From: a virus
Reading direction: 5' to 3' (one strand)
Length of the DNA stretch: 56,865 bases
IMG/VR virus record: IMGVR_UViG_3300023489_000004
Coordinates: 1-56,865 of that record
The position numbers and the translations under genes were made by a program. This document shows positions 1 to 56,865 of the stretch, piece after piece (the first letter of the stretch is position 1; the number at the start of each line of letters is the position of its first letter). The notes under the pieces were generated by a model. It did no database searches and was not told where the DNA came from. It saw only the letters and a list, made by a program, of their open reading frames with translations.

Positions 1-55
1 TCGGTTCCTTAGCTGGATTCTCCGGTATTGTTGGAGCTGCTGGATTAGACATTGC
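1..55. repeat. Terminal 55-nt overlap, identical to 56811..56865 (circular-assembly signature)
   Basis: Exact identity of the window's first and last 55 nt. The same 55-mer also occurs at 56628..56682 inside the tape measure repeat array. Confidence 0.95.
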
Positions 56-2300
56 AGTTCAATCGCTTAAGCCTGTCGCCGACGCCCTTAATACTTTGGC
101 TCCGTATTCTTGGGATACGTTAAAGTCTGCCGTTGCTGGGATCGGATTATGCTTGACAGAACTTGCCGGTTTATCAGCAATTTCTGGTCTTGGATCTTTG
201 TTTATCACTCTTGGTGGAGCATCGCTTAGTACTGTTACATCTAATCTCGAGTCGTTAGCAAAGGGAATGGCAAAATGGGTTAACATTGGTAAGATCCCAG
301 ATAGCGCTTTCGAAGATCTTAAGAAACTTGGAGAAACCATTCAGTCGTTTAACAACTCCGGAGCTGGCTCGACTGCTATTGATACCGTGGCTAGTTCTTT
401 AGGCGTTATGGCCGATTCGGTATCTAAGTGGTCTAGCGTTACTATTCCTGATGGTTTAGGCGATCAGTTGAAAACTCTTGCTTCCGCATTAAATCAATTC
501 AATGTCGGATTCTTTGTCAGTGGAGGAATTGCTTCCGTAGCCGAACCTCTCGGAACCTTGGCTACTTCTGTATCAAAATGGAGTTCAGTTGTAGTTCCGG
601 AGAACATCGGTACCAGTTTGTCCAATTTGGCTACAGGAGTAAACGCCTTTAGTTTCAGTGGTCTGGCTGGCGGCGGACTCTCGTCTGTGGCTGAGCCTCT
701 CGGAACTTTGGCAAATTCCGTTAAGAAGTGGTCGGACGTAACAATTCCTGACGGATTACAATCCGGGTTACAAGGTCTTGCTACTGGTGTCAATTCCTTT
801 ACTTTCAGTGGTCTGGCTGGCGGCGGACTCTCGTCTGTGGCTGAGCCTCTTGGTAACTTGGCAAAGTCAGTAAAGAAGTGGAATGGTGTCGAGGTTCCTG
901 AAGATATTCAAGGAATGCTTCAGCGTTTAGCTTCCGGCGTTAATGCCTTTACTTTCAGCGGATTTGCTGGTGGAGGAATTAGCGAGATAGTTGAACCTCT
1001 TAAGAGTCTTGCTGGCGCCGTGACAGCTTGGTCTGGTGTTACGATTCCGGAAGGTATTGGAACTGGGCTATCTAGTCTTGCAGCTGGAGTAAACGCGTTT
1101 TCTACGGCACAGACGTCAGCAAGCACTTTATCTTCTGCGGCTAGTGGTCTTAAGACCATGGCTGGCGCTGTTACAACTTTAGGCTCTACAGATCTTAGTG
1201 GTGTTGCGGCAAAAATCAAGGAGTTTGCATCTGCTTTAAAGGATGTCCCAGCTTCTTTGAGCGGTACCGCCGAAGGTGTTGGAACTAGCTTACAGACTGT
1301 TGCTAACGCTATTACTTCAAATTCTGCTTTGATTTCAAACGCGTTTACTACGGTTTTAAATTCCGCTACAACTGCTATTACTAATTCATCTGGTTCATTT
1401 ACCACAGCAGCAAACACTATTACTCAAGGATTTGCTACGGCATTAACTAACGGACTGTCTAATCAGCAAGCAGCAGCTACCACAGCTGTAACATCTATCA
1501 TGGTTGCTATGCGAAATCAGGCGACGTCTAGTGGTGCTGCTTCTCGTACGAATTTCGAGAATGCCGGTAAGGCCATGACTACAGCCCTTAAGCGTGGTAT
1601 TGATAACGGAAAGTCTTCCTGTGTTACTGCTGTGCGTAACGTTGTGAATTCCTGCAAGTCTGCCGTTGATAGTAGTAGCTTCTACAACATTGGTTTGAAT
1701 CTTGCTCAGGGAATGGCTAACGGTATTAATGCTGGAGCCTATAAGGCAATTAACGCAGCCGCTTCCATGGGTGCAAAGGCGGTTCAAGCCACTAAGGACG
1801 CTACCGGCGAGAAATCCCCATCAAGGTTTACTCGTCAAATTGGTGTATTCTTTGTTCAGGGCTTAATCAATGGTATCATTGCTCTTAAGAAGAAAGTTTG
1901 CATGACAGCAGCATCGGTCGGTGACATTGCTGTCGCCAAGATGCAAGATTCTATGTCCGGAGCAACTGCGACTCTTACTCCGGTTATTGATTCGAATAAT
2001 GTTCTTGCTTCCATGAGCAATAAGAGGTTTAAGGTTGATACTCGATTTGTTGGTAATATTACGAATCCTATGAGCAATATGCAAACGGCTATTGAGCAGT
2101 CCAACCTTGAGACAATGAAATCCAACACCCAAGTTCTCAACGCTATCAACGAACTCAACGATAATCTCGGAAGCTACGCTGACGCAGTGGCGAATACCGA
2201 GACTGCCATGTATGTCGATGGCAAGAAACTTGCTTCGTCCATCGCCAAGCCTATGAATCAGCAGCTTGGTGTTCTTTCTAGGAGAGGAGGTCTGGCGTGA
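1..2300 (+). CDS. Tail tape measure protein, C-terminal part (5'-truncated by the window edge; same ORF as 53174..56865 across the circular junction, about 1978 aa in total)
   Basis: Open frame from nt 3 to TGA at 2298-2300. The frame is continuous with the ORF leaving the 3' end once the 55-nt overlap is removed. Contains 50-aa and 61-aa tandem repeats and lies directly upstream of Dit/Tal genes. Confidence 0.9.
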   Translation, partial: GSLAGFSGIVGAAGLDIAVQSLKPVADALNTLAPYSWDTLKSAVAGIGLCLTELAGLSAISGLGSLFITLGGASLSTVTSNLESLAKGMAKWVNIGKIPDSAFEDLKKLGETIQSFNNSGAGSTAIDTVASSLGVMADSVSKWSSVTIPDGLGDQLKTLASALNQFNVGFFVSGGIASVAEPLGTLATSVSKWSSVVVPENIGTSLSNLATGVNAFSFSGLAGGGLSSVAEPLGTLANSVKKWSDVTIPDGLQSGLQGLATGVNSFTFSGLAGGGLSSVAEPLGNLAKSVKKWNGVEVPEDIQGMLQRLASGVNAFTFSGFAGGGISEIVEPLKSLAGAVTAWSGVTIPEGIGTGLSSLAAGVNAFSTAQTSASTLSSAASGLKTMAGAVTTLGSTDLSGVAAKIKEFASALKDVPASLSGTAEGVGTSLQTVANAITSNSALISNAFTTVLNSATTAITNSSGSFTTAANTITQGFATALTNGLSNQQAAATTAVTSIMVAMRNQATSSGAASRTNFENAGKAMTTALKRGIDNGKSSCVTAVRNVVNSCKSAVDSSSFYNIGLNLAQGMANGINAGAYKAINAAASMGAKAVQATKDATGEKSPSRFTRQIGVFFVQGLINGIIALKKKVCMTAASVGDIAVAKMQDSMSGATATLTPVIDSNNVLASMSNKRFKVDTRFVGNITNPMSNMQTAIEQSNLETMKSNTQVLNAINELNDNLGSYADAVANTETAMYVDGKKLASSIAKPMNQQLGVLSRRGGLA
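270..1172 (+). repeat. Six in-frame tandem repeats of 150 nt (50 aa) inside the tape measure gene
   Basis: Protein units xKWSxVxIPxGlxxxLxxLAxGVNAFxFSGxAGGGxSSVAEPLGxLAxSV. A 48-nt exact repeat occurs at 653-700 and 803-850. Confidence 0.9.
572..586 (+). promoter_or_regulatory. Late-region motif copy (ATCAAAATGGAGTTC)
   Basis: Exact 10-mer core ATCAAAATGG. One of 10 copies, all on the + strand and all in the late half. Confidence 0.35.
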
Positions 2301-3187
2301 GTTACCCAGATTTACCCAACAACCGTCTAATTGTAAACGGTGTTGATTTGTCAATTCGTTTTCAGATGGTTTTGTTGGATGGTTACACGCTGGAGCCTCC
2401 TGAGCCTAAGACTTATACGGTTGACATCCCTGGAGGCAACGGAGTCATTGATTTGACCGAGGCGCTTACCGGGGATGTCGCCTACAAGAACCGCAAGCAG
2501 GAATTCACGTTTGCGGTTATCGACGTAAAGAATTTCGAGAAGGTCAAGACTGAGGTAAGCAACTTCCTCCATGGTCGAGCATTCGATTACACCATGACGA
2601 TGGATCCTGGTTATACCTACCACGGACGTTTCTCTGTGGATTCCTATAGCCACGAGGCTTATGCAAATGGCCTTCTCGGACAGTTCAAGATTAAGGTCGA
2701 TGCAGATCCGTATAAGTTGAAAGAGCATTGCGCTTATCGACTTAATGCTACTGGCGGTAATCTGTATCGTTTTGAGTCTGGTAGGCGGCCTGTATACCCA
2801 GTTATCGAAAGCGACGTTGTAACCACAATATCGTTTAATGGAAAAGAAGAAATTGTTCCAGCTGGAACGTATCGATTGAATAACGTTATTTTTAAAGACG
2901 GATATAACGAACTGTACGTTAACAGTAAAGTCCTAGAATATGTTCGTTGGAACGAACTTGAAGAAAACGGAGCTTACGAATCTACTTGGGATTTACTTAG
3001 TTCAATTCGATGGAACGACATTCATAAATTTGCTGTGCCAAACGATGATGCACCACGATGCTGGAACGATTTATTTGAGACTCGTTGGGACGATTTGTCC
3101 GATAAAACATGGAATGATCTGAACTTCGTAATTGGTAATGAAGAGACAAAAGTCGTATATCTAACTTATGACTGGGAGGATTTATAA
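2297..3187 (+). CDS. Distal tail protein (Dit-like)
   Basis: GTG start overlaps the tape measure stop (GTGA). N-terminus LIVNGVDLS...DIPGGNGVIDLT is typical of siphovirus tail family proteins. Gene order is tape measure, Dit, Tal. Confidence 0.7.
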   Translation: MSYPDLPNNRLIVNGVDLSIRFQMVLLDGYTLEPPEPKTYTVDIPGGNGVIDLTEALTGDVAYKNRKQEFTFAVIDVKNFEKVKTEVSNFLHGRAFDYTMTMDPGYTYHGRFSVDSYSHEAYANGLLGQFKIKVDADPYKLKEHCAYRLNATGGNLYRFESGRRPVYPVIESDVVTTISFNGKEEIVPAGTYRLNNVIFKDGYNELYVNSKVLEYVRWNELEENGAYESTWDLLSSIRWNDIHKFAVPNDDAPRCWNDLFETRWDDLSDKTWNDLNFVIGNEETKVVYLTYDWEDL

Positions 3188-3615
3188 TGCCTACACCAAA
3201 TCTTGGGTTGACTACTATTAGCGGAAGCGATTTTGTAAATGCTTCAGTGCTTAGTCAAAATTTTGAAATGCTCGATAAGCTTGGGTATGACTATGTCGTC
3301 GAACAGGGCAAGAGCGGTCAATGGCGATATCGAAAATTCAAAAGCGGAATGGCTGAAGCTTGGGCAAAAATTACGTTCCCGGCAACGACTGCTAGCGGAC
3401 TGCTTCAAAGCGGTGTTACGTTCCCGTTTGCGTTCTCGGAAGAGCCTTGCGTTAGCGTATGTGGCGGCGTAGATTATCATTCTGATTCACATATTTCTTA
3501 TTGCAACACACATGGCGGTGGCACAGCGCTTGACTGTTATTTGTACAAATCGTCGACCGATAACTTGAGTCGATGGGTTTATGTCCATGTCATTGGCATG
3601 GTAAAAGCTTCTTAA
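3187..3615 (+). CDS. Tail/baseplate-associated protein (function unknown)
   Basis: Start overlaps the upstream stop (TAATG). The N-terminal PNLGLTTISGSDFV..N.N...LD pattern resembles tail fibre/baseplate N-termini. Confidence 0.55.
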   Translation: MPTPNLGLTTISGSDFVNASVLSQNFEMLDKLGYDYVVEQGKSGQWRYRKFKSGMAEAWAKITFPATTASGLLQSGVTFPFAFSEEPCVSVCGGVDYHSDSHISYCNTHGGGTALDCYLYKSSTDNLSRWVYVHVIGMVKAS

Positions 3616-3633
3616 GATTTATTTGGAGGTAGC

Positions 3634-6600
3634 ATGGGTTATAGGGTTTTGTATGATAATCAACTGCTTTTCGATCCTTATACGGATGACCGTATAACCG
3701 ATACGAAGCTTTCTTCTAAGCTTAATGCCGCCTCATATTTCGATTTCACTATCTCCTCTACGCATTCTTTATATTCTAAAATTGAAGAGCGAGCAGGAGA
3801 AGTTCGAATCTATTTCAACAATCTTATTCTATTCAAGGGTGAGATTACTAAAATAGAGGAAGACTTTGAGGGGAATTACTCTGTTTCTTGTACGGGCGTT
3901 CTCGATTACTTGACTGCTACTCGAGTTCGTCCGTACTCTACTGTGCAAGGAGAACAACCGCTAACTTGTCCGGCGACAGTTGATGGTTATTTTCAATGGC
4001 TGATCAATCAGCACAATTCTAATTGTCTTGACTCACGCAAGCGTTTCTCAGTCGGTGTGAATCAGGGCAATATGCTTGATAAGAACAATTATATCTATCG
4101 TTCGTCCGAACAGCGTCCAACGACTGCCTCAGAGATTGAGGACAAGATTCTGAATTCTGTTGGCGGTTATCTGTTCGTACGCTATCAGGATGATCTGAAT
4201 ATTCTTGATCTTTACGCTGACGTCCATGATGTCAATACTCAGATTATTGACTACGGTGTCAATATTTTAGATTTTACTAAGACTACTACCGCGGAGACTC
4301 AATATACAGCGGTAGTGGCAACAGGGTATACACCTGACCCCCCTGAAGGTCAAACAGATGTCAAGATGAAGCCAATTACTCTTGAAGGATGCGCTGATGG
4401 TGGTACGCCATACTCTTCGACTATTATCAAAATGGGAGATAGAGTTTATGATGTTGAAGCTGTTGCTCGTTATGGTTATCGAGAGTACTATGTCTCGAAT
4501 ACTGATATCAAGACTCACGACGGCCTTCTTGAGTACGCCTGCAAGACACTTAATACTCTGCTATCTCCTGCTCTCACCATCTCAGTCAGGGCTGTAGACC
4601 TTGCTCTTATTCTTGGCGAGAAGTACCAGCATCTTCAGCTCGGTCAGGCGGTACGAGTTCGTTCTAAGCCCCGCAAGGTAGACGAGTACCTCATGGTTAA
4701 TTCGATCGATCTCGATTTGATGAATCCTGAGAATACTACCTTTGACTTAGGTGCTTCGTATGATACTCTTACCGGCCAGCAGAGTGCATATCTAAAAGCT
4801 CTCAATGCCTCAATCAATGCAAGTCTAGACACAGTCGATGCTCTTGGTGATAATGTTAAGAACTCGGCTAAGCTTGCTCAAGAAGCAAAAGAGAAAGCAG
4901 ATGCTGCTACAGATGCTGCTACAGATGCTGCTGCGAAAGCCGACAAGGTAACTGATATAGCTAACTCAGCTGTAAACAAAGCAGAAAACGCTTCGTCTAA
5001 AGCTGACACGGCTATCTCTACTTCCAATGATACTAAAGCTAAGGTAACTCTTGTTGAAAAGAAGGCTACTGAGGCTAAGAATGCGGCAGATACTGCGAAG
5101 AAGGCCGCTGACGATGCGACAACTGCTGCCAATTCAGCTCAGTCTTCTGCTGAGAAAGCTAATGAGGCTGCATCTAACGCTAATACGGCTGCAAGCAATG
5201 CTCAGTCAACTGCTGATAGTGCTCTAAGCTCTGCTGCTCAGGCAAACAAGGATGTCAGTAACGTCAAGACTCAGATTACTGCGATCAACAAAGAAATGAC
5301 CTCGGTTAAGCAGGATGCTGCTACTCTGCGTGATGATTTGACTGGTCAGATTACCACAGTTAAAGAGACTATGGAAGCTGACTATACAAAGAAGTCCGAG
5401 TTGAGTGCTACCGAAAGTAATCTCAAAACTGAGATTTCCAAATCTGCTGCTGGACTCCGTACTGAGGTTTCTCAGACGTATAGCACAAAGAAAGAGCTCG
5501 AGACTACCACTAAGGCAGCTCAGACGGCTCAATCTACTGCTGACGCGGCTAAGAAAGCAGCTGAATCAAACGCATCTGATTTGGCAAACGCTGTTAGCAA
5601 ATTCGATGGTGACATTTCTGGACTTAAAGATCAGATTGATGGCGCTATTCAGACCTGGTTCTATGATGGCATCCCTAATGCATTGACAGAGCCTGAGGTC
5701 AATTGGACTACCGAGAAAGATCGTCAGACTCATCTCGGAGACCTTTACTACGACAATAAGACCGGATTCTGCTATCGTTACATGAATCAAAATGGGGTCT
5801 ATTCTTGGGCTAGGATTAAAGATACTGAGGTCACTAAGGCTTTGGCTGATGCAGCAACGGCTCAGAACACAGCAAATGCTAAGAAGCGTATCTTTATCGC
5901 CACCCCGAAACCGCCTTACGATATCGGAGACTTATGGGTTCAGGGTTCCACCGGCGATATTATGCGCTGCCAGACTCCCAAGATTGCTAGTCAGGCATAT
6001 ACTGCATCCGACTGGGTTAAAGCGAGCAAGTACACTGATGATACAGCTGTGACTAATCTCTCCAACACCGTTGAGAAGACTTATGCTACCAAGTCAACTG
6101 TGAATCAGCTTAGTGATCGTATTGAGCAGACAGTAAGTAGTGTCGAAGAAGTTCGTACGGATGCTTCTGCTGCAAAGACGACTGCTGATAATGCTAAGAA
6201 GGCCGCTGACGATGCTGCTGCTGCGGCTAACACTGCTCATGAGACGGCTACTGCTGCTCAGACTGCTGCTAATAAGGCACAAGAACATGCTACTAGTGCG
6301 GCTACTGCGGCTTCGACTGCTAAGGCTAATGCTAATGCTGCTCAGACTGCTGCTAACAAAGCTAATGCTGCTCTGAGTGATGCCCAGAAGAATCTTGAAG
6401 ATCTTCAAAATAGGGTCGATGTAACTGATGAGGAGCTCACGGCTGCTAAGAACGCTGTGGCTTCTGCTCAAACTGCTGCTGATGCTGCCAACTCTGCTGC
6501 TAGCAAGGCTAATAAGTTAGCTACGACAGCTCAGTCTACGGCAGACACAGCTAAGCAGAATGCTGCTACAGCTCAGTCCAAGGCTAATGCGGCTGCTAGT

Positions 6601-7902
6601 GCTGCCAGTACGGCACAGAGTACGGCTGATACGGCTAAGGCTAATGCTAAGAAGGCTCAGGATGATGTTGATGCGCTTAAGAACCGTGTAACCCAGGCTG
6701 AGACAAAGATTACGCAGAATAGCGAGGCTATTGCTTTAAGGGCGACTAAGACTGAGGTTACTAGTTCCGTTAATAATGCTTTATCTGAATCCAAAAAATA
6801 CACTGATGCCCAACTAAAGATCACATCTGAATCTATTACGTCAACTGTATCCAAGACATACGCTACCAAAACGGAACTGAGTACTACTAACGGAAACGTC
6901 ACAAAGGCTCAAACCGCTGCTAATACTGCTTCTTCTAATGCTAGTACTGCCCTTTCTACTGCAAATACAGTTAAGAACGACTTGGCGAATTTAAAAATCG
7001 GCGGAAGAAATTTGCTGTTAAATTCAAATTTTCTAAACGGTACTTCTGGGTGGACCACTGAAGGTAATTGTAAAATAAATGTTGGTCCTGCTGGTAGTCT
7101 AGCAGAAGGTAACGCATATGTATTAGTGATCGCTAATACTGGACGTGGTCGAGTATATAATGACTCTCGACCTGACAAGTATCATCTAACGAATACTCAA
7201 TATTCTTTACAGTTTAAGTATAAAACTGAAGATTCTTCACCAGTAACTTTTTACGTAGGCGTTGCAGATACTGGCCTTATTATTGGAAACATAACAGCCC
7301 CGGCGGATAATACTTGGAGAAAATTCACAGCAACGTATACCTCGCCTATGAAGGGATCAGTAACAATTCGCATTACATCTGGAACGGGACGAATTCTGAT
7401 AGGCGTTCCTAAACTAGAATATGGCAATAAAGTCACAGACTGGTCTCCTGCTCCTGAGGATTACTCGACTACGACTGAGATGCACTCCTCGATCAACCAG
7501 ACTGCTGAGTCGATTAAGTCTACAGTAGCCGCTACGTATGTCAATAACGAGACACTATCGAGTTATGCTACTAAGTCTCAGCTTGAACAGACATCCACGT
7601 CTCTGACATCTCGTATTCAGACGACTGAGAAGTCTGTTTCGGGTATGTCTACGACTGTTAAGAATGTCAACGACTATATGACATTCGCTAGGGAGAATAA
7701 CCATCCTACTCTGACAATCGGTAGCTCGTCAAGCTCGTTCCGTACGAAGCTGACCAACACAAGCGAGAAGTTCATGCAGGGCGATCAGACAATCATGGAA
7801 TTGGACGGTGTTACTTCTACGGTGAAAGCTTCTCGAGTGCAAATGGGTCATTATCAATGGCGAGATACGGGTACTTCCATGCAACTGGTTTATATTTCTT
7901 AG
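3634..7902 (+). CDS. Tail-associated (Tal-like) minor structural protein / tail fibre, 1422 aa
   Basis: N-terminus resembles the prophage-tail minor structural protein N-terminal region. Has long Ala-rich coiled-coil tracts (nt ~4880-5230 and 6160-6660). A C-terminal GGRNLLLNSNF..GW segment resembles a carbohydrate-binding module. Confidence 0.8.
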   Translation: MGYRVLYDNQLLFDPYTDDRITDTKLSSKLNAASYFDFTISSTHSLYSKIEERAGEVRIYFNNLILFKGEITKIEEDFEGNYSVSCTGVLDYLTATRVRPYSTVQGEQPLTCPATVDGYFQWLINQHNSNCLDSRKRFSVGVNQGNMLDKNNYIYRSSEQRPTTASEIEDKILNSVGGYLFVRYQDDLNILDLYADVHDVNTQIIDYGVNILDFTKTTTAETQYTAVVATGYTPDPPEGQTDVKMKPITLEGCADGGTPYSSTIIKMGDRVYDVEAVARYGYREYYVSNTDIKTHDGLLEYACKTLNTLLSPALTISVRAVDLALILGEKYQHLQLGQAVRVRSKPRKVDEYLMVNSIDLDLMNPENTTFDLGASYDTLTGQQSAYLKALNASINASLDTVDALGDNVKNSAKLAQEAKEKADAATDAATDAAAKADKVTDIANSAVNKAENASSKADTAISTSNDTKAKVTLVEKKATEAKNAADTAKKAADDATTAANSAQSSAEKANEAASNANTAASNAQSTADSALSSAAQANKDVSNVKTQITAINKEMTSVKQDAATLRDDLTGQITTVKETMEADYTKKSELSATESNLKTEISKSAAGLRTEVSQTYSTKKELETTTKAAQTAQSTADAAKKAAESNASDLANAVSKFDGDISGLKDQIDGAIQTWFYDGIPNALTEPEVNWTTEKDRQTHLGDLYYDNKTGFCYRYMNQNGVYSWARIKDTEVTKALADAATAQNTANAKKRIFIATPKPPYDIGDLWVQGSTGDIMRCQTPKIASQAYTASDWVKASKYTDDTAVTNLSNTVEKTYATKSTVNQLSDRIEQTVSSVEEVRTDASAAKTTADNAKKAADDAAAAANTAHETATAAQTAANKAQEHATSAATAASTAKANANAAQTAANKANAALSDAQKNLEDLQNRVDVTDEELTAAKNAVASAQTAADAANSAASKANKLATTAQSTADTAKQNAATAQSKANAAASAASTAQSTADTAKANAKKAQDDVDALKNRVTQAETKITQNSEAIALRATKTEVTSSVNNALSESKKYTDAQLKITSESITSTVSKTYATKTELSTTNGNVTKAQTAANTASSNASTALSTANTVKNDLANLKIGGRNLLLNSNFLNGTSGWTTEGNCKINVGPAGSLAEGNAYVLVIANTGRGRVYNDSRPDKYHLTNTQYSLQFKYKTEDSSPVTFYVGVADTGLIIGNITAPADNTWRKFTATYTSPMKGSVTIRITSGTGRILIGVPKLEYGNKVTDWSPAPEDYSTTTEMHSSINQTAESIKSTVAATYVNNETLSSYATKSQLEQTSTSLTSRIQTTEKSVSGMSTTVKNVNDYMTFARENNHPTLTIGSSSSSFRTKLTNTSEKFMQGDQTIMELDGVTSTVKASRVQMGHYQWRDTGTSMQLVYIS
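4426..4440 (+). promoter_or_regulatory. Late-region motif copy (ATCAAAATGGGAGAT)
   Basis: Exact ATCAAAATGGGAG 13-mer shared with the sites at 10030 and 50413. Confidence 0.35.
5786..5800 (+). promoter_or_regulatory. Late-region motif copy (ATCAAAATGGGGTCT)
   Basis: Exact 10-mer core, + strand, inside the Tal gene, in a different reading frame from other intragenic copies. Confidence 0.3.
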
Positions 7903-7911
7903 GAGGATCAA

Positions 7912-9426
7912 TTGGCTACTATTTACGGCAACACAACCAATCACTGGCGTTGCTATATTAACACTTGGTCCTCCGAGGATGATGCGTCTGTATCAGCAGG
8001 ACTGACTGTCGGTATTCAGGATTGCGGTTGGGGTTTTCAAATCTGGACTGGTATTGTCGGACATGCTAGCGCTAACGGTAGTGACTCCGAGGTTAATACA
8101 GCCTTCAGCACCCCGACCGGCTCTTGGAATACGAAGGATATTACTTCTGCTTCTCAGAGATTTGTTAAGAAGCATAACGCTTACGATGTTACTCTATCAG
8201 GATGGGTGCGAAACCAGTCCGGTTACATGAACGGCACAAGTTCTGCAAGCCAGACAATCACTATCCCAGCAGTTGCACATCATTACGTCAGCTTCGATGC
8301 AAATGGCGGAACTGGAGGCCCTAGCAAGGTTGACAAGTGGTATGGAGAAGATCTTAGTATACCGTCTCAGAAACCGACACGTGCTAATTATGAGTTTCTT
8401 GGTTGGAGCAAAACCTCTACTGGTACAGCTGTGTATCAACCAGGTCAGACCTACTACGGTACTCCTGATGCTGACTATACTCTATATGCAGTATGGAAAC
8501 TTCTATACATCCTGCCTAAGTTTACCAATGGTCTGGCTATCCGTACCAACTCAATGACGTCTACGACTCCAGATTACTCAGGCGGTTACTGCTATGCCAG
8601 CTTTGCTTACAAGGTAGACACGACTATCTATCCGAGCAATGTTGCAAAATCTATCGTGTGCAGATACTATCAAAATGGAAGTACTACCGGTGTAGTAGTG
8701 ACTCCTACTGGAGATCTTAATAAGGCGTCTGGTACGATTAATGTCCATTTTGCAGCGTCAATCAACTCGGCATATTACATTGAGTGTACTTTGACAGATA
8801 CTAAGGACGGAACAGCAACCATCGCTCGATCCATTACGACAGGAGTTCTACCTATGGAAGTTGCAAACAGAGGAAAGTCGGTCGGCATTCTAAGTGCTGC
8901 TCCGAAAACTGCTGGGTTACAGCTCGGTGGTTCTGGCAATCCAGATTTTCTTATCGCTGCCGATACGACAAATAACCAACAGGAGTCGATGGCTCAGATT
9001 CACGGTAGTACGTCTTCAACCGGTCAAGGTGAGTTGACTCTAAGTACGCAGGGCACAGATTCGAGAGGCAATGTCGCACGGGGGAGTATTAATCTCGTAG
9101 CGGATAGTGTAAAACTTAATGGAAGTCCGATCATTTTAAACAATTTAAAAATTGTTTCCGGCACAAGAGTACTTAATGCGCCAGGAGGAAACTCATTTGA
9201 GTTTATGTCGCTAGATTACATAAAATCGAAGTTTGGGATTGAATATTCTGTAGATAGAACAATTCTTCTCGTAAATAATGGTGATAGCGACGCCAATAGT
9301 GTACACATTGAAGGCGTTTCTTATGTAAACTCGCATAAAAGTTTATGGTGTGTTACGGATAGAAGCATGTCTGGTCTGGTACGAGTAAATTTCATTATGT
9401 TCCATAATCTTGAAACTCCAGTATAA
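7912..9426 (+). CDS. Tail protein with Listeria-Bacteroides repeat (receptor-binding candidate)
   Basis: TTG start 5 nt after AGGAGG. The segment VSFDANGGTGG...YEFLGWSKTSTGTAVYQPGQTY...YTLYAVW matches the Listeria-Bacteroides (Flg_new) repeat pattern. Confidence 0.6.
   Translation: MATIYGNTTNHWRCYINTWSSEDDASVSAGLTVGIQDCGWGFQIWTGIVGHASANGSDSEVNTAFSTPTGSWNTKDITSASQRFVKKHNAYDVTLSGWVRNQSGYMNGTSSASQTITIPAVAHHYVSFDANGGTGGPSKVDKWYGEDLSIPSQKPTRANYEFLGWSKTSTGTAVYQPGQTYYGTPDADYTLYAVWKLLYILPKFTNGLAIRTNSMTSTTPDYSGGYCYASFAYKVDTTIYPSNVAKSIVCRYYQNGSTTGVVVTPTGDLNKASGTINVHFAASINSAYYIECTLTDTKDGTATIARSITTGVLPMEVANRGKSVGILSAAPKTAGLQLGGSGNPDFLIAADTTNNQQESMAQIHGSTSSTGQGELTLSTQGTDSRGNVARGSINLVADSVKLNGSPIILNNLKIVSGTRVLNAPGGNSFEFMSLDYIKSKFGIEYSVDRTILLVNNGDSDANSVHIEGVSYVNSHKSLWCVTDRSMSGLVRVNFIMFHNLETPV
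8669..8683 (+). promoter_or_regulatory. Late-region motif copy (ATCAAAATGGAAGTA)
   Basis: 15-nt identity with the copy at 51775. Confidence 0.35.
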
Positions 9427-9447
9427 ACACAAATAAGAAGGTGAAAA

Positions 9448-10029
9448 ATGTTTTACGGCAATCTTGTAAATGATATGGTAATCCTTACGCCGGATTTATC
9501 TACCGGTCGTCCTATTATAGAGGTCGATCCGCCTACGAATATTCCGACAGGTTACCATGCTGAGTCTCGATTCCGAGACAACGGCAGTTCTATTACCCAG
9601 GTTTGGGATGTTGTACCCAATGCTGGTACTCCTCAGGATGCTGCTATCACGCTTGCTATGATGCAGGCTGAGAAATTGTCTGACGATGAGGCTCTGAAGG
9701 TACCCGCCCTCTATCCCGAGTGGACCGGTAATTCGGTGGTATATCCTGTAGGTACTCGAGTTCTATATAACGGCACTTTGTATAAGGCTCTGGAGACTCA
9801 TACCTCGACTTCTACCACGTCACCGATCGACAGTCCCCAGAATTGGGTTAAGGTACTTCCTTCCTCTTCTGGCGAGACGGCTCCAGAGTGGGAGAATGGG
9901 AATATCTACAACAAAGGTGACCGAGTAAGCAAGTACGGTAATATTTATGAGTCTACCATAGACTCCAATACCTACGAGCCTGGTGTCTTTGGTTCTGAAT
10001 CTGCTTGGACTCAGATCACCCAATCCTAA
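9448..10029 (+). CDS. Tail accessory protein with two CBM5/12-like carbohydrate-binding repeats
   Basis: Two W..G..Y..G..V.Y.G..Y....H......P....W-type segments (YPEWTGNSVVYPVGTRVLYNGTLYKA...NWVKV and APEWENGNIYNKGDRVSKYGNIYES...AWTQI). Confidence 0.5.
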   Translation: MFYGNLVNDMVILTPDLSTGRPIIEVDPPTNIPTGYHAESRFRDNGSSITQVWDVVPNAGTPQDAAITLAMMQAEKLSDDEALKVPALYPEWTGNSVVYPVGTRVLYNGTLYKALETHTSTSTTSPIDSPQNWVKVLPSSSGETAPEWENGNIYNKGDRVSKYGNIYESTIDSNTYEPGVFGSESAWTQITQS

Positions 10030-10044
10030 ATCAAAATGGGAGTA
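10030..10044 (+). promoter_or_regulatory. Late-region motif copy (ATCAAAATGGGAGTA), intergenic, immediately upstream of the endolysin gene
   Basis: Follows the upstream stop codon directly. GG lies 9 nt before the ATG, the same geometry as the copy at 50413. Confidence 0.4.
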
Positions 10045-10048
10045 AATC

Positions 10049-10774
10049 ATGCTTCACGGTATTGATATCGCGTCATATCAGTCCGGTCTGAACCTTACTA
10101 CGGTCAAAGGCCAGATTGATTTCGTCGTGATTAAAGGTACTGAGGGTACGAATTACGTAAATCCCTACTGCGATCCACACTTCCAACAGGCGAAGCAAGC
10201 AGGCATCCTCAGAGGCGTATACCATTACGCTAAGGCTGGTAACGCTACCGCAGAGGCAAACTACTTCTGCGATAACTGTATCGGCTACAAGGGGGATGCC
10301 ATCCCGGTTCTTGACTGGGAAGAGAAGCAATCAGTCGCCTGGGTTAACGAGTGGGTCAAAGTCGTCCGTAGCCGCTGGGGGGTCTCCCCGATCATCTATG
10401 CAAATCCTTGGCGATTCAATCAAGGTGGCGTGGATAAGGAATGCGGACGATGGGTCGCTTCGTATCCAGCAGTATCTCACCCAACTTTCAAAATGGCCGA
10501 ATCGTGGGATTGTCCTGATGTAGACGGACTTGTTTGCATGTGGCAATTCTGCTCTGACGGTCGACTAAACGGCTATAATGGCAATCTTGATGCTGATCTC
10601 TTTTATGGAGACGCAAACGCCTGGGATGCCTATGCTGGAGTAAAGCCTGCTCAGACTCCCCAGCAACCTACAGCCAAACCTGAGCAACCATCGAACCAAG
10701 ATTCTTCGGACGATACAATTATCATCTCGAAGGGCGACGGTTCAAATCCTACTAAGTACAAGAAAATTTCTTAG
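10049..10774 (+). CDS. Endolysin, glycoside hydrolase family 25 muramidase
   Basis: HGIDIASYQ...DFVVIKGTEGTNYVNP...GVYHYA is a classical GH25 N-terminal signature. The C-terminus is Pro/Gln-rich with no recognisable wall-binding domain. Confidence 0.85.
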   Translation: MLHGIDIASYQSGLNLTTVKGQIDFVVIKGTEGTNYVNPYCDPHFQQAKQAGILRGVYHYAKAGNATAEANYFCDNCIGYKGDAIPVLDWEEKQSVAWVNEWVKVVRSRWGVSPIIYANPWRFNQGGVDKECGRWVASYPAVSHPTFKMAESWDCPDVDGLVCMWQFCSDGRLNGYNGNLDADLFYGDANAWDAYAGVKPAQTPQQPTAKPEQPSNQDSSDDTIIISKGDGSNPTKYKKIS

Positions 10775-10780
10775 TAGTTC

Positions 10781-10907
10781 AAAGTAAGAGGGTATCCTGG
10801 GGGCAATTCGTTAGTTCAAGACATCGTAGGTGTTCTTCGATTTAATTCTGTTCTTCTGTCCTTCCATTATTAAATCCAGAATTGTCCCTATGATGCCCTC
10901 TTACTTT
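10781..10907 (+). other. 127-nt imperfect long hairpin after the endolysin gene (terminator-like or processing site)
   Basis: AAAGTAAGAGGG (10781-10792) pairs with CCCTCTTACTTT (10896-10907). A second 10-bp helix pairs 10800-10809 with 10879-10888. Followed by TTTATTT. Confidence 0.4.
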
Positions 10908-10936
10908 ATTTGAGAAAACGTTGAAAGGAGTTTCTC

Positions 10937-11362
10937 ATGTCGCAGACGTACAACCCATATATTGGCCAGATTCCAGGTCAGCAACCAACTACACCACAGA
11001 CTTGGTTGCCGGGCAACCAGAATGTCACTCTGCCATATGTAACGCCCGCTCCAAAGCAGACCATTTTCGGTAAGATCGTTCAAAATGAGAGTCAGATTAC
11101 TCCGAATGATGTACCGATGGATGGAACAATTGCTCTTTTCCCGCTTCAGGACTTCTCCAAGATCATCGCAAAGCAGTGGACACCAAACGGTCTGATTCAG
11201 ACTCTTGAGTATCTTCCTGCGAATGCTAAGGACGACAATCCTACAGTCACTCTCGATGATGTAATGTCTCATATGGACGAACGTCTTGATCAGATTGAGG
11301 ATCTTTTCACTAAGCCTGATAAGGTAATGAGGAAGGGTGATAACAATGCTAAGTCCGCTTAA
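10937..11362 (+). CDS. Hypothetical protein
   Basis: ATG 6 nt after GAAAGGAG; 141-aa ORF. Confidence 0.6.
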   Translation: MSQTYNPYIGQIPGQQPTTPQTWLPGNQNVTLPYVTPAPKQTIFGKIVQNESQITPNDVPMDGTIALFPLQDFSKIIAKQWTPNGLIQTLEYLPANAKDDNPTVTLDDVMSHMDERLDQIEDLFTKPDKVMRKGDNNAKSA

Positions 11363-11555
11363 TGCTATTCTTAACATAGCACAGTCAAATCCTAATATCG
11401 CAAACAACCCTCAGGCCCAGGCAATGCTGAATGTCGTCAAGAGCGGCGATGCTCAGAAGGGCGAGGAGATTGCAAGGAACCTCTGCAACACTATGGGGAT
11501 CACTCCTGAGGAAGCAACCAAGCAGGCTGCTAACTTCTTCAACATCCCTCACTAA
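11346..11555 (+). CDS. Hypothetical protein
   Basis: ATG preceded by GAGGAAGGGTG. The ORF track starts 9 nt earlier at a GTG. Confidence 0.5.
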   Translation: MLSPLNAILNIAQSNPNIANNPQAQAMLNVVKSGDAQKGEEIARNLCNTMGITPEEATKQAANFFNIPH

Positions 11556-11581
11556 TATTTATCGAGCAAAGGATGGTAAAT

Positions 11582-11953
11582 ATGCCGTTTGACAAAACAG
11601 CAAGCATCTTGGATACAGTTAAGAAGACTTGTGGTCTGGGTTCAGACTACGATGCATTCGATCAGGATATTCTGGTTTTTCTAAACGCTGCCATCCTTGA
11701 TCTCACTCAAAATGGGATTGGTCCGTCTGATGGGTTTACGGTTACTGATTCCTCTCAGACATTTGAGGACTTCATCGGAGGGTTTAAGAACGTAGGAGCC
11801 GTGGCAACATATTTGTCACAGAAGACTCGTATTACATTCGACCCTCCGACTTCTTCATACGTTCTTGAGGCAATCAATAAAAATCTTGCTGAGCTCATTT
11901 GGCGACTAAATCTCGAAGCTGAAAATACGAGTAATTCTGACGTTACCTCGTAA
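11582..11953 (+). CDS. Hypothetical protein (weak resemblance to gp6-like head-tail connector)
   Basis: AAAGGA lies 8 nt upstream of ATG 11582 (alternative ATG at 11573). The functional resemblance is only a subjective pattern match. Confidence 0.4.
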   Translation: MPFDKTASILDTVKKTCGLGSDYDAFDQDILVFLNAAILDLTQNGIGPSDGFTVTDSSQTFEDFIGGFKNVGAVATYLSQKTRITFDPPTSSYVLEAINKNLAELIWRLNLEAENTSNSDVTS

Positions 11954-12066
11954 ACTCAGTTAGTTCATATTCTCGGACTAGATTTGGAATAGTGCAGATC
12001 CGACGCTTCGTCAGCAAATGAAGTCTCAGCTAACTTCTTTGGTTAACGAGATGTCTTAGCCTAAAG

Positions 12067-12402
12067 ATGGATACGTTCAAATTAGGTGATGATATTTGGC
12101 GTATCCAATATGTTGATTACAATGATCCGATTCTCGTGGATCGTACTGGTAAAACCACAGTCGCTGTGACTGATCTAGAGACAATGACAGTTTATATATC
12201 AAACCAAATCTCTGGAGAATTTCTAACCAAGGTACTGATTCACGAGATCGGTCATTGTATCATATTTAGCTTCCATTTACTTGATGATATTCATCAAATG
12301 GTCCATCCGCGGTACTGGGTGGAAGCTGAAGAATGGCTATGCAATTTTGTAGCTGACTATGGAGTTTATATTTTACAGACATTAAAGCTAATAGGGAGGT
12401 AG
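12067..12402 (+). CDS. Small HExxH zinc-metallopeptidase-like protein (ImmA/IrrE/M78-like)
   Basis: HEIGH motif in a TVYISNQISGEFLTKVLIHEIGHCII context. Weak RBS. Confidence 0.45.
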   Translation: MDTFKLGDDIWRIQYVDYNDPILVDRTGKTTVAVTDLETMTVYISNQISGEFLTKVLIHEIGHCIIFSFHLLDDIHQMVHPRYWVEAEEWLCNFVADYGVYILQTLKLIGR

Positions 12403-12410
12403 CAACAGGG

Positions 12411-12755
12411 ATGGACTTAACTCAGTGTGTTGTTACTATTGCGTGTGCTATTATTGCATCTTCTGGGTTCTGGAGCGTTATTATGAAGCGCATGGACCAG
12501 AGGGAAGAGGAAAAGCGTGCTCGCGAAGAGATTGCTACTCAAAATCGAGAGGCGCAGAAGAAACTACTTATTGGACTTGCCCATGATCGTATTATCACTC
12601 TCGGCATGACCTATATCGAACGAGGTTATATTACCAAGGACGAGTATGAAAATTTCTTTACATATCTGTATGAGCCATACGTGGAAAACGGTGGAAACGG
12701 ATCGGGTAGTAAAGTAGCCAATGAGTTAAAGAAACTTCCTATTAGGAATTCTTAA
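12411..12755 (+). CDS. Membrane-anchored protein of the lysis region
   Basis: N-terminal TM helix (VVTIACAIIASSGFWSVIM) followed by a charged coiled region. Lies upstream of the holin. Confidence 0.5.
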   Translation: MDLTQCVVTIACAIIASSGFWSVIMKRMDQREEEKRAREEIATQNREAQKKLLIGLAHDRIITLGMTYIERGYITKDEYENFFTYLYEPYVENGGNGSGSKVANELKKLPIRNS

Positions 12756-12766
12756 GGAGAAAAAAC

Positions 12767-13114
12767 ATGGTTCTTGACGACAAGACATATAAGGTTGCTA
12801 AGTATGTTACTAACATTGTTCTTCCTGCTATTGCTACTCTGTATCTGGCCATTAGCGGCGTTCTGGTCCAGGGTGGACTTCCTGGTCTACCTTATCCTGA
12901 TGTTGTGGCTGGTGTTATTACTGCTGTAGTAACCTTCCTCGGTACTATCCTTCATATTTCTTCGAACAATTATACTGGTCAGGGTGAGCTTACCGTCGAC
13001 GAGTCTAAGAACGAAGATGATGAGGACAAGTATCAGCTCGTTCTGCATGAGGATCTCCCCTCGTTGGCTAAGAACGATAAGTTCGTAGTGACGGTCAATA
13101 AGACGCAGAATTAA
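12767..13114 (+). CDS. Holin (phi-LC3/Dp-1-like family) with C-terminal acidic extension
   Basis: KVAKYVTNIVLPAIATLYLAISGV...VITAVVTFLGTILHIS matches the two-TM pattern of Phage_holin_1-type holins. Strong RBS. Confidence 0.65.
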   Translation: MVLDDKTYKVAKYVTNIVLPAIATLYLAISGVLVQGGLPGLPYPDVVAGVITAVVTFLGTILHISSNNYTGQGELTVDESKNEDDEDKYQLVLHEDLPSLAKNDKFVVTVNKTQN

Positions 13115-13127
13115 CACATGCTATAAT
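13103..13127 (+). promoter_or_regulatory. Early-type promoter motif (CGCA-N14-TATAAT)
   Basis: ACGCAGAATTAACACATGCTATAAT, with the same 14-nt spacing as the other copies. Confidence 0.5.
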
Positions 13128-13155
13128 GAGGAGTCATATCTTGAAAGGATGCAAA

Positions 13156-13473
13156 ATGGATATTTTCACCGAAGCAATTAATGGTATTAAGACGTTCTTT
13201 GCTAATCCGTTGGACGACGAGATCAATTCGGTTTATGAAGAGATGGCTTACGAGCATAGTGATACGGACAAGTATACGAAAATGTTGGATAACTTAGAGA
13301 AGCTCGAGAGGATCAAGAGTAACCAGAAGTTTAAGCTGGACTTTGATTTCTCCGGCATCGCTAAGGAATTCGTCAAGATCGGCGGTTCGTTACTTTGCAT
13401 CGTAGCTATCAAGAAGATTGAAGACGAGATCGCTTTGACTGGTAAAGCACCGATGTTTATTCCGAAATTCTAG
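13156..13473 (+). CDS. Hypothetical protein with C-terminal TM segment
   Basis: ATG 6 nt after TTGAAAGGA and downstream of the promoter at 13103. The track's upstream ATG at 13126 overlaps the -10 hexamer (13122-13127), upstream of the expected start site. Confidence 0.55.
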   Translation: MDIFTEAINGIKTFFANPLDDEINSVYEEMAYEHSDTDKYTKMLDNLEKLERIKSNQKFKLDFDFSGIAKEFVKIGGSLLCIVAIKKIEDEIALTGKAPMFIPKF

Positions 13474-13510
13474 TTGAAGTATTTTTAGTATTTATTAGAA
13501 CGACTCCTGA

Positions 13511-13550
13511 AAAGGATATGCCGCGTAGATTATACGCCATATCCTTTTTT
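13511..13550 (+). terminator. Intrinsic terminator
   Basis: AAAGGATATG..GCGTA/TACGC..CATATCCTTT stem followed by T-run. Confidence 0.7.
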
Positions 13551-13552
13551 GC

Positions 13553-13577
13553 TCGCGAGAATTTCACACGGTATAAT
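13553..13577 (+). promoter_or_regulatory. Early promoter P1 (TCGCG-N14-TATAAT)
   Basis: CTCGCGAGAATTTCACACGGTATAAT; about 40 nt nearly identical to P2 and P3. Confidence 0.6.
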
Positions 13578-13583
13578 AGAAGG

Positions 13584-13662
13584 AGATAGGCGAACTATCT
13601 TAAATGTAAGATCGAATCAGAGCAAAATCTGACTTAGATCTACGTCCTTCTTTTTTTTTTTT
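13584..13662 (+). ncRNA. Candidate short phage RNA 1 (~79 nt)
   Basis: No ORF (ATG-TAA only). Hairpins AGATAG/CTATCT, GTAAGATC/GATCTAC and CAGA/TCTG, then GTCCTTC followed by T12. Confidence 0.35.
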
Positions 13663-13667
13663 ATCGC

Positions 13668-13692
13668 TCGCGAAATTTTCACACGGTATAAT
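13668..13692 (+). promoter_or_regulatory. Early promoter P2
   Basis: CTCGCGAAATTTTCACACGGTATAAT. Confidence 0.6.
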
Positions 13693-13698
13693 AGAAGG

Positions 13699-13798
13699 AG
13701 AGATAAAATGCCACGCCATTTTGGTAGGTATCCGGTATTAAAACGAGCGCCGTTATTGCTAGCGGAAGGTGTAATTAGCAACTCTTTCTTTTTTTTTT
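13699..13798 (+). ncRNA. Candidate short phage RNA 2 (~100 nt)
   Basis: Hairpins AAAATG/CATTTT and TTGCTA/TAGCAA, then CTCTTTC followed by T10. Confidence 0.3.
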
Positions 13799-13803
13799 AT
13801 TAT

Positions 13804-13828
13804 TCGCGAAAATATCACACGGTATAAT
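13804..13828 (+). promoter_or_regulatory. Early promoter P3
   Basis: TTCGCGAAAATATCACACGGTATAAT. Confidence 0.6.
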
Positions 13829-13834
13829 AGAAGG

Positions 13835-13910
13835 AGATAATTGATTAGGAAGTTGAGATTATCTTAAACGTAGCATTATGCTTGTGCTATATCCTTCTTT
13901 ATATTTTTCA
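13835..13910 (+). ncRNA. Candidate short phage RNA 3 (~76 nt)
   Basis: Hairpins GATAAT/ATTATC and TAGCA/TGCTA, then TATCCTTCTTTATATTTTT. Confidence 0.3.
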
Positions 13911-14001
13911 GATGGTTGAATCATAGACTCTGGTAAGTAGTATTATCTCACCATTTGCTTTTTTGTAAAAATATTTTACAACTATTGAAAGGAGTATCAC
14001 T

Positions 14002-14310
14002 ATGTTAATGAAGGATTTGGAAGGTACAAAAATAAAAGTTCGGTCAAGGCTGTATCAACAGTTGTTATTCGCTTTTTTGAACAAAAAAAAAAAAGAAAGA
14101 GATCCTGTCTACAAATCAGCAAGTAGTAAAGCACGATCAGAAGAGTATGACAAATGGTATAATAGTGTTAAACGAGAGTACGACAATCTTACTCTACAAC
14201 AACTCTTAGACAAGTTAAACATTCAACGCCCTGAAGAAATTAAGCAATTTAGGTGTTGTGGAGACGGGACCGTTGCAGAATTAAAAAAGCTATTGAAAGG
14301 AATCGAATGA
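14002..14310 (+). CDS. Hypothetical protein (Lys-rich; contains an A12 homopolymer at 14083-14094)
   Basis: ATG after TTGAAAGGAG; 102 aa. Confidence 0.6.
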   Translation: MLMKDLEGTKIKVRSRLYQQLLFAFLNKKKKERDPVYKSASSKARSEEYDKWYNSVKREYDNLTLQQLLDKLNIQRPEEIKQFRCCGDGTVAELKKLLKGIE

Positions 14311-14358
14311 TTTAGACCTTAATTCACACGGATAATTAGACACTTGTAAGGAGTAACC

Positions 14359-14625
14359 ATGAACGACAAGCTTTTATTTACCTATTATGATGCCAAATTT
14401 CTTATCGATTGGTGGAATTCGAAATTAACCCACAAAGGACGAGTAATGGTGGCTGATCTAGAAGGTCTGCTTTCTATCCAACTTCCCTATGACCGTTATT
14501 TAGAGTGGTTCAATCCGTTAACTATGGATTACTTTAAGCTTGACGAATGCGGATATTATGCTTTAACACTTCCCGATCCCAAAGAATCAAGCATTTATTC
14601 AATTCGAGTTTCTAAACGGATCTAG
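14359..14625 (+). CDS. Hypothetical protein, paralogue of 18309..18584
   Basis: Shared LIDWWN..L...GRVM motif; RBS AAGGAG. Confidence 0.6.
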   Translation: MNDKLLFTYYDAKFLIDWWNSKLTHKGRVMVADLEGLLSIQLPYDRYLEWFNPLTMDYFKLDECGYYALTLPDPKESSIYSIRVSKRI

Positions 14626-14641
14626 CATTTACTATTATCTA

Positions 14642-14849
14642 GAGAGAAATGAATGGTTTGGAATTGACAAGCATAACGAGCCGATTAACCCAAAGAAAGT
14701 AGATATTCTTGTAAAAAAGCATGATCTAAAGAAAGAAGCGTTGCCATTTTTGCTAGATTATACGGCAGATTCGCTAAAAGACACTTCGGAAGCTTGGCGA
14801 TATATGAATAAAGAACTTAAGATTATTAATGATATTAGGAACCAAGGAT
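14642..14849 (+). pseudogene. Start-less ORF (possible frameshifted small gene)
   Basis: A 69-codon open frame (EWFGIDKHNEPINPKK...) has no ATG, GTG or TTG near its 5' end. An ATG at 14649 lies in another frame and stops after 17 codons. Confidence 0.3.
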
Positions 14850-14857
14850 GATCTAAA

Positions 14858-15067
14858 ATGGATTACTACAGCTTTTGCGAATTGCAGCCTGGAGATTTGG
14901 TCGCAGCTAATCGAGGACGGTTCAAGGGTCGAATGTTCGAAGTCTAGTCCGTAGACTATGATGAAGAAACTGCTAGGGTTGTATGGTCTACGGCAAACGA
15001 AGCCCTTCCTCCTGATCCGATCCCCGTTATGGACTACGGACGTTATAGTATTGATTCTTTGTATTAA
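14858..15067 (+). pseudogene. Small gene interrupted by in-frame TAG (14945-14947)
   Basis: Reads MDYYSFCELQPGDLVAANRGRFKGRMFEV, then the stop, then SVDYDEETARVVW... as one coherent frame. The distal part has no start of its own. Confidence 0.4.
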
Positions 15068-15076
15068 GGAGCAATA

Positions 15077-15268
15077 ATGAATGACGAAGAGCGTCTATGG
15101 TTGGTTCGTTGTCCCTTATGTGGTAAAGCGATAGCCTTGGCTACTATATTAGATATGTATGATCAAAGCTTCTGGTGTAGTAACTGTTCACGAGGAGTTT
15201 ATATTGATCCACTACGCCCACAACGAGTAATACCTCGCAGAAAAAATACATCGTATAATGACATATAA
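15077..15268 (+). CDS. Small zinc-ribbon protein
   Basis: CPLCG...CSNCS pairs; RBS AAGGAG. Confidence 0.6.
   Translation: MNDEERLWLVRCPLCGKAIALATILDMYDQSFWCSNCSRGVYIDPLRPQRVIPRRKNTSYNDI
15235..15259 (+). promoter_or_regulatory. Early-type promoter motif (CGCA-N14-TATAAT)
   Basis: TCGCAGAAAAAATACATCGTATAAT, inside the 3' end of the upstream ORF. Confidence 0.5.
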
Positions 15269-15289
15269 AGACTTTTGAAAGGAGTCGTA

Positions 15290-15502
15290 ATGGAACTTAC
15301 ACGAGACGAGATTCTTATTCTCATTGATCATTACACCAATCTTAAGTTTGACATTGAGAATCGTATGACCGAATTCGAGAGAGATTGTATCAATCTTCTT
15401 GATGACGATCTGTTCAACACTCAACGCAAACGTTACAAGAACATGCTAGATGGGTATAAGATTCGCATCGGCGAGTTACAAACCGAACTTGACATTCTTT
15501 AG
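15290..15502 (+). CDS. Small coiled-coil protein (paralogue family with 15567, 15908 and 25258)
   Basis: ATG after TTGAAAGGAG; the track's TTG start lies inside the RBS. Confidence 0.6.
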   Translation: MELTRDEILILIDHYTNLKFDIENRMTEFERDCINLLDDDLFNTQRKRYKNMLDGYKIRIGELQTELDIL

Positions 15503-15511
15503 TTTGTCATG

Positions 15512-15550
15512 GAGAAGAGTTTATAGAAATATAAGCTCTTCTCTTTTTCT
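15512..15550 (+). terminator. Intrinsic terminator
   Basis: GAGAAGAG...CTCTTCTC followed by TTTTTCTT. Confidence 0.6.
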
Positions 15551-15566
15551 TTGAAAGGAGATAACC

Positions 15567-15905
15567 ATGAAAATTGATCTAACCCTTCACGATATTGAAC
15601 GAATCATTGCCGGATACAAACTCGAAAAATCTGAACTTGACAAGAAACGCGAAGAACTCAAAGATGAACTAAAGAACAATAAGTTTTTAGACGAACATTA
15701 TGAAGATAGATTAGAAGTTCTAGACACCCAATGGATGGAAGTTCAATCTAGGCTTATGTATTTCCTCATACTATTCGAAAAGCGTAGTGCCTATATGAAC
15801 GCGCTTAATGCTATTTACGGCATTAATAACGTTAAAGAACCAGTACCCGACTATACCGAAGAAGAACTGCTTAAAAAGTTAACGTCTAATCAAAAGGAGA
15901 GCTAA
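15567..15905 (+). CDS. Small coiled-coil protein (paralogue family)
   Basis: The N-terminus MKIDLTLHDIERIIAGYKLEKSEL resembles that of 15908. Confidence 0.6.
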   Translation: MKIDLTLHDIERIIAGYKLEKSELDKKREELKDELKNNKFLDEHYEDRLEVLDTQWMEVQSRLMYFLILFEKRSAYMNALNAIYGINNVKEPVPDYTEEELLKKLTSNQKES

Positions 15906-15907
15906 CC

Positions 15908-16282
15908 ATGAAGATCGATATTAAACCGAGTGAGTTTAAAGCCATTATCAAGAGCTATGAGGCAGAACTAGAAAATCTCAATAAACAATATTGGAGTTTG
16001 GAAAACGTGTATTATGATTATATGCAATACATGTCGATTCATGACGAGCGAACGGATAAAAAAGTCGAAGTGTCTAAACGCATTAATGAAATCAAACCTC
16101 GACTTGCGCATCTAAAAGCCACATACGAATCTCTTATAAATGACGTAAGACTCGTATACCATATTGATGGTGCGAACGGCATTCGTAGAAAGTCCCAGGT
16201 CTATGAAGATATGACGATAGATGACGCCGCAGAATTGCTTGATGAGATTGAATCTCGTAAGGAGGCTGAGGGTGGACATTAG
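15908..16282 (+). CDS. Small coiled-coil protein (paralogue family)
   Basis: MKIDIKPSEFKAIIKSYEAELENL; RBS AAGGAGAG. Confidence 0.6.
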   Translation: MKIDIKPSEFKAIIKSYEAELENLNKQYWSLENVYYDYMQYMSIHDERTDKKVEVSKRINEIKPRLAHLKATYESLINDVRLVYHIDGANGIRRKSQVYEDMTIDDAAELLDEIESRKEAEGGH

Positions 16283-16283
16283 C

Positions 16284-16562
16284 ATGAATCATTCTGACTA
16301 TTCGGTTGTCCGAGTTTATGATAATGCAGGACATCTTTCCGGTATTAGAATCATATTGAATAACTACAAGGTCTCCGATAATTCTGCTGAAGTACGGTCT
16401 GTAACTCTTATTTATGCAGTAAAGGAGCAGCAATGGTTTGCGGAAATTCCACTTAAGGACGGGGCTATCGCATTGGAACCCGGACGAGCATTCGCTATTG
16501 CTAATTCTATGGGTTTGGCTGACAAAATTATTAACGATACGGTTAAGGAAGAAGGTTTGTAA
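16284..16562 (+). CDS. Hypothetical protein
   Basis: In-frame ATG just after the upstream stop; the track starts earlier at an alternative codon. Confidence 0.5.
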   Translation: MNHSDYSVVRVYDNAGHLSGIRIILNNYKVSDNSAEVRSVTLIYAVKEQQWFAEIPLKDGAIALEPGRAFAIANSMGLADKIINDTVKEEGL

Positions 16563-16765
16563 TGGAATATACTGTAAAAATTTCCTCCAGTGCAACAAAT
16601 GAATCAGCTAGATACGTTGATATTTTGCAACAAACCTTCGAGATAATTATGGAGGATTCGACGCTAAACGGATATGAACTAGCCGGAATTTCCGACTATA
16701 TGCGACAATTATGCACACAGATGGACGACGTAGCTCGTAAGCGGAAGGATCTATGGGATGAGTAG
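16562..16765 (+). CDS. Hypothetical protein
   Basis: ATG overlaps the upstream stop (TAATG). Confidence 0.55.
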   Translation: MEYTVKISSSATNESARYVDILQQTFEIIMEDSTLNGYELAGISDYMRQLCTQMDDVARKRKDLWDE

Positions 16766-17222
16766 CTGGACTTATGTTCAAGGTTTGATTGAATTGGACG
16801 TTCCTGGACGAACCCAAGCTGAGAAGAATTATATTCTACAGACTGTAATTGATCATCTTCCAAAAGTTACTGGTTCAGAAAAGTCTATGAATATTTATAC
16901 GATTCAAACTGCTGGACATGATTCGTGGCAAAATTTCGACGAGTTTTATAATCGAGTAGAAGATTTCAGAACTCAAAGTCGATACTTTCTCGTTCTCGAT
17001 GGCAATCTGAGGGATCGTCATTATAAAGACACATTCAAAGAACTGAACAAATTCCTAAATCGACTTGGAAAACGCCTTATGGTCGATTCTGTTTATGTAC
17101 GACTTTATAATTACGAACATTCACACATATTTACAAATAAAAATAATTGCTATGGAAACATGTTCGACAGCGAAGATCCTTGGTATAACTATCTGATGTG
17201 GGAGTTTGAAGATGAAGACTAA
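16758..17222 (+). CDS. Hypothetical protein
   Basis: 154-aa ORF; GGAAGGA lies 8 nt upstream. Confidence 0.6.
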   Translation: MSSWTYVQGLIELDVPGRTQAEKNYILQTVIDHLPKVTGSEKSMNIYTIQTAGHDSWQNFDEFYNRVEDFRTQSRYFLVLDGNLRDRHYKDTFKELNKFLNRLGKRLMVDSVYVRLYNYEHSHIFTNKNNCYGNMFDSEDPWYNYLMWEFEDED

Positions 17223-17391
17223 GCAGCGTGCGGTAAAGATACATTACAGCGGCAACGGATGTTGGGGATACGACGATCTCGTCAAAGCATTACGTGAAGG
17301 CTGGTTCGTCAAACGGATGGACCATCTGTACAACCATGAGGGCAAGGCAGTCTCCAATGTCTATATTCTAGAGAAAGAGGTTGAAGCATGA
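17212..17391 (+). CDS. Small protein, paralogue of 17388..17579
   Basis: Shared ..GW.V......VYILEKE C-terminus. Confidence 0.55.
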   Translation: MKTKQRAVKIHYSGNGCWGYDDLVKALREGWFVKRMDHLYNHEGKAVSNVYILEKEVEA

Positions 17392-17579
17392 TCGAGCATC
17401 AAGCAGTATGGGTGTTTTGGGATAACAATAAACTGGTAAACGCCGACTATCTTAGAGAGCGTCTTGACGATGGTTGGATCGTTTTCAAATCAGATTTATT
17501 GTCCGATGAGGATTGGCCAGATACGGTCATCTATATTCTAGAGAAAGAGTCTACAAATAATGGAGAACAAAATAATTGA
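17388..17579 (+). CDS. Small protein, paralogue of 17212..17391
   Basis: ATGA overlap with the upstream gene; C-terminus DGWIVFKSD...VIYILEKE. Confidence 0.55.
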   Translation: MIEHQAVWVFWDNNKLVNADYLRERLDDGWIVFKSDLLSDEDWPDTVIYILEKESTNNGEQNN

Positions 17580-17751
17580 TGCTTTTCTAGTTATTATAAT
17601 AATTGAATGTTTTTTAGCCTTATTTTTAGTAACGTATATTCTGATACAAATTGTCGTTTGCAATTATAAAACATGGAAACGAAATAAAGCCGAAGAAGAT
17701 CGTTATCGCAAAATGGAAGATAAATTCAAAAATCGTAAACTGACTGATTAA
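17560..17751 (+). CDS. Small membrane protein
   Basis: One hydrophobic helix (FLVIIIIECFLALFLVTYILIQIVV). Confidence 0.45.
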   Translation: MENKIIDAFLVIIIIECFLALFLVTYILIQIVVCNYKTWKRNKAEEDRYRKMEDKFKNRKLTD

Positions 17752-17764
17752 AAGGAGACTATAA

Positions 17765-17959
17765 TTGAAAGAACTAACAATTATCCTTAACCTGATATGT
17801 TGTATCAGTATAACTGTGATACTTGCAGCTATTGCAATCATGATCCTTTCTTTTATGTGTCATGTAATTATCGAATTTATTGATGAGTGGAGGTACGAAC
17901 ATGCCAACATGCGTTCACGGAGACATCTGTCGAGCTTGGATGATGAGCGATCGAACTAG
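17765..17959 (+). CDS. Small membrane protein
   Basis: TTG start 7 nt after AAAGGAG; TM helix. Confidence 0.45.
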   Translation: MKELTIILNLICCISITVILAAIAIMILSFMCHVIIEFIDEWRYEHANMRSRRHLSSLDDERSN

Positions 17960-18107
17960 GGGTAATGCTCCTTTGGTTTGTACTTGTCCAAACGGATGTA
18001 AATTCTTTGAGGCAAAGTTTAGTAATACCACAGTAGTTGAGCGTAGATATTCAACATATCACCCATTTGGTTATGTTGAGAAAACCACAACTACTTGGAG
18101 CAATTAA
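17901..18107 (+). CDS. Small Cys-rich protein
   Basis: ATG after GGAGG; MPTCVHGDICRAW...CTCPNGC. Confidence 0.5.
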   Translation: MPTCVHGDICRAWMMSDRTRGNAPLVCTCPNGCKFFEAKFSNTTVVERRYSTYHPFGYVEKTTTTWSN

Positions 18108-18120
18108 ACGAAGTATACCA

Positions 18121-18309
18121 ATGTGCACCAAACGCATATATCAGGTAGATTATAACGATAAAGTTATAGGTTACTGGACACTGACAGATGGCGAGGATCT
18201 GATTAATACATTCATTCGCGAACTTAAACAGCAGAAAATCGAAGAAATTCGTATTGAGATGAAGAACTACGGTATAACTATAAATGATTTAAAAGAGGTT
18301 GATAAATAA
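18121..18309 (+). CDS. Hypothetical protein (start uncertain; the track ORF begins at 18037)
   Basis: ORF in the track; no clear RBS. Confidence 0.4.
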   Translation: MCTKRIYQVDYNDKVIGYWTLTDGEDLINTFIRELKQQKIEEIRIEMKNYGITINDLKEVDK

Positions 18310-18584
18310 TGGATACCAATGATAAATATCGTTTGGAACTTTCTAGCGATCAATATGTAAATAAATTGATTCAATGGTGGAATGATACACTATTTGAGTA
18401 TGGTCGTGTTATGACATTAGACTTTAAAGAATATTGCGACTTGGATTCTTATAATTCAGATTTTGGATCTTTTTGGTCATTTGAACTAACTACAGATAAC
18501 TTTAAAATGTCTATTAAACGAGATGCTCATCATGTAAAATCCGTTTGGACACTCGATCTGCCAGAACCAGAATTTCTTTTGTAG
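18309..18584 (+). CDS. Hypothetical protein, paralogue of 14359..14625
   Basis: LIQWWNDTLFEYGRVM motif. Confidence 0.6.
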   Translation: MDTNDKYRLELSSDQYVNKLIQWWNDTLFEYGRVMTLDFKEYCDLDSYNSDFGSFWSFELTTDNFKMSIKRDAHHVKSVWTLDLPEPEFLL

Positions 18585-18594
18585 GAGAGGTAAT

Positions 18595-19281
18595 ATGATT
18601 AAGATTGAAGAAACTGAAACTTACGGATGGGAAGCAGCTATTCGAGGTATGCGCAACCCAATGAATTCTTGGGATAAGAGTGATAGTGGTATTTGCTATA
18701 AAGAAGTTGCTTGCCATTCATGCAATGAAAATAGAAACAATTGCGCCTATAATCTGGAACATGACGGTTTCGTTATAGGCGATAATGATCTAGATCTTAT
18801 GCATCGTCTTTGTGCTGCTGGTAGCGATCATCGTAAGTTTATGCGTATGATCGCCGTGTCTTGTGATATCACTGCTCCACTATATTGGTGGAAAGAATTC
18901 GATACCTACAAGGTAGGCACGGTAGCAAATTCTTGCAGTACGATGCATAAGATTCACGATAAAGAGTTCACTATTGAAGATTTTAGTCATGAGCATTTGC
19001 AAGAACCTATGCTCGAAATTTTGAAGCATACCATACATGGCCTTAATGATTCTCGAGAAGCATATTTGAATTCAAAAGACAAACTCATGTGGTGGCAAAT
19101 GATTCAGCTTCTGCCTAGCTCCTATAATCAGAAGCGCACGGTAATGCTGAACTACGAGGTTCTTTCAAATATTTACAAGTCTCGTAAGAACCATAAGCTC
19201 GATGAGTGGCACGATTTCTGTGATTGGATTAAGACACTGCCGTACTCAGAACTTATCATAGATAAAAAAAAAAGATCGTGA
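18595..19281 (+). CDS. ThyX-like (flavin-dependent thymidylate synthase fold) protein lacking the RHR...S motif
   Basis: Collinear with ThyX blocks: ITAPLYWWKEFDTYKVG aligns with APIFVARQWFRHRIAS, and LLPSSY...N...L.N aligns with VLPLNLYT...N..SL.N. A Cys-rich insert is present at aa 34-50. Confidence 0.45.
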   Translation: MIKIEETETYGWEAAIRGMRNPMNSWDKSDSGICYKEVACHSCNENRNNCAYNLEHDGFVIGDNDLDLMHRLCAAGSDHRKFMRMIAVSCDITAPLYWWKEFDTYKVGTVANSCSTMHKIHDKEFTIEDFSHEHLQEPMLEILKHTIHGLNDSREAYLNSKDKLMWWQMIQLLPSSYNQKRTVMLNYEVLSNIYKSRKNHKLDEWHDFCDWIKTLPYSELIIDKKKRS

Positions 19282-19291
19282 TGATCTTTTT
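19266..19291 (+). terminator. A/T-rich hairpin (weak terminator)
   Basis: AAAAAGATC-GTGAT-GATCTTTTT overlapping the stop codon. Confidence 0.35.
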
Positions 19292-19394
19292 CGAGCACAC
19301 ATTCGTGCGACATTCGGCTCATCACTAGTAGATCCGATAGCTCGTGCAATTCTTACAGGCGAACAGATGCCAGAGGCAAAGGTGGTTTATAAAG

Positions 19395-19718
19395 ATGCGC
19401 TCTCTGAAAAGTAAAATCGGAGTAACCGTAAGAAACACTGATGATTTCGATAACGAACTAACTCTGATCGCCAGTTTGGTAGTGTTGGATACTATGCAAA
19501 TCCACAAATATCAAACAGAGAAACTGACTCCCGAAAAGCAAAGAAACTTAACCAATGACGTAAAAGATCGACTAATGCAATCCCTTTTTAGATACGACGA
19601 AATACAGAAGCTTAAAGAAGATGCCTATAAGCAAGGCTATGACGCTGGATTTCACGACGCAATGGTAGAACTTGATCCAGATGCTCAGCCGCTCAATGAT
19701 AAAGGATATACAGCATAA
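19395..19718 (+). CDS. Hypothetical protein
   Basis: ATG 9 nt after AAAGGTGG; the track ORF starts at 19344. Confidence 0.45.
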   Translation: MRSLKSKIGVTVRNTDDFDNELTLIASLVVLDTMQIHKYQTEKLTPEKQRNLTNDVKDRLMQSLFRYDEIQKLKEDAYKQGYDAGFHDAMVELDPDAQPLNDKGYTA

Positions 19719-19743
19719 ACGACCACAGGTTAAAGGAGTTCTA

Positions 19744-20103
19744 ATGGGTATTATCGAGTATTCTAATATTCAATGTAGAGTTCGTAAATTACACGAACAT
19801 ATCAACCCAAGAGGTTGCTTGGAGTTATTAGCAGAAGAGGCTTCAGAAGTAACTAAAGCAGCTATGAAGCTTATTCGAGTATCAGAGTCTTGCAATGATA
19901 AAGTTTATCCGGCCGATAAAAACAAATACAACATTAAAAACTGCGAAGTAGCTCTTAATAATGAAATAATGGACGTTATAACTTGCGTATTTCTTTTGCA
20001 GGCAGCTCATTATGATGTTCCTAATTCCCTCATGGATTACGACGTTATTATCGAGCGTTTGGACAAGATGATCGCACGGATTGAGGAGAATAAAAATGAG
20101 TAA
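19744..20103 (+). CDS. MazG-like nucleotide pyrophosphohydrolase (putative)
   Basis: LELLAEEASEV...NEIMDV pattern of small all-alpha NTP-PPases; RBS AAAGGAG. Confidence 0.4.
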   Translation: MGIIEYSNIQCRVRKLHEHINPRGCLELLAEEASEVTKAAMKLIRVSESCNDKVYPADKNKYNIKNCEVALNNEIMDVITCVFLLQAAHYDVPNSLMDYDVIIERLDKMIARIEENKNE

Positions 20104-20563
20104 TCTGCCGGAAAAGCATATCATTGACGAATGTATAGATAAAATTTCAAATGTCTATAGTAATAACGATTGCGCTTTTGAGATTCATCCGTTTGATTGT
20201 GACTCGAGGGAATTTTCAATCACATATAACGGTCGTGTGCCACGTCTAACTTTGGTACACGTTGTTGTGAACGACGGTGGAGCAAATCGAACTTTTATAT
20301 TTCAAGTTTGTCAGGATTATGCGTATTGCTATGCTGACGATTTGATGCCGAATAAAACTGATCATTATCTGTATATCGGAGAAATCACTGATTGTACAGA
20401 AAAGCCTCATATTCTATACGAATGTGACGGAATGGCTTGTAAAGATTGTTTTCACAAAGAATGTCATGAGACAACAGATATTACTCATGCAAAGAATTTC
20501 AAGTACTATAACGGAAAATGGGTCGAACGTCGAGATTATTCTCCAAGGAATTTGTATTGCTAG
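20096..20563 (+). CDS. Hypothetical Cys-rich protein
   Basis: ATG 7 nt after GAGGAG; C-terminal CDGMACKDCFHKECH. Confidence 0.5.
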   Translation: MSNLPEKHIIDECIDKISNVYSNNDCAFEIHPFDCDSREFSITYNGRVPRLTLVHVVVNDGGANRTFIFQVCQDYAYCYADDLMPNKTDHYLYIGEITDCTEKPHILYECDGMACKDCFHKECHETTDITHAKNFKYYNGKWVERRDYSPRNLYC

Positions 20564-20575
20564 AAAGGAATCATT

Positions 20576-21583
20576 ATGCAAAATCTACTATTATTCACAT
20601 TTATTAAGAACGCAGCTATAGATTATTATCGTGAAAACTTTGGACAGCTAATTCGGATAGTATCGGATCACGAAGAAAATACTTTCAGTTTAACAGTGCA
20701 TAATCCAGAATATAAATACCAAGTAAACGGTACCAAGTATGAAAGGCTAAGTGAAGGGGTCGAGCGAATAACCTATAGACTTGATTTAGATTTTGAACAT
20801 TATGGAATAACGCTACCGACAAAGAAAATAGAAGCGGTGAAGCGTGTAGAGGTAATCGATAAAAAGTATAATAATTTCAAGGTTACTTATACAATCACTG
20901 ACGTTAAAGACGATGAGCCGTATTTTATGTATTGGGGGAGAAAGGCTATTTATAACTCCCTTCGAATGGACGATTGCGGAAAGAAATTAGCAGAATTTAT
21001 AGAAAATACGTTCTTCAAAGACGCATTTGTTATGTGGTTCGATGATCGTGAAAAACGTTTTACGATTGCTACGCATAAGGACCTTCAAGACATTACTGAT
21101 TATTTTATAATCACAAACGTTAAACCTTGTCCAGAATTCGAGATGTTTTTTAGATGCATAAAGACTTATAGCTCTAACATCAATCCGGAAGTTATAGAGC
21201 GAACTTATATTCTCGAAGGCGTTCGCCCGAAACCTTCAACGATTAAATGTGGAGATCAGACTTTCAAGTTTGTCGGGAATATTGTAGATGAGGGCTTTGA
21301 TGAGCCGAATTCTTGCGAATCTAGTTCTGATCCAGTAAACCATCCGAATCATTACGAGATGGTCGGACCGTTCGAGTCTTTTGATATTATTGTCGAATCT
21401 CTCGGAATTGATGGTGCTCGACAGTTCTGCCAGGGCAATATTATTAAATACCAGACTCGTTATAAGGAGAAGAACGGTGAAGAGGATCTCAAGAAGCGTC
21501 ATTGGTATTCTAGGATGGATCAAATGCTAGCCAAATGCAAAACCATTAAAGACTACTATAAATTGAAGGAGAGTGATTTTTAA
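20576..21583 (+). CDS. Protein with C-terminal DUF3310-like domain
   Basis: NHPNHYE...FDIIVESLG...FCQGNIIKYQTRYKEKNGEEDLKKRHWY resembles the DUF3310 consensus. Confidence 0.5.
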   Translation: MQNLLLFTFIKNAAIDYYRENFGQLIRIVSDHEENTFSLTVHNPEYKYQVNGTKYERLSEGVERITYRLDLDFEHYGITLPTKKIEAVKRVEVIDKKYNNFKVTYTITDVKDDEPYFMYWGRKAIYNSLRMDDCGKKLAEFIENTFFKDAFVMWFDDREKRFTIATHKDLQDITDYFIITNVKPCPEFEMFFRCIKTYSSNINPEVIERTYILEGVRPKPSTIKCGDQTFKFVGNIVDEGFDEPNSCESSSDPVNHPNHYEMVGPFESFDIIVESLGIDGARQFCQGNIIKYQTRYKEKNGEEDLKKRHWYSRMDQMLAKCKTIKDYYKLKESDF

Positions 21584-21861
21584 TGGCCGTCGCTAAAATG
21601 GACAAGCTGATGGAAAATTTGTCAAACGGTTTTGCTAATTTTTATAGGACCGCTTATGGCAAAAATCCACCTGATGTTGACCATGTTATCTTTAACGGAC
21701 CAGCGACTATCGTGTTCTGGGAAGACGGCAAGAAGACAGTCGTAAAGCGTAAGATGGACGATCCTGATAACAAGAATCTGGCTATCATGTACGCGATTAT
21801 GAAGCGAATTCTCGGATCGACCTCTGCCGTGAACCGCTATATCAACAAAACTTGTCTCTGA
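21583..21861 (+). CDS. Hypothetical conserved phage protein
   Basis: VIFNGPATIVFWEDGKKTVVK pattern; TAATG overlap. Confidence 0.55.
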   Translation: MAVAKMDKLMENLSNGFANFYRTAYGKNPPDVDHVIFNGPATIVFWEDGKKTVVKRKMDDPDNKNLAIMYAIMKRILGSTSAVNRYINKTCL

Positions 21862-21897
21862 GGCTAAGATCAAGGATTCTAAGTAGAAAGGTTTTTA

Positions 21898-22101
21898 ATG
21901 CTTGCAATTATTGTCATTATTGCCGGTTTGATAATCGGCTGGGCATTCTCTTGGGGTATTACTGTCGGTATTCTTTGGGGCATTGTCTGGTTACTAAATA
22001 TGGCCGGCGTTGCGATCGAGTTTAACATTTACGTTGTCACGGCAATTTGGCTTATCATGGCTCTGCTTCGTAGCGTATTTTCTTCAAAGAATGGAGACTA
22101 A
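21898..22101 (+). CDS. Small membrane protein
   Basis: Two to three hydrophobic helices. Confidence 0.55.
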   Translation: MLAIIVIIAGLIIGWAFSWGITVGILWGIVWLLNMAGVAIEFNIYVVTAIWLIMALLRSVFSSKNGD

Positions 22102-22105
22102 TCAT

Positions 22106-22276
22106 ATGAAGCGCTATATGATCCGGGATATCCTGGAGATGATTGGTGAAGTTTTGCTATGGGCCATTGGGATTCTTGCTGCTCTGCTCATTATTGTACT
22201 GCTTGGAATTCTAATCTACGGTTTACTTTTCGATCCATCGATGTTTGTCCACCATGTTGTAGTGACTGCTAAGTAA
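22106..22276 (+). CDS. Small membrane protein
   Basis: In-frame ATG; one long TM segment. Confidence 0.5.
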   Translation: MKRYMIRDILEMIGEVLLWAIGILAALLIIVLLGILIYGLLFDPSMFVHHVVVTAK

Positions 22277-22286
22277 AGGTAACGCC

Positions 22287-22397
22287 ATGAAACGATACAC
22301 ATTTTTACACTTCTGCTTTGATATGATTATGACTGTTATCACTGGAGGTCTATGGCTTGTTTGGTTGTTTTTCAAGTTTCTAAGGAATAACTCATGA
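22287..22397 (+). CDS. 36-aa membrane peptide
   Basis: MKRYTFLHFCFDMIMTVITGGLWLVWLFFKF; ATGA overlap with the next gene. Below the track's size cutoff. Confidence 0.4.
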   Translation: MKRYTFLHFCFDMIMTVITGGLWLVWLFFKFLRNNS

Positions 22398-22579
22398 TGC
22401 ATATAGTAGAATTTAACAAATACTGCGAGACTTGTAAGTATTCAGATGTAGACGAATGGGAAGACCCATGTAACGAATGTTTGCATAACCCGGTTAAAGA
22501 AGATAGTCGAAAGCCAGTAAATTACACAGAAGACGGACACAAGAATGAACCCAAGAGATCTAAGAAAACTAAGGCTTAG
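22394..22579 (+). CDS. Small zinc-finger protein
   Basis: CETC...CNEC. Confidence 0.55.
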   Translation: MMHIVEFNKYCETCKYSDVDEWEDPCNECLHNPVKEDSRKPVNYTEDGHKNEPKRSKKTKA

Positions 22580-22745
22580 TCTTGGGTTAAGTCCGCGAGT
22601 CTGTGCAGCCGATATGGGTGTTACCAGGCAAACCGTCTATAATCTAGAATCGGGAAGAACTACCAAAGAAGCAAGCCTATATTACTATGAGCTATATTTA
22701 CAAGAAGTAAAACGTAGGAGAGACGATGCAAGAAACAAAATGTAA
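22545..22745 (+). CDS. XRE-family helix-turn-helix regulator
   Basis: LRKLRLSLGLSPRVCAADMGVTRQTVYNLESG. Confidence 0.65.
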   Translation: MNPRDLRKLRLSLGLSPRVCAADMGVTRQTVYNLESGRTTKEASLYYYELYLQEVKRRRDDARNKM

Positions 22746-22980
22746 TATTACTTTCGAACCGTTATACAAAAGCTATTCAGACAAAGAAGTTATCGGTAGT
22801 CTTTGTCATATTAGCGATCCAAAGATGACCATCGGTTATAAGGACGGACGTTATTGGGGATCTGCTCGTAATGGCGGCATTACGACTCCTATCGATGAGA
22901 AGAGATTAGCTACGATTATCAAGATTCACAAACTTGACGTACTTCTTCCTTCTGAGTTTGAGTCGTATTCGCAGAAATAG
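22726..22980 (+). CDS. Hypothetical protein
   Basis: RBS AGGAGAG; 84 aa. Confidence 0.55.
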   Translation: MQETKCNITFEPLYKSYSDKEVIGSLCHISDPKMTIGYKDGRYWGSARNGGITTPIDEKRLATIIKIHKLDVLLPSEFESYSQK

Positions 22981-22992
22981 TACAGGCTATAA
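22968..22992 (+). promoter_or_regulatory. Early-type promoter motif (CGCA-N14-TATAAT)
   Basis: TCGCAGAAATAGTACAGGCTATAAT. Confidence 0.45.
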
Positions 22993-23019
22993 TAGACTGG
23001 ACAATGAAAGGAGTCTATT

Positions 23020-23223
23020 ATGTACATGTCTGTGTCAGATCAATACTTTTGGGAATTCATTCTTGTTATTTCAATTGGTATTACTTTCGCATTTTGGTAC
23101 ATCAAAGGAGTTATTGACGACAAAATGAAGGAACAGTACCGACTTGGATTTTACGAAGGATATGATAAAGGATGGTATACGTGTCGTGACATAATGTGGG
23201 ATACATCAGACGAGAAAAATTAA
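23020..23223 (+). CDS. Small membrane protein
   Basis: GAAAGGAG RBS; one TM helix. Confidence 0.55.
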   Translation: MYMSVSDQYFWEFILVISIGITFAFWYIKGVIDDKMKEQYRLGFYEGYDKGWYTCRDIMWDTSDEKN

Positions 23224-23234
23224 TCTAGTCAAAT

Positions 23235-23269
23235 AGGGGTCAAGAAAAATCTTGACCTCTTTATTTTTT
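23235..23269 (+). terminator. Intrinsic terminator
   Basis: GGGGTCAAG-AAAAAT-CTTGACCTC followed by TTTATTTTTT. Confidence 0.7.
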
Positions 23270-23288
23270 CTCTTGAAAGGAGAACGGT

Positions 23289-24098
23289 ATGGTAAACTTT
23301 GACGTTATTAGGAGTGGCATGGAGAAACATTCCCCAGCAATTCTAACAGGACTCGGAATTATTGGAATCGGATCGACTGTTGTATTTGCAGTACGAGCAA
23401 CCCCTAAAGCACTTGATCTTATCGATGATGCGTATTTGGATAAGGCACACTGTGATCACGATGAAATGCTATATGGCATGGGGGGAGGAGAACCCGTTAT
23501 TAGCCATAAGCTTGAATTTTTGGGAGTCCGCGACACCGTAAAGGCAACATGGAAGTGCTATATTCCTGCAGCCGTAATGGGAGCCTTCACAATTGCATGC
23601 TTTATCGGATCAAATCGAGTAAGTGCTCTTCGAACTGCAGCGCTTAGCAGTGCATATTCTATGACTGAGAAAGCTCTTAATACATACGAGCAGAAAGTCA
23701 TTGATATTCTTGGAGCTGATAAGAACGAAGAGATCCGAGAAGCAATTGCACAAGATCAACTTGATTCTTCTACGGACGTTGTGATTCCAACATATAGCAC
23801 TGGAACGGAGCTTTGTTATGACACGATCACTGGTCAATATTTTTGGAGTGATAAAGAAAAGATCAGAGCTGCCGTAAATGATTTTAACAAGGTTCTTATC
23901 GGAGACATGTATGCTGATAAGAACGAATGGCTCCTTACGGTTGGCGAGAATCAAGTAAAAGACGGCCATCTTGTAGGTTGGAGCATTAGCAAACTGTTAG
24001 ATATTGATATTAAGTCTCTAGTTGCTCCGAATGGAAAACCCTGTTTAGCTATTGATTATTATACCCTTCCTTCTCCGGATTTCCGTCGCGAATTTTAA
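23289..24098 (+). CDS. Membrane-anchored protein, paralogue of 28380..29321
   Basis: Shared N-terminal ..SPxILTxxGxIGxxSTVxxAxxATxK.. helix and LVGW motif. Confidence 0.6.
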   Translation: MVNFDVIRSGMEKHSPAILTGLGIIGIGSTVVFAVRATPKALDLIDDAYLDKAHCDHDEMLYGMGGGEPVISHKLEFLGVRDTVKATWKCYIPAAVMGAFTIACFIGSNRVSALRTAALSSAYSMTEKALNTYEQKVIDILGADKNEEIREAIAQDQLDSSTDVVIPTYSTGTELCYDTITGQYFWSDKEKIRAAVNDFNKVLIGDMYADKNEWLLTVGENQVKDGHLVGWSISKLLDIDIKSLVAPNGKPCLAIDYYTLPSPDFRREF

Positions 24099-24110
24099 AC
24101 ATCCTATAAT
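24086..24110 (+). promoter_or_regulatory. Early promoter motif
   Basis: GTCGCGAATTTTAAACATCCTATAAT. Confidence 0.55.
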
Positions 24111-24142
24111 GAAGGGTTAAAGCTATTGAAAGGAGAGCCCTC

Positions 24143-24478
24143 ATGAAGAAGCAGGATATTATGCATTTCTTCGACGAGCACAAAACTGAGCTTATTTGCT
24201 TGGGAGTTGGTATTGGAATTGGCGCTTATGCTATGTATAGGCATCACTTTGGACCGATCTGCCAGGATGTCAGTCATGCTGTTCTAAAAGTTAGCGGAAA
24301 GAATCAAGCTAAGGCAGTAGAGACGTTGACTGGATGGTGGAACGCGGCCGGTGATATGCCTAGTAAGGGCGGAGCTTGCGCGATTCAACCGGCTCCTGTA
24401 GCAAAGGAAGCTATCGAGGGACTGCTCAAAGAAGCTGGAAATGATGATAGTATCATGTGGTGGATTGAGAAACTGTAA
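24143..24478 (+). CDS. Small membrane protein
   Basis: TM helix LICLGVGIGIGAYAMY; has its own promoter and terminator. Confidence 0.6.
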   Translation: MKKQDIMHFFDEHKTELICLGVGIGIGAYAMYRHHFGPICQDVSHAVLKVSGKNQAKAVETLTGWWNAAGDMPSKGGACAIQPAPVAKEAIEGLLKEAGNDDSIMWWIEKL

Positions 24479-24493
24479 ATCGATTTAGCCCAG

Positions 24494-24531
24494 AAAGAGA
24501 TACTAAGAATTCTTAGTATCTCTTTTTTTTT
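24494..24531 (+). terminator. Intrinsic terminator
   Basis: 32-nt perfect palindrome (AAAGAGATACTAAGAATTCTTAGTATCTCTTT) followed by T-run. Confidence 0.8.
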
Positions 24532-24546
24532 CTTTGTGAGGTTCTT

Positions 24547-24876
24547 ATGTATTGCTATCTTCTGGTTGACGGAAAATTCGTAAACGGCGGATATTTTGAT
24601 ACTTTAACTGTGAACATGCTTGATACTAAGGTATATGTAGCAACTTTGCAAGGACGTCTTGGACCAGAAAAGGTTTTTGTATCCGGTCGTCCGAATACTA
24701 TCTACAACAACACTTTGTGGTTGGAAGAAGACGATCCTGAGTTGGCTAAGAACGCATTTGGAGATATGATCAGAAAAGACTACGTCCAAAAGAGATGGCA
24801 ATTGACCGAGGAATATCATACTAAAATGGCTATCCTGTGTACATCATACAGCCTTCAATATCCGCCAGAAGACTAG
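24547..24876 (+). CDS. Hypothetical protein, paralogue of 25808..26152
   Basis: MYCYLLVDGKF...WLEEDDPELAKN aligns with MYGYMLLNKKF...WLKNDNPERAKK. Confidence 0.6.
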   Translation: MYCYLLVDGKFVNGGYFDTLTVNMLDTKVYVATLQGRLGPEKVFVSGRPNTIYNNTLWLEEDDPELAKNAFGDMIRKDYVQKRWQLTEEYHTKMAILCTSYSLQYPPED

Positions 24877-24882
24877 TCAATT

Positions 24883-24907
24883 TCGCGAAAAAATAACATC
24901 CTATAAT
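24883..24907 (+). promoter_or_regulatory. Early promoter motif
   Basis: TTCGCGAAAAAATAACATCCTATAAT; the next 47 nt are identical to 27670-27720. Confidence 0.55.
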
Positions 24908-24939
24908 GACATGGTATATTTAGTTGAAAGGAGTTTACC

Positions 24940-25182
24940 ATGGCTGACGAGAAGAACGTTCAGGTTGAAGCTGACGAGGTAGTCGAGGAGAAGACTGATA
25001 AGAAGTTTGATATTCCGTTCCCCGCTAAGGTTGTTCTTGTCGCCGGAGCAGGCATCGCTGGTGTTGCTCTGGTGGCTTGGGCAATCTGCTCGGGAAAGGG
25101 AAAGCAAGTTTCCGAGGTCGCTGAGGCTGCTAAGGAAGTCCTTCCCGAAGTTACAGAAGAAGCTGTGAAAGCTGCGATCTAG
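24940..25182 (+). CDS. Small membrane protein
   Basis: Acidic N-terminus followed by TM VVLVAGAGIAGVALVAWAI. Confidence 0.6.
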   Translation: MADEKNVQVEADEVVEEKTDKKFDIPFPAKVVLVAGAGIAGVALVAWAICSGKGKQVSEVAEAAKEVLPEVTEEAVKAAI

Positions 25183-25199
25183 CAATTCGCACATGTCTT

Positions 25200-25234
25200 T
25201 AGAGACGCTAAGAAAACTTAGCGTCTCTATTTTT
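25200..25234 (+). terminator. Intrinsic terminator
   Basis: AGAGACGCTAAG-AAAA-CTTAGCGTCTCT followed by ATTTTT. Confidence 0.8.
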
Positions 25235-25257
25235 CTCTTGAAAGGTAAGTCGCCACC

Positions 25258-25443
25258 ATGATTAAGCTTTCGGATTTTGAACTCCACTCACTAATAAACA
25301 TATATCAAGATGCATTGGACACGTTGACAAAAGCTCGAGACGAGTACTGGTATTCGGAAGAAGACCTAGTACATTTCGATAAAAATATTTCAGCTTTGGA
25401 AGATCGAATTGAACTACTCTCGCGAGAATTAAACGCCCTATAA
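25258..25443 (+). CDS. Small coiled-coil protein (paralogue family with 15290, 15567 and 15908)
   Basis: MIKLSDFELHSLINIYQDALDTL. Confidence 0.55.
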   Translation: MIKLSDFELHSLINIYQDALDTLTKARDEYWYSEEDLVHFDKNISALEDRIELLSRELNAL

Positions 25444-25444
25444 T
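25420..25444 (+). promoter_or_regulatory. Early promoter motif
   Basis: TCGCGAGAATTAAACGCCCTATAAT; the TATAAT contains the upstream stop codon. Confidence 0.55.
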
Positions 25445-25476
25445 GAAGGTGTTATTCTCTTGAAAGGAGAACTATT

Positions 25477-25743
25477 ATGAACTGGAAAATTATCGAGACT
25501 GTAGGAAGCATCGTTGGATCGATCGCTGGCTATCAGACTGCTGCTACAATTATCGAGGCATTCATTCCAGCTACTGCATCAGTATTTAAGAAGAGTTCTA
25601 TGCTGATCGGAGCTACTTTGATTGGTTCGATTGTTGGTGGTAAATGCATGGATGAGGCTTATGATCAGATTCGATCGATTAAGTATTTCTACGAGCACGC
25701 CGATTTCACCAAGTTCTTTGGTAAAAAAGTAAAAGAGCACTAA
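25477..25743 (+). CDS. Small membrane protein
   Basis: Two hydrophobic segments; has its own promoter and terminator. Confidence 0.6.
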   Translation: MNWKIIETVGSIVGSIAGYQTAATIIEAFIPATASVFKKSSMLIGATLIGSIVGGKCMDEAYDQIRSIKYFYEHADFTKFFGKKVKEH

Positions 25744-25748
25744 CACAG

Positions 25749-25784
25749 AATAATAGGAGCTAATTAGCTCCTATTATTTTTTTT
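25749..25784 (+). terminator. Intrinsic terminator
   Basis: AATAATAGGAGCTAATTAGCTCCTATTATT followed by T-run; near-copy of 27965. Confidence 0.8.
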
Positions 25785-25807
25785 CATTTTCTCGAAAGGA
25801 TTAAATC

Positions 25808-26152
25808 ATGTACGGTTATATGCTTCTGAACAAAAAATTCTATGAATTAGGAGAAATCCAACTAACTAAGTTTCGTTCTTATGATGGTTCGACATTTGCG
25901 TGTCCTTTAGATGATGATCCTAACGACAAGCATATGGCATTAAGAGGATCTAAAGTTTGGAAGATGTCGGATAACGAAGGAGAAGTTCTTCAATGCCGAA
26001 CTGTATGGTTGAAAAACGATAATCCCGAACGAGCAAAGAAACTTATCGCAGAAGCTCTAATGGCTAGACGTTGCGCTGAAATCGAGAAAGCAAATGTTAA
26101 ATACCAAAATGCCTTCGAGGCATTGAATATTTCTGATGTTTTCGCCTTTTAG
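25808..26152 (+). CDS. Hypothetical protein, paralogue of 24547..24876
   Basis: See 24547. Confidence 0.6.
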   Translation: MYGYMLLNKKFYELGEIQLTKFRSYDGSTFACPLDDDPNDKHMALRGSKVWKMSDNEGEVLQCRTVWLKNDNPERAKKLIAEALMARRCAEIEKANVKYQNAFEALNISDVFAF

Positions 26153-26166
26153 AAAGGACCAAACCA

Positions 26167-26805
26167 ATGGCAGAGATTCCGAATTTCCCAGGTAATTCCA
26201 ACAAGAGTAAGCAGTTGAAGGCTGAGCAAGAGGAGAAAAACCTTAAGCCGATTGTCAGTCAGCCTGCTGTTAAGCGTAAGAAGAGTATTGCGCGCAAATT
26301 CAAGGAAGCTTTCATCGGAGAGGAATCAGAATCCGATAGTATTGTTGATTATATTCTCTACGATGTGCTTGTCCCAGCGTTTAAGGATACTGTTAGTGAT
26401 ATGATCAAGGGTTCTTTGGACATGGCTCTATATGGTGAGCGTCGTCCTAATACCCGTAATATTTCTCGAGATCGAGGTCGATCCTATGTTAGCTATGGAT
26501 CATACTCCAACACTTCTAATCGAGATTCTCGTCCGACAAACCGATCAAGGCGCTCGGCTACTTTGAAGCTCAATAATGATGATATTGTTCTAAACAGTCG
26601 TTTGGAGGCAGAACAGGTAATTGATCGACTTTGTGATCTGTGCGATCGTTATGGTTGTGCTACTCTTGCTGATCTATATTCTCTCGTGGGTATTGATAGC
26701 GATCCTACTGATAATAATTGGGGTTGGAGCGACATGCGGATGGCGAGCACTAGTCGAGTTCGTGATGGGTATATTCTCAACCTTCCACGAGTAGAAGCTC
26801 TATAA
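26167..26805 (+). CDS. Hypothetical protein
   Basis: 212-aa ORF; GAAAGGA RBS. Confidence 0.6.
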   Translation: MAEIPNFPGNSNKSKQLKAEQEEKNLKPIVSQPAVKRKKSIARKFKEAFIGEESESDSIVDYILYDVLVPAFKDTVSDMIKGSLDMALYGERRPNTRNISRDRGRSYVSYGSYSNTSNRDSRPTNRSRRSATLKLNNDDIVLNSRLEAEQVIDRLCDLCDRYGCATLADLYSLVGIDSDPTDNNWGWSDMRMASTSRVRDGYILNLPRVEAL

Positions 26806-26822
26806 TTTTAAGGATGGAAAAG

Positions 26823-26972
26823 GTGGATAGGCTTAAACGAATCTTAAACATACTCGCCTATTTGTTAATTGGGGTTATCTCTAGCGTAGCGTTGTTCTGT
26901 ATTATTAAGTTCGTTGCGAAACTGGAGATAACCGTTATTCTAATGCTCTTATATATGGGGGTATGGCGGTGA
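26823..26972 (+). CDS. 49-aa membrane peptide (GTG start)
   Basis: AAGGA 8 nt upstream; hydrophobic LAYLLIGVISSVALFCII. Below the track's size cutoff. Confidence 0.35.
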   Translation: MDRLKRILNILAYLLIGVISSVALFCIIKFVAKLEITVILMLLYMGVWR

Positions 26973-27130
26973 GGACCTTGAGTCTTAATATTAGTCAAAT
27001 GCGCGAGAAAATTGCGGATGCTTATAATGGCGATGGATGGAAGAAGAAAGTTCGTTTCATGCCTGACGACCAAGTTATCGCTATTTTCTATAGAATGAAA
27101 AAGAAGGGACAAATCAAAGATGCTGGTTAG
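26969..27130 (+). CDS. 53-aa conserved-looking small protein (GTG start, GTGA overlap)
   Basis: ISQMREKIADAYNGDGWKKKVRFMPDDQVIAIFYRM reads as a coherent globular peptide. Confidence 0.4.
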   Translation: MRTLSLNISQMREKIADAYNGDGWKKKVRFMPDDQVIAIFYRMKKKGQIKDAG

Positions 27131-27219
27131 CTTCAATCTATTTACCCTATTTCTTTATACAAGTTTTGTATTTTTTATGGGCTTTATTGCTTCTACGATT
27201 CTTCGAGCGGGTGGACGCA

Positions 27220-27414
27220 ATGAATAATGAAGGTTGTTGTTTTCTTGTAAGCTTCTCACCTTTCGAGGATAATGGTCGAATCTGCGTCATCGGAACAAAA
27301 GCAAAGGGTAAAGATGTAGAGATCATCAACGCTCTTGATGATCAGAAAAAGGTTCAAGCCATCTATGACATTCTTACGAATAAGGATTATGTATGGCCGG
27401 ACGACCTCAAATAA
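27220..27414 (+). CDS. Hypothetical protein
   Basis: In-frame ATG after GGGTGG. Confidence 0.5.
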   Translation: MNNEGCCFLVSFSPFEDNGRICVIGTKAKGKDVEIINALDDQKKVQAIYDILTNKDYVWPDDLK

Positions 27415-27449
27415 TTTCTATTTTTGCTTATAAAGGAGTACTGTATACC

Positions 27450-27665
27450 ATGATCTGCTCGATTTGTAATTGCCGACTTGCCAGCGAAGATACTCATACA
27501 ATCACCATCAGCGATGGAGTTGACGATCGCAAGTATATTCACAACCATTTTATTCTCTGTCCAACTTGTTATTCTAATTTCAAGTATCAGTTGGAGGTCG
27601 TTGGAACTCCTATTGAGGGTCCTGAGGATCGAGATGATATTGAGTGGCCTGATGATAACGCGTAA
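27450..27665 (+). CDS. Small zinc-ribbon protein
   Basis: CSICNC...CPTC. Confidence 0.55.
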   Translation: MICSICNCRLASEDTHTITISDGVDDRKYIHNHFILCPTCYSNFKYQLEVVGTPIEGPEDRDDIEWPDDNA

Positions 27666-27682
27666 AAATCACATCCTATAAT
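27658..27682 (+). promoter_or_regulatory. Early promoter motif
   Basis: ACGCGTAAAAATCACATCCTATAAT. Confidence 0.55.
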
Positions 27683-27714
27683 GACATGGTATATTTAGTT
27701 GAAAGGAGTTTACC

Positions 27715-27951
27715 ATGGCTAAGCAGAACGATAAGACTATCGGAGAGATTCTTGATGATATGGAGTTTCGCGAGAAGATCTTTAAGTACGCCAAGATTGG
27801 AGCCTTTTTAGGTGTAACAGGATTGTTCATCTACTTTAAGGGTTACACTCTGGGTGTTCCTTATGGATACGGAATGGCACTCAATGATATTAAGACCACT
27901 TTTCCTGAAATCTTTGAAGAGCTATTAAAAGCCACGATGACTGTTAAGTAA
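27715..27951 (+). CDS. Small membrane protein
   Basis: TM IGAFLGVTGLFIYF; its promoter and 5'UTR duplicate those of 24940. Confidence 0.6.
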   Translation: MAKQNDKTIGEILDDMEFREKIFKYAKIGAFLGVTGLFIYFKGYTLGVPYGYGMALNDIKTTFPEIFEELLKATMTVK

Positions 27952-27964
27952 CAGACACATGTCG

Positions 27965-27997
27965 AATAATAGGGAGTAATTACTCCCTATTATTTTT
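27965..27997 (+). terminator. Intrinsic terminator
   Basis: AATAATAGGGAGTAATTACTCCCTATTATT followed by TTT. Confidence 0.75.
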
Positions 27998-28012
27998 GAG
28001 AAAGAGATTGTC

Positions 28013-28174
28013 ATGACTAAGACCTTTTCTGAGAAGCTTGATGATTGGCGCGCTCATAACGATATAAGACAGTGTATCGTGGAAAGCTACAAAGAAGCAC
28101 AGCCATTAATTGAGGAAGACATAAAGAATATTGTGAAGACAACGCTTTCTTTAAAAGGAGCATCTGTATGCAAG
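28013..28174 (+). CDS. 53-aa hypothetical protein
   Basis: ATG after AAGAGA; below the track's size cutoff. Confidence 0.4.
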
Positions 28175-28365
28175 TAGCAAGACAATCTGGAAAATCTACT
28201 CGTGATATCATCAAAGTCTTGAAGTCTATGACGCCTGAGCAGTATGCTTTGGTTAACAAGATGGTTAAGGACGAATTAGAGCATCGAATCTTGAACGGAA
28301 GTCCTGAAATGAGACGACTTGACACAGTGATGCAAGTACGAGCAAATCTTAAGAAAGCTTATTAA
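28168..28365 (+). CDS. Hypothetical protein
   Basis: RBS AAAGGAG. Confidence 0.55.
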   Translation: MQVARQSGKSTRDIIKVLKSMTPEQYALVNKMVKDELEHRILNGSPEMRRLDTVMQVRANLKKAY

Positions 28366-28379
28366 TAAAAGGAGAAATC

Positions 28380-29321
28380 ATGAATTTTTCGAATGCTATT
28401 CAAACTGCTAAGTTCGCAATTGGACGAGGTGGTCTTGTTCTGAAGAAGTATAGTCCGGAGATCCTTACCGCTGCTGGTGTTATCGGCACGGTAGGTTCGA
28501 CGGTTCTCGCCTGCAAGGCTACTTTGAAGGTTGAGGATATTCTCGACGAGGCTAAGAAGAAGTCGAATCTCATTAATGCTGTCCATAATGGCGAGATTGA
28601 GGTAGACGCTGAGTATACTGACAAGGATTATTCTAAGGATCTGATTGTCAACCGCACCCAGACTGCTGTAAAGCTTATCAAGCTCTATGGTCCTGCTATT
28701 ACTCTCGGTGCTCTCTCGATTACAGCTATTCTCGGCGGTCAGCATATTCTCCGCAAGCGTAATGTTGCAGTCATGGCTGCTTATAAGCTTTGTGAGGAGA
28801 GCTTCAATAATTATCGTTCTCGCGTTAAGGATGAGCTTGGCGAGGAGAAGGATCGCCAGTTTTATTATGGCATGACCGAGGAGACCGTCAAGGATAAGGT
28901 GAAGTCTAAGGACGGTAAGACCAAGACTGTCACTAAGAAGGTAGAGAAGGCTCCGGATCATCTGTATTCTCAGTACGCTCGTTTCTTCGACGAGGCTAAT
29001 ATTAATTGGGATAAGTCTCCTGAGCAGAACATGTATTTCCTTAAGATGGTCCAGAATCAGATGAACGATAAGCTCAAGGCCCGTGGTCATGTATTCTTGA
29101 ACGAGGTATATGACGCGCTCGGTTTCGATCGTTCCGAGGCCGGTCAGCTTGTCGGTTGGGTTTGGGATAAGGACAATACGGCGATGGAGGCCGGAGATGG
29201 ATATATTGACTTCGGTATTTTCGACGGTAGCGACTATGCTAAGCGTGCTTTCGTCAATGGTGATGAGCGTTCTATCCTCTTGGATTTCAATATTGACGGT
29301 ATGATCTACGATCTTATTTGA
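28380..29321 (+). CDS. Membrane-anchored protein, paralogue of 23289..24098
   Basis: See 23289; the C-terminal RGHVFLNEVYDALGF...LVGWVW block looks conserved. Confidence 0.6.
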   Translation: MNFSNAIQTAKFAIGRGGLVLKKYSPEILTAAGVIGTVGSTVLACKATLKVEDILDEAKKKSNLINAVHNGEIEVDAEYTDKDYSKDLIVNRTQTAVKLIKLYGPAITLGALSITAILGGQHILRKRNVAVMAAYKLCEESFNNYRSRVKDELGEEKDRQFYYGMTEETVKDKVKSKDGKTKTVTKKVEKAPDHLYSQYARFFDEANINWDKSPEQNMYFLKMVQNQMNDKLKARGHVFLNEVYDALGFDRSEAGQLVGWVWDKDNTAMEAGDGYIDFGIFDGSDYAKRAFVNGDERSILLDFNIDGMIYDLI

Positions 29322-29419
29322 GATCTAAAAGGTTTTAATGCACCTGGGACTGGGATACGAGAGTTGGATATTCTCAACTATCCTGGTCTTTATTATTGTA
29401 AACCTAAGGAGAATTAACA

Positions 29420-29731
29420 ATGAATTACATTCACACAGCCGGAGCTTCTAAGAACGCCCAGATTGCAACCAATCTTGTATGGGATTATTTTATTAAGCAC
29501 CTTGATGATAGCTATAACCCTACTCTAAAGGATCTTGAGGATGTTGACATTTATGAGGTGTGACATTGCTATATTCTCGGAAACGAGAAGTGGCTTATAG
29601 CTACAACGTATCCCGATGGCATGTATTATGAGGTGACTTATAATAAGTCTAAGGATGAGTGGTATTTCGACGCTTACCAGAAGGTTAAGAATATTAAGGT
29701 AAATTCTGATATTATCAGCAATCTTATTTAA
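29420..29731 (+). pseudogene. Small conserved-looking gene interrupted by in-frame TGA (29561-29563)
   Basis: ...DVDIYEV, then the stop, then HCYILGNEKWLIATTYPDGMYYEVTYNKSKDEWYFDAYQKV in one frame. I think the stop falls where related phage proteins have Trp, but this is from memory. Confidence 0.45.
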
Positions 29732-29748
29732 CAGTATAGGAGCAAACC

Positions 29749-30555
29749 ATGAAACCTTTGGTTGGCACTTTGCTCGGTTTTGTTGGAGGCGTGGCAGTAG
29801 GCGGAATTGCTACGTATTTCGGAATGAAGGCAAAATTCGAGAAGCACGCGAACGATGTTATTCGTGAGTATCGTGAATACAGCAACGGTCGTATTCAGAA
29901 GGCTCAAAGTGAGCTGAATAAGATTATTGCTAGCGAAAAATTTGATGAGGAGGAGTATAAGAAGAAGGTCGCCTCAGAGCCCGAATTTGAGGACTATACG
30001 TCTTATTCGCATGATAACACCTCCGAGGACGATAACGGGCCTTCTAGGGGCATCTCAGAGCCTCTGAAGGGCATTTCTGTTGACTCTGCTAAGGCTATTA
30101 AGGCTGATATGGATGCTTTGAGTCGAGACGTACATGATTGTGACTTTGACGAGCATATGGCTGAGCGAGAAGTTCCTGAGGAAGATATTTCTGAGTATGA
30201 AGACGCTTTGGAGTTCGACCGACAAATGCATGAGGAAGCTCTAGCTGAAGGAAGTTCCGATTTTCCTCGAACGATTTCTGCCAGTGAGATGCTCAACCAA
30301 AAGCAGTGGTACTCGAAAGTGACACTCACATATTATGCAGGTGATGATGTCCTGGCTGATGATCAGGACGAGCCTATTGAGGATCCCAAGGATATTATCG
30401 GCGAGCATTTTAAAGAGTTCTTTGGGATGAATGAAGACGAGCCTGATATCATCTACGTACGTAATGATGATCGGGAAAGTGATTATGAGGTAGCGAAAGT
30501 CGAGGATTCGTATGGCGATCGTTATCCCTCAGAGAATGTCAGCATTAGCGATTAG
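29749..30555 (+). CDS. N-terminally membrane-anchored acidic protein
   Basis: TM LVGTLLGFVGGVAVGGIATYF followed by a highly acidic region. Confidence 0.6.
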   Translation: MKPLVGTLLGFVGGVAVGGIATYFGMKAKFEKHANDVIREYREYSNGRIQKAQSELNKIIASEKFDEEEYKKKVASEPEFEDYTSYSHDNTSEDDNGPSRGISEPLKGISVDSAKAIKADMDALSRDVHDCDFDEHMAEREVPEEDISEYEDALEFDRQMHEEALAEGSSDFPRTISASEMLNQKQWYSKVTLTYYAGDDVLADDQDEPIEDPKDIIGEHFKEFFGMNEDEPDIIYVRNDDRESDYEVAKVEDSYGDRYPSENVSISD

Positions 30556-30563
30556 GAGTTCAT

Positions 30564-31160
30564 ATGAGCGGACTTATTGATACCGCTCGAGCACGACAAG
30601 AGTATTTTGCTTATTTGTGCAGTCTGGTTCATGCTGACGATCCGGACTGCACCTTTTCTAAGCTCATGCTAACTTTATTTAACATGGAGTTCGTATGGAA
30701 TATCGATAATGACGTAAATCGAGCGGAAGATGGACTGAGTCTTCGATCGGATTTTGCCAGGTTGTATTGTGATGGAGATGCAGACTTTGAAGATTGGCTA
30801 TATTCTTCATCGCCTTGTTCTGTTTTGGAGATGCTTATTGCGCTGGCGTATCGAATTGATGAAGACATTATGTGGAATCCTACTAAGGGAAACCGAGTGT
30901 TGCAGTGGTTTTATGAGATGCTCGAGAACCTTGGTTTAGATGGATTGAGTGATGATAATTGGGTGTATCCCGACTCGGATTTTAGGGTTAAAGACATTGT
31001 TATTAGGATGCTTGACCGCACTTACACCCGAAATGGCTTTGGTGGTTTGTTTCCTTTAACTGATGGCCGGTGTGAAGATCAGCGAAAAATTGAGATCTGG
31101 AAGCAGATGAACACCTACTTTATTGAGAAATATGGGGTCGAAGAAGACCTTGATCCGTAA
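30564..31160 (+). CDS. Hypothetical protein
   Basis: 198-aa ORF; RBS AGGAG. Confidence 0.6.
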   Translation: MSGLIDTARARQEYFAYLCSLVHADDPDCTFSKLMLTLFNMEFVWNIDNDVNRAEDGLSLRSDFARLYCDGDADFEDWLYSSSPCSVLEMLIALAYRIDEDIMWNPTKGNRVLQWFYEMLENLGLDGLSDDNWVYPDSDFRVKDIVIRMLDRTYTRNGFGGLFPLTDGRCEDQRKIEIWKQMNTYFIEKYGVEEDLDP

Positions 31161-31486
31161 TTTTTGTGATAAAATGTGATATTTTTGAGTGATAAAAAAC
31201 ATCACATGGACTATCACAGCTATTTTTGGGCTTTGTGAGAATGGTCGAAAAAGGGCAAAAAAGGCCATTTGTGATAGAAATTTTTATCACATATCACAAA
31301 AAACATCACACAACGTTTTGCCTGGTAGATTGGGTTATTTGGACGTATTTGTGATACTTTTTCTTATACTACTATAAAATAATATTTAAAATAGTATATA
31401 TATATATAAAGGTTTCCAGCCCCAAATATCTCAAAAACATCACAAAGCCATTTTTAACAGATTTTAGCTCTTGAAAGGAGGAACCG
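31161..31486. promoter_or_regulatory. Putative replication origin: at least 11 TGTGATA/TATCACA iterons plus a (TA)7 AT-rich tract
   Basis: Heptamer copies in both orientations near 31166, 31175, 31189, 31201, 31212, 31270, 31286, 31292, 31303, 31350 and 31439. TATATATATATATA lies at about 31396-31409. Directly upstream of the replicase gene. Confidence 0.6.
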
Positions 31487-34400
31487 TTGGACTTTTATCG
31501 TATACGGCAGACAATGATCAAAAATCAGGGCCTCAAGATATTTCCTGACTTTCGAATCGGAAGCTATAGGGATTTCATGGCTCGCGGACATTCGTTCTAT
31601 GCTGTCTGGGATCCTAATACTGGTTTGTGGTCTCAGAACGAATTGGATATTCAAAGGATTGTCGATGATGATCTAGATCGTCATTATGAGAAAGTTAAGG
31701 ATAAGTTCGAGACAGATATTTTTGTTGAGTACATGAGTTCGTACAAATCCAGTAGTTGGAAGAACTATACTCAATGGGTTAAGACTCTTCCGGATCAGTA
31801 TCATCCTCTTGATACGAAGTTGATATTCTCGAACCAAGAAGTTAAGCGAGAGGATTACGCTAGCAAGAAATTGCCATATCCTCTTGAGGCTGGAGACTAT
31901 AGCGCTTGGGACGAACTGATTGGTACTTTGTATGAACCTGCCGAGCGCGAGAAAATTGAATGGGCAATCGGATCGATCGTTGCCGGAGCAAGTAAGAGCA
32001 TCCAGAAGTTCTGTGTGTTTTATGGCGAAGCCGGAGCCGGCAAGTCAACTATCCTAGGAATCATTGAGGAACTGTTTGAAGGATATTGTGTCAACTTCGA
32101 TGCTAAGTCTCTTGGATCATCGAGGAATATGTTTGCCACGGAAGCATTTAAGTCAAATCCGTTAGTAGGCGTTCAGCACGATGGCGATCTTAGCAAGATT
32201 GAAGACAACACTCTGCTGAATTCGATCGTTTCTCATGAGAACATGTTGATGAATGAGAAGTATAAATCTAGTTATTCTTCTAAAGTTAACGCATTCTTAT
32301 TTATGGGAACGAACAAACCTGTAAAGATTACAGATGCTAAGTCTGGTATTATTCGAAGACTCATTGATATTTCGCCTAGCGGCAACAAAGTTCCAATCAA
32401 TCGATATTTCGAATTGATGAGTCAGATTCGATTCGAGCTTGGTGCGATCGCATATCATTGTCGAGATGTGTTCGAGAATCTCGGTAAGCATTATTATGAT
32501 GCATATCGTCCGGTTAGCATGATGTTCAAGACTGATGTGTTCTTTAACTTTGTTGAGGATTCATATTTGGTCTTTAGTCAGCAACCATGTGTTACCTTGA
32601 AGCAGGCTTATGATATTTACAAAGAGTATTGTCAAGAAGCTAATGTCGAATACAAGATGCCTAAGTATAAATTCAGGGAAGAGCTCAAGAATTATTTCGA
32701 GAACTACTCTGAAAGGGGTCGAGTTGACGACAAGCAAGTCTGGAACATATATTCTGGATTCTTGAAAGATAAGTTTGAACTTATCAAAAAGCTTGATGAC
32801 GGTGCCGGAGAAGAAGAGATTGAAGTAGCAGAGCCTACTAGAATGGCCCTAGAAGCCTCTGAGAGCCTATTTGATGGCATGTTTAAGGATTGTCCGGCTC
32901 AATATGCCTCTTCTAATGAAACACCCCTTGAAAAGTGGTCTGAGGTCTCCACAACCCTTAACGATATTGACACTCACCAGTTACATTATGTTAAGGTCCC
33001 GGAGAATCATATTGTTATTGATTTTGATTTGAAGAATTCAGATGGAGATAAGGACCAAGATTTAAATTTGGAAGCTGCTGCAAAATGGCCTCCGACTTAT
33101 GCAGAGTTTAGCAAAGGGGGTGCTGGAGTACATCTGCATTATATTTATGATGGAGATCCTAAGAAACTCAGTCGAGTATATTCTGAGGGTATTGAGATCA
33201 AAGTCTTTACTGGGAATAGTTCGTTGCGTAGACGTTTGAGCAAATGTAACGATCTTCCCATTGCCCATATTTCTAGTGGGCTTCCCTTGAAAGGAGAGAA
33301 AGTGATTAATTTCAAAGCTGTGAAAAGCGAGCGATCACTTCGAGAGCAAGTAACAAGGAATCTTAATAAGGAGATTCATCCCGGAACCAAACCGAGTGTC
33401 GACTTTATTTATAAGATTCTTGAAGATGCGTACAAGAGTGATCTTAAGTATGATCTTACTGACATGCGTCCGAAGGTTCTCGCATTCGCTAACAATAGCT
33501 CACACCAAGCGGATTATTGTGTTCGACTTGTAGCCAAGATGCATTTTAAGTCTGAGAATTATGAGAGCGATCCGTCTATTGATTATGACGATCAGAGAAT
33601 CGTATTCTTCGACGTTGAGGTATTTCCTAATCTGTTCCTGATTAACTGGAAGTATGCCGGAGAAGATACGACATGCGTTCGTATGATTAATCCTACGCCT
33701 TCTGAAGTCGAACAACTTATTAAGATGAAGTTAGTTGGCTTCAATTGTCGTAGGTATGATAATCATATTCTGTATGCTCGATATCTCGGTTACAGCAATC
33801 TCGAACTTTATAATCTGAGTCAGAAGATTGTTAACGGTAGTCGAAATGCTTTCTTTGGCGAAGCGTACAATATTTCGTATACTGACGTGTATGATTTTGC
33901 TTCCGCTGCTAATAAGATGAGTCTTAAGAAGTGGGAGATTAAGCTCGGAATTCATCACCAAGAGTTGGGTCTTCCTTGGGATCAGCCGGTTCCTGAAAGC
34001 AAATGGGTTCAGGTTGCAGAGTACTGTGACAATGATGTTATTTCTACTGAGGCAGTCTTCAATCATTTGAGTGGTGACTGGGCTGCACGACAAATTCTTT
34101 CCAAGATCTCCGGACTTAGTGTAAATGATACGACCAACCAGCATTCCACTAAGATTATCTTCGGGAATGATCGTCATCCTCAGGGCAAATTTGTATATAC
34201 TGATTTGTCTGAGATGTTCCCGGGATATACTTTCGATCACGGAAAGAGTTATTATCGTGATGAGCTAGTTGGCGAGGGCGGATACGTTTACGCCAATCCT
34301 GGAATGTATACAGATATTGCATTGCTCGATATTGCGTCCATGCATCCGAGTTCGATTGAAGCATTGAATCTGTTTGGTCCATATACTCAGAGGTTCAGTG

Positions 34401-35545
34401 ATATTAAGCAAGCACGTATTGATATTAAGCACAAGGACTATGAGTTGGCCAAGACCATTCTGGATGGAAAGCTTGCCCCATTTGTCGAAGAGCTTGAGTC
34501 TGGTACGGCATCATATACCAATAAGGATCTTGCTGCAGCATTGAAGACCGTTATTAATTCGGTTTATGGATTGACTTCTGCCAAGTTTGAGAATCCGTTT
34601 AAGGATCCTAGGAATGTTGATAATATTGTTGCTAAACGTGGCGCACTGTTTATGATTAATCTTAAGCATGAGTGTCTTGATCGCGGTTGGCCTGTTGTCC
34701 ATATTAAGACTGATAGTATCAAGCTAGCTAACGCTACTCCTGAGATGATTCAGTTTGTTGTCGATTATGGTAAGAAGTATGGGTATAATTTCGAGCATGA
34801 GGCTACTTATGATCGTATGTGTATTGTAAATAATTCGGTTTATATTGCACATTCGAAGTGGGGCGACCATGCTGGCGAATGGACCGCTACAGGAGCGCAA
34901 TTCGCTCAGCCGTATGTGTTTAAGACTTTGTTCTCTAAGGAACCGATCGAATTTAAGGATCTTTGTGAGACGAAGTCTACTACTTCGGCGCTATATTTGG
35001 ATATGAATGAGACTCTTCGAGATGTAAAGAAAGAAGAGGGAGAGTTAGCTAATCGAGTATTTAATGCAAAACTTGATTTGAGCGATCCGGAACAAAAGAA
35101 GAGACTTAAGCGTCTTAATTCAGAATTTGAAGGTATGTCTGATGATGAGCTGAAGCCGATTATTTCTGAGGGACACTCGTACAACTTCGTTGGTCGTGTT
35201 GGTTCATTCTGTCCTATCAAGAAAGATTGTGGTGGCGGTCTTCTTGTCAGAGAGAAAGATGGAAAGTATTACGCTGTAACCGGAACTACTGGATATCGTT
35301 GGTTGGAATCTGAGACAGTAGAGCTCATGAGTAAGCAAGACGATATCGATCTTGGCTATTATAATTCATTAGTTGATGATGCAATTAATGATATTTCGAA
35401 GTATGGCGATTTCGAATGGTTCGTATCCTTGGAGGATCCCAAGGAAATTGTTCCGCCTTGGTGTACTAAGCCAGAGCTCCGAGATCCTGATCTGAATCAG
35501 TGCGCTACTTGTTCTGAGAATTCTACTTGCGGATTGCTCAATTAG
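31487..35545 (+). CDS. Fused replicase: SF3 (P4/D5-type) helicase, AEP primase-polymerase and family-B DNA polymerase with 3'-5' exonuclease
   Basis: TTG start 5 nt after AAGGAGG. Walker A GEAGAGKST (aa 180-188). AEP motifs IVIDFD (aa 509-514) and GAGVHLHY (aa 545-552). Exonuclease motifs FFDVE, FNCRRYDNHIL and YCDNDV. PolB motifs LDIASMHPS, KTVINSVYG and IKTDS. Confidence 0.8.
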   Translation: MDFYRIRQTMIKNQGLKIFPDFRIGSYRDFMARGHSFYAVWDPNTGLWSQNELDIQRIVDDDLDRHYEKVKDKFETDIFVEYMSSYKSSSWKNYTQWVKTLPDQYHPLDTKLIFSNQEVKREDYASKKLPYPLEAGDYSAWDELIGTLYEPAEREKIEWAIGSIVAGASKSIQKFCVFYGEAGAGKSTILGIIEELFEGYCVNFDAKSLGSSRNMFATEAFKSNPLVGVQHDGDLSKIEDNTLLNSIVSHENMLMNEKYKSSYSSKVNAFLFMGTNKPVKITDAKSGIIRRLIDISPSGNKVPINRYFELMSQIRFELGAIAYHCRDVFENLGKHYYDAYRPVSMMFKTDVFFNFVEDSYLVFSQQPCVTLKQAYDIYKEYCQEANVEYKMPKYKFREELKNYFENYSERGRVDDKQVWNIYSGFLKDKFELIKKLDDGAGEEEIEVAEPTRMALEASESLFDGMFKDCPAQYASSNETPLEKWSEVSTTLNDIDTHQLHYVKVPENHIVIDFDLKNSDGDKDQDLNLEAAAKWPPTYAEFSKGGAGVHLHYIYDGDPKKLSRVYSEGIEIKVFTGNSSLRRRLSKCNDLPIAHISSGLPLKGEKVINFKAVKSERSLREQVTRNLNKEIHPGTKPSVDFIYKILEDAYKSDLKYDLTDMRPKVLAFANNSSHQADYCVRLVAKMHFKSENYESDPSIDYDDQRIVFFDVEVFPNLFLINWKYAGEDTTCVRMINPTPSEVEQLIKMKLVGFNCRRYDNHILYARYLGYSNLELYNLSQKIVNGSRNAFFGEAYNISYTDVYDFASAANKMSLKKWEIKLGIHHQELGLPWDQPVPESKWVQVAEYCDNDVISTEAVFNHLSGDWAARQILSKISGLSVNDTTNQHSTKIIFGNDRHPQGKFVYTDLSEMFPGYTFDHGKSYYRDELVGEGGYVYANPGMYTDIALLDIASMHPSSIEALNLFGPYTQRFSDIKQARIDIKHKDYELAKTILDGKLAPFVEELESGTASYTNKDLAAALKTVINSVYGLTSAKFENPFKDPRNVDNIVAKRGALFMINLKHECLDRGWPVVHIKTDSIKLANATPEMIQFVVDYGKKYGYNFEHEATYDRMCIVNNSVYIAHSKWGDHAGEWTATGAQFAQPYVFKTLFSKEPIEFKDLCETKSTTSALYLDMNETLRDVKKEEGELANRVFNAKLDLSDPEQKKRLKRLNSEFEGMSDDELKPIISEGHSYNFVGRVGSFCPIKKDCGGGLLVREKDGKYYAVTGTTGYRWLESETVELMSKQDDIDLGYYNSLVDDAINDISKYGDFEWFVSLEDPKEIVPPWCTKPELRDPDLNQCATCSENSTCGLLN

Positions 35546-35559
35546 GAAAGGATATTTTT

Positions 35560-35754
35560 ATGGACGATAAGGATACGTCGTTTATGTCTTTGATTTTTGC
35601 AGTAGTGATCATGCTTGCTGTGTGTTGGCTAATTTGTACTTTTGGTACATATTTGGTTTGTGTTTGTTTGGGCATTAACTGGGTTATGTCTTATGGCACA
35701 GCTGTGTTCGTTGCTTTGTTAACTATCAAAAGCGTACTTATTTTGATGAAATAA
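35560..35754 (+). CDS. Small membrane protein
   Basis: Two TM helices; in-frame ATG after AGGAAAGGA. Confidence 0.5.
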   Translation: MDDKDTSFMSLIFAVVIMLAVCWLICTFGTYLVCVCLGINWVMSYGTAVFVALLTIKSVLILMK

Positions 35755-35773
35755 TTTTGAAAGGATTTTTATT

Positions 35774-36253
35774 ATGAACAATCAGAATCGAGTTACTAAT
35801 AACATCTCTATCGAGAACGCGCATATTATGTGGCGTAACTTTGCCGGAAAGCCTTCTCAGTATAATGCTCAGGGTAAGCGTAATTTCTGTGTTCAGCTTG
35901 ATGAGGATCTTGCGCATGAGCTTGAGCGTGACGGTTGGGCAGTTAAGTGGCGCGAGCCTCGTGATCCTCAGGATACTCCGTTTGCGTATTTGCAGGTGTC
36001 TGTGAGCTTCGATGTTATTCCGCCTAACATTTATACCGTCACTTCTCGTAATAAGACTCGACTTACTTCTGAGACTGTTGATATTCTCGATTGGGCTGAT
36101 ATCTCTAACGTCGATCTTATCATTCGTCCTTACAATTGGGAGGTTAACGGCAAGCATGGCGTAAAGGCTTATGTCAAGGCCATGTATGTCACTCTCGATG
36201 AGGACGAGTTTGCCGATAAGTATTCTGATCTTTACGACAGTAATGAGGATTAA
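35774..36253 (+). CDS. Putative ssDNA-binding protein (phage SSB-like)
   Basis: Position in the replication module, an acidic DEDEF..YSDLYDSNED tail and a beta-rich core. The assignment is tentative. Confidence 0.4.
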   Translation: MNNQNRVTNNISIENAHIMWRNFAGKPSQYNAQGKRNFCVQLDEDLAHELERDGWAVKWREPRDPQDTPFAYLQVSVSFDVIPPNIYTVTSRNKTRLTSETVDILDWADISNVDLIIRPYNWEVNGKHGVKAYVKAMYVTLDEDEFADKYSDLYDSNED

Positions 36254-37454
36254 TCTATATCCTCATCAAAGAAAAGCGATAAACGAACTGAGGCCTGGCT
36301 CCATCCTTTGCGGTGGGGTCGGGTCCGGTAAGTCCAGAACTGCCATAGCCTATTATTTTTGCCAAGAGTGTGGTGGTAACATATCTTCTGATGGTGAGTT
36401 ATCGTCGATGACAAAACCAAAGGATTTATATATTATCACCACGGCTCGTAAACGAGATACTTTGGAGTGGGAGGATGAATGCTTACCTTTTTTGATAGGC
36501 AAGAAGGATTCTCCATATTCCATGAACTTCGTTGTGGATAGTTGGAACAATGTAAAAAAGTATCAAGATGTAAAAGATGCTTTCTTTATATTCGACGAAC
36601 AGAGAGTGGTTGGTAGCGGTACTTGGGTAAAAGCTTTTCTTAAAATCGCTAAGAATAATCATTGGATTTTACTTTCTGCTACTCCTGGAGACACTTGGTC
36701 TGATTATATCCCAGTGTTTGTGGCAAATGGCTTTTATAAGAATCGAACAGATTTTCTTCGTCAGCACGCAGTCTTTAATCGTTTTACGAAGTATCCTAAG
36801 ATCGATAGATATGTAGATTGTCGAAGGCTTGAAAAGCATAGAGATTCTATAACTGTCGAGATGCCTTTTAAGAAACATACTGTTAGACATATGATCGATG
36901 TGTTTGTCCCTTATGATGAAAATCTATATTCTGTCATAAGTAAAGATCGATGGAATCCGTTTGAAGATCGCCCAATAAAAGATATCAGTGAAGTTTGTTA
37001 TTCTATGCGCAAAGCAGTGAATTCCGATTCAGCTAGAATCGAACAAGTCATATCTTTGTTGGCGAAGAATCCAAAAGCTATTATTTTTTATAACTTTGAT
37101 TACGAATTAGACATGCTTCGAACTATGTGCTTCGAGAATCATATTTCTTGGGGTGAATGGAATGGGCACAATCACCAATCGATTCCAGAAGGAGACCGTT
37201 GGGTATATTTGGTTCAATACACAGCCGGTGCGGAAGGATGGAATTGTATAAAGACCAATGTTGTTATTTTCTATTCGTTGAATTATTCTTATAAAATCAT
37301 GGAACAAGCTTCTGGTCGAATAGATCGAATGAATACTCCATATTTTGATTTGTACTACTATCGTCTTCGATCAAGATCTAGCATTGACTCGGCGATATTC
37401 AAGACATTGATGAATAAGAAAACATTCAACGAAAAGAAATTTCTTGGCGTATGA
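36243..37454 (+). CDS. SF2 (SNF2/DEAD-like) helicase
   Basis: LYPHQRKAI, GGVGSGKS (motif I), FIFDEQ (motif II), SATPG (motif III), QASGRIDR (motif VI). Start uncertain (the track begins at 36171). Confidence 0.7.
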   Translation: MRINLYPHQRKAINELRPGSILCGGVGSGKSRTAIAYYFCQECGGNISSDGELSSMTKPKDLYIITTARKRDTLEWEDECLPFLIGKKDSPYSMNFVVDSWNNVKKYQDVKDAFFIFDEQRVVGSGTWVKAFLKIAKNNHWILLSATPGDTWSDYIPVFVANGFYKNRTDFLRQHAVFNRFTKYPKIDRYVDCRRLEKHRDSITVEMPFKKHTVRHMIDVFVPYDENLYSVISKDRWNPFEDRPIKDISEVCYSMRKAVNSDSARIEQVISLLAKNPKAIIFYNFDYELDMLRTMCFENHISWGEWNGHNHQSIPEGDRWVYLVQYTAGAEGWNCIKTNVVIFYSLNYSYKIMEQASGRIDRMNTPYFDLYYYRLRSRSSIDSAIFKTLMNKKTFNEKKFLGV

Positions 37455-37457
37455 GGC

Positions 37458-37482
37458 TCGCGTAAAAATAACATGCTATAAT
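37458..37482 (+). promoter_or_regulatory. Early-type promoter motif followed by a short hairpin/T-tract leader (37483-37530)
   Basis: CTCGCGTAAAAATAACATGCTATAAT followed by AGAAGGAG, as in P1-P3. Confidence 0.5.
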
Positions 37483-37544
37483 AGAAGGAGTAGAATACGC
37501 CTAGGGGCTAAATCTGCTCCTTTTATTTTTCTGAAAGGTTTTTT

Positions 37545-37838
37545 ATGCCAAAAGAAAATTCCTTTCAAGCACAACTCATAAAAGATTTGAAGATACTGTT
37601 TCCTGGGTGCATGGTTTTAAAGAATGATGCAAACTATATTCAAGGGATTCCGGATCTTCTTATTTTGTTTAATGATCGATGGGCAATGCTTGAATGTAAA
37701 CGAACCGAAAAAGCATCGCATAGACCTAATCAGGAATATTATGTTGACCTTCTAGGAAAGATGTCTTATGCGGCATTCATATACCCTGAGAATAGAGAGG
37801 ATATTTTGAATGAACTTCAACAAGCATTACGATCTTGA
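37545..37838 (+). CDS. VRR-NUC-like PD-(D/E)xK nuclease
   Basis: GIPDLLILFNDRWAMLECK...NQEYY. Confidence 0.6.
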   Translation: MPKENSFQAQLIKDLKILFPGCMVLKNDANYIQGIPDLLILFNDRWAMLECKRTEKASHRPNQEYYVDLLGKMSYAAFIYPENREDILNELQQALRS

Positions 37839-38367
37839 GGGTAAACATGCTTTTCTTAGTGCAAGTCAGCACGCTTGGGTTAACTATGATGAAGGCAAGT
37901 TGATTCGAGTATATTCTAATTTGCTGGCTGCAGCTCGAGGAACTAAACTTCATGAGTTTGCTTGTGAAGCTATTAAGTTGGGAGTTCGACTTCCAGATAA
38001 TAAGCAAACTATTAACATGTATGTTAACGATGCTATTGGTTATAAGATGACTCCCGAGTTGGTTCTTAAGTATTCCAATAATGCTTTTGGAACGGCTGAT
38101 GCTCTTTCTTTCAAGAAGGATCTTTTAAGGATTCATGATTTGAAAACTGGTAGATCAAAAGTTTCTATGGTTCAGTTGGAGATCTATGCGGCTCTATTCT
38201 GTCTAGAGTATGACGTAAAGCCAAATGATATTCAGATGGAGTTGCGGATTTATCAATCAAATGAAGTTCTGGTACACAATCCAGATCCTGATGATATTTT
38301 CCACATCGAAGACAAGATTATTTTGTTCGATCAGCGCATTGAAGAACTCAAGCAAGAGGAGGAATAA
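37810..38367 (+). CDS. PD-(D/E)XK (Cas4/RecB-like) exonuclease family protein
   Basis: HAFLSASQHAW N-terminus, GTADAL and IHDLKTG, QLEIYA. Confidence 0.5.
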   Translation: MNFNKHYDLEGKHAFLSASQHAWVNYDEGKLIRVYSNLLAAARGTKLHEFACEAIKLGVRLPDNKQTINMYVNDAIGYKMTPELVLKYSNNAFGTADALSFKKDLLRIHDLKTGRSKVSMVQLEIYAALFCLEYDVKPNDIQMELRIYQSNEVLVHNPDPDDIFHIEDKIILFDQRIEELKQEEE

Positions 38368-41066
38368 TGAACGATGACGAATTAATGCATTATGGTACTC
38401 CTCGACATTCTGGTCGATATCCTTGGGGTAGTGGCGAGAATCCATATCAATCATCCACTGGTCTTTATGGGATGGCCAAACAGCTAAAAAGCCAAGGCAT
38501 GTCTGATAAAGAAATTGCTGAGTCATTCGGCATGAGTACTCGAGAGTATAAATCAGCATATTCTAATGCAAAGAATGAAGTTCGTGCAGCAAATCGTGCT
38601 GAGGCTCTTAGGCTAAAGGATAAGGGATATTCTAACACCGCTATTGGTAAACGAATGGGCGTTAACGAATCTACTGTTCGCAGCTGGATGGATGAGGATA
38701 TTGCTGAGCGATCAAGTATTTCTAAAAACACAGCAAAAGCTTTAAAGAGCGCTGTAGATGATAAGAAATATATTGACATTGGCGGTGGCGTTGAGAATCA
38801 AATGGGTATTTCTCGTACCGCTCTCGATAATGCCGTTAAGATGCTGAAAGATGAGGGTTATACCGTTCATTATATTCAGACAGAACAACTTGGAACTGGT
38901 CATAAGACCTCCATCAAGGTTCTAGCTCCTCCCGATACTACATATTCTGAAGTATGGAACCATAAAGCCGATATTGAGTTTCCTGGATTTCATTCTGAAG
39001 ATAAAGGCCGAACCATTGATAAAATCGGAAAGCCTGTTAGTATTTCCTCTAAACGCATAAAAATTAATTATGCTGAAGAAGGAGGAAAAGACAAAGATGG
39101 TGTTATCGAACTTCGTCGAGGCGTAGATGATATTTCTTTGGGTAAAGCCAAGTATGCTCAGGTTCGAATCGCTGTAGATGGTACCCATTATTTAAAGGGC
39201 ATGGCAATGTATCGTGATGATATGCCAGATGGTGTTGACATTATATTTAACACTAACAAGGCAAAAGGTACTCCCATGCTTGGCGAAAAGGATAATTCAG
39301 TCCTAAAGCCTATGAAGAAAGATCAGGATAATCCTTTCGGAGCAACTATCAAAGGTGAACGAGAGCTTATTCTTGCTCAGCGATATTATACCGACAAGAA
39401 CGGAAAGCGTCAGCAATCGGCAATTAATATTGTAAACGAGGAAGGCGATTGGAATACCTGGCGAAAGAGCTTATCTTCGCAGATGTTATCTAAGCAAAGT
39501 CCTATGCTGGCTAAGAAGCAATTAAAACTCGCTTATGATCTTAAGCAGGATGAGTTTGATAGTATTATGAAACTCGAGAATCCTGTTATTCGCCAGCAAC
39601 TTCTTGATAAATTCGCAGATGGATGCGATTCGGCATCAGTTCATCTCAAGGCCGCTGGTCTTCCTCGTCAAGCATCAAAGGTTATTCTTCCATTTCCTTC
39701 GATGAAAGAAAACGAAGTTTATGCTCCATCATTTCGTGATGGTGAAGAAGTCGTATTAATTCGATATCCTCATGGCGGAACGTTTGAGATCCCTCGCCTT
39801 AAGGTAAACAACAAAGTTCCAGACGCTAAGAAGACACTTCATAATGCTCAAGATGCAATTGGTATTAACGCCAAAGTGGCTGAGCGATTATCTGGAGCAG
39901 ACTTTGATGGCGATACTGTTCTTGTTATTCCTACAAGCACTGCTAAAATTAAAACTTCTAAGCCTTTGGATGGGTTAAAAGACTTCGACCCTCAACGAGA
40001 CTATAAAGCATATCCTGGTATGCCTGAAGTAAAGGGTTCTGGTTTTAATAAACAGCAACAGATGGGCAATGTTTCAAATCTTATTACAGACATGACCATC
40101 AAAGGTGCTACGCCTGATGAATTGGCTCGTGCTGTTCGCCATTCTATGGTTATTATCGATGCTGAGAAACATAATCTTAATTATAAACAATCGGCTATTG
40201 ATAACAATATTGCTGAGTTGAAAAAGAAATATCAAGGCGGAAGCAATCGCGGAGCTTCTACGATTATTTCTAGAGCCAGTGCTACAGCATATGTTCCGGT
40301 TCGTAAGGAAATAACGAACACGAAATATATGACTGACGATGAGAAGAAGCGATATTCTAAAGGCGAAAAGATATATCGCGAAACTGGTGAAACTTATATT
40401 TCTAAGAAGACTGGAAAAGAAGTCAAACGTATTTCTAAATCCACAAAAATGGCCGAGACTTCTGATGCGAATACTTTATCTTCAGGATATTTAATCGAGA
40501 CCGTATATTCTGAACATGCCAATAAATTAAAGGCCCTAGCAAATAAAGCTCGAGCCGAATCTAGGTCTACTGATTATATTCCATATTCAAAAGAAGCGCA
40601 TGTAAAATATAAAGATCAAGTAGACTCTTTGAATTCTAAGCTAAATATAGCATTGAAGAATAGGCCCCTTGAGCGTAAGGCCCAGCTTATAGCTAATGCT
40701 AAGGTTAAGAATGTATATGCGGCCAATCCAGACATGGATTCGGATGATCTAAAGAAGCTTAAAGGTAGGTGCTTAACAGAGGCCCGCTTACAGACGGGTG
40801 CTTCTAAGCAACAGATTAAGATAGAGCCTAAAGAATGGGAAGCTATTCAGGCTGGTGCTATCTCTACCAATAAGCTTAAGTCTATTGTACAGAACTCAGA
40901 CCTTGATGTACTAAAGCAGTTAGCTATGCCTCGTGAGATGCGTGGTGTAACACCAGCACAAGAGTCAAGGATCAAGGTTCTTGAGAGTCGTGGATACACT
41001 CTTGCTGAGATAGCTGATGCTGTTGGTGTGTCTACTGGTACTATTACCAATGTACTGCAAGGATAG
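38367..41066 (+). CDS. Single-subunit two-barrel RNA polymerase (YonO/RdRP-like) with terminal HTH modules
   Basis: Beta-like barrel motif GTHYLKGMAMYRDDMPDGVDIIFN (aa 272-295). Beta'-like barrel VVLIRYPHGGTFEI...AERLSGADFDGDTVLVIP (aa 462-522). HTH-like segments at aa 44-65, 86-108 and 875-899. Confidence 0.75.
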   Translation: MNDDELMHYGTPRHSGRYPWGSGENPYQSSTGLYGMAKQLKSQGMSDKEIAESFGMSTREYKSAYSNAKNEVRAANRAEALRLKDKGYSNTAIGKRMGVNESTVRSWMDEDIAERSSISKNTAKALKSAVDDKKYIDIGGGVENQMGISRTALDNAVKMLKDEGYTVHYIQTEQLGTGHKTSIKVLAPPDTTYSEVWNHKADIEFPGFHSEDKGRTIDKIGKPVSISSKRIKINYAEEGGKDKDGVIELRRGVDDISLGKAKYAQVRIAVDGTHYLKGMAMYRDDMPDGVDIIFNTNKAKGTPMLGEKDNSVLKPMKKDQDNPFGATIKGERELILAQRYYTDKNGKRQQSAINIVNEEGDWNTWRKSLSSQMLSKQSPMLAKKQLKLAYDLKQDEFDSIMKLENPVIRQQLLDKFADGCDSASVHLKAAGLPRQASKVILPFPSMKENEVYAPSFRDGEEVVLIRYPHGGTFEIPRLKVNNKVPDAKKTLHNAQDAIGINAKVAERLSGADFDGDTVLVIPTSTAKIKTSKPLDGLKDFDPQRDYKAYPGMPEVKGSGFNKQQQMGNVSNLITDMTIKGATPDELARAVRHSMVIIDAEKHNLNYKQSAIDNNIAELKKKYQGGSNRGASTIISRASATAYVPVRKEITNTKYMTDDEKKRYSKGEKIYRETGETYISKKTGKEVKRISKSTKMAETSDANTLSSGYLIETVYSEHANKLKALANKARAESRSTDYIPYSKEAHVKYKDQVDSLNSKLNIALKNRPLERKAQLIANAKVKNVYAANPDMDSDDLKKLKGRCLTEARLQTGASKQQIKIEPKEWEAIQAGAISTNKLKSIVQNSDLDVLKQLAMPREMRGVTPAQESRIKVLESRGYTLAEIADAVGVSTGTITNVLQG

Positions 41067-41079
41067 AAAGGAGAATGAC

Positions 41080-41319
41080 ATGGTGATGCTTACTACTGTT
41101 GACAATCCTTTTGATCCTATCACACAGTTCGATGATTGGTATGAGTATGATGAGTCGAAAGGCTATTGTACTTCTGGTTATGTGGCTCGAATAGCTAAGA
41201 CTAGTGATGATCTATCAAAGAATGATCAAGACCTAGCCATCCAGGCGGCTATCGATGAGATTATTAGTATGAATCCTGATGGTTTTTATAAAAAAGTGAC
41301 GGATTCTACACAAAAATAA
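41080..41319 (+). CDS. Hypothetical conserved phage protein
   Basis: ATG 6 nt after GAAAGGAG; NPFDPITQFDDWYEYD. Confidence 0.55.
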   Translation: MVMLTTVDNPFDPITQFDDWYEYDESKGYCTSGYVARIAKTSDDLSKNDQDLAIQAAIDEIISMNPDGFYKKVTDSTQK

Positions 41320-41340
41320 GACATTTTATATTGTCTTACC

Positions 41341-41378
41341 GGGGAGGGAGGGGTCTCTCGCGAAACTACCCCCTCCCC
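41341..41378 (+). other. GC-rich hairpin with TCGCGA in the loop
   Basis: GGGGAGGGAGGGG pairs with CCCCCTCCCC; the loop is TCTCTCGCGAAACTA. Followed by a polypyrimidine tract. Confidence 0.5.
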
Positions 41379-41442
41379 ACATCGCCGGCCTCTTTCTCTC
41401 TTCTCCAGCGGGATTTTTTCTGAAAACTATCGGAGGTTATTC

Positions 41443-41964
41443 ATGCCTGATACGTGGAAGAAAATACCAGGTTTTTCTCAATATTCTGTATCTAGTTCCG
41501 GAGAAGTTCGGAATGATGTACGAGATTTGATAAAAAAGCCGTTTGTCACTAGTAATGGTTACGCAAATGTTGATTTGTATCGAGATGGGAAGAGGTATAA
41601 ATTCCGGGTTCATCGTTTGGTTGGAGAATTATTCGTTCCAAATCCGGACGAATTAGATTTTGTAAATCACAAAGATGGAAACAAACTAAATAACGATTAT
41701 TCCAATTTGGAATGGGTTACGGCTAGTTATAATATGAAACATGCCTATTCTACTGGCTTGGCAAAACCTAGTAAGGGAATGCTTGGAAAAAAGAATCCTA
41801 ATGGTGGTCGAAAAGGACATCCGGTTCGAGTAATTGAGACTGGCGAAGAATTTCCCAGTATTACTGCTTGTGCCAAAGCCATTAACGGAAACGATAGGCA
41901 TATTTGCGATTGTTTATCTGGTCGTCAATCTTTTCATAAAGGATACTCGTTTGAATTGATTTAA
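41443..41964 (+). CDS. HNH homing endonuclease (NUMOD4 plus HNH_3 type)
   Basis: WKKIPGFSQYSVSSSGEVRN...HRLV...VNHKDGNKLNNDYSNLEWVT. Confidence 0.8.
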   Translation: MPDTWKKIPGFSQYSVSSSGEVRNDVRDLIKKPFVTSNGYANVDLYRDGKRYKFRVHRLVGELFVPNPDELDFVNHKDGNKLNNDYSNLEWVTASYNMKHAYSTGLAKPSKGMLGKKNPNGGRKGHPVRVIETGEEFPSITACAKAINGNDRHICDCLSGRQSFHKGYSFELI

Positions 41965-41967
41965 AAA

Positions 41968-42054
41968 GCCGGAATGGCGGAATTGGCATACGCAGGAGAC
42001 TTAAAATCTCTCGTCATATTTGACTTGTGGGTTCGAATCCCACTTCCGGCACCA
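41968..42054 (+). tRNA. tRNA-Leu (anticodon UAA), type II with long variable arm, CCA encoded
   Basis: Acceptor GCCGGAA/TTCCGGC. Anticodon stem GGAGA/TCTCT with loop CTTAAAA. Variable-arm stem GTCA/TGAC. T-arm GTGGG-TTCGAAT-CCCAC. Confidence 0.85.
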
Positions 42055-42073
42055 TTTATAAGGAGTAAACCAA

Positions 42074-42646
42074 ATGCTACTTGAAGATACAGCAATCAAG
42101 TTTAAGTCCCAGTACAAGAATTTGATTGTTCCTTTTAACGAGAATCAACTTCAGCCTTGTAGTTATGACTTGACTCTCGATAAAGATCTACTAACGTTCG
42201 AGTTTGCATCGAATTCGTGTCCGCCCGATGCATTTATTACGGCTTATGACAAGCAAGTTCATGGTATCGATTACCAATCGATCGATCTTTCTACTCTCAA
42301 AGATGAGATCTATGTTCTTCAGCCGAATCAGTTTATCATTGCTTCAACGCAAGAGACGGTAAACATGCCGGATGACATTGCTGGCCGCTTCGAGGGAAAG
42401 TCTTCTCTCGGTCGTCTTGGACTCACCACCCATGTTACGGCAGGTTTCATTGACGCTGGTTTCTCAGGTCAGATCACACTCGAAATGAAGAACGAGAATC
42501 GCTTTCCCATTTGGATTAAGCGAGGAATGAAGATTGGGCAAATCTGCTTCTTCAAAATGAATGGTCGAGCAAGGCATCCGTATGGATCCGAAGGTCTCGG
42601 CTCACATTACAACAATCAAAATGGACCAACTCCCGCAAGGTCTTAA
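42074..42646 (+). CDS. dcd: dCTP deaminase (dUTPase superfamily)
   Basis: QPCSYDLTL...GRFEGKSSLGRLGLTTHVTAGFIDAGFSGQITLEMKN. Confidence 0.8.
   Translation: MLLEDTAIKFKSQYKNLIVPFNENQLQPCSYDLTLDKDLLTFEFASNSCPPDAFITAYDKQVHGIDYQSIDLSTLKDEIYVLQPNQFIIASTQETVNMPDDIAGRFEGKSSLGRLGLTTHVTAGFIDAGFSGQITLEMKNENRFPIWIKRGMKIGQICFFKMNGRARHPYGSEGLGSHYNNQNGPTPARS
42615..42629 (+). promoter_or_regulatory. Late-region motif copy (ATCAAAATGGACCAA)
   Basis: Exact 10-mer core in the 3' end of dcd, 186-195 nt upstream of the putative small terminase gene (start GTG 42801 or 42810). Confidence 0.3.
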
Positions 42647-42653
42647 TTATTTC

Positions 42654-42778
42654 TAAGCTTACTCACAGAGGGCCTCTGGTCTTTCATAACTAAACAGGGA
42701 TGTGGTGACCCCTGGCTCCTTTCAAGAGGGTACTGAAAAGTATCTGGAAACTCTAGAGGTTCTCCATGAGTAAGCTTA
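42654..42778 (+). other. 125-nt segment closed by a perfect 12-bp inverted repeat, upstream of the small terminase (cos/packaging region or structured RNA candidate)
   Basis: TAAGCTTACTCA (42654-42665) pairs with TGAGTAAGCTTA (42767-42778); internal helices include CAGGG/CCCTG. Confidence 0.4.
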
Positions 42779-42809
42779 TGATTAACTAAGAAAGTATGAG
42801 GTGAGTTAC

Positions 42810-43133
42810 GTGGCAAAGAGTAAAAGGCAAGTAAAACCAGCCTTGACCCCTGAAGAGCAAGAGAATCGTTTAATTGCCGAAGCTACCAATTTGGCAGAAC
42901 GTAAGATTCTTGACGGCACGGCGTCTCCTCAGATCGTGGTTCATTATTTAAAGCTTGGAACCGCCAAAGCAAAGCTTGAGAATGAGAAACTTCAGGAAGA
43001 GAATCGACTTCTCAAAGCTAAGACAGCTAACCTTGAATCTCAGAAGCGTTCTGAGGAGTTCTATCAGAAGGTTCTTGAAGCGATGCGTGATTATTCTGGC
43101 GCTGATGATGGAGAGATAATCGATGAGTATTAG
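42810..43133 (+). CDS. Putative terminase small subunit
   Basis: Position upstream of HNH and TerL; coiled-coil C-terminus. GTG 6 nt after GAGGTG (the track starts at 42801). Confidence 0.45.
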   Translation: MAKSKRQVKPALTPEEQENRLIAEATNLAERKILDGTASPQIVVHYLKLGTAKAKLENEKLQEENRLLKAKTANLESQKRSEEFYQKVLEAMRDYSGADDGEIIDEY

Positions 43134-43536
43134 AACTTACTCGGAACTTATCGAGATTCCATCCTTTAAAGAACGCTACGAGTATCTAAGACTCGATGGC
43201 AAAGTTGGAGAGGATACTTTTGGTTGAAGTCGATACTTAAACCAAGCACTGTATACCTCGGATGAATGGAAACGAATACGACGTCAGGTAATACTTCGTG
43301 ATAACGGATGCGATTTGGCTGTAGCTGGTTTTGAAATTCAAAATAGGCTTTTGATTCATCACATCAATCCGATAACCGCTGAAGACATAGAAACTGGTTC
43401 TCCACTAATCTTCGATTTAAACAATCTTATTTGTTGTTCACTTAATACTCACGAAGCCATTCATTATGGGAATGTAAATCTACTTCCGTCCGATCCAGTT
43501 ATACGCAGACCGAATGATACTTGTTTATGGAGGTGA
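43123..43536 (+). CDS. Terminase-associated HNH endonuclease, interrupted by in-frame TGA (43225-43227)
   Basis: MSIRTYSELIEIPSFKERYEYLRLDGKVGEDTFG, then the stop, then SRYLNQALYTSDEWKRIRRQVILRDNGCDLAVAGFEI..LLIHHINPIT...H in one frame. The track sees only 43315..43536. Confidence 0.6.
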
Positions 43537-43542
43537 TTCTGT

Positions 43543-45288
43543 ATGAGTCTTTCTAATTCAGCTACTCCAATTTATTACGGCAAATTTCGTGACGCTGTAA
43601 TTCGAGGAGAGATTCCTGTTTGTCGAGAGATCTCTATGCAGATGAACCGAATCGACAACATGATCCGAGATCCTGGTTTGTATTATGATGACAAAGCCAT
43701 TAATGGTTTCGTACATTTTTGCGAGAATGAGCTAACTCTTACCGACGGTAGTGATCTTAAGTTACTAGACACTTTTAAACTTTGGGCAGAAGATGCACTC
43801 AGTTGGTTTTATTTCGTAGATCGAACTGTTTATCAACCTAGTCCTGATAACCATGGCGGGGTTTATGTAAAGAAGCGAATAAAGAAGCGTCTTGTTAACA
43901 AGCAGTATTTGATCGTTTCTCGTGGTTCGGCCAAGTCAATGTATGCAGCTTGTATGCAAGCGTATTATCTGACAGTTGATACTTCAACTACTCAGCAGAT
44001 AGTAATGGCTCCAATCCTTACTCAGACTGAAGAGACACTTAGTCCTATTCGAACAGCTATCACTCGAGCTAAAGGTCCATTATTTCAGTTTCTAACTGAT
44101 GGTAATCTAGCTAATACCGCTGGAAGTTTGGCAGATCGCAAGAAACTCTCATCTACCAAGAAGGGTATTGAGAATTTCTTAACGAACTCGATCATTGAAG
44201 CTCGAGCCATGGGAATTGACAAAGTACAAGGAGCTAAGCCAAAATTCTCATCAGTTGACGAATGGCTTTCATGCGACATTCGAGAAGACGTCATCGGTGC
44301 TTTGGAACAGGGTGCTACTAAGAATGACGATTACTTGATTCTTGCCATCTCTTCTGAGGGTACAGTTCGTAACGGTGCCGGCGATACAATCAAAATGGAA
44401 TTAATGGACATACTCAAAGGCGAGTATGTGAACCCGCATGTGTCCATTTGGTATTATAAACTTGACAGTATTGAAGAAGTTGCTGATCCTTCTATGTGGA
44501 TGAAGGCGGCTCCTAATATTGGTAAGACTGTTTCTTATGAGACTTATCAGCTTGCTGTTGAGCGTGCTGAGAAGGCTCCCTCTACTCGAAACGATATTCT
44601 TGCTAAGCGTTTCGGCATTCCCATGGAAGGCTACACATATTTCTTCACTTACGAAGAGACTCTACCTCATAAGCCACGAAATTTCTGGCAGATGCAATGT
44701 TCTATGGGAGCGGATCTTTCTCAGGGCGATGACTTCTGTGCGTTTACATTCCTATTCCCTCTTCCTCGAGAAAAATACGGAATTAAGACTCGGTGCTACA
44801 TTTCTTCCGACACAATGGCGAAACTTACTCCTGCAACAAGGATCAAGTACGAAGACTTCTTACGAGAAGGTTCTTTGATGGTACTCGATTGTGTTGCTCT
44901 GGATATGAATGAAGTTTACAATGATCTAGATCAGTATATTGCTGATAACGAATACGATGTTACCTCTTTCGGTTACGATCCGTATAACGCAAAGGAATTT
45001 GTCAACCGATGGGCTACCGAGAACGGTCCGTTTGGTATCGAGAAAGTAATTCAAGGTGTTAAGACGGAGTCGGTTCCTCTTGGCGAGTTGAAGAAACTTG
45101 CTGAGAATCGAGCTTTGCTATTCGATGAATCTTTGATGGAATTCTGTATGGGTAACGCAATTGCTTTGGAGGATACTAACGGTAATCGCAAGCTGTATAA
45201 GAAGCGCCATCAAGATAAGATCGACTCGGTAGCAGCAATGCTTGACGCCTATGTAGCATTTAAGCTTAATCGAGATTCTTTTGAATAG
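43543..45288 (+). CDS. Terminase large subunit
   Basis: Terminase_1-like organisation, 581 aa; position before the portal gene. Confidence 0.85.
   Translation: MSLSNSATPIYYGKFRDAVIRGEIPVCREISMQMNRIDNMIRDPGLYYDDKAINGFVHFCENELTLTDGSDLKLLDTFKLWAEDALSWFYFVDRTVYQPSPDNHGGVYVKKRIKKRLVNKQYLIVSRGSAKSMYAACMQAYYLTVDTSTTQQIVMAPILTQTEETLSPIRTAITRAKGPLFQFLTDGNLANTAGSLADRKKLSSTKKGIENFLTNSIIEARAMGIDKVQGAKPKFSSVDEWLSCDIREDVIGALEQGATKNDDYLILAISSEGTVRNGAGDTIKMELMDILKGEYVNPHVSIWYYKLDSIEEVADPSMWMKAAPNIGKTVSYETYQLAVERAEKAPSTRNDILAKRFGIPMEGYTYFFTYEETLPHKPRNFWQMQCSMGADLSQGDDFCAFTFLFPLPREKYGIKTRCYISSDTMAKLTPATRIKYEDFLREGSLMVLDCVALDMNEVYNDLDQYIADNEYDVTSFGYDPYNAKEFVNRWATENGPFGIEKVIQGVKTESVPLGELKKLAENRALLFDESLMEFCMGNAIALEDTNGNRKLYKKRHQDKIDSVAAMLDAYVAFKLNRDSFE
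44389..44403 (+). promoter_or_regulatory. Late-region motif copy (ATCAAAATGGAATTA)
   Basis: Exact 10-mer core inside TerL. Confidence 0.3.
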
Positions 45289-45305
45289 GGAGGGGGTAAC
45301 GGTGA

Positions 45306-46421
45306 ATGTACGAATATCCAGACTACCTTATGCGCTACGGTGTCCTAGGAATGAAATGGGGCGTACGTAGATATCAAAATAAAGATGGTGCATATACGCC
45401 AAAGGGTCATAGACGATATTTTAATGGTTCAAATAAAGTAAAAACTTCTCATAAAGATAAATTAATTGCCAAGTATAAAGAAAAAGGGTATAGCAATAAA
45501 GCAGCGGAATTAGCTGCTCAAAAGCGGATTCGTAATGAACGAATAATGATTGCTGCTGGAGCGATAACTTTAACGGCAGCAGTTGCTTACTTGGCTACTA
45601 GAGATAATTTTGATCGTGCTGATCGAATTATTAAAGAAGGAGCCAAATTAGGCCGAATCGAAAATAACGATTCAGGAAAGCTATATGACGGTTTTTACGC
45701 GTTTAATAATAAGCGTGACGCTGTTCGATATAAAGGCTTTTATGGAAATCAAGTAGCCTCTACTGGGGCAAAAACATATCTTATGGATCTTACGACTACT
45801 GGTAGTATTAAAATTCCATCACGTGATAACGCTAAAAAGGCCCTTAGTGAATTGATTAAAGAAGATCCGACATATGCTCGTAATTTGAAGAGTATGTTAA
45901 ATTCGAATTTCGGAGTTGATCATAGAGATAGACTCGCTCGTAAAGCACTTAGGGATCTTTCAAAAGGAAAAGTTACAGATGCAGTCTATGATGCAGTTAA
46001 TACTGATTTAACTTTTAAGGGCGATATTCCGAATTATCAAAAAACGAAATATTATGAGAAATTAGCCTCCAAGGGATATAACGCTATTAGGGATATTCAT
46101 GATGTCAAGTATAGCGGATACAAATCTCAAGATCCGTTAATTGTCTTTGATAAATCAAAGGTTATGGTGAATAAAATATCCCAGATGTCCGCTTCTGAAC
46201 TAATTTCGAATAATTACGAAGCGATCGGTCAGAACGCATTAGAATATACGCGAGATTACACTTTGAAGGCTTTAATAGCCGGAGGAGCTGCAACTACTGG
46301 ACTTACTGCCGGAGCACAATCAGTAAAAACAGTAGGTGAGAAGAATTTCTTACGATCTTATAAGAAAGCTCATCCAGAAACAAAGAAGACCGATTATCAA
46401 ATTTTGAAAATGTATAAGTGA
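45306..46421 (+). CDS. Head-module protein with N-terminal YLMxYGxxGMKWGxR motif (371 aa, TM segments)
   Basis: N-terminus MYEYPDYLMRYGVLGMKWGVRRYQNKDG; hydrophobic IMIAAGAITLTAAVAYLA. Confidence 0.6.
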   Translation: MYEYPDYLMRYGVLGMKWGVRRYQNKDGAYTPKGHRRYFNGSNKVKTSHKDKLIAKYKEKGYSNKAAELAAQKRIRNERIMIAAGAITLTAAVAYLATRDNFDRADRIIKEGAKLGRIENNDSGKLYDGFYAFNNKRDAVRYKGFYGNQVASTGAKTYLMDLTTTGSIKIPSRDNAKKALSELIKEDPTYARNLKSMLNSNFGVDHRDRLARKALRDLSKGKVTDAVYDAVNTDLTFKGDIPNYQKTKYYEKLASKGYNAIRDIHDVKYSGYKSQDPLIVFDKSKVMVNKISQMSASELISNNYEAIGQNALEYTRDYTLKALIAGGAATTGLTAGAQSVKTVGEKNFLRSYKKAHPETKKTDYQILKMYK

Positions 46422-46430
46422 GGTGATTTG

Positions 46431-46820
46431 ATGGATCAATATTCAAACTATCTTATGCATTACGGCATTCCTGGAATGAAATGGGGAGTTCGTAAAAAAC
46501 GAAATTCTGTTGGAAAGAAAACAACGAGACGAAAGAAACGTCAAGATTCGTATTCCAAGGATTACTTGGATTCAAAGGCTTTGCGGTCTAAGAGCTATAA
46601 GCAATTGTCAACTTCCGAAATGAAAGAGTTAAACAAACGACTAGAAGCGGAATCACAATATCGTAGATTAAACCCAAAGGGGTTTGATAAAGGTATGGCA
46701 ATAGCGAAAAAAGCCATTGCTATTGGTGGAACCGCTGCTGGCGTATACGCATTAAGCAAAAACCCTTGGGTTCCCGTTGGCGAGGACTTGATAAAACATG
46801 TTGGAAGGTATTTGGTGTAA
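46431..46820 (+). CDS. Head-module protein with the same N-terminal motif (129 aa)
   Basis: MDQYSNYLMHYGIPGMKWGVRKKRN. Confidence 0.6.
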   Translation: MDQYSNYLMHYGIPGMKWGVRKKRNSVGKKTTRRKKRQDSYSKDYLDSKALRSKSYKQLSTSEMKELNKRLEAESQYRRLNPKGFDKGMAIAKKAIAIGGTAAGVYALSKNPWVPVGEDLIKHVGRYLV

Positions 46821-46821
46821 C

Positions 46822-47220
46822 ATGAATTATAAAGATGATTATTTAGCTCACTATGAAGTTCTCGGTATGAAATGGGGACAACGTCGAGTTCGAGTTAATC
46901 AAGAAAAAGCTAGACGAGCTAAGGCGTTGGGTAACAAAGAAGCGTACTCCAAGTATTCTGCCAAGGCTAATCGAATAAAGCAGAAGCACATTCGATTGTC
47001 TGGAGGTAAGAAGGCCTACGATTATACCAAAAATGAGAGTCTTGGCAAGTCGTTGGTTAAGTCTGTTTTGCTTACTACGTATGGTACCATGAAGTATAAC
47101 GAGTTTCGATCTAACGGTGAAAGTCAAATGAAATCCGGAGTTAAAGCCGTAGCGTATGGATTCGCTAACAATTTAACTAGCGGCATCGTGTCGATTGCCG
47201 AACCTAGGCTTCGAAAATAG
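46822..47220 (+). CDS. Head-module protein with the same N-terminal motif (132 aa)
   Basis: MNYKDDYLAHYEVLGMKWGQRRVR. Confidence 0.6.
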   Translation: MNYKDDYLAHYEVLGMKWGQRRVRVNQEKARRAKALGNKEAYSKYSAKANRIKQKHIRLSGGKKAYDYTKNESLGKSLVKSVLLTTYGTMKYNEFRSNGESQMKSGVKAVAYGFANNLTSGIVSIAEPRLRK

Positions 47221-47232
47221 ATCGGTGATTCT

Positions 47233-48507
47233 ATGGCTGAATCTTTTAGGACCAGACTTCAACATGCCTGGAATGCTTTTAGTAATCAAGAGACTACTGA
47301 CTATAGGTATTCTACGTCTGTTGGGTCTTCTTATGGTTATCGGCCGGATCGTGTTGGGATATCTATCGGATCAGAACGTACAATCATTAACGCCATTTAC
47401 AATCGAATAGCCGTTGATGTTGCAGCTACAACTTTTATGCATGTTCGTGTAGATGAGAATAAGCGTTATGAAGAAGAGATTAATTCTGGTTTAAACTATT
47501 GCCTTAACGAAGAGGCGAATATTGATCAGACAGCAACAGCCTTTATGGCCGATATTGCTTATTCTCTTCTAGAAGAAGGATGTATCGCAATCGTCCCGAT
47601 TGATACGACATTGGATCCGTTTGTTACAGGGTCCTATGATATCAATTCTATGCGACGAGGAAAAATTGTTGGTTGGCATCCGAAGCATGTTGATCTTGAA
47701 GTTTATAACGATAATTCAGGAATCAAACAGCAAATTACAATGCCTAAATCATCGGTAGCTATTATCGAAAATCCGTTTTATGCTGTTATGAATGAGCCCA
47801 ATTCTACTTTGAAGCGACTCGTTTATAAGCTTAAACTTCTTGATGATGCGGATGCAAAAGCTAACTCGTCGAAGCTCGATGCTATTGTTCAGTTACCATA
47901 TACGATTCGTAACGAATCTCAAAAGAAGCGCGCTGAAGAGCGTAAGCGCTCTCTTGAAGATCAGCTTGAGAATTCCAAGTATGGTGTCGCATATATTGAC
48001 GCTACGGAAAAGTTTACTCAACTTAATCGTTCTGTTGAGAATACTCTTCCTGAGCAGATTAAGACACTTACTGATCAGTTATATTCTCAGTTGAGTCTTG
48101 ACGTCACAGTGCTTAATGGTACCGCTACCGATTCTACGATGAACAATTATTATCAGCGAACAGTAGCACCAGTTGTTAAGGCAATTCGTGATGCTATGAA
48201 TTGTAAATTCTTGACAAAGACTGCTCGAACTCAGAATCAGCAGATTATGACGTTCCAAGATCCGTTCAAGTATATGACTGTGACACAGATTTCTCAGATG
48301 GTTGATTCTTTGAGTCGTAACGAGGTTCTTACTGGTAACGAGTTCCGCACAGCTCTTGGATTTAAGCCTTCCGAAGAGCCTAGTGCTGACGAGCTTCGTA
48401 ACAAGAATCTTATTGATCCAAATGCTGATTACAGTTCTTCATCAGATGAAGATTATTATCCCGATGACGTATCCGACGTCGAAAATCAAAATGGAAGTTA
48501 TCAGTAA
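47233..48507 (+). CDS. Portal protein
   Basis: 424 aa, between the terminase and the capsid/protease gene; acidic C-terminus. Confidence 0.7.
   Translation: MAESFRTRLQHAWNAFSNQETTDYRYSTSVGSSYGYRPDRVGISIGSERTIINAIYNRIAVDVAATTFMHVRVDENKRYEEEINSGLNYCLNEEANIDQTATAFMADIAYSLLEEGCIAIVPIDTTLDPFVTGSYDINSMRRGKIVGWHPKHVDLEVYNDNSGIKQQITMPKSSVAIIENPFYAVMNEPNSTLKRLVYKLKLLDDADAKANSSKLDAIVQLPYTIRNESQKKRAEERKRSLEDQLENSKYGVAYIDATEKFTQLNRSVENTLPEQIKTLTDQLYSQLSLDVTVLNGTATDSTMNNYYQRTVAPVVKAIRDAMNCKFLTKTARTQNQQIMTFQDPFKYMTVTQISQMVDSLSRNEVLTGNEFRTALGFKPSEEPSADELRNKNLIDPNADYSSSSDEDYYPDDVSDVENQNGSYQ
48485..48499 (+). promoter_or_regulatory. Late-region motif copy (ATCAAAATGGAAGTT)
   Basis: Lies in the last codons of the portal gene, 96 nt upstream of the capsid gene start. 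Confidence 0.4.
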
Positions 48508-48580
48508 AGATATAGTACTTGCTTGATAATTCTATTTATATGTATTGTAAACAAAATTACAAATGTAAAGGAGGAACCGC

Positions 48581-50407
48581 ATGAAGTACGATTTTTCAGG
48601 TTATGCAACACGCAACAACATTAAGTGTTCTGACGGTCGCGTTATTATGCGCGATGCGTTTAAGGATAATGACCATAAGAAGGTACCTCTTGTTTGGCAG
48701 CATGATCATATGTCTCCGGATAATGTGCTAGGTCACGCTATGCTCGAGAATCGAGAAGATGGCGTTTATGCTTATGGTTGTTTTAATGATACTCCATCTG
48801 GTTTAAACGCTAAAGAGCTGGTTAAGAACGGAGACGTTCGAGCGCTTTCCATTTACGCGAACAAGCTTAAGCAGGATGGCGCTAACGTTATTCATGGAGC
48901 AATTCGCGAAGTAAGTTTGGTTCTTGCTGGAGCAAATCCTGGAGCATATATCGATACCGTTATGGTTCATTCAGATGGCGATGAGGAAACGGAAGACGCC
49001 GAGATTTGCTTTAATCTTAATAGCAATCCTGTAATTTATCATTCTGATGAGGCCGACGACGGTGACGATTCGAATGATAAGTCAGACGATAGCATCGCTC
49101 ATGCTGATAAAGTTGATGAAAAAGGAAAAGACATGGCCAATAATAATACCGGATCCGATGGTAAGACTGTTCAGGATGTCATTGATTCCATGACTGACGA
49201 GCAGAAGAATGTATTGTATACTCTTGTCGGTATGGCTGCCGACGGTTCTTTAGATGAAAGTGGGGCTGATATGAAGCATAATGCTTTTGAGGATGAGGAT
49301 GACACCATGGCTCATTCTATTGATTTTGATGAGATTCTTCGAGACGCAAAGCGTTGCGGTTCTTTGCGTGACTCTGTGATGCAGCATGGTCTTGAGGATG
49401 TTAGCTATACTGATTATCTTGAGCATGGTAAGGCGACCTACGGCATCGATCAGATTGATACCTTGTTCCCCGATTTTAAGAGCCTTAACACTCCTCCTGC
49501 CTTTGTTTCCCGCAATATGGACTGGGTTGCCGGCGTTATGAACAGTGTTTCGCATACGCCGTTCTCCCGAATCAAGTCTGTGTTTGCTAACATTACTGCT
49601 GACGAGGCGCGTGCTCGAGGCTATACTAAGGGTAAGAAGAAGCTTGAGGAAGTCTTTACTCTTCTTAAGCGTACCACTACCCCTCAGACCATTTATAAGA
49701 AGCAGAAGTTTGATCGAGACGACGTTCTCGATATTACCGAGTTCGATGTCGTTGCCTGGGTTAAGGGCGAGATGCGAATGATGCTTGATGAGGAAATTGC
49801 TCGTGCTATTCTTGTTGGCGATGGTCGATCCGATTCCTCCGATGATCGCATCTTCCCGACTAACATTCGACCGGTTTGGCAGGATGATACTTTCTATACC
49901 ATCCGTGCTCAGGTTGACACCAAGGGTATGACCACCGAGGAAGCTAAGACCGAGGCTGTTATCAAGGCTATCATTCGTGCTCGTAAGAATTATAAGGGTT
50001 CTGGCAACCCGGTGTTCTATACCACCGAGGATGTTCTTACCGACATGCTTCTCCTTGAGAATCAGATCGGCGATGTTAAGTATAAGACGAAGCAGGAGCT
50101 GGCTAACCGTCTGCGCGTTTCTGACATCGTGACTGTCGAGGTCATGGAGGGTCTGACCCGCAAGGGCGATGCTAGCAAGGGCGACGCGGCTGATTCCGCT
50201 ACCAAGGATCTGAACCTTGTTGGTCTTATTGTCAACCTCAAGGATTACAATGTTGGTGCCGATAAGGGTGGTGCCGTGTCCATGTTTGATGACTTCGACA
50301 TTGACTACAACCAGCAGAAGTATCTGATCGAGACCCGTTGCTCTGGCGCTCTGATTAAGCCTTATGCCGCTATCTCGGTCGAGACGTTCGATTCTACCGC
50401 TGCGTAG
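48581..50407 (+). CDS. Prohead serine protease (HK97/S78-like) fused to the major capsid protein
   Basis: N-terminal KVPLVWQHD...GHA...VRALSIYAN...IREVSLVLAGANPGAYID resembles the S78 protease. An acidic linker is followed by an HK97-fold-like capsid domain. Confidence 0.7.
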   Translation: MKYDFSGYATRNNIKCSDGRVIMRDAFKDNDHKKVPLVWQHDHMSPDNVLGHAMLENREDGVYAYGCFNDTPSGLNAKELVKNGDVRALSIYANKLKQDGANVIHGAIREVSLVLAGANPGAYIDTVMVHSDGDEETEDAEICFNLNSNPVIYHSDEADDGDDSNDKSDDSIAHADKVDEKGKDMANNNTGSDGKTVQDVIDSMTDEQKNVLYTLVGMAADGSLDESGADMKHNAFEDEDDTMAHSIDFDEILRDAKRCGSLRDSVMQHGLEDVSYTDYLEHGKATYGIDQIDTLFPDFKSLNTPPAFVSRNMDWVAGVMNSVSHTPFSRIKSVFANITADEARARGYTKGKKKLEEVFTLLKRTTTPQTIYKKQKFDRDDVLDITEFDVVAWVKGEMRMMLDEEIARAILVGDGRSDSSDDRIFPTNIRPVWQDDTFYTIRAQVDTKGMTTEEAKTEAVIKAIIRARKNYKGSGNPVFYTTEDVLTDMLLLENQIGDVKYKTKQELANRLRVSDIVTVEVMEGLTRKGDASKGDAADSATKDLNLVGLIVNLKDYNVGADKGGAVSMFDDFDIDYNQQKYLIETRCSGALIKPYAAISVETFDSTAA

Positions 50408-50412
50408 AATTA

Positions 50413-50427
50413 ATCAAAATGGGAGTA
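50413..50427 (+). promoter_or_regulatory. Late-region motif copy (ATCAAAATGGGAGTA), intergenic
   Basis: 17-nt identity with the copy at 10030; GG lies 9 nt before the ATG. Confidence 0.4.
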
Positions 50428-50431
50428 ACGA

Positions 50432-50746
50432 ATGACAAAGTATTATGGCGCTATTGGGTTCGCCTCTAGTGTGGAGAGTTCTCCTGACGTTTGGACTGAA
50501 GAGATTACCGAACGTAACTATTACGGAGACGTGATTCGCAATATTCGTCGTCTTGACGGAACCGAGTTCATTAACGACAAGGTAGTTGTTAATAACTCGA
50601 TTAGTATTGTTGCAGATGCTTATGCTAATGAGAATTTCTTTGCCATTCGATATGCTTCTTGGATGGGGAGCAACTGGAAAGTAACATCTGTTGAGGTCCA
50701 GCCTCCCCGTCTTATTTTGACTCTTGGCGGTGTTTACAATGAGTAA
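50432..50746 (+). CDS. Head-tail adaptor / head closure protein (putative)
   Basis: Position after the capsid gene; resembles the SPP1 gp16-like pattern (..FAIRYASWMGSNWKVTSVE). Confidence 0.5.
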   Translation: MTKYYGAIGFASSVESSPDVWTEEITERNYYGDVIRNIRRLDGTEFINDKVVVNNSISIVADAYANENFFAIRYASWMGSNWKVTSVEVQPPRLILTLGGVYNE

Positions 50747-51053
50747 TAATCGAGACGGACTGAGCAAAATCTTACACGAGATTCTCGGTTCCGATTATGT
50801 ATATTTCGATCCGCCAGAGTCTCAACGAATTCATTATCCGTGCATTATCTATCAGCGATCTAGTGGAGATACAGATTTTGCTAATAACGTTGGATACCGT
50901 TTCACAAAGCGTTATCAGCTAACTGTTATCTCTAAAGATCCAGACGTTAGTTCGAGGATAATGGATAAACTTGCAAAATTGCCTATGTGTACGTATGATC
51001 GTCATTACACGTCAGACAATTTGCATCATGACATTTTTAATCTTTATTATTAA
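50739..51053 (+). CDS. Tail completion / terminator-like protein (putative)
   Basis: ATGA-type overlap; position before the major tail gene. Confidence 0.45.
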   Translation: MSNNRDGLSKILHEILGSDYVYFDPPESQRIHYPCIIYQRSSGDTDFANNVGYRFTKRYQLTVISKDPDVSSRIMDKLAKLPMCTYDRHYTSDNLHHDIFNLYY

Positions 51054-51064
51054 GGAGGAAACAC

Positions 51065-51775
51065 ATGGCTTCTAAGACCCTTACTTGGGATGACGATGGT
51101 AAGCGTTTCTATGAGAATGGCACTGATCGAGGCGTTCTGTATCCTAAGAGCGCTTCCGGTTATGCCGCTGGCGTAGCTTGGAACGGTTTGACGGCTGTCA
51201 CCGAGTCTCCTGATGGCGCAGAGCCTACGGATCTTTACGCCGATAATGGTAAGTATGCTGTTATGCGTTCTGCCGAGACTCTTGGTTTTACGATTGAGGC
51301 TTATACCTATCCTGATGAGTTTGCTGCCTGTGATGGTAGTCGCCAGGTCGCTAAGGGTGCTTACATTGGTCAGCAGACTCGTAGTTCTTTCGGTTTCTGC
51401 TATCGTACTCGTATTGGCAATGATGTCGATTCTGAAGTTGCTTATCGACTCCACATCTATTATGGTTGCACTGCTTCTCCTTCTGAGAAGGCTTACGAGA
51501 CGGTTAATGATTCTCCGGATGCTATGACTCTTTCTTGGGAGTGCACGACCACTCCTGTGTCCATTGCTGGCTTTAAGCCTACCGCTAGCATTATGGTTGA
51601 TTCTCGTTATGCTGACAAGGATAAGCTTGTGGCTCTCGAGAAGCTCCTTTACGGTTCTGAGACTGCAGACGCAGCTCTTCCTGATCCTCAGACCATTATC
51701 ACTACACTCGGTGCGGCTGAGGCAGTATCACTTTCCGATATGTCTACTGAGAATACCGAGAAGTCTGTAATTTAA
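51065..51775 (+). CDS. Major tail protein
   Basis: 236 aa, strong RBS AAGGAGGA; position upstream of the chaperone and tape measure genes. Confidence 0.7.
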   Translation: MASKTLTWDDDGKRFYENGTDRGVLYPKSASGYAAGVAWNGLTAVTESPDGAEPTDLYADNGKYAVMRSAETLGFTIEAYTYPDEFAACDGSRQVAKGAYIGQQTRSSFGFCYRTRIGNDVDSEVAYRLHIYYGCTASPSEKAYETVNDSPDAMTLSWECTTTPVSIAGFKPTASIMVDSRYADKDKLVALEKLLYGSETADAALPDPQTIITTLGAAEAVSLSDMSTENTEKSVI

Positions 51776-51789
51776 TCAAAATGGAAGTA
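51775..51789 (+). promoter_or_regulatory. Late-region motif copy (ATCAAAATGGAAGTA), intergenic
   Basis: Begins at the last base of the major tail stop codon. Confidence 0.4.
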
Positions 51790-51810
51790 ATCTTTTAAGG
51801 AGTTATTACT

Positions 51811-52224
51811 ATGCTTAAGAAGTCTATTACGTATGTCGATTATAACGGAGTAGAGCGAACTGAGGATTTTTACTTCAACCTCAATGAAGACGAAACTTTA
51901 GGGTACATTATTGGATTCGAAGGTGGAATCGAGAGTTTTATTGAGAAAGTTGTAAAAGAAGAAGATGTGAAAAAGCTTTGGGAACTTTGGTCAGATTTTA
52001 TTTATCGTTGCTATGGTGAGAAGTCTTCTGATGGTCGACGTTTTATTAAATCTAAGGAACTCTCTGATGGATTTAGGCAGACCAAAGCATATACGAATCT
52101 TATGAAGGAGCTTCTTAGCGATAAGGGTAATAAATGCGCTGAGTTTATTAACGCGGTTGTTGCCGATGTTGAGAAGGATCCGAATAAGAAGGCTCTTATC
52201 GACTCTTTCAAGGTTGTAGAGTAA
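51811..52224 (+). CDS. Tail assembly chaperone
   Basis: YFNLNEDE...YGEKSSDGRRFIKSKE pattern and position. Confidence 0.6.
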   Translation: MLKKSITYVDYNGVERTEDFYFNLNEDETLGYIIGFEGGIESFIEKVVKEEDVKKLWELWSDFIYRCYGEKSSDGRRFIKSKELSDGFRQTKAYTNLMKELLSDKGNKCAEFINAVVADVEKDPNKKALIDSFKVVE

Positions 52225-52255
52225 TCATAGTGGCTTCTTAAAGGAGGCGAAGCGA

Positions 52256-52798
52256 ATGCTCGAAATAAAGATTCCCGATTCTGAGTTCTTTAATGATGAA
52301 ACTAATGAATTCTTTACAGTTAACGGTGGGACGTTACTTCTTGAGCATTCGCTTCTTTCCATCTCCAAATGGGAATCAAAATTTTGTAAGCCGTTTATTA
52401 TTGATGGCGAGCATCCATACGACGAAATGATTGAATACATAAAATGTATGACGATTAACAAAAATGTCGATGAGCGTTTATACGAAATTATTGATGTTGA
52501 AAGTTATAACAAAATCATAGAGTATATAAATGCTCCGATGACTGCGACTGTGATAAAAGACGTTCGATCAAACAATAGATCTTCTTCTTTCATCACAAAC
52601 GAAGTCATATATTATTATATGACGGCTCTCAGTATTCCCTTTGAATGTGAAAAGTGGCATTTCAATCGGTTACTTACTCTTATTAATGTTTGTTCGCAAA
52701 AGAACGCTCCTCCCAAGAAAATGTCAAAAGATGATGTTCGTAGACGTTACGCTGAATTAAACGCTAAGCGCAGAGCAGTAATGAATTCCAAGGGATAA
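52256..52798 (+). CDS. Tail assembly-associated protein
   Basis: LEHSLLSISKWES...EKWHFNRLLTLINV conserved-looking blocks; basic C-terminus. Confidence 0.5.
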   Translation: MLEIKIPDSEFFNDETNEFFTVNGGTLLLEHSLLSISKWESKFCKPFIIDGEHPYDEMIEYIKCMTINKNVDERLYEIIDVESYNKIIEYINAPMTATVIKDVRSNNRSSSFITNEVIYYYMTALSIPFECEKWHFNRLLTLINVCSQKNAPPKKMSKDDVRRRYAELNAKRRAVMNSKG

Positions 52799-52802
52799 TC
52801 TT

Positions 52803-53177
52803 ATGTCTTCTATGATCCGAATTGTACAAAAAGGGGATTTTAAGAAAACTGAGAAATTCCTTAAGGCCATGTCTAAAAGAAAATATTTACAGATCTTTAA
52901 CAAGTATGGCCAAAAAGGAGTTCAAGCTCTTTCTAGTGCTACCCCGGTTGATTCTGGAAAAACCGCATCTTCTTGGGATTACGAGATTCATGGAACATCT
53001 ATTTACTGGACCAATAGTAATATTAACAAAGGTGTTAACATTGCTGTAATTTTGCAATACGGACATGGTACTAGAAATGGCGGATATGTCCAAGGAAGAG
53101 ATTATATTAATCCTGCGATAAGGCCTATTTTTGATTCTATGGTAGATGAAATTTGGAAGGAGGTTACGTCAGCATGA
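52803..53177 (+). CDS. HK97 gp10-like protein
   Basis: NIAVILQYGHGTRNGGYVQGRDYINPAIRP. Confidence 0.55.
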   Translation: MSSMIRIVQKGDFKKTEKFLKAMSKRKYLQIFNKYGQKGVQALSSATPVDSGKTASSWDYEIHGTSIYWTNSNINKGVNIAVILQYGHGTRNGGYVQGRDYINPAIRPIFDSMVDEIWKEVTSA

Positions 53178-56100
53178 GTAGCGTTGATAATCGAGTTGTT
53201 GAGATGCAATTCGAGAATAAACAATTTGAGAGCGGCGTAGCGAAAACCCTTTCATCGGTTAAGAAGTTAAAAGAAGGTCTTAACTTTAAGGATTCCGCAG
53301 AATCTCTTAAGAATTTGGGATCCGTTTCCAAGAACGTAGACATGTCAAATCTTATTGGAGCAGTTGAATCGATCAAAGATAGGTTCTCGACGCTTGGCAT
53401 TATCGGCATGACGGTTCTTCAGAATATTGCTAACAAAGCGATAAGTGTCGGAAGCACGTTAACCAAATCTCTCACTTTGCAGCCTATTACAGAAGGTTTC
53501 GCTGAGTATGAGACTCAGATGAATGCCATTCAGACGATTCTTTCTAACACTCGTTCAGAAGGAACAAACATTCAGCAGGTTAACTCGGCGTTAGATGAGT
53601 TGAATCATTATGCCGATCAGACCATTTATAACTTTACTGAGATGACGAGAAACATCGGTACGTTTACTGCTGCCGGTGTGGATCTTAATACTTCAGTAAA
53701 TGCCATTCAGGGTATCGCTAACCTTGCCGCTGTTTCTGGTTCTAGTTCGCAACAGGCAAGTACTGCTATGTATCAGCTTTCTCAGGCACTTGCTACCGGT
53801 ACGGTTAAGTTGATGGACTGGAACTCGGTTGTTAATGCTGGTATGGGCGGTCAGGTATTTCAGGATGCTCTTAAAGAAACTTCTAAAGAACTTGGAACTG
53901 GTGCAGAAGCAGCCATTAAAGCCAATGGCTCATTCCGCGAATCTTTACAGACAGGCTGGTTGACTAGCCAAGTTCTTACTGAAACTCTTAAGAAGTTCAC
54001 TACTTCTGGTGCAATGGAGTGGGTTGCTAATTATTGTGATGTTTCTAAAGATGCCGTCCAATCAGCCTACGATCAAGCATACGCTAATTCTAAAGCTACC
54101 GATACTATCGGGAAGCAAAAAGATGCTATTGATGGTTGCGCTGAAGCCTTAGCCAAGCAAACCGGAAAGTCAAAAGATGCAATTAAAGAAACTTTATCCC
54201 TTGCTTATGATGCTCAGGATGCCGCAACTAAAGTAAAAACCTTCTCACAGTTGATTGATACTTTGAAAGAGGCTCTTGGTTCTGGTTGGACTAAGTCTTG
54301 GCAGATTATGATCGGCGACTTCGAAGAAGCTCGAGAAATGTGGACGAATGTTTCTGTCGTCCTTTCCGATATGATTAATAAATCAGCTGATGCTCGAAAT
54401 GCTCTACTGCAGGATTGGGCCAATCTTGGTGGACGAAAGGCCATTATCGACGGAATTGCTACGGCTTTTAATAATATCGTATCAGTAGCTGGAGCTGTTA
54501 GTAAAGCCTTTCGAGAAGTATTCCCGACCGTAACAGCTCAGCAATTGATGAATATTTCTAATGGGTTTAAAACCCTTATGGAAAAGATGAAACCATCAGA
54601 GCAGACATTATCTAACATCGGTCGAGTAGCCAAAGGTGTGTTTTCACTACTCGATTTAGCTGGAAAAGCGGTTTTTAATCTAGCAGAGGCATTCGGCAAA
54701 TTTGCTGCAAGTTCTGCTATCGCGTCGTTAGCCAAGGCCATCGGTGACATAGTTCTTAAACTAAGCGATTATTTGGTAGAACTCGATAAGGGCGCGACAA
54801 AAATAAACGTCTTTTCGAAGGCTATGGACGCGTTAATCGATGTGGTTTCTGGTTTTATCAACAAGGCCGGACAAATGGCTACGTCAATTCGAGAGAAAAT
54901 CGTTGGCGTTCTTAAAGATGCAAAAGACACAATAATCGATTTCGTTAATGGCGTTAAGAAAGAAACTTCCGAGGCTGATAACAACTCGAATGATTTGGTA
55001 AAACTCATAGCCGTTATTGGAGCTGTTGGAGCAGCTTTAAAGAAGGCAAATATTGTTAGCATTTTGCAAAAGATCGGAACGACGTTTCTCAAATTCTTCG
55101 GTAAGAAGAAGGCGTCTTCTTTATTCGATGATTTGGTTAAGCCGTTTCAAGAGTCGATGGATACGATAGCAAATTCTTTGCAGAATTTAACAAAGTCTGT
55201 CAAAGTTGGACAGTTATTAGCCATCGCAGCTGCCGTAGGAATTCTCGCTGGAAGCATAAAGACTCTCGGCGAAATGGATCCCATCCAATTGGGAATCGGT
55301 CTTGCTGGAATTGTTGCGGCTTTCGAGGCTCTTACTTTCGGCTTCAAACAACTATCAATCATGACCGGTAAGATGAACACAAAGGGTACTCTGAAATCTG
55401 CTGGTGTTATGATAGTTATGGCTGAGGCTATGAAAATCTTAGCCAAAGCTATGAAAATCTTAGCAGATTTGGATTTCCAGCAAATAGCACAAGGCGTGGC
55501 TGGTATTTCGATATTGATGAATCAAATGAGTAAATCGATTTCGAAATTAGACGGAATATCAGTCAAAGCTGGAGCTATTGCCGAGACTTTAGTTATGGCA
55601 TTAGCCGTTAAGTCTTTGGTCAAAGCACTAAAGAGCATTTCGGATCTTAAGCCAACTCAGATAGCTAAGGGTCTTGGTGGTCTTGCCGGATGCATGTTTA
55701 TGCTGGTAAAATCATTGAATAGTCTTGATGGTTTATCAATTAATGCCGGAGTTATTGTAGAAACCATTGCCGTTGCAGTATCGGTGAAAACTTTAGTAGA
55801 ATCGCTCAAGAGTATTTCAGATCTTAAGCCGACTCAGATAGCCAAGGGTCTTGGCGGTCTTGCCGGATGTTTAGTAGTATTGATAGAATCTTTAAAGGCT
55901 GTTAACAAAACAAGCGGTTCTTTAAAGAACATTGCAATATTGATTTCTTTGACAGCATCTGTTAAGAGCCTTGCCAAAACTTTAAAGACCATTTCGTCTA
56001 TGTCATGGGACGAGATCAAAAAGGGTCTCTTCGGAATGGCTGGAGCTTTTGCCGAGTTAGTTATTGTTATGAAGGCTTTGCCAAAAGTGCAGGGCTTTGA

Positions 56101-56865
56101 TGGACTTATGGCTGGCACAGGCATGGCTATAGTGGCCGATTCATTGAAGAACATTGTTGGGCCGTTTAAGCAAATCGCATCTATGTCCTGGGAAGAAATA
56201 ATTAGAGGCTTAGTCGGCATGGGCGGTGCTCTGGGCGAGTTGGCAGGTATTACTGGCCTCTTTGGAAAGCTAGCCGGATTCTCAGGTATTGTTGGTGCCG
56301 CAGGATTAGATATTGCTGTGCAAGCACTTAAGCCTACTGCTGATGCTCTTAATTCCTTAGCCGGTCTTGATTGGGAATCAATTAAGGTAGGACTCGTTGG
56401 TATCGGAGGAGTATTAGCCGAATTAGCGACAATTAGTGGCTTATTTGGAAAACTAGCCGGATTCTCGGGCATCGTTGGTGCTGCAGGATTGGATATCGCA
56501 GTTCAGTCACTTAAACCTACTGCTGATGCGCTTAATTCTTTAGCTGGTCTTAGTTGGGAATCAATTAAGGTAGGACTCGTTGGTATCGGAGGAGTATTAG
56601 CCGAATTAGCAACAATTAGTGGCTTATTCGGTTCCTTAGCTGGATTCTCCGGTATTGTTGGAGCTGCTGGATTAGACATTGCTGCTCAGTCACTTAAACC
56701 AGTGGCCGAGTCACTTAATTCCTTAGCGGGTCTTGGTTGGGACTCAGTGGTTAGTGGCTTAGTTGGTCTTGGAGGAGTATTAACAGAATTAGCTGTAATT
56801 AGTGGCTTATTCGGTTCCTTAGCTGGATTCTCCGGTATTGTTGGAGCTGCTGGATTAGACATTGC
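53174..56865 (+). CDS. Tail tape measure protein, N-terminal part (3'-open; continues at nt 1..2300)
   Basis: ATGA overlap with the upstream gene. The core YQLSQALATGTVKLMDWNSVVNAGMGGQVFQDAL is the TP901-type tape measure signature. No stop before the window end. Confidence 0.9.
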   Translation, partial: MSSVDNRVVEMQFENKQFESGVAKTLSSVKKLKEGLNFKDSAESLKNLGSVSKNVDMSNLIGAVESIKDRFSTLGIIGMTVLQNIANKAISVGSTLTKSLTLQPITEGFAEYETQMNAIQTILSNTRSEGTNIQQVNSALDELNHYADQTIYNFTEMTRNIGTFTAAGVDLNTSVNAIQGIANLAAVSGSSSQQASTAMYQLSQALATGTVKLMDWNSVVNAGMGGQVFQDALKETSKELGTGAEAAIKANGSFRESLQTGWLTSQVLTETLKKFTTSGAMEWVANYCDVSKDAVQSAYDQAYANSKATDTIGKQKDAIDGCAEALAKQTGKSKDAIKETLSLAYDAQDAATKVKTFSQLIDTLKEALGSGWTKSWQIMIGDFEEAREMWTNVSVVLSDMINKSADARNALLQDWANLGGRKAIIDGIATAFNNIVSVAGAVSKAFREVFPTVTAQQLMNISNGFKTLMEKMKPSEQTLSNIGRVAKGVFSLLDLAGKAVFNLAEAFGKFAASSAIASLAKAIGDIVLKLSDYLVELDKGATKINVFSKAMDALIDVVSGFINKAGQMATSIREKIVGVLKDAKDTIIDFVNGVKKETSEADNNSNDLVKLIAVIGAVGAALKKANIVSILQKIGTTFLKFFGKKKASSLFDDLVKPFQESMDTIANSLQNLTKSVKVGQLLAIAAAVGILAGSIKTLGEMDPIQLGIGLAGIVAAFEALTFGFKQLSIMTGKMNTKGTLKSAGVMIVMAEAMKILAKAMKILADLDFQQIAQGVAGISILMNQMSKSISKLDGISVKAGAIAETLVMALAVKSLVKALKSISDLKPTQIAKGLGGLAGCMFMLVKSLNSLDGLSINAGVIVETIAVAVSVKTLVESLKSISDLKPTQIAKGLGGLAGCLVVLIESLKAVNKTSGSLKNIAILISLTASVKSLAKTLKTISSMSWDEIKKGLFGMAGAFAELVIVMKALPKVQGFDGLMAGTGMAIVADSLKNIVGPFKQIASMSWEEIIRGLVGMGGALGELAGITGLFGKLAGFSGIVGAAGLDIAVQALKPTADALNSLAGLDWESIKVGLVGIGGVLAELATISGLFGKLAGFSGIVGAAGLDIAVQSLKPTADALNSLAGLSWESIKVGLVGIGGVLAELATISGLFGSLAGFSGIVGAAGLDIAAQSLKPVAESLNSLAGLGWDSVVSGLVGLGGVLTELAVISGLFGSLAGFSGIVGAAGLDI
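56276..56865 (+). repeat. High-identity 183-nt (61-aa) tandem repeats in the tape measure gene (copies at 56276, 56459, 56642 and 56825; the last continues at nt 56-197)
   Basis: Units GFSGIVGAAGLDIAxQxLKPxAxxLNSLAGLxWxSxxxGLVGxGGVLxELAxISGLFGxLA. Degenerate units of about 59-61 aa extend back to about 55.4 kb. A 69-nt exact repeat occurs at 56614-56682 and 56797-56865. Confidence 0.9.
56811..56865. repeat. Terminal 55-nt overlap, identical to 1..55
   Basis: Exact identity. Confidence 0.95.

Follow-up and report, generated by a model that had tools for sequence, protein, structure and literature searches.

A tandem array of promoter, RNA and T-run units at the late/early boundary of a phage genome as candidate small-RNA cassettes

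In the genome of this uncultured gut phage, the boundary between the late and early regions carries three tandem units, each made of a promoter block, a stretch of ORF-poor sequence and a T-run. Relatives have arrays of the same design with other contents. The reading that we prefer, at about even confidence and from sequence comparison, is that the array is a set of autonomous small-RNA "morons", candidate RNAs without an assigned role. The phage's own YonO-like RNA polymerase would read the promoter or at least specify it, and transcription would start at the purines directly after TATAAT. Each module would yield one non-coding RNA of 75–105 nt, the 5' AGAAGG(AG) of which would pair with the 3' (C)YCYTTCT box, so that the closing stem against the U-tract would stop transcription; the internal hairpins would vary from cassette to cassette. 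The products would serve in trans as accessory RNAs when the early programme begins, possibly in host take-over, counter-defence or phage–phage competition. The whole stretch of DNA analysed, 56,865 nucleotides, is referred to as the window. The features discussed are the following.

13104..13127, plus strand: promoter-family copy preceding the last late-region gene (13156–13473)
13510..13550, plus strand: late/lysis operon terminator, AAAAGGATATGCCG...CGCCATATCCTTTT and T-run (inverted repeat)
13553..13577, plus strand: promoter block 1, TCGCGAGAATTTCACACGG TATAAT (repeat match and family consensus)
13578..13662, plus strand: unit 1 RNA, cassette type A (predicted fold, RNAalifold)
13668..13692, plus strand: promoter block 2, TCGCGAAATTTTCACACGG TATAAT (repeat match)
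13693..13798, plus strand: unit 2 RNA, cassette type B (predicted fold, covariation check)
13804..13828, plus strand: promoter block 3, TCGCGAAAATATCACACGG TATAAT (repeat match)
13829..13908, plus strand: unit 3 RNA, cassette type C (predicted fold; seen in this window only)
13909..13964, plus strand: promoter-less hairpin, CAGATGGT...ACCATTTG, then C and T6 (comparison of relatives)
13963..13981, plus strand: palindrome TTGTAAAA-ATA-TTTTACAA, immediately before the first early gene's SD
14002..14310, plus strand: first early ORF, 102 aa, of no known family (ORF list)
37458..37530, plus strand: short (basal) unit, directly upstream of the endonuclease-exonuclease-RNA polymerase operon
38367..41066, plus strand: YonO/RdRP-like single-chain RNA polymerase, 899 aa (phrog_4291 match, motif)

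The exact 23-mer TCACACGGTATAATAGAAGGAGA occurs three times in the whole window, starting at 13564, 13679 and 13815. No further match is found in the 56.9 kb at up to three mismatches, and none is expected in shuffles. The wider block, TCGCGARAA..TCACACGG, starts at 13553, 13668 and 13804; the repeat search returns a 49-nt family whose members are 82–100% identical and lie 115 and 136 nt apart, confirming the three near-identical blocks of a preliminary description made from the letters alone. That description had also placed after each block a unique segment of about 75–100 nt without a credible ORF, closed by a box and a T-run. The segments measure 70–105 nt, the ORF list holds no credible ORF in the array, and a YCYTTCT box with a T-run does end each unit, as TCCTTC and T12 in unit 1 (T-run 13651–13662), CTCTTTC and T10 in unit 2 (T-run 13789–13798), and TCCTTC and TTTATATTTTT in unit 3 (13892–13908). 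The SD-like 5' element AGAAGGAG, a purine run directly after TATAAT in each module, is complementary to the 3' TCCTTCT in three units of three, as had been proposed, and the next gene indeed begins at 14002, only after the third unit.

The blocks are members of a promoter family, TCGCGA-N13-TATAAT-(A)GA, which this genome carries in 11 copies and which has the consensus TCGCgaAAatat.ACAtgc TATAAT. In the window the same motif lies 12–25 nt upstream of the SD and ATG of eight protein genes, a promoter-like distance that upholds the earlier view of the blocks as promoters. Besides the copy preceding the last late-region gene, further copies have TATAAT at 15254, 22988, 24105, 24902, 25439 and 27677. 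The early region consists of promoter-gene-terminator modules with strong hairpin and T-run terminators. The basal unit has the sequence TCGCGT-N13-TATAAT-AGAAGGAGTAG...CTGCTCCTT-TTATTTTT, an arrangement shared by 35 metagenome loci and by cultured phages.

Unit 1, of type A, is predicted to fold into two hairpins with an MFE of −20.8 kcal/mol (z = −2.4 against shuffles). The 5' arm AGAAGGA is followed by the hairpin GAGATAG/CTATCTT, a long hairpin at 13603–13645, and the 3' box TCCTTCT at 13645–13651, which runs into the T12. The RNAalifold structure of six variants has 20 pairs, none of them broken, with two compensatory and two wobble (G.U-preserving) changes; all 120 of 120 cells are paired, and three of 500 shuffles are equally good. 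In unit 2, of type B, the 5' AGAAGGAGAG pairs with the 3' CTCTTTCT at 13782–13789, with one G.U, next to the T10. Its internal fold has no support (z = −0.35, no better than shuffles), and in relatives type B shows no covariation support and four broken cells. Unit 3, of type C, has two predicted hairpins (z = −1.15), the box TCCTTCT at 13892–13898 and the tail TTATATTTTT. It has TATCTTAAAYGTA in common with unit 1 as a direct repeat, and the type A covariance model matches it at 23 bits (E = 0.03); type C appears to be a diverged relative of type A. It was not found in IMG/VR.

In type F, all five variable columns are in loops or wobble-compatible, and the G.U changes in types A and F are compatible with the plus strand only. 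Conservation of secondary structure by compensatory change, which the preliminary description had suggested looking for in relatives, is indicated for type A, with type F consistent, but it fails for type B. Similarly, out of the two to three hairpins per unit seen at first, two each are recovered in units 1 and 3, while the fold of unit 2 equals that of shuffles.

The idea that the units end in terminators stands in part. The units are modular and bounded by T-runs, but a simple terminator scan of 12.5–15.5 kb misses the three unit ends and gives the late terminator as the sole terminator-like site. The unit ends have the features of intrinsic terminators only if the closing stem AGAAGG/CCUUCU forms around an enclosed loop of 60–90 nt, and this stem needs the 5' arm to be present in the RNA. 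In every cassette type AGAAGG at the 5' end is able to pair with CCTTCT beside the T-run. With a start at +1, the closing stem forms beside the U-run in all seven types folded (A–F), and most short forms in other phages with the hairpin captured form it at the U-run too. With a start 7 nt downstream of TATAAT, the folds of types A, C and E lose the closing stem, which leaves 4–7 nt between the last hairpin and the U-run and would make a poor terminator.

Complementarity to the 3' box is limited to AGAAGG(A), +1 to +6/7, in types A, C, E and H, where a local 5'-terminal hairpin begins at +7; the closing stem of types D, F and B reaches beyond +7. The start site is the decisive point. The preliminary description had cautioned that a sigma-A-like start would leave most of the 5' arm untranscribed. 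The caution does touch the crux, but since the 3' box pairs with AGAAGG in every type, the arm is probably transcribed, from a start just after TATAAT or by read-through. Several points count against the small-RNA reading: TATAAT is a perfect sigma-A −10, closing stems of 6–7 bp over a multi-branch loop would be weak terminators, type B has no supported fold, the unit ends have no hit in the scan, and the searches gave no target, known family or function.

Comparison of relatives indicates that the units are shuffled cassettes, not fixed genome parts. About 20 complete arrays have 19 different compositions, with one to four units each in differing order; the components are RNA cassettes of types A–F and H and, in some arrays, small protein-coding cassettes. 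An eighth RNA type, G, comes from a separate lineage, which brings the total to at least eight. The flanking protein is 95–99% identical in the IMG/VR relatives and 77–85% in more distant ones, and by this comparison near-identical phages differ by exchange, reordering, gain and loss of the RNA parts. The exchange proceeds most likely by recombination in the constant junctions of about 50 nt. The protein-coding cassette of the relative L005 encodes 69 aa, with homologues in this phage group only, and its protein has no name and no Pfam family.

The main rival, possible though somewhat unlikely, is that the array is a stacked cis-acting leader, attenuator or insulator, that is, the standard promoter of the family with a proximal hairpin and U-run, the arrangement seen ahead of the polymerase operon and of the first early gene. 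Either the terminator would be leaky and damp expression, or, with a start about 7 nt after TATAAT, a unit's own transcripts would lack the 5' arm and escape, while those from upstream would be stopped. The inserts would be leader sequence, the three copies a duplicated stack, and the RNAs by-products like lambda 6S RNA. The short form does lie between promoter and gene in all lineages examined. In L113, which has one unit, the unit promoter is the sole visible promoter for the first early gene, and for such single-unit lineages a leader fits better than a separate gene. The complementarity in types A, C, E and H is, moreover, exactly the part upstream of a sigma-type start. However, in types D, F and B the stem beyond +7 would stop a unit's own transcripts too, and in Gordonia phage Rickmore no part of the hairpin lies before +7, which would rule out escape there. 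A leader leaves unexplained why at least eight unrelated, internally structured inserts persist and keep being shuffled, with compensatory changes, and no transcript from the first two promoters in such a stack could extend to a gene.

The −10 hexamers of the array are perfect TATAAT, at 13572, 13687 and 13823. A consensus scan finds no sigma-70 −35 at the three array promoters, the sequences there being TTGCTC, TCGCTC and TTATTC, and none of the three has a TGn extension. Recognisable forms of the motif are present in the phages Mudcat (Arthrobacter), Scap1 (Streptomyces), Rickmore (Gordonia) and FP_oengus (Faecalibacterium), so it occurs in gut Firmicutes phages as well as actinophages, with lineage-specific variants. 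The FP_oengus hexamer is CTTTAT, without the −11 A, and neither it nor the Rickmore hexamer is sigma-70 competent. Lactococcus phage P162 encodes the polymerase, and the motif was not found in the stretch read. By these features the block seems not to be an ordinary sigma-A promoter and looks phage-lineage-specific rather than host-type. TCGCGA was also compared with Spo0A, CodY, LexA and cre boxes, and did not fit them.

The 899-aa enzyme is a candidate reader of these promoters. It matches phrog_4291 over its full length (E = 0), has HTH domains at both ends (HTH and sigma70_r4 matches) and carries GADFDGD at residue 512; the PDB sequence search gave no match. The motif and the polymerase gene occur together in 35 of 35 informative metagenome loci and are both carried by Mudcat, Scap1, Rickmore and FP_oengus, the co-occurrence that a cognate phage-polymerase promoter would be expected to show. 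The enzyme is a distant HTH-fused relative of YonO (bioRxiv 10.1101/842583) and, like it, a phage single-chain two-barrel RNA polymerase. For SPbeta YonO, the mapped start is upstream of an unannotated non-coding RNA preceding the late operon, and the promoter sequence is still undescribed (PMC5467207). A literature search found no paper on promoters of the HTH-fused YonO-like family.

The preliminary description had taken the blocks for strong early sigma-A promoters like T7 A1–A3. Plain tandem host promoters of this kind, with read-through into 14002, the T-runs being UP elements of the next promoter and the inserts spacer DNA, now seem quite improbable. As in T7, three tandem promoters head the early region, all in gene direction; they have the perfect TATAAT, and relative to the next promoter the T-runs fall at about −37 to −48. 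This is countered by the missing −35 and TG extension, by conservation of the motif across host phyla together with a YonO-like polymerase, and by the non-canonical FP_oengus hexamer. Other copies of the family have no upstream T-run, the last unit has the same box and T-rich tail though no promoter follows, and the substitutions preserve RNA structure. Unlike A1–A3, the array units are separated by T-run ends. T7 class II/III promoters have a conserved block of about 25 nt leading into a purine start, and the array promoter, being tied to phages with their own polymerase, would be closer to these than to A1–A3.

On the upstream side, the late terminator is a 14-nt inverted repeat, 93% complementary (site 13510–13548 in the terminator scan). 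Its T-run adjoins promoter 1, and it is kept in all relatives. On the downstream side, the promoter-less hairpin ends the array in the lineages checked, that of the window and the more distant L157. Its stem is conserved, apart from wobble changes and a few terminal mismatches; L157 has a replaced loop on a retained stem and T-run. The palindrome at 13963..13981 has invariant arms and a variable 3-nt centre in the relatives and may be an operator or a small hairpin. The first early ORF is absent from some relatives.

Two promoter-like sequences were noted in this segment. The loop of the promoter-less hairpin contains a weak sigma-A-like TTGAAT-N16-TAGTAT. A candidate on the minus strand, TTTACA-16-GATAAT at 13969–13942, was rejected because its spacer T-run varies from T5 to T9 among relatives.

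A replication-related element, in which short RNAs from tandem phage-polymerase promoters by AT-rich tracts would serve as primers for DNA synthesis, on the model of the T7 primary origin with its phi1.1A/B promoters, is very improbable. Tandem phage-type promoters and T-runs at a module boundary suit it by analogy only; unlike an origin, the array varies freely in unit number, order and content among near-identical phages, and the iteron-like repeats of relatives lie elsewhere, upstream of the polymerase-operon promoter.

Micro-protein genes, that is, tiny ORFs driven by the SD-like GGAG after each promoter (30–39 aa in unit 2; 7–8 codons in types C, D and E), are scarcely credible: unit 2 does have AAGGAG followed after 5–9 nt by ATG, and a TTG or GTG stands 4–5 nt past GGAG in types C, D and E, but there is no start codon in types A, F and H. 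The one SD+ATG frame of unit 2, starting at 13708, continues across the T-run and enters the next promoter. In relatives it has about three synonymous and six non-synonymous nucleotide changes, the latter about six out of nine, and since the T-run that it crosses varies in length from 7 to 14, the frame past it and the C-terminus are not conserved. Unit 2 was rejected as protein-coding on this substitution pattern and unstable frame.

GenBank phages have no DNA match to the array and 12 kb around it, and the cassette cores match nothing in phage or plasmid collections. Rfam 15, at gathering and permissive (E up to 10) thresholds, gives only chance-level matches for the window and four relatives. 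ARAGORN finds no tRNA in any array, including the tRNA-like T-arm segment of L151 and L154. The longest antisense targets in the phage genome are 11–12 nt, at E of about 0.1 or higher, that is, at chance level, and the host search against the genome collection yields chance matches only.

Phage morons, described by Hendrix and colleagues, are autonomous promoter-gene-terminator inserts. The array units resemble them in having their own promoter and a T-run end, in lying between conserved genes, in being present or absent among close relatives, and in being mixed with protein-coding units of the same design. They differ in the structured non-coding payload, in standing several in tandem, and in the 5' end of the putative RNA being an arm of the terminator stem.

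At lambda PR'-tR', a promoter closely before a terminator gives 6S RNA unless Q modifies the polymerase. The array has the same order of promoter and putative terminator, and TCGCGA lies between −35 and −10 like a Q-binding element. However, no homologue of Q turned up, most of the 11 motif copies lack a terminator, the array is at the early and not the late operon, and the inserts are diverse.

ToxI units of type III TA systems are near-identical, 36 nt long and cut from one transcript by the toxin. Like them, the array consists of tandem non-coding units upstream of a gene, but it repeats the promoter, its RNA parts are mutually unrelated, and the gene that follows has no toxin family match.

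RNA anti-CRISPRs (Racr) and viral sgRNAs/scaRNAs are phage RNAs of about 90 nt, each with a promoter and a rho-independent terminator of its own, clustering with small accessory genes in variable islands (bioRxiv 10.64898/2026.06.01.729453). The array is likewise a variable cluster of putative small phage RNAs with their own promoter; it shows no guide/repeat architecture, no adjoining Acr homologue and no Rfam match.

A bolder version of the small-RNA reading, which we consider unlikely, is that the array supplies a hypervariable set of RNA effectors acting in trans, fired early from the cognate promoter of the YonO-like polymerase and serving as decoys or guides against host defence or competing phages. 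Transcripts would start right after the hexamer and end at the closing stem and U-tract, and the motif would be the first promoter consensus for this enzyme family, from gut Firmicutes phages to soil actinophages.

The compact promoter with its closing-stem terminator could serve as an insulated expression part. The motif is a testable promoter candidate for a widespread, uncharacterised family of phage RNA polymerases, and the cultured relatives Mudcat, Scap1, Rickmore and FP_oengus allow direct tests. If the small-RNA reading is true, phages would have exchangeable cassettes of non-coding RNA just as they have protein "morons", which would point to RNA-based accessory functions in abundant gut phages.

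All genes of the window lie on the plus strand, and the genome is of the siphovirus type.

Features of the window (coordinates, strand, description)
10049, plus: endolysin, lysis cassette
12767, plus: holin, lysis cassette
13510-13548: strong terminator closing the tail genes and the lysis cassette
from 14002, plus: small early ORFs
from 31487, plus: replication block (polymerase/primase, annealing protein, helicase)
37545-37838, plus: small endonuclease
37810-38367, plus: Cas4-like exonuclease
38367-41066, plus: putative 899-aa YonO/RdRP-like single-chain RNA polymerase, last gene of its operon
43543, plus: large terminase

Since the tail and lysis genes end at 13510-13548 and the early ORFs start at 14002, the array of three units does occupy the late/early boundary, as the preliminary description had it. 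The terminase region is preceded by an HNH gene, and cos ends are present in the relative Mudcat; hence the packaging site is probably near 43 kb, and the array would be internal rather than at a genome end. A tRNA-Leu gene (anticodon TAA, 41968-42054) is flanked by genes for an HNH endonuclease (41443-41964) and a dCTP deaminase-like protein (42074-42646).

The early region consists of successive promoter-gene(s)-terminator modules (15235-15544, 22969-23260, 24086-24527, 24883-25229, 25420-25780) with strong hairpin and T-run terminators at 15511, 23235, 24492, 25200 and 25747. The 5' arms of these terminators are purine-rich and the 3' arms pyrimidine-rich, e.g. AGAAAGAGATACTAAG/CTTAGTATCTCTTTTT. 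Just 5' of the Shine-Dalgarno (SD) sequence of the first early gene there is a palindrome, TTGTAAAA-N3-TTTTACAA (13963-13981), with a variable centre and invariant arms among the relatives, which may be an operator. Gene 14002 itself contains an A12 run (14083-14094) encoding poly-lysine; in relative L006 the run is A6, a difference in length that keeps the frame. Two DUF6353 paralogues are present in the early region (23289-24098, 28380-29321), and three in Faecalibacterium phage FP_oengus.

The 23-mer TCACACGGTATAATAGAAGGAGA occurs in exact copies at 13564, 13679 and 13815, and no further copy was found in the 56.9-kb window with up to three mismatches allowed, the chance expectation being none. 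The 5' part of the block, TCGCGARAA..TCACACGG, starts at 13553, 13668 and 13804, and the repeat measures 49 nt when the T-run ahead of the block is counted in. After unique sequence, the units end with TCCTTC and T12, CTCTTTC and T10, and TCCTTC and TTTATATTTTT, respectively. Thus the near-identical blocks and the terminal pyrimidine boxes with T-runs are both confirmed, and so is the lack of a credible ORF in the three units. The sole frame of the array with an SD and ATG, in unit 2, passes the T-run and enters the next promoter; it is what the reading of the units as genes of micro-proteins could appeal to, and we consider that reading the least probable of all.

Hairpins had been described in every unit. 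Two are indeed seen in unit 1, with stability clearly above that of shuffled sequences (z = -2.4), and two in unit 3, weakly above (z = -1.15), whereas the fold of unit 2 is no more stable than shuffles (z = -0.35).

Comparison with relatives, drawn from IMG/VR, a metagenome scan and contigs encoding the flanking 105-aa protein, yields RNA cassette types A to F, type H in a more distant relative and type G in another gut lineage; units 1, 2 and 3 are of types A, B and C. In six variants of type A, 20 of 20 predicted pairs are kept in every sequence, two pairs having changed in a compensatory way, from A-U to G-C, and two by wobble, from U-A to U.G and from C-G to U.G; the remaining changes fall in hairpin loops, bulges and internal loops, and only 3 of 500 shuffles are equally good. 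All five variable columns of type F are in the hairpin loop or wobble-compatible. Because on the opposite strand the G.U intermediates would amount to A.C mismatches, the structure resides in plus-strand RNA or plus-strand single-stranded DNA. Type C, seen in the window only among the sequences compared, is related to type A though diverged from it: it shares TATCTTAAAYGTA with type A and matches the type A covariance model at 23 bits. No supported fold was obtained for type B. Structural conservation is therefore found for type A, is consistent for type F, and fails for type B. We regard it as very improbable that the units make primer RNAs for replication.

The arrays differ even though identity of the flanking 105-aa protein is 95-99% among the IMG/VR relatives and 77-85% in those further removed. 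They also include small protein-coding cassettes (p), which have a promoter of the same type.

Arrays observed (number of units, cassette order)
One: D; E; F; H
Two: B-A; B-E; F-D; F-A; p-A; p-B; p-F
Three: A-B-E; A-B-C; F-B-A; p-B-A; p-A-F
Four: p-p-F-D; p-B-F-D
L151: A-B by automatic split; p-A'-B by eye, A' and B being separated by a tRNA-like stretch that has no promoter

Such a stretch follows the type A cassette in L151 (~2390-2540) and L154 (~1470-1620). It contains an arm resembling the T-arm of a tRNA (CCGGTTCGAATCCGG) and a hairpin resembling an anticodon arm; no tRNA or RNA family was called there by ARAGORN or Rfam. A given cassette may be first, middle or last, internal T-runs range in length between T7 and T14, and the last unit is always joined to the same downstream flank; hence recombination in the ~50-nt constant junctions would be the simplest account of the shuffling. 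In three loci of other lineages (L085, L098, L113), one non-coding unit lies between the late terminator and the first early gene.

By its sequence, the constant block belongs to a family of promoters spread through the phage genome. The family motif is TCGC(G/A)(G/A)A-N13-TATAAT, an ACA around -17 being conserved as well; there are 11 copies in the window, and those outside the three units have TATAAT at 13122, 15254, 22988, 24105, 24902, 25439, 27677 and 37477; these eight are 12-25 nt from a downstream GAAAGGAG Shine-Dalgarno and start codon. The ~45-nt leaders at 24902-24950 and 27677-27725 are identical (TATAATGACATGGTATATTTAGTTGAAAGGAGTTTACCATGGCT...), which suggests a duplicated promoter-leader-gene start. 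An ordinary sigma-A assignment fits poorly: all three unit promoters fail the test for a -35 element, and sigma-70-type promoters are not enriched in the window (60 found, 57 expected). Plain sigma-A tandem promoters with T-runs as UP elements, for which the TATAAT hexamer might speak, are thus unlikely.

Scanning metagenomes with TCGCGA-N13-TATAATAGAAGG returned 66 loci, most with consensus beyond the search pattern, namely a stretch rich in A and a CA whose position is fixed. In 35 of the 66 the motif precedes a conserved operon of a small endonuclease, a Cas4-like exonuclease and a ~900-aa protein. The window has this layout too, 37458-37530 lying ahead of the genes at 37545, 37810 and 38367.

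Recognisable versions of the motif in cultured phages, ahead of the polymerase operon
Mudcat: CGCTAGAATTACACGGGGTATAATGAGGGAGAG
Scap1: ACGCAG-N13-TATGAT-AGAAGGGAG
Rickmore: CACGTAATGCATGGGTTATAACGGATAGGGCG
FP_oengus, four copies: CGCGAAAAAnnCAnnnnnCTTTATGG(A/G)(A/G)GG

Mudcat has two additional copies at its own late/early boundary. The 899-aa protein of the window matches phrog_4291 over its full length, with HTH/sigma-region-4-like domains at both ends; at residue 512 it carries GADFDGD, a motif of two-barrel polymerases. This protein was presented by Koert et al. (bioRxiv 10.1101/842583) as a putative YonO/RdRP-like RNA polymerase, the signature gene of a supercluster of actinophages, Lactococcus 1706-like phages and FP_oengus; they describe no promoter for it, and our literature search found none for this polymerase family. 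The ~30-nt block is preserved across phages of different phyla, the -11 A is missing from the hexamer of FP_oengus, and that of Rickmore is not a proper TAnnnT; hence a conserved phage protein fits better than host sigma factors, and the polymerase itself would be the simplest candidate to recognise the motif.

Dense iteron-like direct repeats are seen in cultured relatives: GTGGCCAAAAA... upstream of the polymerase operon in both Mudcat (L161, 1180-1470) and FP_oengus (L159, 26890-27130), and CCCGGATTTTT upstream of the polymerase region in P162 (L160, 700-1000). They may mark an origin or a set of binding sites. The window has no such region, since the helicase gene ends at 37454.

The AGAAGG following TATAAT is complementary to the box preceding the T-run, with G.U pairs where the box is CTCTTTCT; the complementarity noticed earlier in three units extends to every cassette type. 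It continues into cassette-specific sequence (GATAAT/ATTATC, GATC/GATC, GAG/CTC) in four types, D, F, B and G, the type D variants having G.U in L001 and L067 versus G-C in L012. Folded from a start directly after TATAAT, the closing stem abuts the U-tract, a proper terminator geometry, in all types folded (listed as A-F, counted as seven); folded from +7, it is kept in D, F and weakly B, and in no others. Among the short forms of unrelated phages, most captured hairpins pair the CC adjacent to the U-run with no less than the GG of AGAAGG, and FP_oengus does so too. A purine run directly follows the hexamer in all lineages (AGAAGG, GAAGG, GGAAGG, GGGGGG, GAGGGAG). In T7/SP6-type promoters the conserved block extends into the start site, which this run recalls. 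Given the predicted stem geometry and the purine run, a start at or near +1 is favoured. A sigma-type start, with the terminator acting on upstream transcripts only, agrees with types A, C, E and H, where the complementarity is confined to positions +1 to +6/7, with +7 opening a local hairpin. However, Rickmore's entire hairpin lies at or after +7, which speaks against escape of a promoter's own transcripts as a general design.

The leading interpretation, an even call in our estimate, is that the units are autonomous small-RNA modules ("RNA morons"); each would be transcribed from the family promoter and ended by the closing stem with the U-tract. In the main alternative, a unit could serve as a leader, attenuator or insulator close to the family's promoter, with the array as a duplicated stack. 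A short form (37458-37530: promoter, AGAAGGAGTAG...CTGCTCCTT hairpin, T-run) lies directly 5' of the polymerase operon, as such a leader would; the free exchange of cassettes favours independent modules, and we hold the leader reading possible, if doubtful. The short form and many metagenome relatives share (T)AGAATACGC after AGAAGG.

Small RNAs of phages, morons and terminators close to promoters are all individually known. Neither interchangeable non-coding RNA cassettes in tandem, every one preceded by a copy of a promoter that appears conserved across phyla and linked to a YonO-like polymerase, nor an RNA 5' end forming one arm of the terminator stem was found in Rfam or the literature searched. 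By analogy, the Racr and viral-sgRNA counter-defence RNAs (bioRxiv 10.64898/2026.06.01.729453) would be the nearest precedent for the RNAs of this phage. For the modules as autonomous small RNAs, accessory roles in trans are suggested by how diverse and reshuffled the cassettes are, and by their location where the early programme begins, beside cassettes for small accessory proteins.

Follow-up and report, generated by a model that had tools for sequence, protein, structure and literature searches.

An intact open reading frame for a multidomain replicase

We analysed a window of 56,865 nucleotides of viral DNA (IMG/VR record IMGVR_UViG_3300023489_000004), in which positions 31487..35545 of the plus strand form a single uninterrupted open reading frame (ORF) of 1352 amino acids plus stop, with no internal stop codon in the ORF listing or in the translation. 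The product, a HelPrimPolB or GP55-like "four-in-one" replicase, matches phrog_4210 at full length, over residues 1-1317 (E=0). The gene starts with a TTG codon, separated by a 5-nt spacer from the Shine-Dalgarno sequence AGGAGG (31476..31481, plus strand), and is preceded by an AT-rich, repeat-rich spacer (31161..31486). The TTG start looks genuine from sequence comparison because the N-terminal MDFY recurs in GP55 of Lactococcus phage 1706 and in relatives that have ATG or GTG starts.

The first-pass annotation had proposed that this frame encodes one polypeptide of 1352 residues. The alternative is that an error of assembly or sequencing fused two or three neighbouring genes (for helicase, primase, and polymerase). 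All that speaks for it is the nature of the window, a circular assembly of metagenome style whose ends overlap by 55 bp. Against it, independent assemblies carry the ORF at 97-100% identity: one cluster (P0001; 97% identical, 1352 amino acids) groups 505 member sequences with the same single ORF, and residues 1-698, the N-terminal half, are 100% identical to those encoded at another IMG/VR locus (L009). The uninterrupted layout recurs in at least 8,000 protein clusters (90% identity) that match the replicase, and the best 120 of these are all full length (1231-1412 amino acids, at least 95% query coverage). Among the GenBank records of cultured phages, 252 of the 361 matches cover at least 80% of the replicase, the best listed ones being annotated as DNA primase/polymerase or DNA polymerase. 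The full-length recombinant GP55 is, moreover, active. We have thus rejected the artefact, which these recurrent full-length homologues effectively refute and to which we give a negligible probability, and we treat the ORF as one intact gene. All the motif coordinates given by the first-pass annotation also agree with the arithmetic on the translation.

A D5/P4-type SF3 helicase at the N-terminus

The helicase region covers residues 1-430 (31487..32776, plus strand). It includes a beta-rich domain (residues ~1-117), a D5/P4-type SF3 ATPase core (residues ~118-340), and a helical, winged-helix-like D5_C region (residues ~343-430), and it is followed by an acidic disordered linker (residues 434-450). 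Pfam DUF5906 matches residues 178-291 with 44.1 bits, against a cut-off of 27.6 bits, and Pox_D5 matches residues 350-406 with 19.9 bits, slightly under its cut-off of 21.4 bits. The Walker A motif GEAGAGKST (residues 180-188; 32024..32050, plus strand) contains K186, which corresponds to K189 of GP55. The Walker B motif lies around D232/D234, the sensor is N276, and the arginine finger is R290/R291; the IIRRL motif was confirmed in the translation. K186, D232, N276, and R290/R291 are invariant in an alignment of 54 sequences of the family.

The AlphaFold2 model of the N-terminal half (pLDDT 86) has as its best Foldseek matches the SaPI5 primase-helicase, the ASFV PrimPol, MPXV E5, and the C-terminal region of NrS-1. 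The top 50 matches are all primase-helicase entries, given without query ranges, and a match to the AEP domain is inseparable in them from the match to the helicase. The family profile matches the SaPI5 primase-helicase (7ola) with an E-value of 5.5e-12. The proposed P4/D5-type SF3 helicase is therefore well founded: it has a profile match above threshold, the SF3 fold, and the Walker A and B, sensor, and arginine finger residues.

A PriS-like AEP primase domain and its four-helix companion

The PriS-like AEP primase domain spans residues ~455-603 (32849..33295, plus strand; phrog_3022). Motif I (hhhDhD) reads IVIDFD, with D512 and D514, and ends at nt 33028 with residue 514, the equivalent of GP55 D509. 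Motif II (sGxGxH) reads GGAGVHLHY, with H549 and H551 (GAGVHLHY at nt 33119-33142), and motif III is probably IEIKV, with E570. In the AlphaFold2 model, the first two motifs lie on adjacent beta-strands, formed by residues 508-513 for IVIDFD and 548-554 for GAGVHLHY. All five residues (D512, D514, H549, H551, and E570) are invariant across the 54 aligned sequences.

The AEP segment of the window's protein has no significant match in a Pfam scan, and its profile finds no PDB sequence even at E<=10. Because of this, the assignment draws on weaker profile matches, on motif conservation, and on GP55 mutagenesis. Of 20 family members scanned, 12 have a match to Pfam Prim-Pol (PF09250; best E 8.9e-5). 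An hhalign comparison with NrS-1 N300 aligns motifs I and II (E 1.9e-4, probability 47.5%), and a weak stretch of the family profile aligns with the primase domain of SaPI5. The motifs are thereby paired with IDLD and SGDGLH of NrS-1 and with LDID and SGTGLH of SaPI5. Together, these matches lend support to the AEP primase read earlier from the motifs.

Between the AEP and polymerase domains, the model and the GP55 alignment predict a four-helix alpha-helical domain (aHD; residues ~613-685; 33323..33541, plus strand), with helices at 615-626, 634-650, 658-669, and 675-683 and block-mean pLDDT values of 76-93. This modelled domain would replace the PriL or helix-bundle domain, which fits the description of GP55, and it carries Y655 and F667, the counterparts of residues essential for the GP55 primase.

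These data bear on whether the central domain could be a degenerate, non-catalytic spacer in a helicase-polymerase that relies on some other means of priming, for example a host primase, recombination-dependent priming, or protein priming. The lack of Pfam and PDB sequence matches speaks for this, as do the Glu of the putative motif III (IEIKV), where Asp is usual, and the adjoining genes for a single-strand annealing or ssDNA-binding protein and an exonuclease. We nevertheless judge it very improbable, since D512/D514 and H549/H551 do not vary among 54 diverse homologues and align with the catalytic motifs of the NrS-1 and SaPI5 primases. In GP55, synthesis of RNA primers is lost in the D509A mutant and in mutants of Y655 and F667, and GP55 replicates ssM13 de novo. 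Protein priming in particular is at odds with the top 50 Foldseek matches of the C-terminal half, which include no phi29-like polymerase. We therefore retain the reading of a catalytic AEP primase.

A proofreading family-B polymerase at the C-terminus

The 3'-5' exonuclease subdomain of the family-B polymerase (PolB) occupies residues ~700-870, with approximate boundaries (33584..34096, plus strand; phrog_1252). Its motifs are ExoI (FFDVE, D709 and E711; nt 33605-33619), ExoII (NCRRYDNH within FNCRRYDNHIL, D758), and ExoIII (YCDNDV, D850). The polymerase subdomains follow at residues ~871-1320 (34097..35446, plus strand), with motif A LDIASMHPS (D948; nt 34325-34351), motif B KTVINSVYG (K1020; nt 34544-34570), and motif C IKTDS (D1076; nt 34703-34717). 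In motif A, His953 replaces the usual steric-gate Tyr, and in motif C, where KTDS aligns to DTDS of Escherichia coli Pol II, Lys1074 replaces the usual Asp. These divergent residues are family-wide and are also present in GP55, an active polymerase. In the 54-sequence alignment, K1074, T1075, D1076, and S1077 are invariant, as are D709, E711, D758, D850, D948, and K1020. The remainder of the protein is a variable C-terminal tail with four cysteines (35447..35542, plus strand), which is modelled with low confidence and is not conserved in the family.

The AlphaFold2 model of the C-terminal half (pLDDT 90, pTM 0.81) returns only family-B polymerases among its top 50 Foldseek matches (probability 1.00, E 2e-16 to 2e-13), the best being archaeal PolB (9N, KOD), E. 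coli Pol II, the ASFV polymerase, and Pol alpha. The family profile also matches E. coli Pol II (E 2.6e-7). With the PolB fold, ExoI-III, and motifs A, B, and C all present, the exonuclease and polymerase that had been proposed from motifs are upheld by structure (Foldseek E of the order of 1e-16 to 1e-13) and by the Pol II profile match. We also considered a protein-primed (phi29-like) or primer-independent polymerase and rejected it, because the top 50 matches are all RNA- or DNA-primed PolBs, with no entry of the phi29 or piPolB type.

The protein belongs to the HelPrimPolB family

Kazlauskas et al. described the fusion of SF3 helicase, AEP, and PolB in 2016, in the gp55 protein of Lactococcus phage 1706 (PMC4889955). 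The corresponding group of PolBs was later named HelPrimPolB and placed in the EpsilonN-like clade, and its divergent motif C was noted (Kazlauskas et al. 2020, PMC7544198). More recently, GP55 was shown to act as helicase, RNA primase, 3'-5' exonuclease, and polymerase, in a study entitled "A four-in-one replicase" (Zhang, Lu, Zhu, and Huang 2025, NAR 53:gkaf542, PMC12205980). In that work, mutation of K189 abolished helicase activity, and residues D509 (primase), Y655/F667 (aHD), D712/E714 (exonuclease), and D949 (polymerase) were found to be required (PMC12205980).

The protein of the window aligns with GP55 in BLASTP from residue 1 to ~1308 (39% identity over 1350 aligned positions, 890 bits). 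The two have the same order of SF3 helicase, PriS-like AEP, aHD, and PolB exonuclease and polymerase, similar lengths (1317 amino acids in GP55, 1352 here), and the same divergent motifs A (S-L/M-H-P) and C (KTDS). Every GP55 essential residue has its equivalent: K189 corresponds to K186, D509 to D514, Y655 to Y655, F667 to F667, D712/E714 to D709/E711, and D949 to D948, and these equivalents are invariant or nearly so in the 54 homologues. Synteny with phage 1706 extends over both the replication module and the structural one. The differences are the modest identity of 39%, the TTG start, a short insertion at ~1228-1262, and the Cys-containing C-terminal tail. The end-to-end homology, the single polypeptide running from SF3 helicase to AEP to PolB, and the divergent motif C (KTDS) are those of HelPrimPolB.

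Homologues annotated as DNA primase/polymerase in phages of Arthrobacter (Mudcatvirus), Gordonia, Streptomyces, and Enterococcus are ~53% identical over 97-98% and occupy the same position in the replication module, although the hosts and the GC content differ. More distant systems share only parts of this organisation. SaPI5 (7ola), vaccinia/MPXV D5/E5, the ASFV C962R PrimPol, and NrS-1 have the same SF3 helicase fold (Foldseek E 7e-12 to 1e-8), and NrS-1 and SaPI5 also have AEP motifs I and II. In all of them, however, the AEP precedes the helicase instead of following it, the PolB domain is absent, and the accessory domain is of the helix-bundle or PriL type and not an aHD (PMC12205980). 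The primase-first order is found in 94% of fusions (PMC4889955). The only other reported fusion of helicase, primase, and polymerase in one polypeptide is Pas55 of Actinoplanes phage phiAsp2 (PMC4889955), which by its description stands apart: it joins an SF3 helicase to a primase of the DnaG type and a polymerase of family A (PolA), so that two of its three modules are analogues and not homologues of those found here.

Profile searches, AlphaFold2 models with Foldseek, and end-to-end homology back each of the three enzymatic domains as well as the unusual order pointed out in the first-pass annotation. The idea of a near-complete replisome in one protein also holds in that it was demonstrated experimentally for the homologue GP55 (PMC12205980); its novelty does not, as the architecture has been in print since 2016 (PMC4889955). 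The reading as a fusion is correct but already known, and the protein joins a known family as a further member.

The repeat-rich spacer upstream of the replicase gene

The spacer (31161..31486; GC 0.30) contains 10 TGTGATR heptamers in both orientations. These 10, of 21 in the whole window, lie within 31165-31444, and the spacer also has a (TA)n..AAAG element at ~31390-31412. It may be a candidate origin or an operator/promoter region. The gene had been described as lying immediately downstream of an iteron-rich origin: the cluster of repeats is real, while the label of origin goes beyond the evidence from GC skew, promoter scan, and co-variation, which is uninformative or null. GC skew stays positive along the whole sequence and shows no inflection around 31.3 kb, so it carries no information on an origin. 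A scan of the spacer for sigma-70 promoters gave one site, where 2.7 are expected by chance, and is not informative either.

We compared the upstream regions of relatives in a fixed segment of 420 nt. Roughly one in five of the closest relatives has a repeat-rich spacer, and the sequence of the heptamer varies by phage (TGTGATA, TGTTACA, TGTGACA, TGTGCCA, and others). Phage 1706 and Arthrobacter phage Dynamite lack the spacer: only 40 nt and 23 nt, respectively, lie upstream of the gene there, compared with 326 nt here. In a first comparison, residues 81-120 of the replicase hinted at tracking the type of repeat, and the upstream 198-aa protein did not track it. The signal of the replicase vanished once 13 loci, with 10 pairs of the same type, were compared (maximum excess identity +0.06 anywhere in residues 1-1140), and we dropped the hypothesis that it reads the repeats directly through residues 81-120. 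That the spacer is the replication origin of this 1706-like subgroup, where the all-in-one replicase would be loaded, is doubtful, and a role as operator or promoter is at least as likely. Because the co-variation test showed no region of the replicase tracking the type of repeat, an origin here would more probably be recognised through a separate specificity factor than read by the replicase itself.

A candidate main replicase of the phage

Genes downstream of the replicase encode a PF24083 ssDNA-binding protein, an SF2 helicase, and an exonuclease, and we found no second DNA polymerase or primase among the ten neighbouring ORFs scanned (28380-42646). This context is relevant to the possibility that the protein serves in repair or recombination, or is the replicase of a selfish element carried as cargo, rather than being the main replicase of the phage. 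Integrative elements and defence or conflict systems often carry PrimPol-helicase fusions, and 8 of 20 family members have a weak match to AEP-TOTE. The absence of any other polymerase or primase in these ten ORFs argues against it, as does the position of the gene, which is syntenic within the replication module of 1706-like phages; Kazlauskas et al. also consider the helicase-primase-PolB fusion to be the replicative set (PMC4889955). We regard the cargo or repair role as extremely improbable, and it is very probable that the gene encodes the replicative enzyme of this phage, an orthologue of GP55 within HelPrimPolB.

By analogy with GP55, the protein would have four activities. The D5/P4-type helicase would unwind the duplex and confer the ability to displace strands, the PriS-like AEP and the adjacent four-helix domain would produce short RNA primers, and the family-B polymerase would extend them while its 3'-5' exonuclease proofreads. 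Priming with RNA rather than DNA, unwinding driven by UTP/dTTP, and dimeric rather than hexameric assembly may likewise carry over from GP55, and at 39% identity the two proteins could differ quantitatively in NTP preference, primase recognition site, and oligomeric state. The neighbouring ssDNA-binding/annealing protein, SF2 helicase, and exonuclease would complete a replication-recombination module.

The window adds to this family a fairly divergent member (39% identity to GP55), the conservation of all functionally mapped residues across a very large and mostly metagenomic family, and the side observation that one subgroup has a repeat-rich spacer before the replicase gene. These additions leave the current understanding unchanged: in this class of enzymes, one polypeptide unwinds, primes, synthesises, and proofreads DNA, which makes the class notable and a potential amplification reagent, as already argued in print and tested on GP55. 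Should the spacer prove to be an origin, the subgroup would be a minimal system of one origin and one replicase protein.

The replicase gene encodes one fused polypeptide

The first-pass annotation had read the ORF at 31487-35545 (+ strand) as a helicase, a primase and a DNA polymerase of family B (PolB) joined in a single chain. This ORF is uninterrupted and encodes 1352 aa from a TTG start. A search of 5.8 billion proteins returned at least 8000 clusters matching it, and the best 120 of these at least 8000 clusters all contain proteins of 1231-1412 aa, with at least 95% of the query covered. The closest among the matches listed, cluster P0001, shows 97% identity, has the same length of 1352 aa and includes 505 member sequences. 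In GenBank, 361 phage records match by tblastn, and 252 of these match at least 80% of the protein in one place. The hosts of these phages include Arthrobacter, Gordonia, Streptomyces, Enterococcus, Lactococcus and others, and the best matches listed are annotated as "DNA primase/polymerase" or "DNA polymerase". The recurrence of the same layout in these clusters and GenBank records establishes that the fused polypeptide is real. Together with an IMG/VR contig that is 100% identical to the first 698 residues, and the synteny of the window with Lactococcus phage 1706 across the replication and structural modules, it rules out, for practical purposes, an assembly artefact as the source of the fusion. 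The window has a GC content of 41% and carries an exact 55-bp direct repeat at both ends (1-55 and 56811-56865), which indicates that the assembly is circularly closed and represents a complete phage genome of ~56.8 kb. Nearly all of its large ORFs (at least 100 aa, not overlapping a longer ORF) lie on the + strand.

The TTG start is credible because the first residues of the protein, M-D-F-Y, are also found in homologues starting with ATG or GTG; an AGGAGG lies 5 nt upstream of it (31476-31481). In the subgroup of phages with a repeat-rich spacer before the gene, the replicase starts with TTG or GTG (window, 31487; IMG/VR loci L003, 3001, and L006, L007 and L008, 1201), and it starts with ATG in phage 1706 and Arthrobacter phage Dynamite. 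Non-ATG starts may be a way of tuning down the translation of a large enzyme.

Domain composition of the replicase

Motif positions were verified arithmetically from the ORF translation, and all those claimed in the first-pass annotation were recovered in place: the Walker A GEAGAGKST (32024-32050), IVIDFD (ending at nt 33028), GAGVHLHY (33119-33142), FFDVE (33605-33619), LDIASMHPS (34325-34351), KTVINSVYG (34544-34570) and IKTDS (34703-34717). In an alignment of 54 homologous sequences (35-86% identity with the window protein across the two aligned halves), K186, R290/R291, D512/D514, H549/H551, D709/E711, D758, D850, D948, K1020 and D1076 are invariant.

The order helicase, PriS-like primase (AEP), PolB is supported by Pfam, PHROGs, structural models and homology to GP55, the "four-in-one" replicase of phage 1706. 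Pfam detects DUF5906 at residues 178-291 (44 bits, for a cut-off of 27.6 bits) and, as its only other match, a sub-threshold Pox_D5 at 350-406. The family phrog_4210 ("DNA polymerase") matches the full length (E=0), the helicase part of primase-helicase PHROGs matches residues 118-419, and a polymerase family matches residues 683-898. Residues 1-698 were modelled with AlphaFold2 at a mean pLDDT of 86; linkers at 434-450 and 604-612 are disordered. In the PDB this model matches the SaPI5 primase-helicase (7ola), ASFV PrimPol, MPXV E5 and the NrS-1 C-terminal region (Foldseek, E of 7e-12 to 2e-8). These matches place the N-terminal helicase among the SF3 helicases of the D5/P4 class. For residues 671-1352, the model (pLDDT 90, pTM 0.81) matches archaeal PolB (9N, KOD), E. 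coli Pol II, the ASFV polymerase and Pol alpha (E of 2e-16 to 2e-13), and its best 50 matches include no protein-primed phi29-type polymerase.

By sequence, the AEP domain is the weakest of the domain calls. The profile of residues 455-612 found no match in the PDB, nor did a Pfam scan of the protein's own AEP segment give one. Among 20 family members, 12 match Pfam Prim-Pol (best E 8.9e-5) and eight match AEP-TOTE. Comparison by hhalign with the NrS-1 N300 primase-polymerase (E 1.9e-4) pairs IDFD with IDLD and SKGGAGVHLH with SPSGDGLHVV, and the whole-family profile has a weak stretch over the SaPI5 AEP domain that aligns the same two motifs (IDFD and GAGVHLH). The N-terminal AEP part of phrog_3022 matches residues 476-571, and both motifs lie on beta-strands of the AlphaFold2 model (508-513 and 548-554), as expected of an AEP core. 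Between the AEP and PolB domains, residues 615-683 form four helices, the alpha-helical domain (aHD). Querying 1.84 billion representatives with AEP plus aHD (residues 455-690) gave 465 matches at E<=1e-3, 225 of them at E<=1e-30. Since most of the best 150 are 1240-1520 aa long and carry the module at ~450-700, it appears to occur, among the best matches, almost only in the helicase-AEP-aHD-PolB architecture; the shorter matches look like fragments.

A published family with a characterised member

Primase precedes helicase in 94% of primase-helicase fusions (Kazlauskas et al. 2016, PMC4889955). The same paper described the fusion in gp55 of phage 1706. The earlier reading of one helicase-primase-PolB chain is supported, but the architecture has a name in print and has been studied biochemically. 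The name of its polymerase group, HelPrimPolB, was given by Kazlauskas et al. (2020, PMC7544198), who report that the group diverges within the EpsilonN-like clade, has unusual MotifC and KxY motifs and is prevalent in metagenomes. GP55 (1317 aa) was purified and characterised by Zhang, Lu, Zhu and Huang (2025, PMC12205980): it is a dimer that acts as a DNA polymerase, a 3'-5' exonuclease, a helicase dependent on UTP/dTTP and an RNA primase, it can copy ssM13 de novo, it primes preferentially at 5'-CCAAC-3' with GTP as initiating nucleotide, and its priming requires the aHD, a new domain.

GP55 and the window protein align over 1350 positions, from residue 1 to near the C-terminus, with 39% identity and 57% positives. 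The GP55 residues K189 (helicase), D509 (primase), Y655 and F667 (aHD, primase), D712/E714 (exonuclease) and D949 (polymerase) correspond to K186, D514, Y655, F667, D709/E711 and D948. Both proteins have the four-helix aHD and a divergent motif C (KTDS). Alignment to E. coli Pol II places His953, within motif A (S951-S955, 34337-34351), at the position of the steric-gate Tyr in canonical SLYPS, and Lys1074, within motif C (K1074-S1077, 34706-34717), at the first Asp of DTDS. Both substitutions are family-invariant; GP55, an active DNA polymerase, has them too. Their effect on sugar discrimination looks unexplored, since no mention of "steric" was found in the GP55 paper. The window protein is a fairly divergent but otherwise ordinary family member.

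Genes downstream of the replicase

Directly 3' of the replicase gene lies a recombination-type module (35774-38367) of a PF24083 ssDNA-binding/annealing protein (35774-36253), an SF2 helicase (36171-37454) and an exonuclease (37810-38367), the same set as in orf66-69 of phage 1706. An 899-aa protein follows (38367-41066, + strand), matched over its full length by phrog_4291 ("RNA-dependent RNA polymerase", E=0). Both of its ends carry HTH or sigma-region-4-like domains, and residues 503-605 weakly match Pfam RdRP (PF05183); it may be a phage-encoded RNA polymerase of the YonO/QDE-1-like two-barrel type. Arthrobacter relatives keep this protein, inconsistently annotated as RdRP or HTH protein. 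Beyond it lie genes for an HNH endonuclease (41443-41964) and a dCTP-deaminase/dUTPase-like protein (42074-42646).

The repeat-rich spacer

The stretch upstream of the replicase gene (31161-31486; 326 nt, AT-rich, GC 0.30) had been called an iteron-rich origin. It does contain repeats: of the 21 TGTGATR heptamers in the window, 10 fall within it, in both orientations, and a (TA)n..AAAG element lies ~80-90 nt ahead of the start codon. Relatives with replicases 59-97% identical share this layout with different heptamers (TGTGATA, TGTTACA, TGTGACA, TGTGCCA, TGTTACG or TGTTACC). At least four copies of one heptamer occur within 420 nt upstream of the replicase in 19 of 85 loci examined. Four of these 19 are nearly identical to the window phage, and in a few others the heptamer is AT-rich and does not resemble the TGTNAYA type. 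The TGTNAYA-form heptamer is present in 4-11 copies per spacer, its exact sequence varying among related phages (L003, 2821-3000; L006, 867-1200; L007, 815-1200; and the 420 nt upstream of each match in L011, L013, L014, L020, L027, L031, L032 and L040). A TATATA-type element accompanies the heptamers in most of these loci and is missing from four; where it occurs, it lies 67-110 nt ahead of the start codon. In contrast to the window, phage 1706 has 40 nt and Dynamite 23 nt upstream of the gene, and neither has a repeat-rich spacer.

The GC skew, examined as a sign of an origin, has no inflection, and a sigma-70 promoter scan of the spacer gave hits at chance level. Across 13 loci, repeat type does not co-vary with any part of the replicase within residues 1-1140; nor does the upstream 198-aa protein track it. 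For the spacer, a role as operator or promoter region of the replication module is no less plausible than one as an origin.

A probable replicase working like GP55

We regard it as very probable that the window protein serves as replicase of the phage and operates as GP55 does. Its folds, domain order, homology and residue conservation come from the present analysis; its activities, nucleotide preferences and oligomeric state would carry over from GP55 at 39% identity. The N-terminal SF3 helicase would unwind the duplex, giving strand displacement, the AEP domain and aHD would lay down short RNA primers, and the PolB module would extend and proofread them.

Follow-up and report, generated by a model that had tools for sequence, protein, structure and literature searches.

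Neurospora QDE-1 and plant RDR2 (eukaryotic cellular RdRPs, Pfam PF05183) are single-chain polymerases of RNA silencing, use RNA or single-stranded DNA templates and carry a beta-like barrel N-terminal to a DxDGD barrel; helix-turn-helix (HTH) modules are absent. YonO of the Bacillus prophage SPbeta is also a single-chain two-barrel enzyme, encoded just upstream of late and packaging genes, with a DNDGD metal loop, four invariant C-terminal cysteines (CxxC pairs C799/C802 and C816/C819) and no HTH. To our knowledge, it is the only biochemically characterised bacterial-phage relative of the clade whose regulon is known. It transcribes the late genes of SPbeta as a single operon, and the start site is just downstream of yonO (PMC5467207). 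Thermus siphoviruses encode the single-subunit two-barrel enzymes P23-45 gp64 and P74-26 gp62 (both non-virion) and gp96 (tape-measure-fused, virion). Early genes are read by such enzymes from phage-specific motifs, and one enzyme is delivered fused to a virion protein (PMC10770324). Unlike the polymerase described here, the Thermus phage enzymes lack HTH modules; they are of another sequence family and have other promoters. Gp66 of phi14:2 (a crAss-like phage), a multidomain protein of roughly 2,180 aa, is also DNA-dependent. Both gp66 and the vRNAP of coliphage N4 are virion RNA polymerases, which the capsid carries, which leave it on ejection and which serve early genes; the N4 enzyme is of the T7-like right-hand type, and its fold is unrelated to that of the polymerase described here.

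The closest described proteins form PHROG 4291, with ORF75 of Lactococcus phage 1706, a 'putative RNA polymerase' of Faecalibacterium phage FP_oengus and HTH proteins of actinophage clusters AM, AU, AW, BI, CC, DJ and EL. The phage 1706 branch was assigned to the YonO-like two-barrel polymerases in 2010 (PMC2919709). An RdRP-like protein with HTH at both ends and DxDGD was described from an actinophage/Firmicutes phage supercluster in 2021 (bioRxiv 10.1101/842583). The present polymerase is a member of this family, the phage 1706/actinophage branch, which is already known and not new; the preliminary description had called the lineage poorly explored, a view that the two reports do not bear out. 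RefSeq and PHROGs name the family RNA-dependent RNA polymerase; most of the annotations among the phage-record matches listed, and most SEA-PHAGES records, have the name 'helix-turn-helix DNA-binding domain protein'. New here are the promoter-like motif, the phage 1706 'structural protein' deposit, the portal fusion lineage and the DUF7211-like N-terminal peptide.

The window is the whole stretch of viral DNA analysed, 56,865 nucleotides in length. The polymerase gene occupies 38367..41066 (+ strand), starts with ATG and encodes 899 aa; it is defined by the ORF list and by a full-length match to phrog_4291 (E = 0, 1245 bits). The first barrel (beta-like, DPBB-B; 39057..39251, + strand, aa 231-295) has five predicted strands in the AlphaFold model and includes GTHYLKGMAMYRDDMPDGVDIIFN (aa 272-295, nt 39180-39251). 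Residues G245, R250, Q265, R267, K277, G278, P287 and G289 are invariant in it among 77 family representatives. The second barrel (beta'-like, DPBB-A; 39672..39932, + strand, aa 436-522) includes VVLIRYPHGGTFEI (aa 462-475) and GINAKVAERLSGADFDGDTVLVIP (aa 499-522), with RYPHGG at aa 466-471 (R466-Y-P468-H469) and ADFDGD at aa 511-516 (nt 39897-39914), within which the metal loop D512-F-D514-G-D516 takes nt 39900-39914. Motif positions and ORF coordinates given earlier were all confirmed. The filter pattern [RK]xP-x(20-100)-DxDxD is present with a spacing of 43 residues. The metal loop is DFDGD and the protein has two cysteines only, unlike YonO. A conserved helical segment follows the catalytic barrel (40050..40235, + strand, aa 562-623; model helices H562-578 and H583-602), with M566, G567, N571, L572, D575, M594, D598, K601, H602 and L604 invariant and a GxxSNxIT motif that aligns with YonO; by position alone, it may be a bridge-helix-like region.

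Residues R466, P468, H469, G510, A511, D512, D514, G515, D516, R267, K277 and G278 are invariant across the 77 diverse representatives. Strict invariance of the aspartates, R-x-P and barrel residues at about 50% identity indicates selection on catalysis. A single active centre is made up of the beta-like barrel, with R267 and K277, and the beta'-like barrel, with R466-x-P468 and D512-x-D514-G-D516. On motifs and model, the gene product is an RNA polymerase in one chain, within the two-double-psi-beta-barrel superfamily, and RNA synthesis is predicted.

The AlphaFold model (pLDDT 84.1, pTM 0.72) matches QDE-1 (E 1.3e-10, probability 1.0), maize RDR2 (E 9e-7, probability 1.0), Arabidopsis RDR2 and Thermus phage P74-26 gp62 (8f5m, E 1.8e-6) in Foldseek searches of the PDB, and P23-45 gp64 (A7XX94, E 1.3e-5) in BFVD. 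QDE-1 and plant RDR2 are the best structural matches, yet share 11-14% sequence identity. Multisubunit beta' is matched weakly (E 6e-3 to 3e-2), and phi14:2 gp66 is not among the top Foldseek matches. The polymerase falls in the clade that unites eukaryotic-type RdRPs (QDE-1, RDR2) with single-subunit two-barrel enzymes of phages. The earlier proposal of two double-psi beta-barrels in one HTH-flanked chain of RdRP/YonO-like lineage is borne out; for YonO itself, it holds for the single-chain two-barrel plan and in-register motifs and not for sequence or profile similarity. Neither BLASTP nor hhalign gives a significant score against YonO or a profile of 33 YonO sequences, and membership of the YonO family proper was rejected by sequence. 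RxPH, DxDGD and GxxSNxIT of the two proteins align in register despite the non-significant score, with R466/P468/H469 and D512/D514/D516 opposite YonO R492/P494/H495 and D535/D537/D539. The parallels drawn with cellular beta and beta' stand at the level of motif windows (E. coli beta' z 3.6, beta z 2.2) and not for whole proteins, for which comparisons with E. coli beta and beta' are not significant.

Full-length homologues with 39-54% identity occur in 250 phage records, and the HTH-free core matches 1729 cluster representatives at E <= 1e-3. Identity of the window polymerase reaches at most 54% with cultured-phage proteins and 63% with IMG/VR or GTDB loci. Together with the phrog_4291 match and the invariant residues, this pattern is beyond chance. 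PHROG 4291 relatives share the N-terminal peptide, HTH at both ends, two barrels, DFDGD, the promoter-like motif upstream, and the series of VRR-NUC, Cas4-like exonuclease, polymerase, small ORF and cos. The family is present in lytic phages and in chromosomal loci; relatives inside large bacterial chromosomes are probably prophages.

Two to three modules of HTH or winged-helix type flank the core at its N-terminal end, and a single HTH does so at the C-terminal end. Two N-terminal HTH modules lie at 38463..38690 (+ strand; Pfam matches HTH_23, Sigma70_r4_2 and HTH_28; model helices H33-42, H47-53, H58-85, H90-97 and H101-108). The module at aa 73-108 is robust, sigma-70 region 4/HTH_23-like, and passes Pfam when scanned alone (HTH_23, 36.5 bits); the one at aa 33-70 has a weak sigma70_r4_2 match (E 0.0026). 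The C-terminal module (40953..41060, + strand, aa 863-898; H863-874, H879-886 and H890-898) matches HTH_38, Sigma70_r4 and HTH_3, with HTH_38 at 42 bits in the whole protein and 25.9 bits alone. Of three HTH-like segments in the preliminary description (aa 44-65, 86-108 and 875-899), the second and third are upheld by Pfam, as aa 73-108 and aa 863-898, and the first, as aa 33-70, is weak in sequence and a three-helix unit in the model. A winged-helix-like unit at the start of the conserved core (38769..38936, + strand, aa 135-190; E135-137, H142-146, H150-162, E166-173 and E180-187 in the AlphaFold model) was missing from that list. It has weak ParB-HTH and YjcQ matches, gives no Pfam match when scanned alone, and is kept in portal-fused relatives. 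The HTH modules may confer sigma-independent promoter recognition.

Upstream operon partners are a VRR-NUC-type ORF (37545-37838, + strand, from the ORF list) and a Cas4-like exonuclease (37810-38367, + strand, DUF2800 match). The order VRR-NUC, Cas4-like, polymerase is the same in Circum, 1706, FP_oengus, HotFries and ReqiPepy6. Directly 3' of the polymerase gene lies a small ORF of 79 aa (41080..41319, + strand; phrog_4303, E 7.7e-33), with counterparts in Circum (gp99), 1706 (orf76), FP_oengus (AUV56549), HotFries (gp57) and ReqiPepy6 (gp107); conserved and always in this place, it is possibly an accessory factor. A probable cos region follows at 41341..41391 (+ strand), as a GC-rich hairpin GGGGAGGGAGGGGT...ACCCCCTCCCC with loop TCTCGCGAAA, then CATCGCCGGCCT; the DNA fold is -13.8 kcal/mol (z -2.6). 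The loop contains TCGCGAAA, as does the promoter-like motif. The same element stands at the right end of Circum, 1706, HotFries and about 10 metagenomic loci; the linear genome of the relatives ends at it, and the ReqiPepy6 record annotates a 3' cos overhang. The Circum genome has 9-base 3' ends (PMC5513430). On the circular map, the packaging and head module comes directly after the polymerase gene.

A promoter-like motif of roughly 30 bp, TCGCR-N14-TATAAT-AGAAG, is present in 11 copies on the + strand of the window (13103, 13553, 13668, 13804, 15235, 22969, 24086, 24883, 25420, 27658 and 37458). The last copy, TCGCGTAAAAATAACATGCTATAATAGAAGGAG (37458..37490, + strand), lies upstream of the operon of VRR-NUC, Cas4-like exonuclease and polymerase. 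Copies score 32-42 bits, all remaining window sites 17 or less. All are in the early/replication region; the window scan detected none in the late region, nor any on the - strand. About 100 related loci keep the motif upstream of the polymerase gene, at GC contents of 0.31 to 0.56. Hits number 36 on the + strand vs 1 on the - strand in the first 84 loci, and 71 vs 1 in the 80 genome loci; the distance to the gene is about 0.9-1.05 kb for most of the 36 and in 62 of the 80. Several copies each are present in the Arthrobacter phage Circum (9), in HotFries of Streptomyces (6) and in the Lactococcus phage 1706 (about 10). No -35 hexamer is found at motif sites. The '-10' is TTTTAT in a large Lachnospiraceae clade, with CGCGAAAAAAACAT kept, and always TATAGT in phage 1706; neither suits sigma-A well. 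All 11 window copies and all 9 Circum copies have a perfect sigma-70-type TATAAT, and T-tracts lie upstream of several copies, so that recognition by host sigma-A is plausible. PHROG searches of the larger early ORFs revealed no sigma factor or regulator. The motif is a candidate cognate promoter of the polymerase.

The N-terminal peptide ELMHYGTPRHSGRYPWGSGENPYQ (38379..38450, + strand, aa 5-28) is predicted disordered (pLDDT below 50 for aa 1-30), with H8, G10, S15, G16, R17, G21 and G23 invariant in the 77 representatives; its motif is present in 74 of the 80 genome loci. Between TerL and portal, three proteins of the head module (45306..47220, + strand) carry an N-terminal DUF7211 (Pfam PF23847; L-x-H-Y-G-x-x-G-M-K-W-G; E 5.8e-8, 3.9e-12 and 6.9e-8), vs one or two such proteins in most relatives. 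Their homologues in the phage database are confined to the same supercluster. The N-terminal motif said to be common to these proteins and the polymerase is secure as DUF7211 on the three; the polymerase N-terminus matches the model weakly and not significantly (E 0.11). Co-variation of the two motifs, in 7 of 15 loci, is unconvincing. The peptide is a candidate capsid or portal docking signal. Phage 1706 orf75, the polymerase homologue, was deposited as 'structural protein' (EU081845.1, depositors' annotation), a label repeated in the ReqiPepy6 record; 1706 orf7, the DUF7211-like counterpart, is likewise annotated structural protein. In representative P0181, from one metagenomic contig, the portal protein is fused to the polymerase core, and the gene for the fusion lies between those for TerL and prohead protease; P0216 is encoded directly 3' of the portal gene. 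The portal-fused lineage lacks HTH modules and the N-terminal peptide. A putative virion link would lie in the peptide here and in portal fusion in one lineage, vs tape-measure fusion in Thermus phages. The evidence suggests that the virus particle contains the polymerase and that the enzyme transcribes from conserved promoters of its own.

The main rival reading, less likely than not, is that the enzyme is instead a YonO-like late-gene polymerase outside the virion, with host sigma-A reading the 11 TATAAT-type promoters, that of the polymerase operon included. Its target would be a late operon of roughly 28 kb (HNH, TerS, TerL, portal, capsid, tail) that, with the cos ends joined, starts just downstream of the polymerase gene. 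The YonO precedent, the position beside the packaging/head module, the perfect TATAAT and the motif-free late region are consistent with this. So are the prophage-like chromosomal relatives: an induced prophage lacks any enzyme brought in by a virion and so must rely on the host for some expression. However, no candidate late promoter was found, the best being a weak TCTACA-16-TATATT at 41305; neither the TCGCR/CGCGAAAAAAACAT element nor the variants TTTTAT and TATAGT resemble sigma-A promoters, the polymerase is outside the YonO family by sequence, and the 1706 annotation and portal-fused lineage also argue against it. An improbable variant is dual, positive-feedback use, in which the host fires the motif weakly or reads through and the phage polymerase takes over via its HTH modules, T7-like, virion association being incidental or absent. 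It accords with a sigma-like -10 joined to a conserved non-sigma upstream element, with the motif before the polymerase operon, and with occurrence in both lytic phages and chromosomal loci, but has no direct evidence and leaves the invariant peptide, structural-protein annotation and portal fusion unexplained.

It is very unlikely that the protein is no transcriptase but a true RNA-dependent RNA polymerase, or an enzyme that makes primers for replication or recombination. The closest solved folds are RdRPs, and the gene ends the replication/recombination module beside the two nucleases; QDE-1 accepts both DNA and RNA templates (PMC9508822). Against this, the phage has a dsDNA genome and no RNA template is known for it, a 1352-aa primase-polymerase is already among its gene products, and four DNA-binding modules lie around the polymerase core; the Pfam RdRP model is below threshold (16.5 vs 23.8 bits), and all characterised bacterial-phage relatives (YonO, P23-45 gp64 and gp96) are DNA-dependent (PMC5467207; PMC10770324). 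There is equally little probability that catalysis is irrelevant and the protein DNA-binding or structural, e.g. cos-binding or a capsid protein protecting DNA ends. The common HTH-protein name, HTH modules resembling those of terminase small subunits (PF06056, PF10668), and a gene abutting cos with its promoter-like hairpin loop point that way; the strictly invariant aspartates, R-x-P and barrel residues argue against it.

A virion-delivered, sigma-independent early polymerase is the favoured explanation and has about an even chance of being correct. The polymerase gene itself is behind the same promoter type, and the gene order is similar to the late-gene arrangement of YonO; both observations speak against early delivery from the virion. 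There is a precedent in two-barrel polymerases of phages, which transcribe early genes from phage-specific motifs and leave late genes to the host enzyme (PMC10770324). If the virion reading is true, phi14:2 gp66, N4 vRNAP and P23-45 gp96 are functional analogues. The virion-delivered polymerase would dock in the capsid via its invariant, disordered, DUF7211-like N-terminal peptide and transcribe the double-stranded DNA of the phage with no need of a sigma factor. Its HTH modules would recognise TCGCR-N14-TATAAT-AGAAG before 11 early/replication transcription units, its own operon included. The motif-free late genes would fall to the host enzyme or depend on a promoter still to be recognised. 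Packaged in the capsid and ejected with the DNA, the polymerase would start the early programme independently of host promoter specificity.

The polymerase gene lies at nt 38367..41066 on the + strand, starts with ATG and encodes a single chain of 899 aa. Translation of the ORF confirms, at residue and nucleotide level, every motif quoted in the preliminary description: the beta-like motif GTHYLKGMAMYRDDMPDGVDIIFN at aa 272-295 (nt 39180-39251), VVLIRYPHGGTFEI at aa 462-475, GINAKVAERLSGADFDGDTVLVIP at aa 499-522 and ADFDGD at nt 39897-39914. The DxDxD metal-binding loop of the beta'-like barrel is present as D512-F-D514-G-D516 (nt 39900-39914); D512, D514, D516 and G515 are invariant in 77 family representatives. 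R466-Y-P468 lies 43 residues ahead of D512, both residues invariant, and has the form and spacing of the published filter, [RK]-x-P 20-100 residues upstream of DxDxD (equivalents of Rpb1 R446/P448; PMC10770324 supplement). Also invariant in the alignment with 76 representatives are H469, G510, A511, R250, Q265, R267, K277 and G278 and, past the catalytic barrel, a block of M566, G567, N571, L572, D575, M594, D598, K601 and H602. The candidate beta-like barrel is a five-strand unit at aa 231-295, with R250, R267 and K277 invariant and D244 nearly so. Its Smith-Waterman alignment with E. coli beta is weak (z 2.2, 42/1000 shuffles), the signal being confined to the motif windows; alignment with E. 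coli beta' (z 3.6, 6/1000 shuffles) is likewise significant in the motif windows only. Above-threshold Pfam families are HTH only. HTH_23 covers aa 73-108 and HTH_38 aa 867-898, sigma-70 region 4 models match as well, and the HTH modules proposed at both termini are thereby borne out. The catalytic centre is intact, under strong selection and fused to DNA-binding modules.

The AlphaFold2 model, built from the 76-representative alignment, has a mean pLDDT of 84.1 and a pTM of 0.72; pLDDT is below 50 only in aa 1-30 and two loops. Foldseek matches in the PDB are Neurospora QDE-1 (E 1.3e-10, probability 1.0), Thielavia QDE-1 (E 6.8e-9), maize RDR2 (E 9e-7), Thermus phage P74-26 gp62 (E 1.8e-6), Arabidopsis RDR2 (E 1.3e-4) and multisubunit beta' / Rpb1 chains (E 6e-3 to 3e-2). 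Matches in BFVD are other phage 'RdRP' proteins (E 3e-9) and P23-45 gp64 (E 1.3e-5). Probability is 1.0 against QDE-1, RDR2 and P74-26 gp62; TM-scores against solved two-barrel polymerases are only ~0.3 because of the domain arrangement. The expected structural similarity to double-psi beta-barrel polymerases is found, and matches to solved two-barrel enzymes therefore support the two-barrel assignment. Fold matches and invariant catalytic residues both uphold the proposal that one chain carries both barrels. The modelled fold is that of a two-barrel RNA polymerase, and RNA synthesis is predicted. Solved polymerases are out of reach for sequence methods alone. Searches of PDB sequences with phmmer and the 77-sequence profile return HTH proteins only, and the P23-45 tape-measure polymerase (8h2n) is not significant there (E 0.39).

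The chain had also been placed in the lineage of YonO and eukaryotic-type RdRP. By fold it is a YonO/QDE-1-type enzyme, and on the model it is predicted to work like YonO or a QDE-1-type enzyme; by sequence and profile it is not a YonO-family member. The best BLASTP E between YonO itself (SPBc2 61356-63875) and the polymerase is 0.47. The hhalign probability of the family profile is 1.2% against YonO and 1.8% (E 0.028) against a 33-sequence YonO profile. Neither the single-sequence nor the profile comparison is significant, and YonO-family membership is therefore rejected. RxPH, DxDGD and GxxSNxIT are nevertheless in register in the profile-profile alignment. In YonO, which has no HTH, four cysteines near the C-terminus form two invariant CxxC pairs (C799, C802, C816, C819); the window polymerase has just two cysteines (C420, C802), and its C-terminus is an HTH. 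Pfam RdRP PF05183 is sub-threshold (16.5 vs 23.8 bits, E 0.0036) and limited to aa 503-605.

The phrog_4291 profile, 'RNA-dependent RNA polymerase', is matched over its full length (E = 0, 1244.7 bits, residues 2-898 on profile 8-906 of 909). Full-length homologues with 39-54% identity are present in 250 phage records (tblastn), from phages of Arthrobacter, Gordonia, Streptomyces, Curtobacterium, Microbacterium, Rhodococcus and Bifidobacterium, Lactococcus 1706-like phages and Faecalibacterium FP_oengus. Their annotations vary: 'helix-turn-helix DNA-binding domain protein', 'RNA-dependent RNA polymerase', 'putative RNA polymerase' or hypothetical. The HTH-free core matches 1729 representatives of 50%-identity clusters at E <= 1e-3 and 806 at E <= 1e-30 (exhaustive HMMER). 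Near-identical copies occur on many metagenomic contigs of 55-60 kb, some labelled 'sigma-24 family protein' by JGI. Most public records use one of the names DNA-binding, sigma-24-family or RNA-dependent RNA polymerase, which capture the family only in part or may be wrong. Ruminococcus torques ATCC 27756 carries a homologue (locus L134), and the family may be 'Cyano_RUMTOR_01356' of the in-house profiles of Chaban et al.

YonO-like proteins were earlier divided into five distant families, one typified by phage 1706, and argued from eight invariant residues to be nucleotide polymerases (Ruprich-Robert and Thuriaux 2010, PMC2919709). Exactly the present family was described as the signature of an actinophage/Lactococcus/Faecalibacterium supercluster, with PF05183 by HHpred (95.7%), HTH at both ends and a DxDGD loop; it 'could potentially have RNA polymerase activity' (Koert et al. 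2021, 10.1101/842583). The reading as a poorly explored lineage is correct in identity, but the family was already described in silico in 2010 and 2021; the interpretation is therefore right but not new. The polymerase is an added member of a known, in-silico-described family, and its identification is unsurprising to specialists. The literature searched yielded nothing on biochemical work on the family, its virion proteomics, DUF7211 or GMKWG.

The window is a circularly permuted siphovirus genome, 41% GC, with all genes on the + strand. Tail/tape-measure genes (to ~11 kb) are followed by early small ORFs, the replication module, the polymerase, and packaging and head genes. The replication module includes a 1352-aa primase-polymerase (31487-35545), a single-strand annealing protein, a probable helicase (36171-37454) and a VRR-NUC-type ORF followed by a DUF2800 / Cas4-like exonuclease. 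Immediately after the polymerase is a 79-aa ORF (41080-41319; phrog_4303, no Pfam family), always next in relatives, which could encode an accessory factor. An HNH gene and a 110-aa ORF (phrog_4259, possibly TerS) also follow the polymerase. The packaging and head genes include TerL (43543-45288), the portal (47233-48507) and a protease-capsid fusion (48581-50407). On the circular map the polymerase gene is 2.5 kb upstream of TerL, with the probable cos site between; this closeness is one of the indirect pointers to a virion protein. The probable cos element (41341-41391) is a GC-rich hairpin with a TCTCGCGAAA loop, then CATCGCCGGCCT. Relatives keep it at the nucleotide level, and their linear genomes have it as the right end, with a 9-base 3' cos overhang. 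Another conserved element, of type TTTTCCCCGGAGGGATTT, is at 41392-41442 on the left-end side. The order VRR-NUC / Cas4-like exonuclease / polymerase / small ORF / cos is common to the window, Circum, 1706, FP_oengus, HotFries and ReqiPepy6.

Three further features of the window were observed. The 409-nt gap before TerL (43134-43542) has no listed ORF >= 80 aa; by eye it has HNH-endonuclease-like coding (...RRQVILRDNGCDL...HHINPIT...) and may be a short or decayed HNH gene. The gene of a 1422-aa tail protein contains Ala-rich imperfect repeats (4890-6980). Tandem repeats of 183 nt span the window ends (55550-56865 and 1-100), consistent with a circularly permuted contig whose cut falls in a tail gene with repeats.

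A promoter-like motif is new in this analysis. Repeat finding in the window exposed a 25-33-nt element, [T/A]CGC[G/A]-N9-ACA-N3-TATAAT-[A/G][A/G]; with pattern search, copies are placed at 13103, 13553, 13668, 13804, 15235, 22969, 24086, 24883, 25420, 27658 and 37458. All 11 are on the + strand in the early/replication region (13.1-37.5 kb), and they can be summarised as the ~30-bp consensus TCGCR-N14-TATAAT-AGAAG. Their weight-matrix scores are 32-42 bits, those of all other window sites <= 17, and the matrix finds none in the late region. The 37458 copy stands shortly before the operon of the VRR-NUC, exonuclease and polymerase genes. From TCGC to TATAAT the motif spans 15 nt, too short a distance for a sigma-70 -35 hexamer to fit. 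TCGCRAA is found both in the motif and in the cos hairpin loop.

The matrix gives 36 + strand matches vs 1 on the - strand in 84 related loci (80 from IMG/VR, 4 phage-record stretches; locus GC 0.31-0.56), most of them 0.9-1.0 kb ahead of the start of the polymerase gene. In 80 loci of GTDB genomes there are 71 + vs 1 - matches; 62 loci are positive, nearly always 0.91-1.05 kb upstream. Hosts of motif-bearing related loci belong to several phyla. Where 10 kb is available on each side of the gene, the motif is upstream and absent from the downstream late genes, with two exceptions (L106, L139). Circum (45% GC) has 9 copies, in the early region and upstream of the operon; HotFries (61% GC) has six variants of the form TCGCA-N14-T[A/G]T[A/G][A/G][T/C]-GAGACCCCTAC; phage 1706 has ~10 copies of the form ...GTTTTACA-N5-TATAGT-AGAAAGAAGG. 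In a large Lachnospiraceae clade the '-10' is TTTTAT, lacking the A at position 2, and CGCGAAAAAAACAT is kept. Conservation across loci thus marks the motif as a family-wide regulatory signal travelling with the polymerase. Two readings are open to it: a promoter for sigma-A to which a further conserved element has been added, or a promoter cognate to the HTH-bearing polymerase. PHROG searches of the larger early ORFs turned up neither a sigma factor nor a regulator; many small ORFs are unannotated. The search for a separate late promoter downstream of the polymerase gene gave only a weak sigma-70-like site at 41305, with no conserved motif besides the cos elements.

Right after TATAAT of the 37458 promoter, conserved AGAAGGAG pairs with a downstream CTCCTT, and a T-run is next (37483-37531). 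The hairpin is terminator-like (DNA fold -8.9 kcal/mol, z -2.4) and its 5' arm overlaps the likely start site; incoming upstream transcripts could stop there, and promoter-initiated ones would escape. T-runs likewise precede the phage 1706 promoters and, in the window, the ones at 13668 and 13804. Three tandem motif copies at 13553-13900, 115 and 136 nt apart, would drive units of ~85-130 nt, each ending in a T-run and holding at most a tiny ORF. These units may encode small RNAs or leader peptides.

New in this analysis, too, is a case for the polymerase as a possible virion protein. Across the family an invariant N-terminal peptide, [D/E][D/E]-x-L-x-H-Y-G-[T/V]-x-R-x-S-G-R-Y-P-W-G-S-G, is predicted disordered and is always close to the N-terminus. 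Its DNA (38376-38455) is 86-87% identical to that of Arthrobacter phages (e.g. NC_041948.1 55388-55463); whole proteins are only ~52% identical. The preliminary description saw an N-terminal motif common to the polymerase and three head-module proteins. This holds in part: the first half of the peptide matches the DUF7211 motif L-x-H-Y-G-x-x-G-M-K-W-G, but the polymerase's own Pfam DUF7211 match is weak (E 0.11). Carriers of the DUF7211 motif are three window proteins between TerL and portal (45306-46421, 46428-46820 and 46798-47220, + strand), Circum gp7 and gp9, HotFries gp5 and 1706 orf7. Besides the DUF7211 peptide at the N-terminus, the three window proteins have a basic stretch and, at the C-terminal side, hydrophobic segments; they may be ejection proteins. 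One related locus (L009) encodes as many as six DUF7211-type proteins, and homologues in the phage database are confined to the polymerase-bearing supercluster. Co-variation of the variable residue of L-x-H-Y-G between the polymerase and DUF7211 proteins of the same phage was also tested; the residue matched at 7 of 15 loci, alanine is common in DUF7211, and the signal is unconvincing. In HotFries (L086 40562-40664) the annotated start of the homologue, 40664, removes the conserved peptide, which starts near 40574. The start of the polymerase gene may be mis-called in several SEA-PHAGES records.

Depositors of phage 1706 labelled both orf75, the polymerase homologue, and orf7 'structural protein' (EU081845.1). 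RefSeq later renamed orf75; in the ReqiPepy6 record the homologue again bears the label 'structural protein'. On one metagenomic contig an in-frame fusion links the core to the portal. P0181, a family cluster representative of 1789 aa (L170:1866-7235), joins a portal domain (PF04860, E 2.9e-29) through a conserved linker of ~650 aa to the polymerase core, which corresponds to window aa 109-845 only and so is without the N-terminal peptide and terminal HTH modules. The gene stands between a TerL-like gene and prohead protease/capsid genes. A second representative, P0216 (L171:229-5658), has the same linker and core in an ORF immediately after the portal gene. This lineage is 69-71% GC, with the core inside the head module and both HTH modules and peptide absent. 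A scan of IMG/VR found no relatives of the P0181 linker.

An even chance is given to a scheme of three steps. The N-terminal peptide would package the polymerase in the capsid, the enzyme would be ejected together with the DNA, and it would start sigma-free transcription of the early and replication units at the conserved motif. In phi14:2 and N4 a polymerase is packaged, ejected and used for early genes. The virion polymerase of P23-45 is a precedent that acts like the proposed scheme (PMC10770324). The structural-protein label and the portal fusion hint at an enzyme travelling in the capsid. This virion evidence is indirect, which favours the main rival, a YonO-like scheme in which the host would read the TATAAT promoters and the phage enzyme the late operon. 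The -10 hexamer of the window phage is a perfect TATAAT, the polymerase gene itself is behind the same motif, and the family is also found in chromosomal, probably prophage, loci; all three points speak for the YonO-like scheme, which is nonetheless judged rather unlikely. Three alternatives are minor: positive feedback in which the same promoters are used, an enzyme that truly copies RNA or makes primers, and a DNA-binding protein with no catalytic role.

The packaging scheme may extend to the family as a whole, a view held tentatively and at less than even probability. With it, siphoviruses infecting Gram-positive bacteria would possess a widespread class of virion RNA polymerases that has so far gone unrecognised. 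The N-terminal peptide would dock the enzyme in the capsid for ejection with the DNA, and the sigma-region-4-like HTH would read the ~30-bp motif. The peptide would be common, in its variant form DUF7211, to other ejected head proteins, and one lineage would dock by portal fusion. The reach of the family is ~250 cultured phages and at least 1,700 sequence clusters.

Single-chain two-barrel polymerases are minimal relatives of the universal transcription enzyme. To our knowledge few have been studied so far (YonO, QDE-1, phi14:2 gp66 and the P23-45 enzymes), and for YonO we know of no established promoter or specificity factor. The present family offers DNA-recognition modules fused to a catalytic core, a candidate cognate promoter readable straight from genomes, and hundreds of cultured, easily grown SEA-PHAGES members. 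Candidate promoter, structural-protein annotation and portal fusion together amount to a specific case, open to experiment, for a new class of virion polymerase in many culturable phages. If the hints are false, the gene is still correctly identified as an already catalogued member of a known family. If they are true, the family would let promoter recognition without sigma be studied in a simple two-barrel enzyme system, and it would add a new route of polymerase delivery into the host cell. Transcriptional self-sufficiency would then explain a supercluster across Actinobacteria and Firmicutes, and genomes far lower in GC than those of their hosts.
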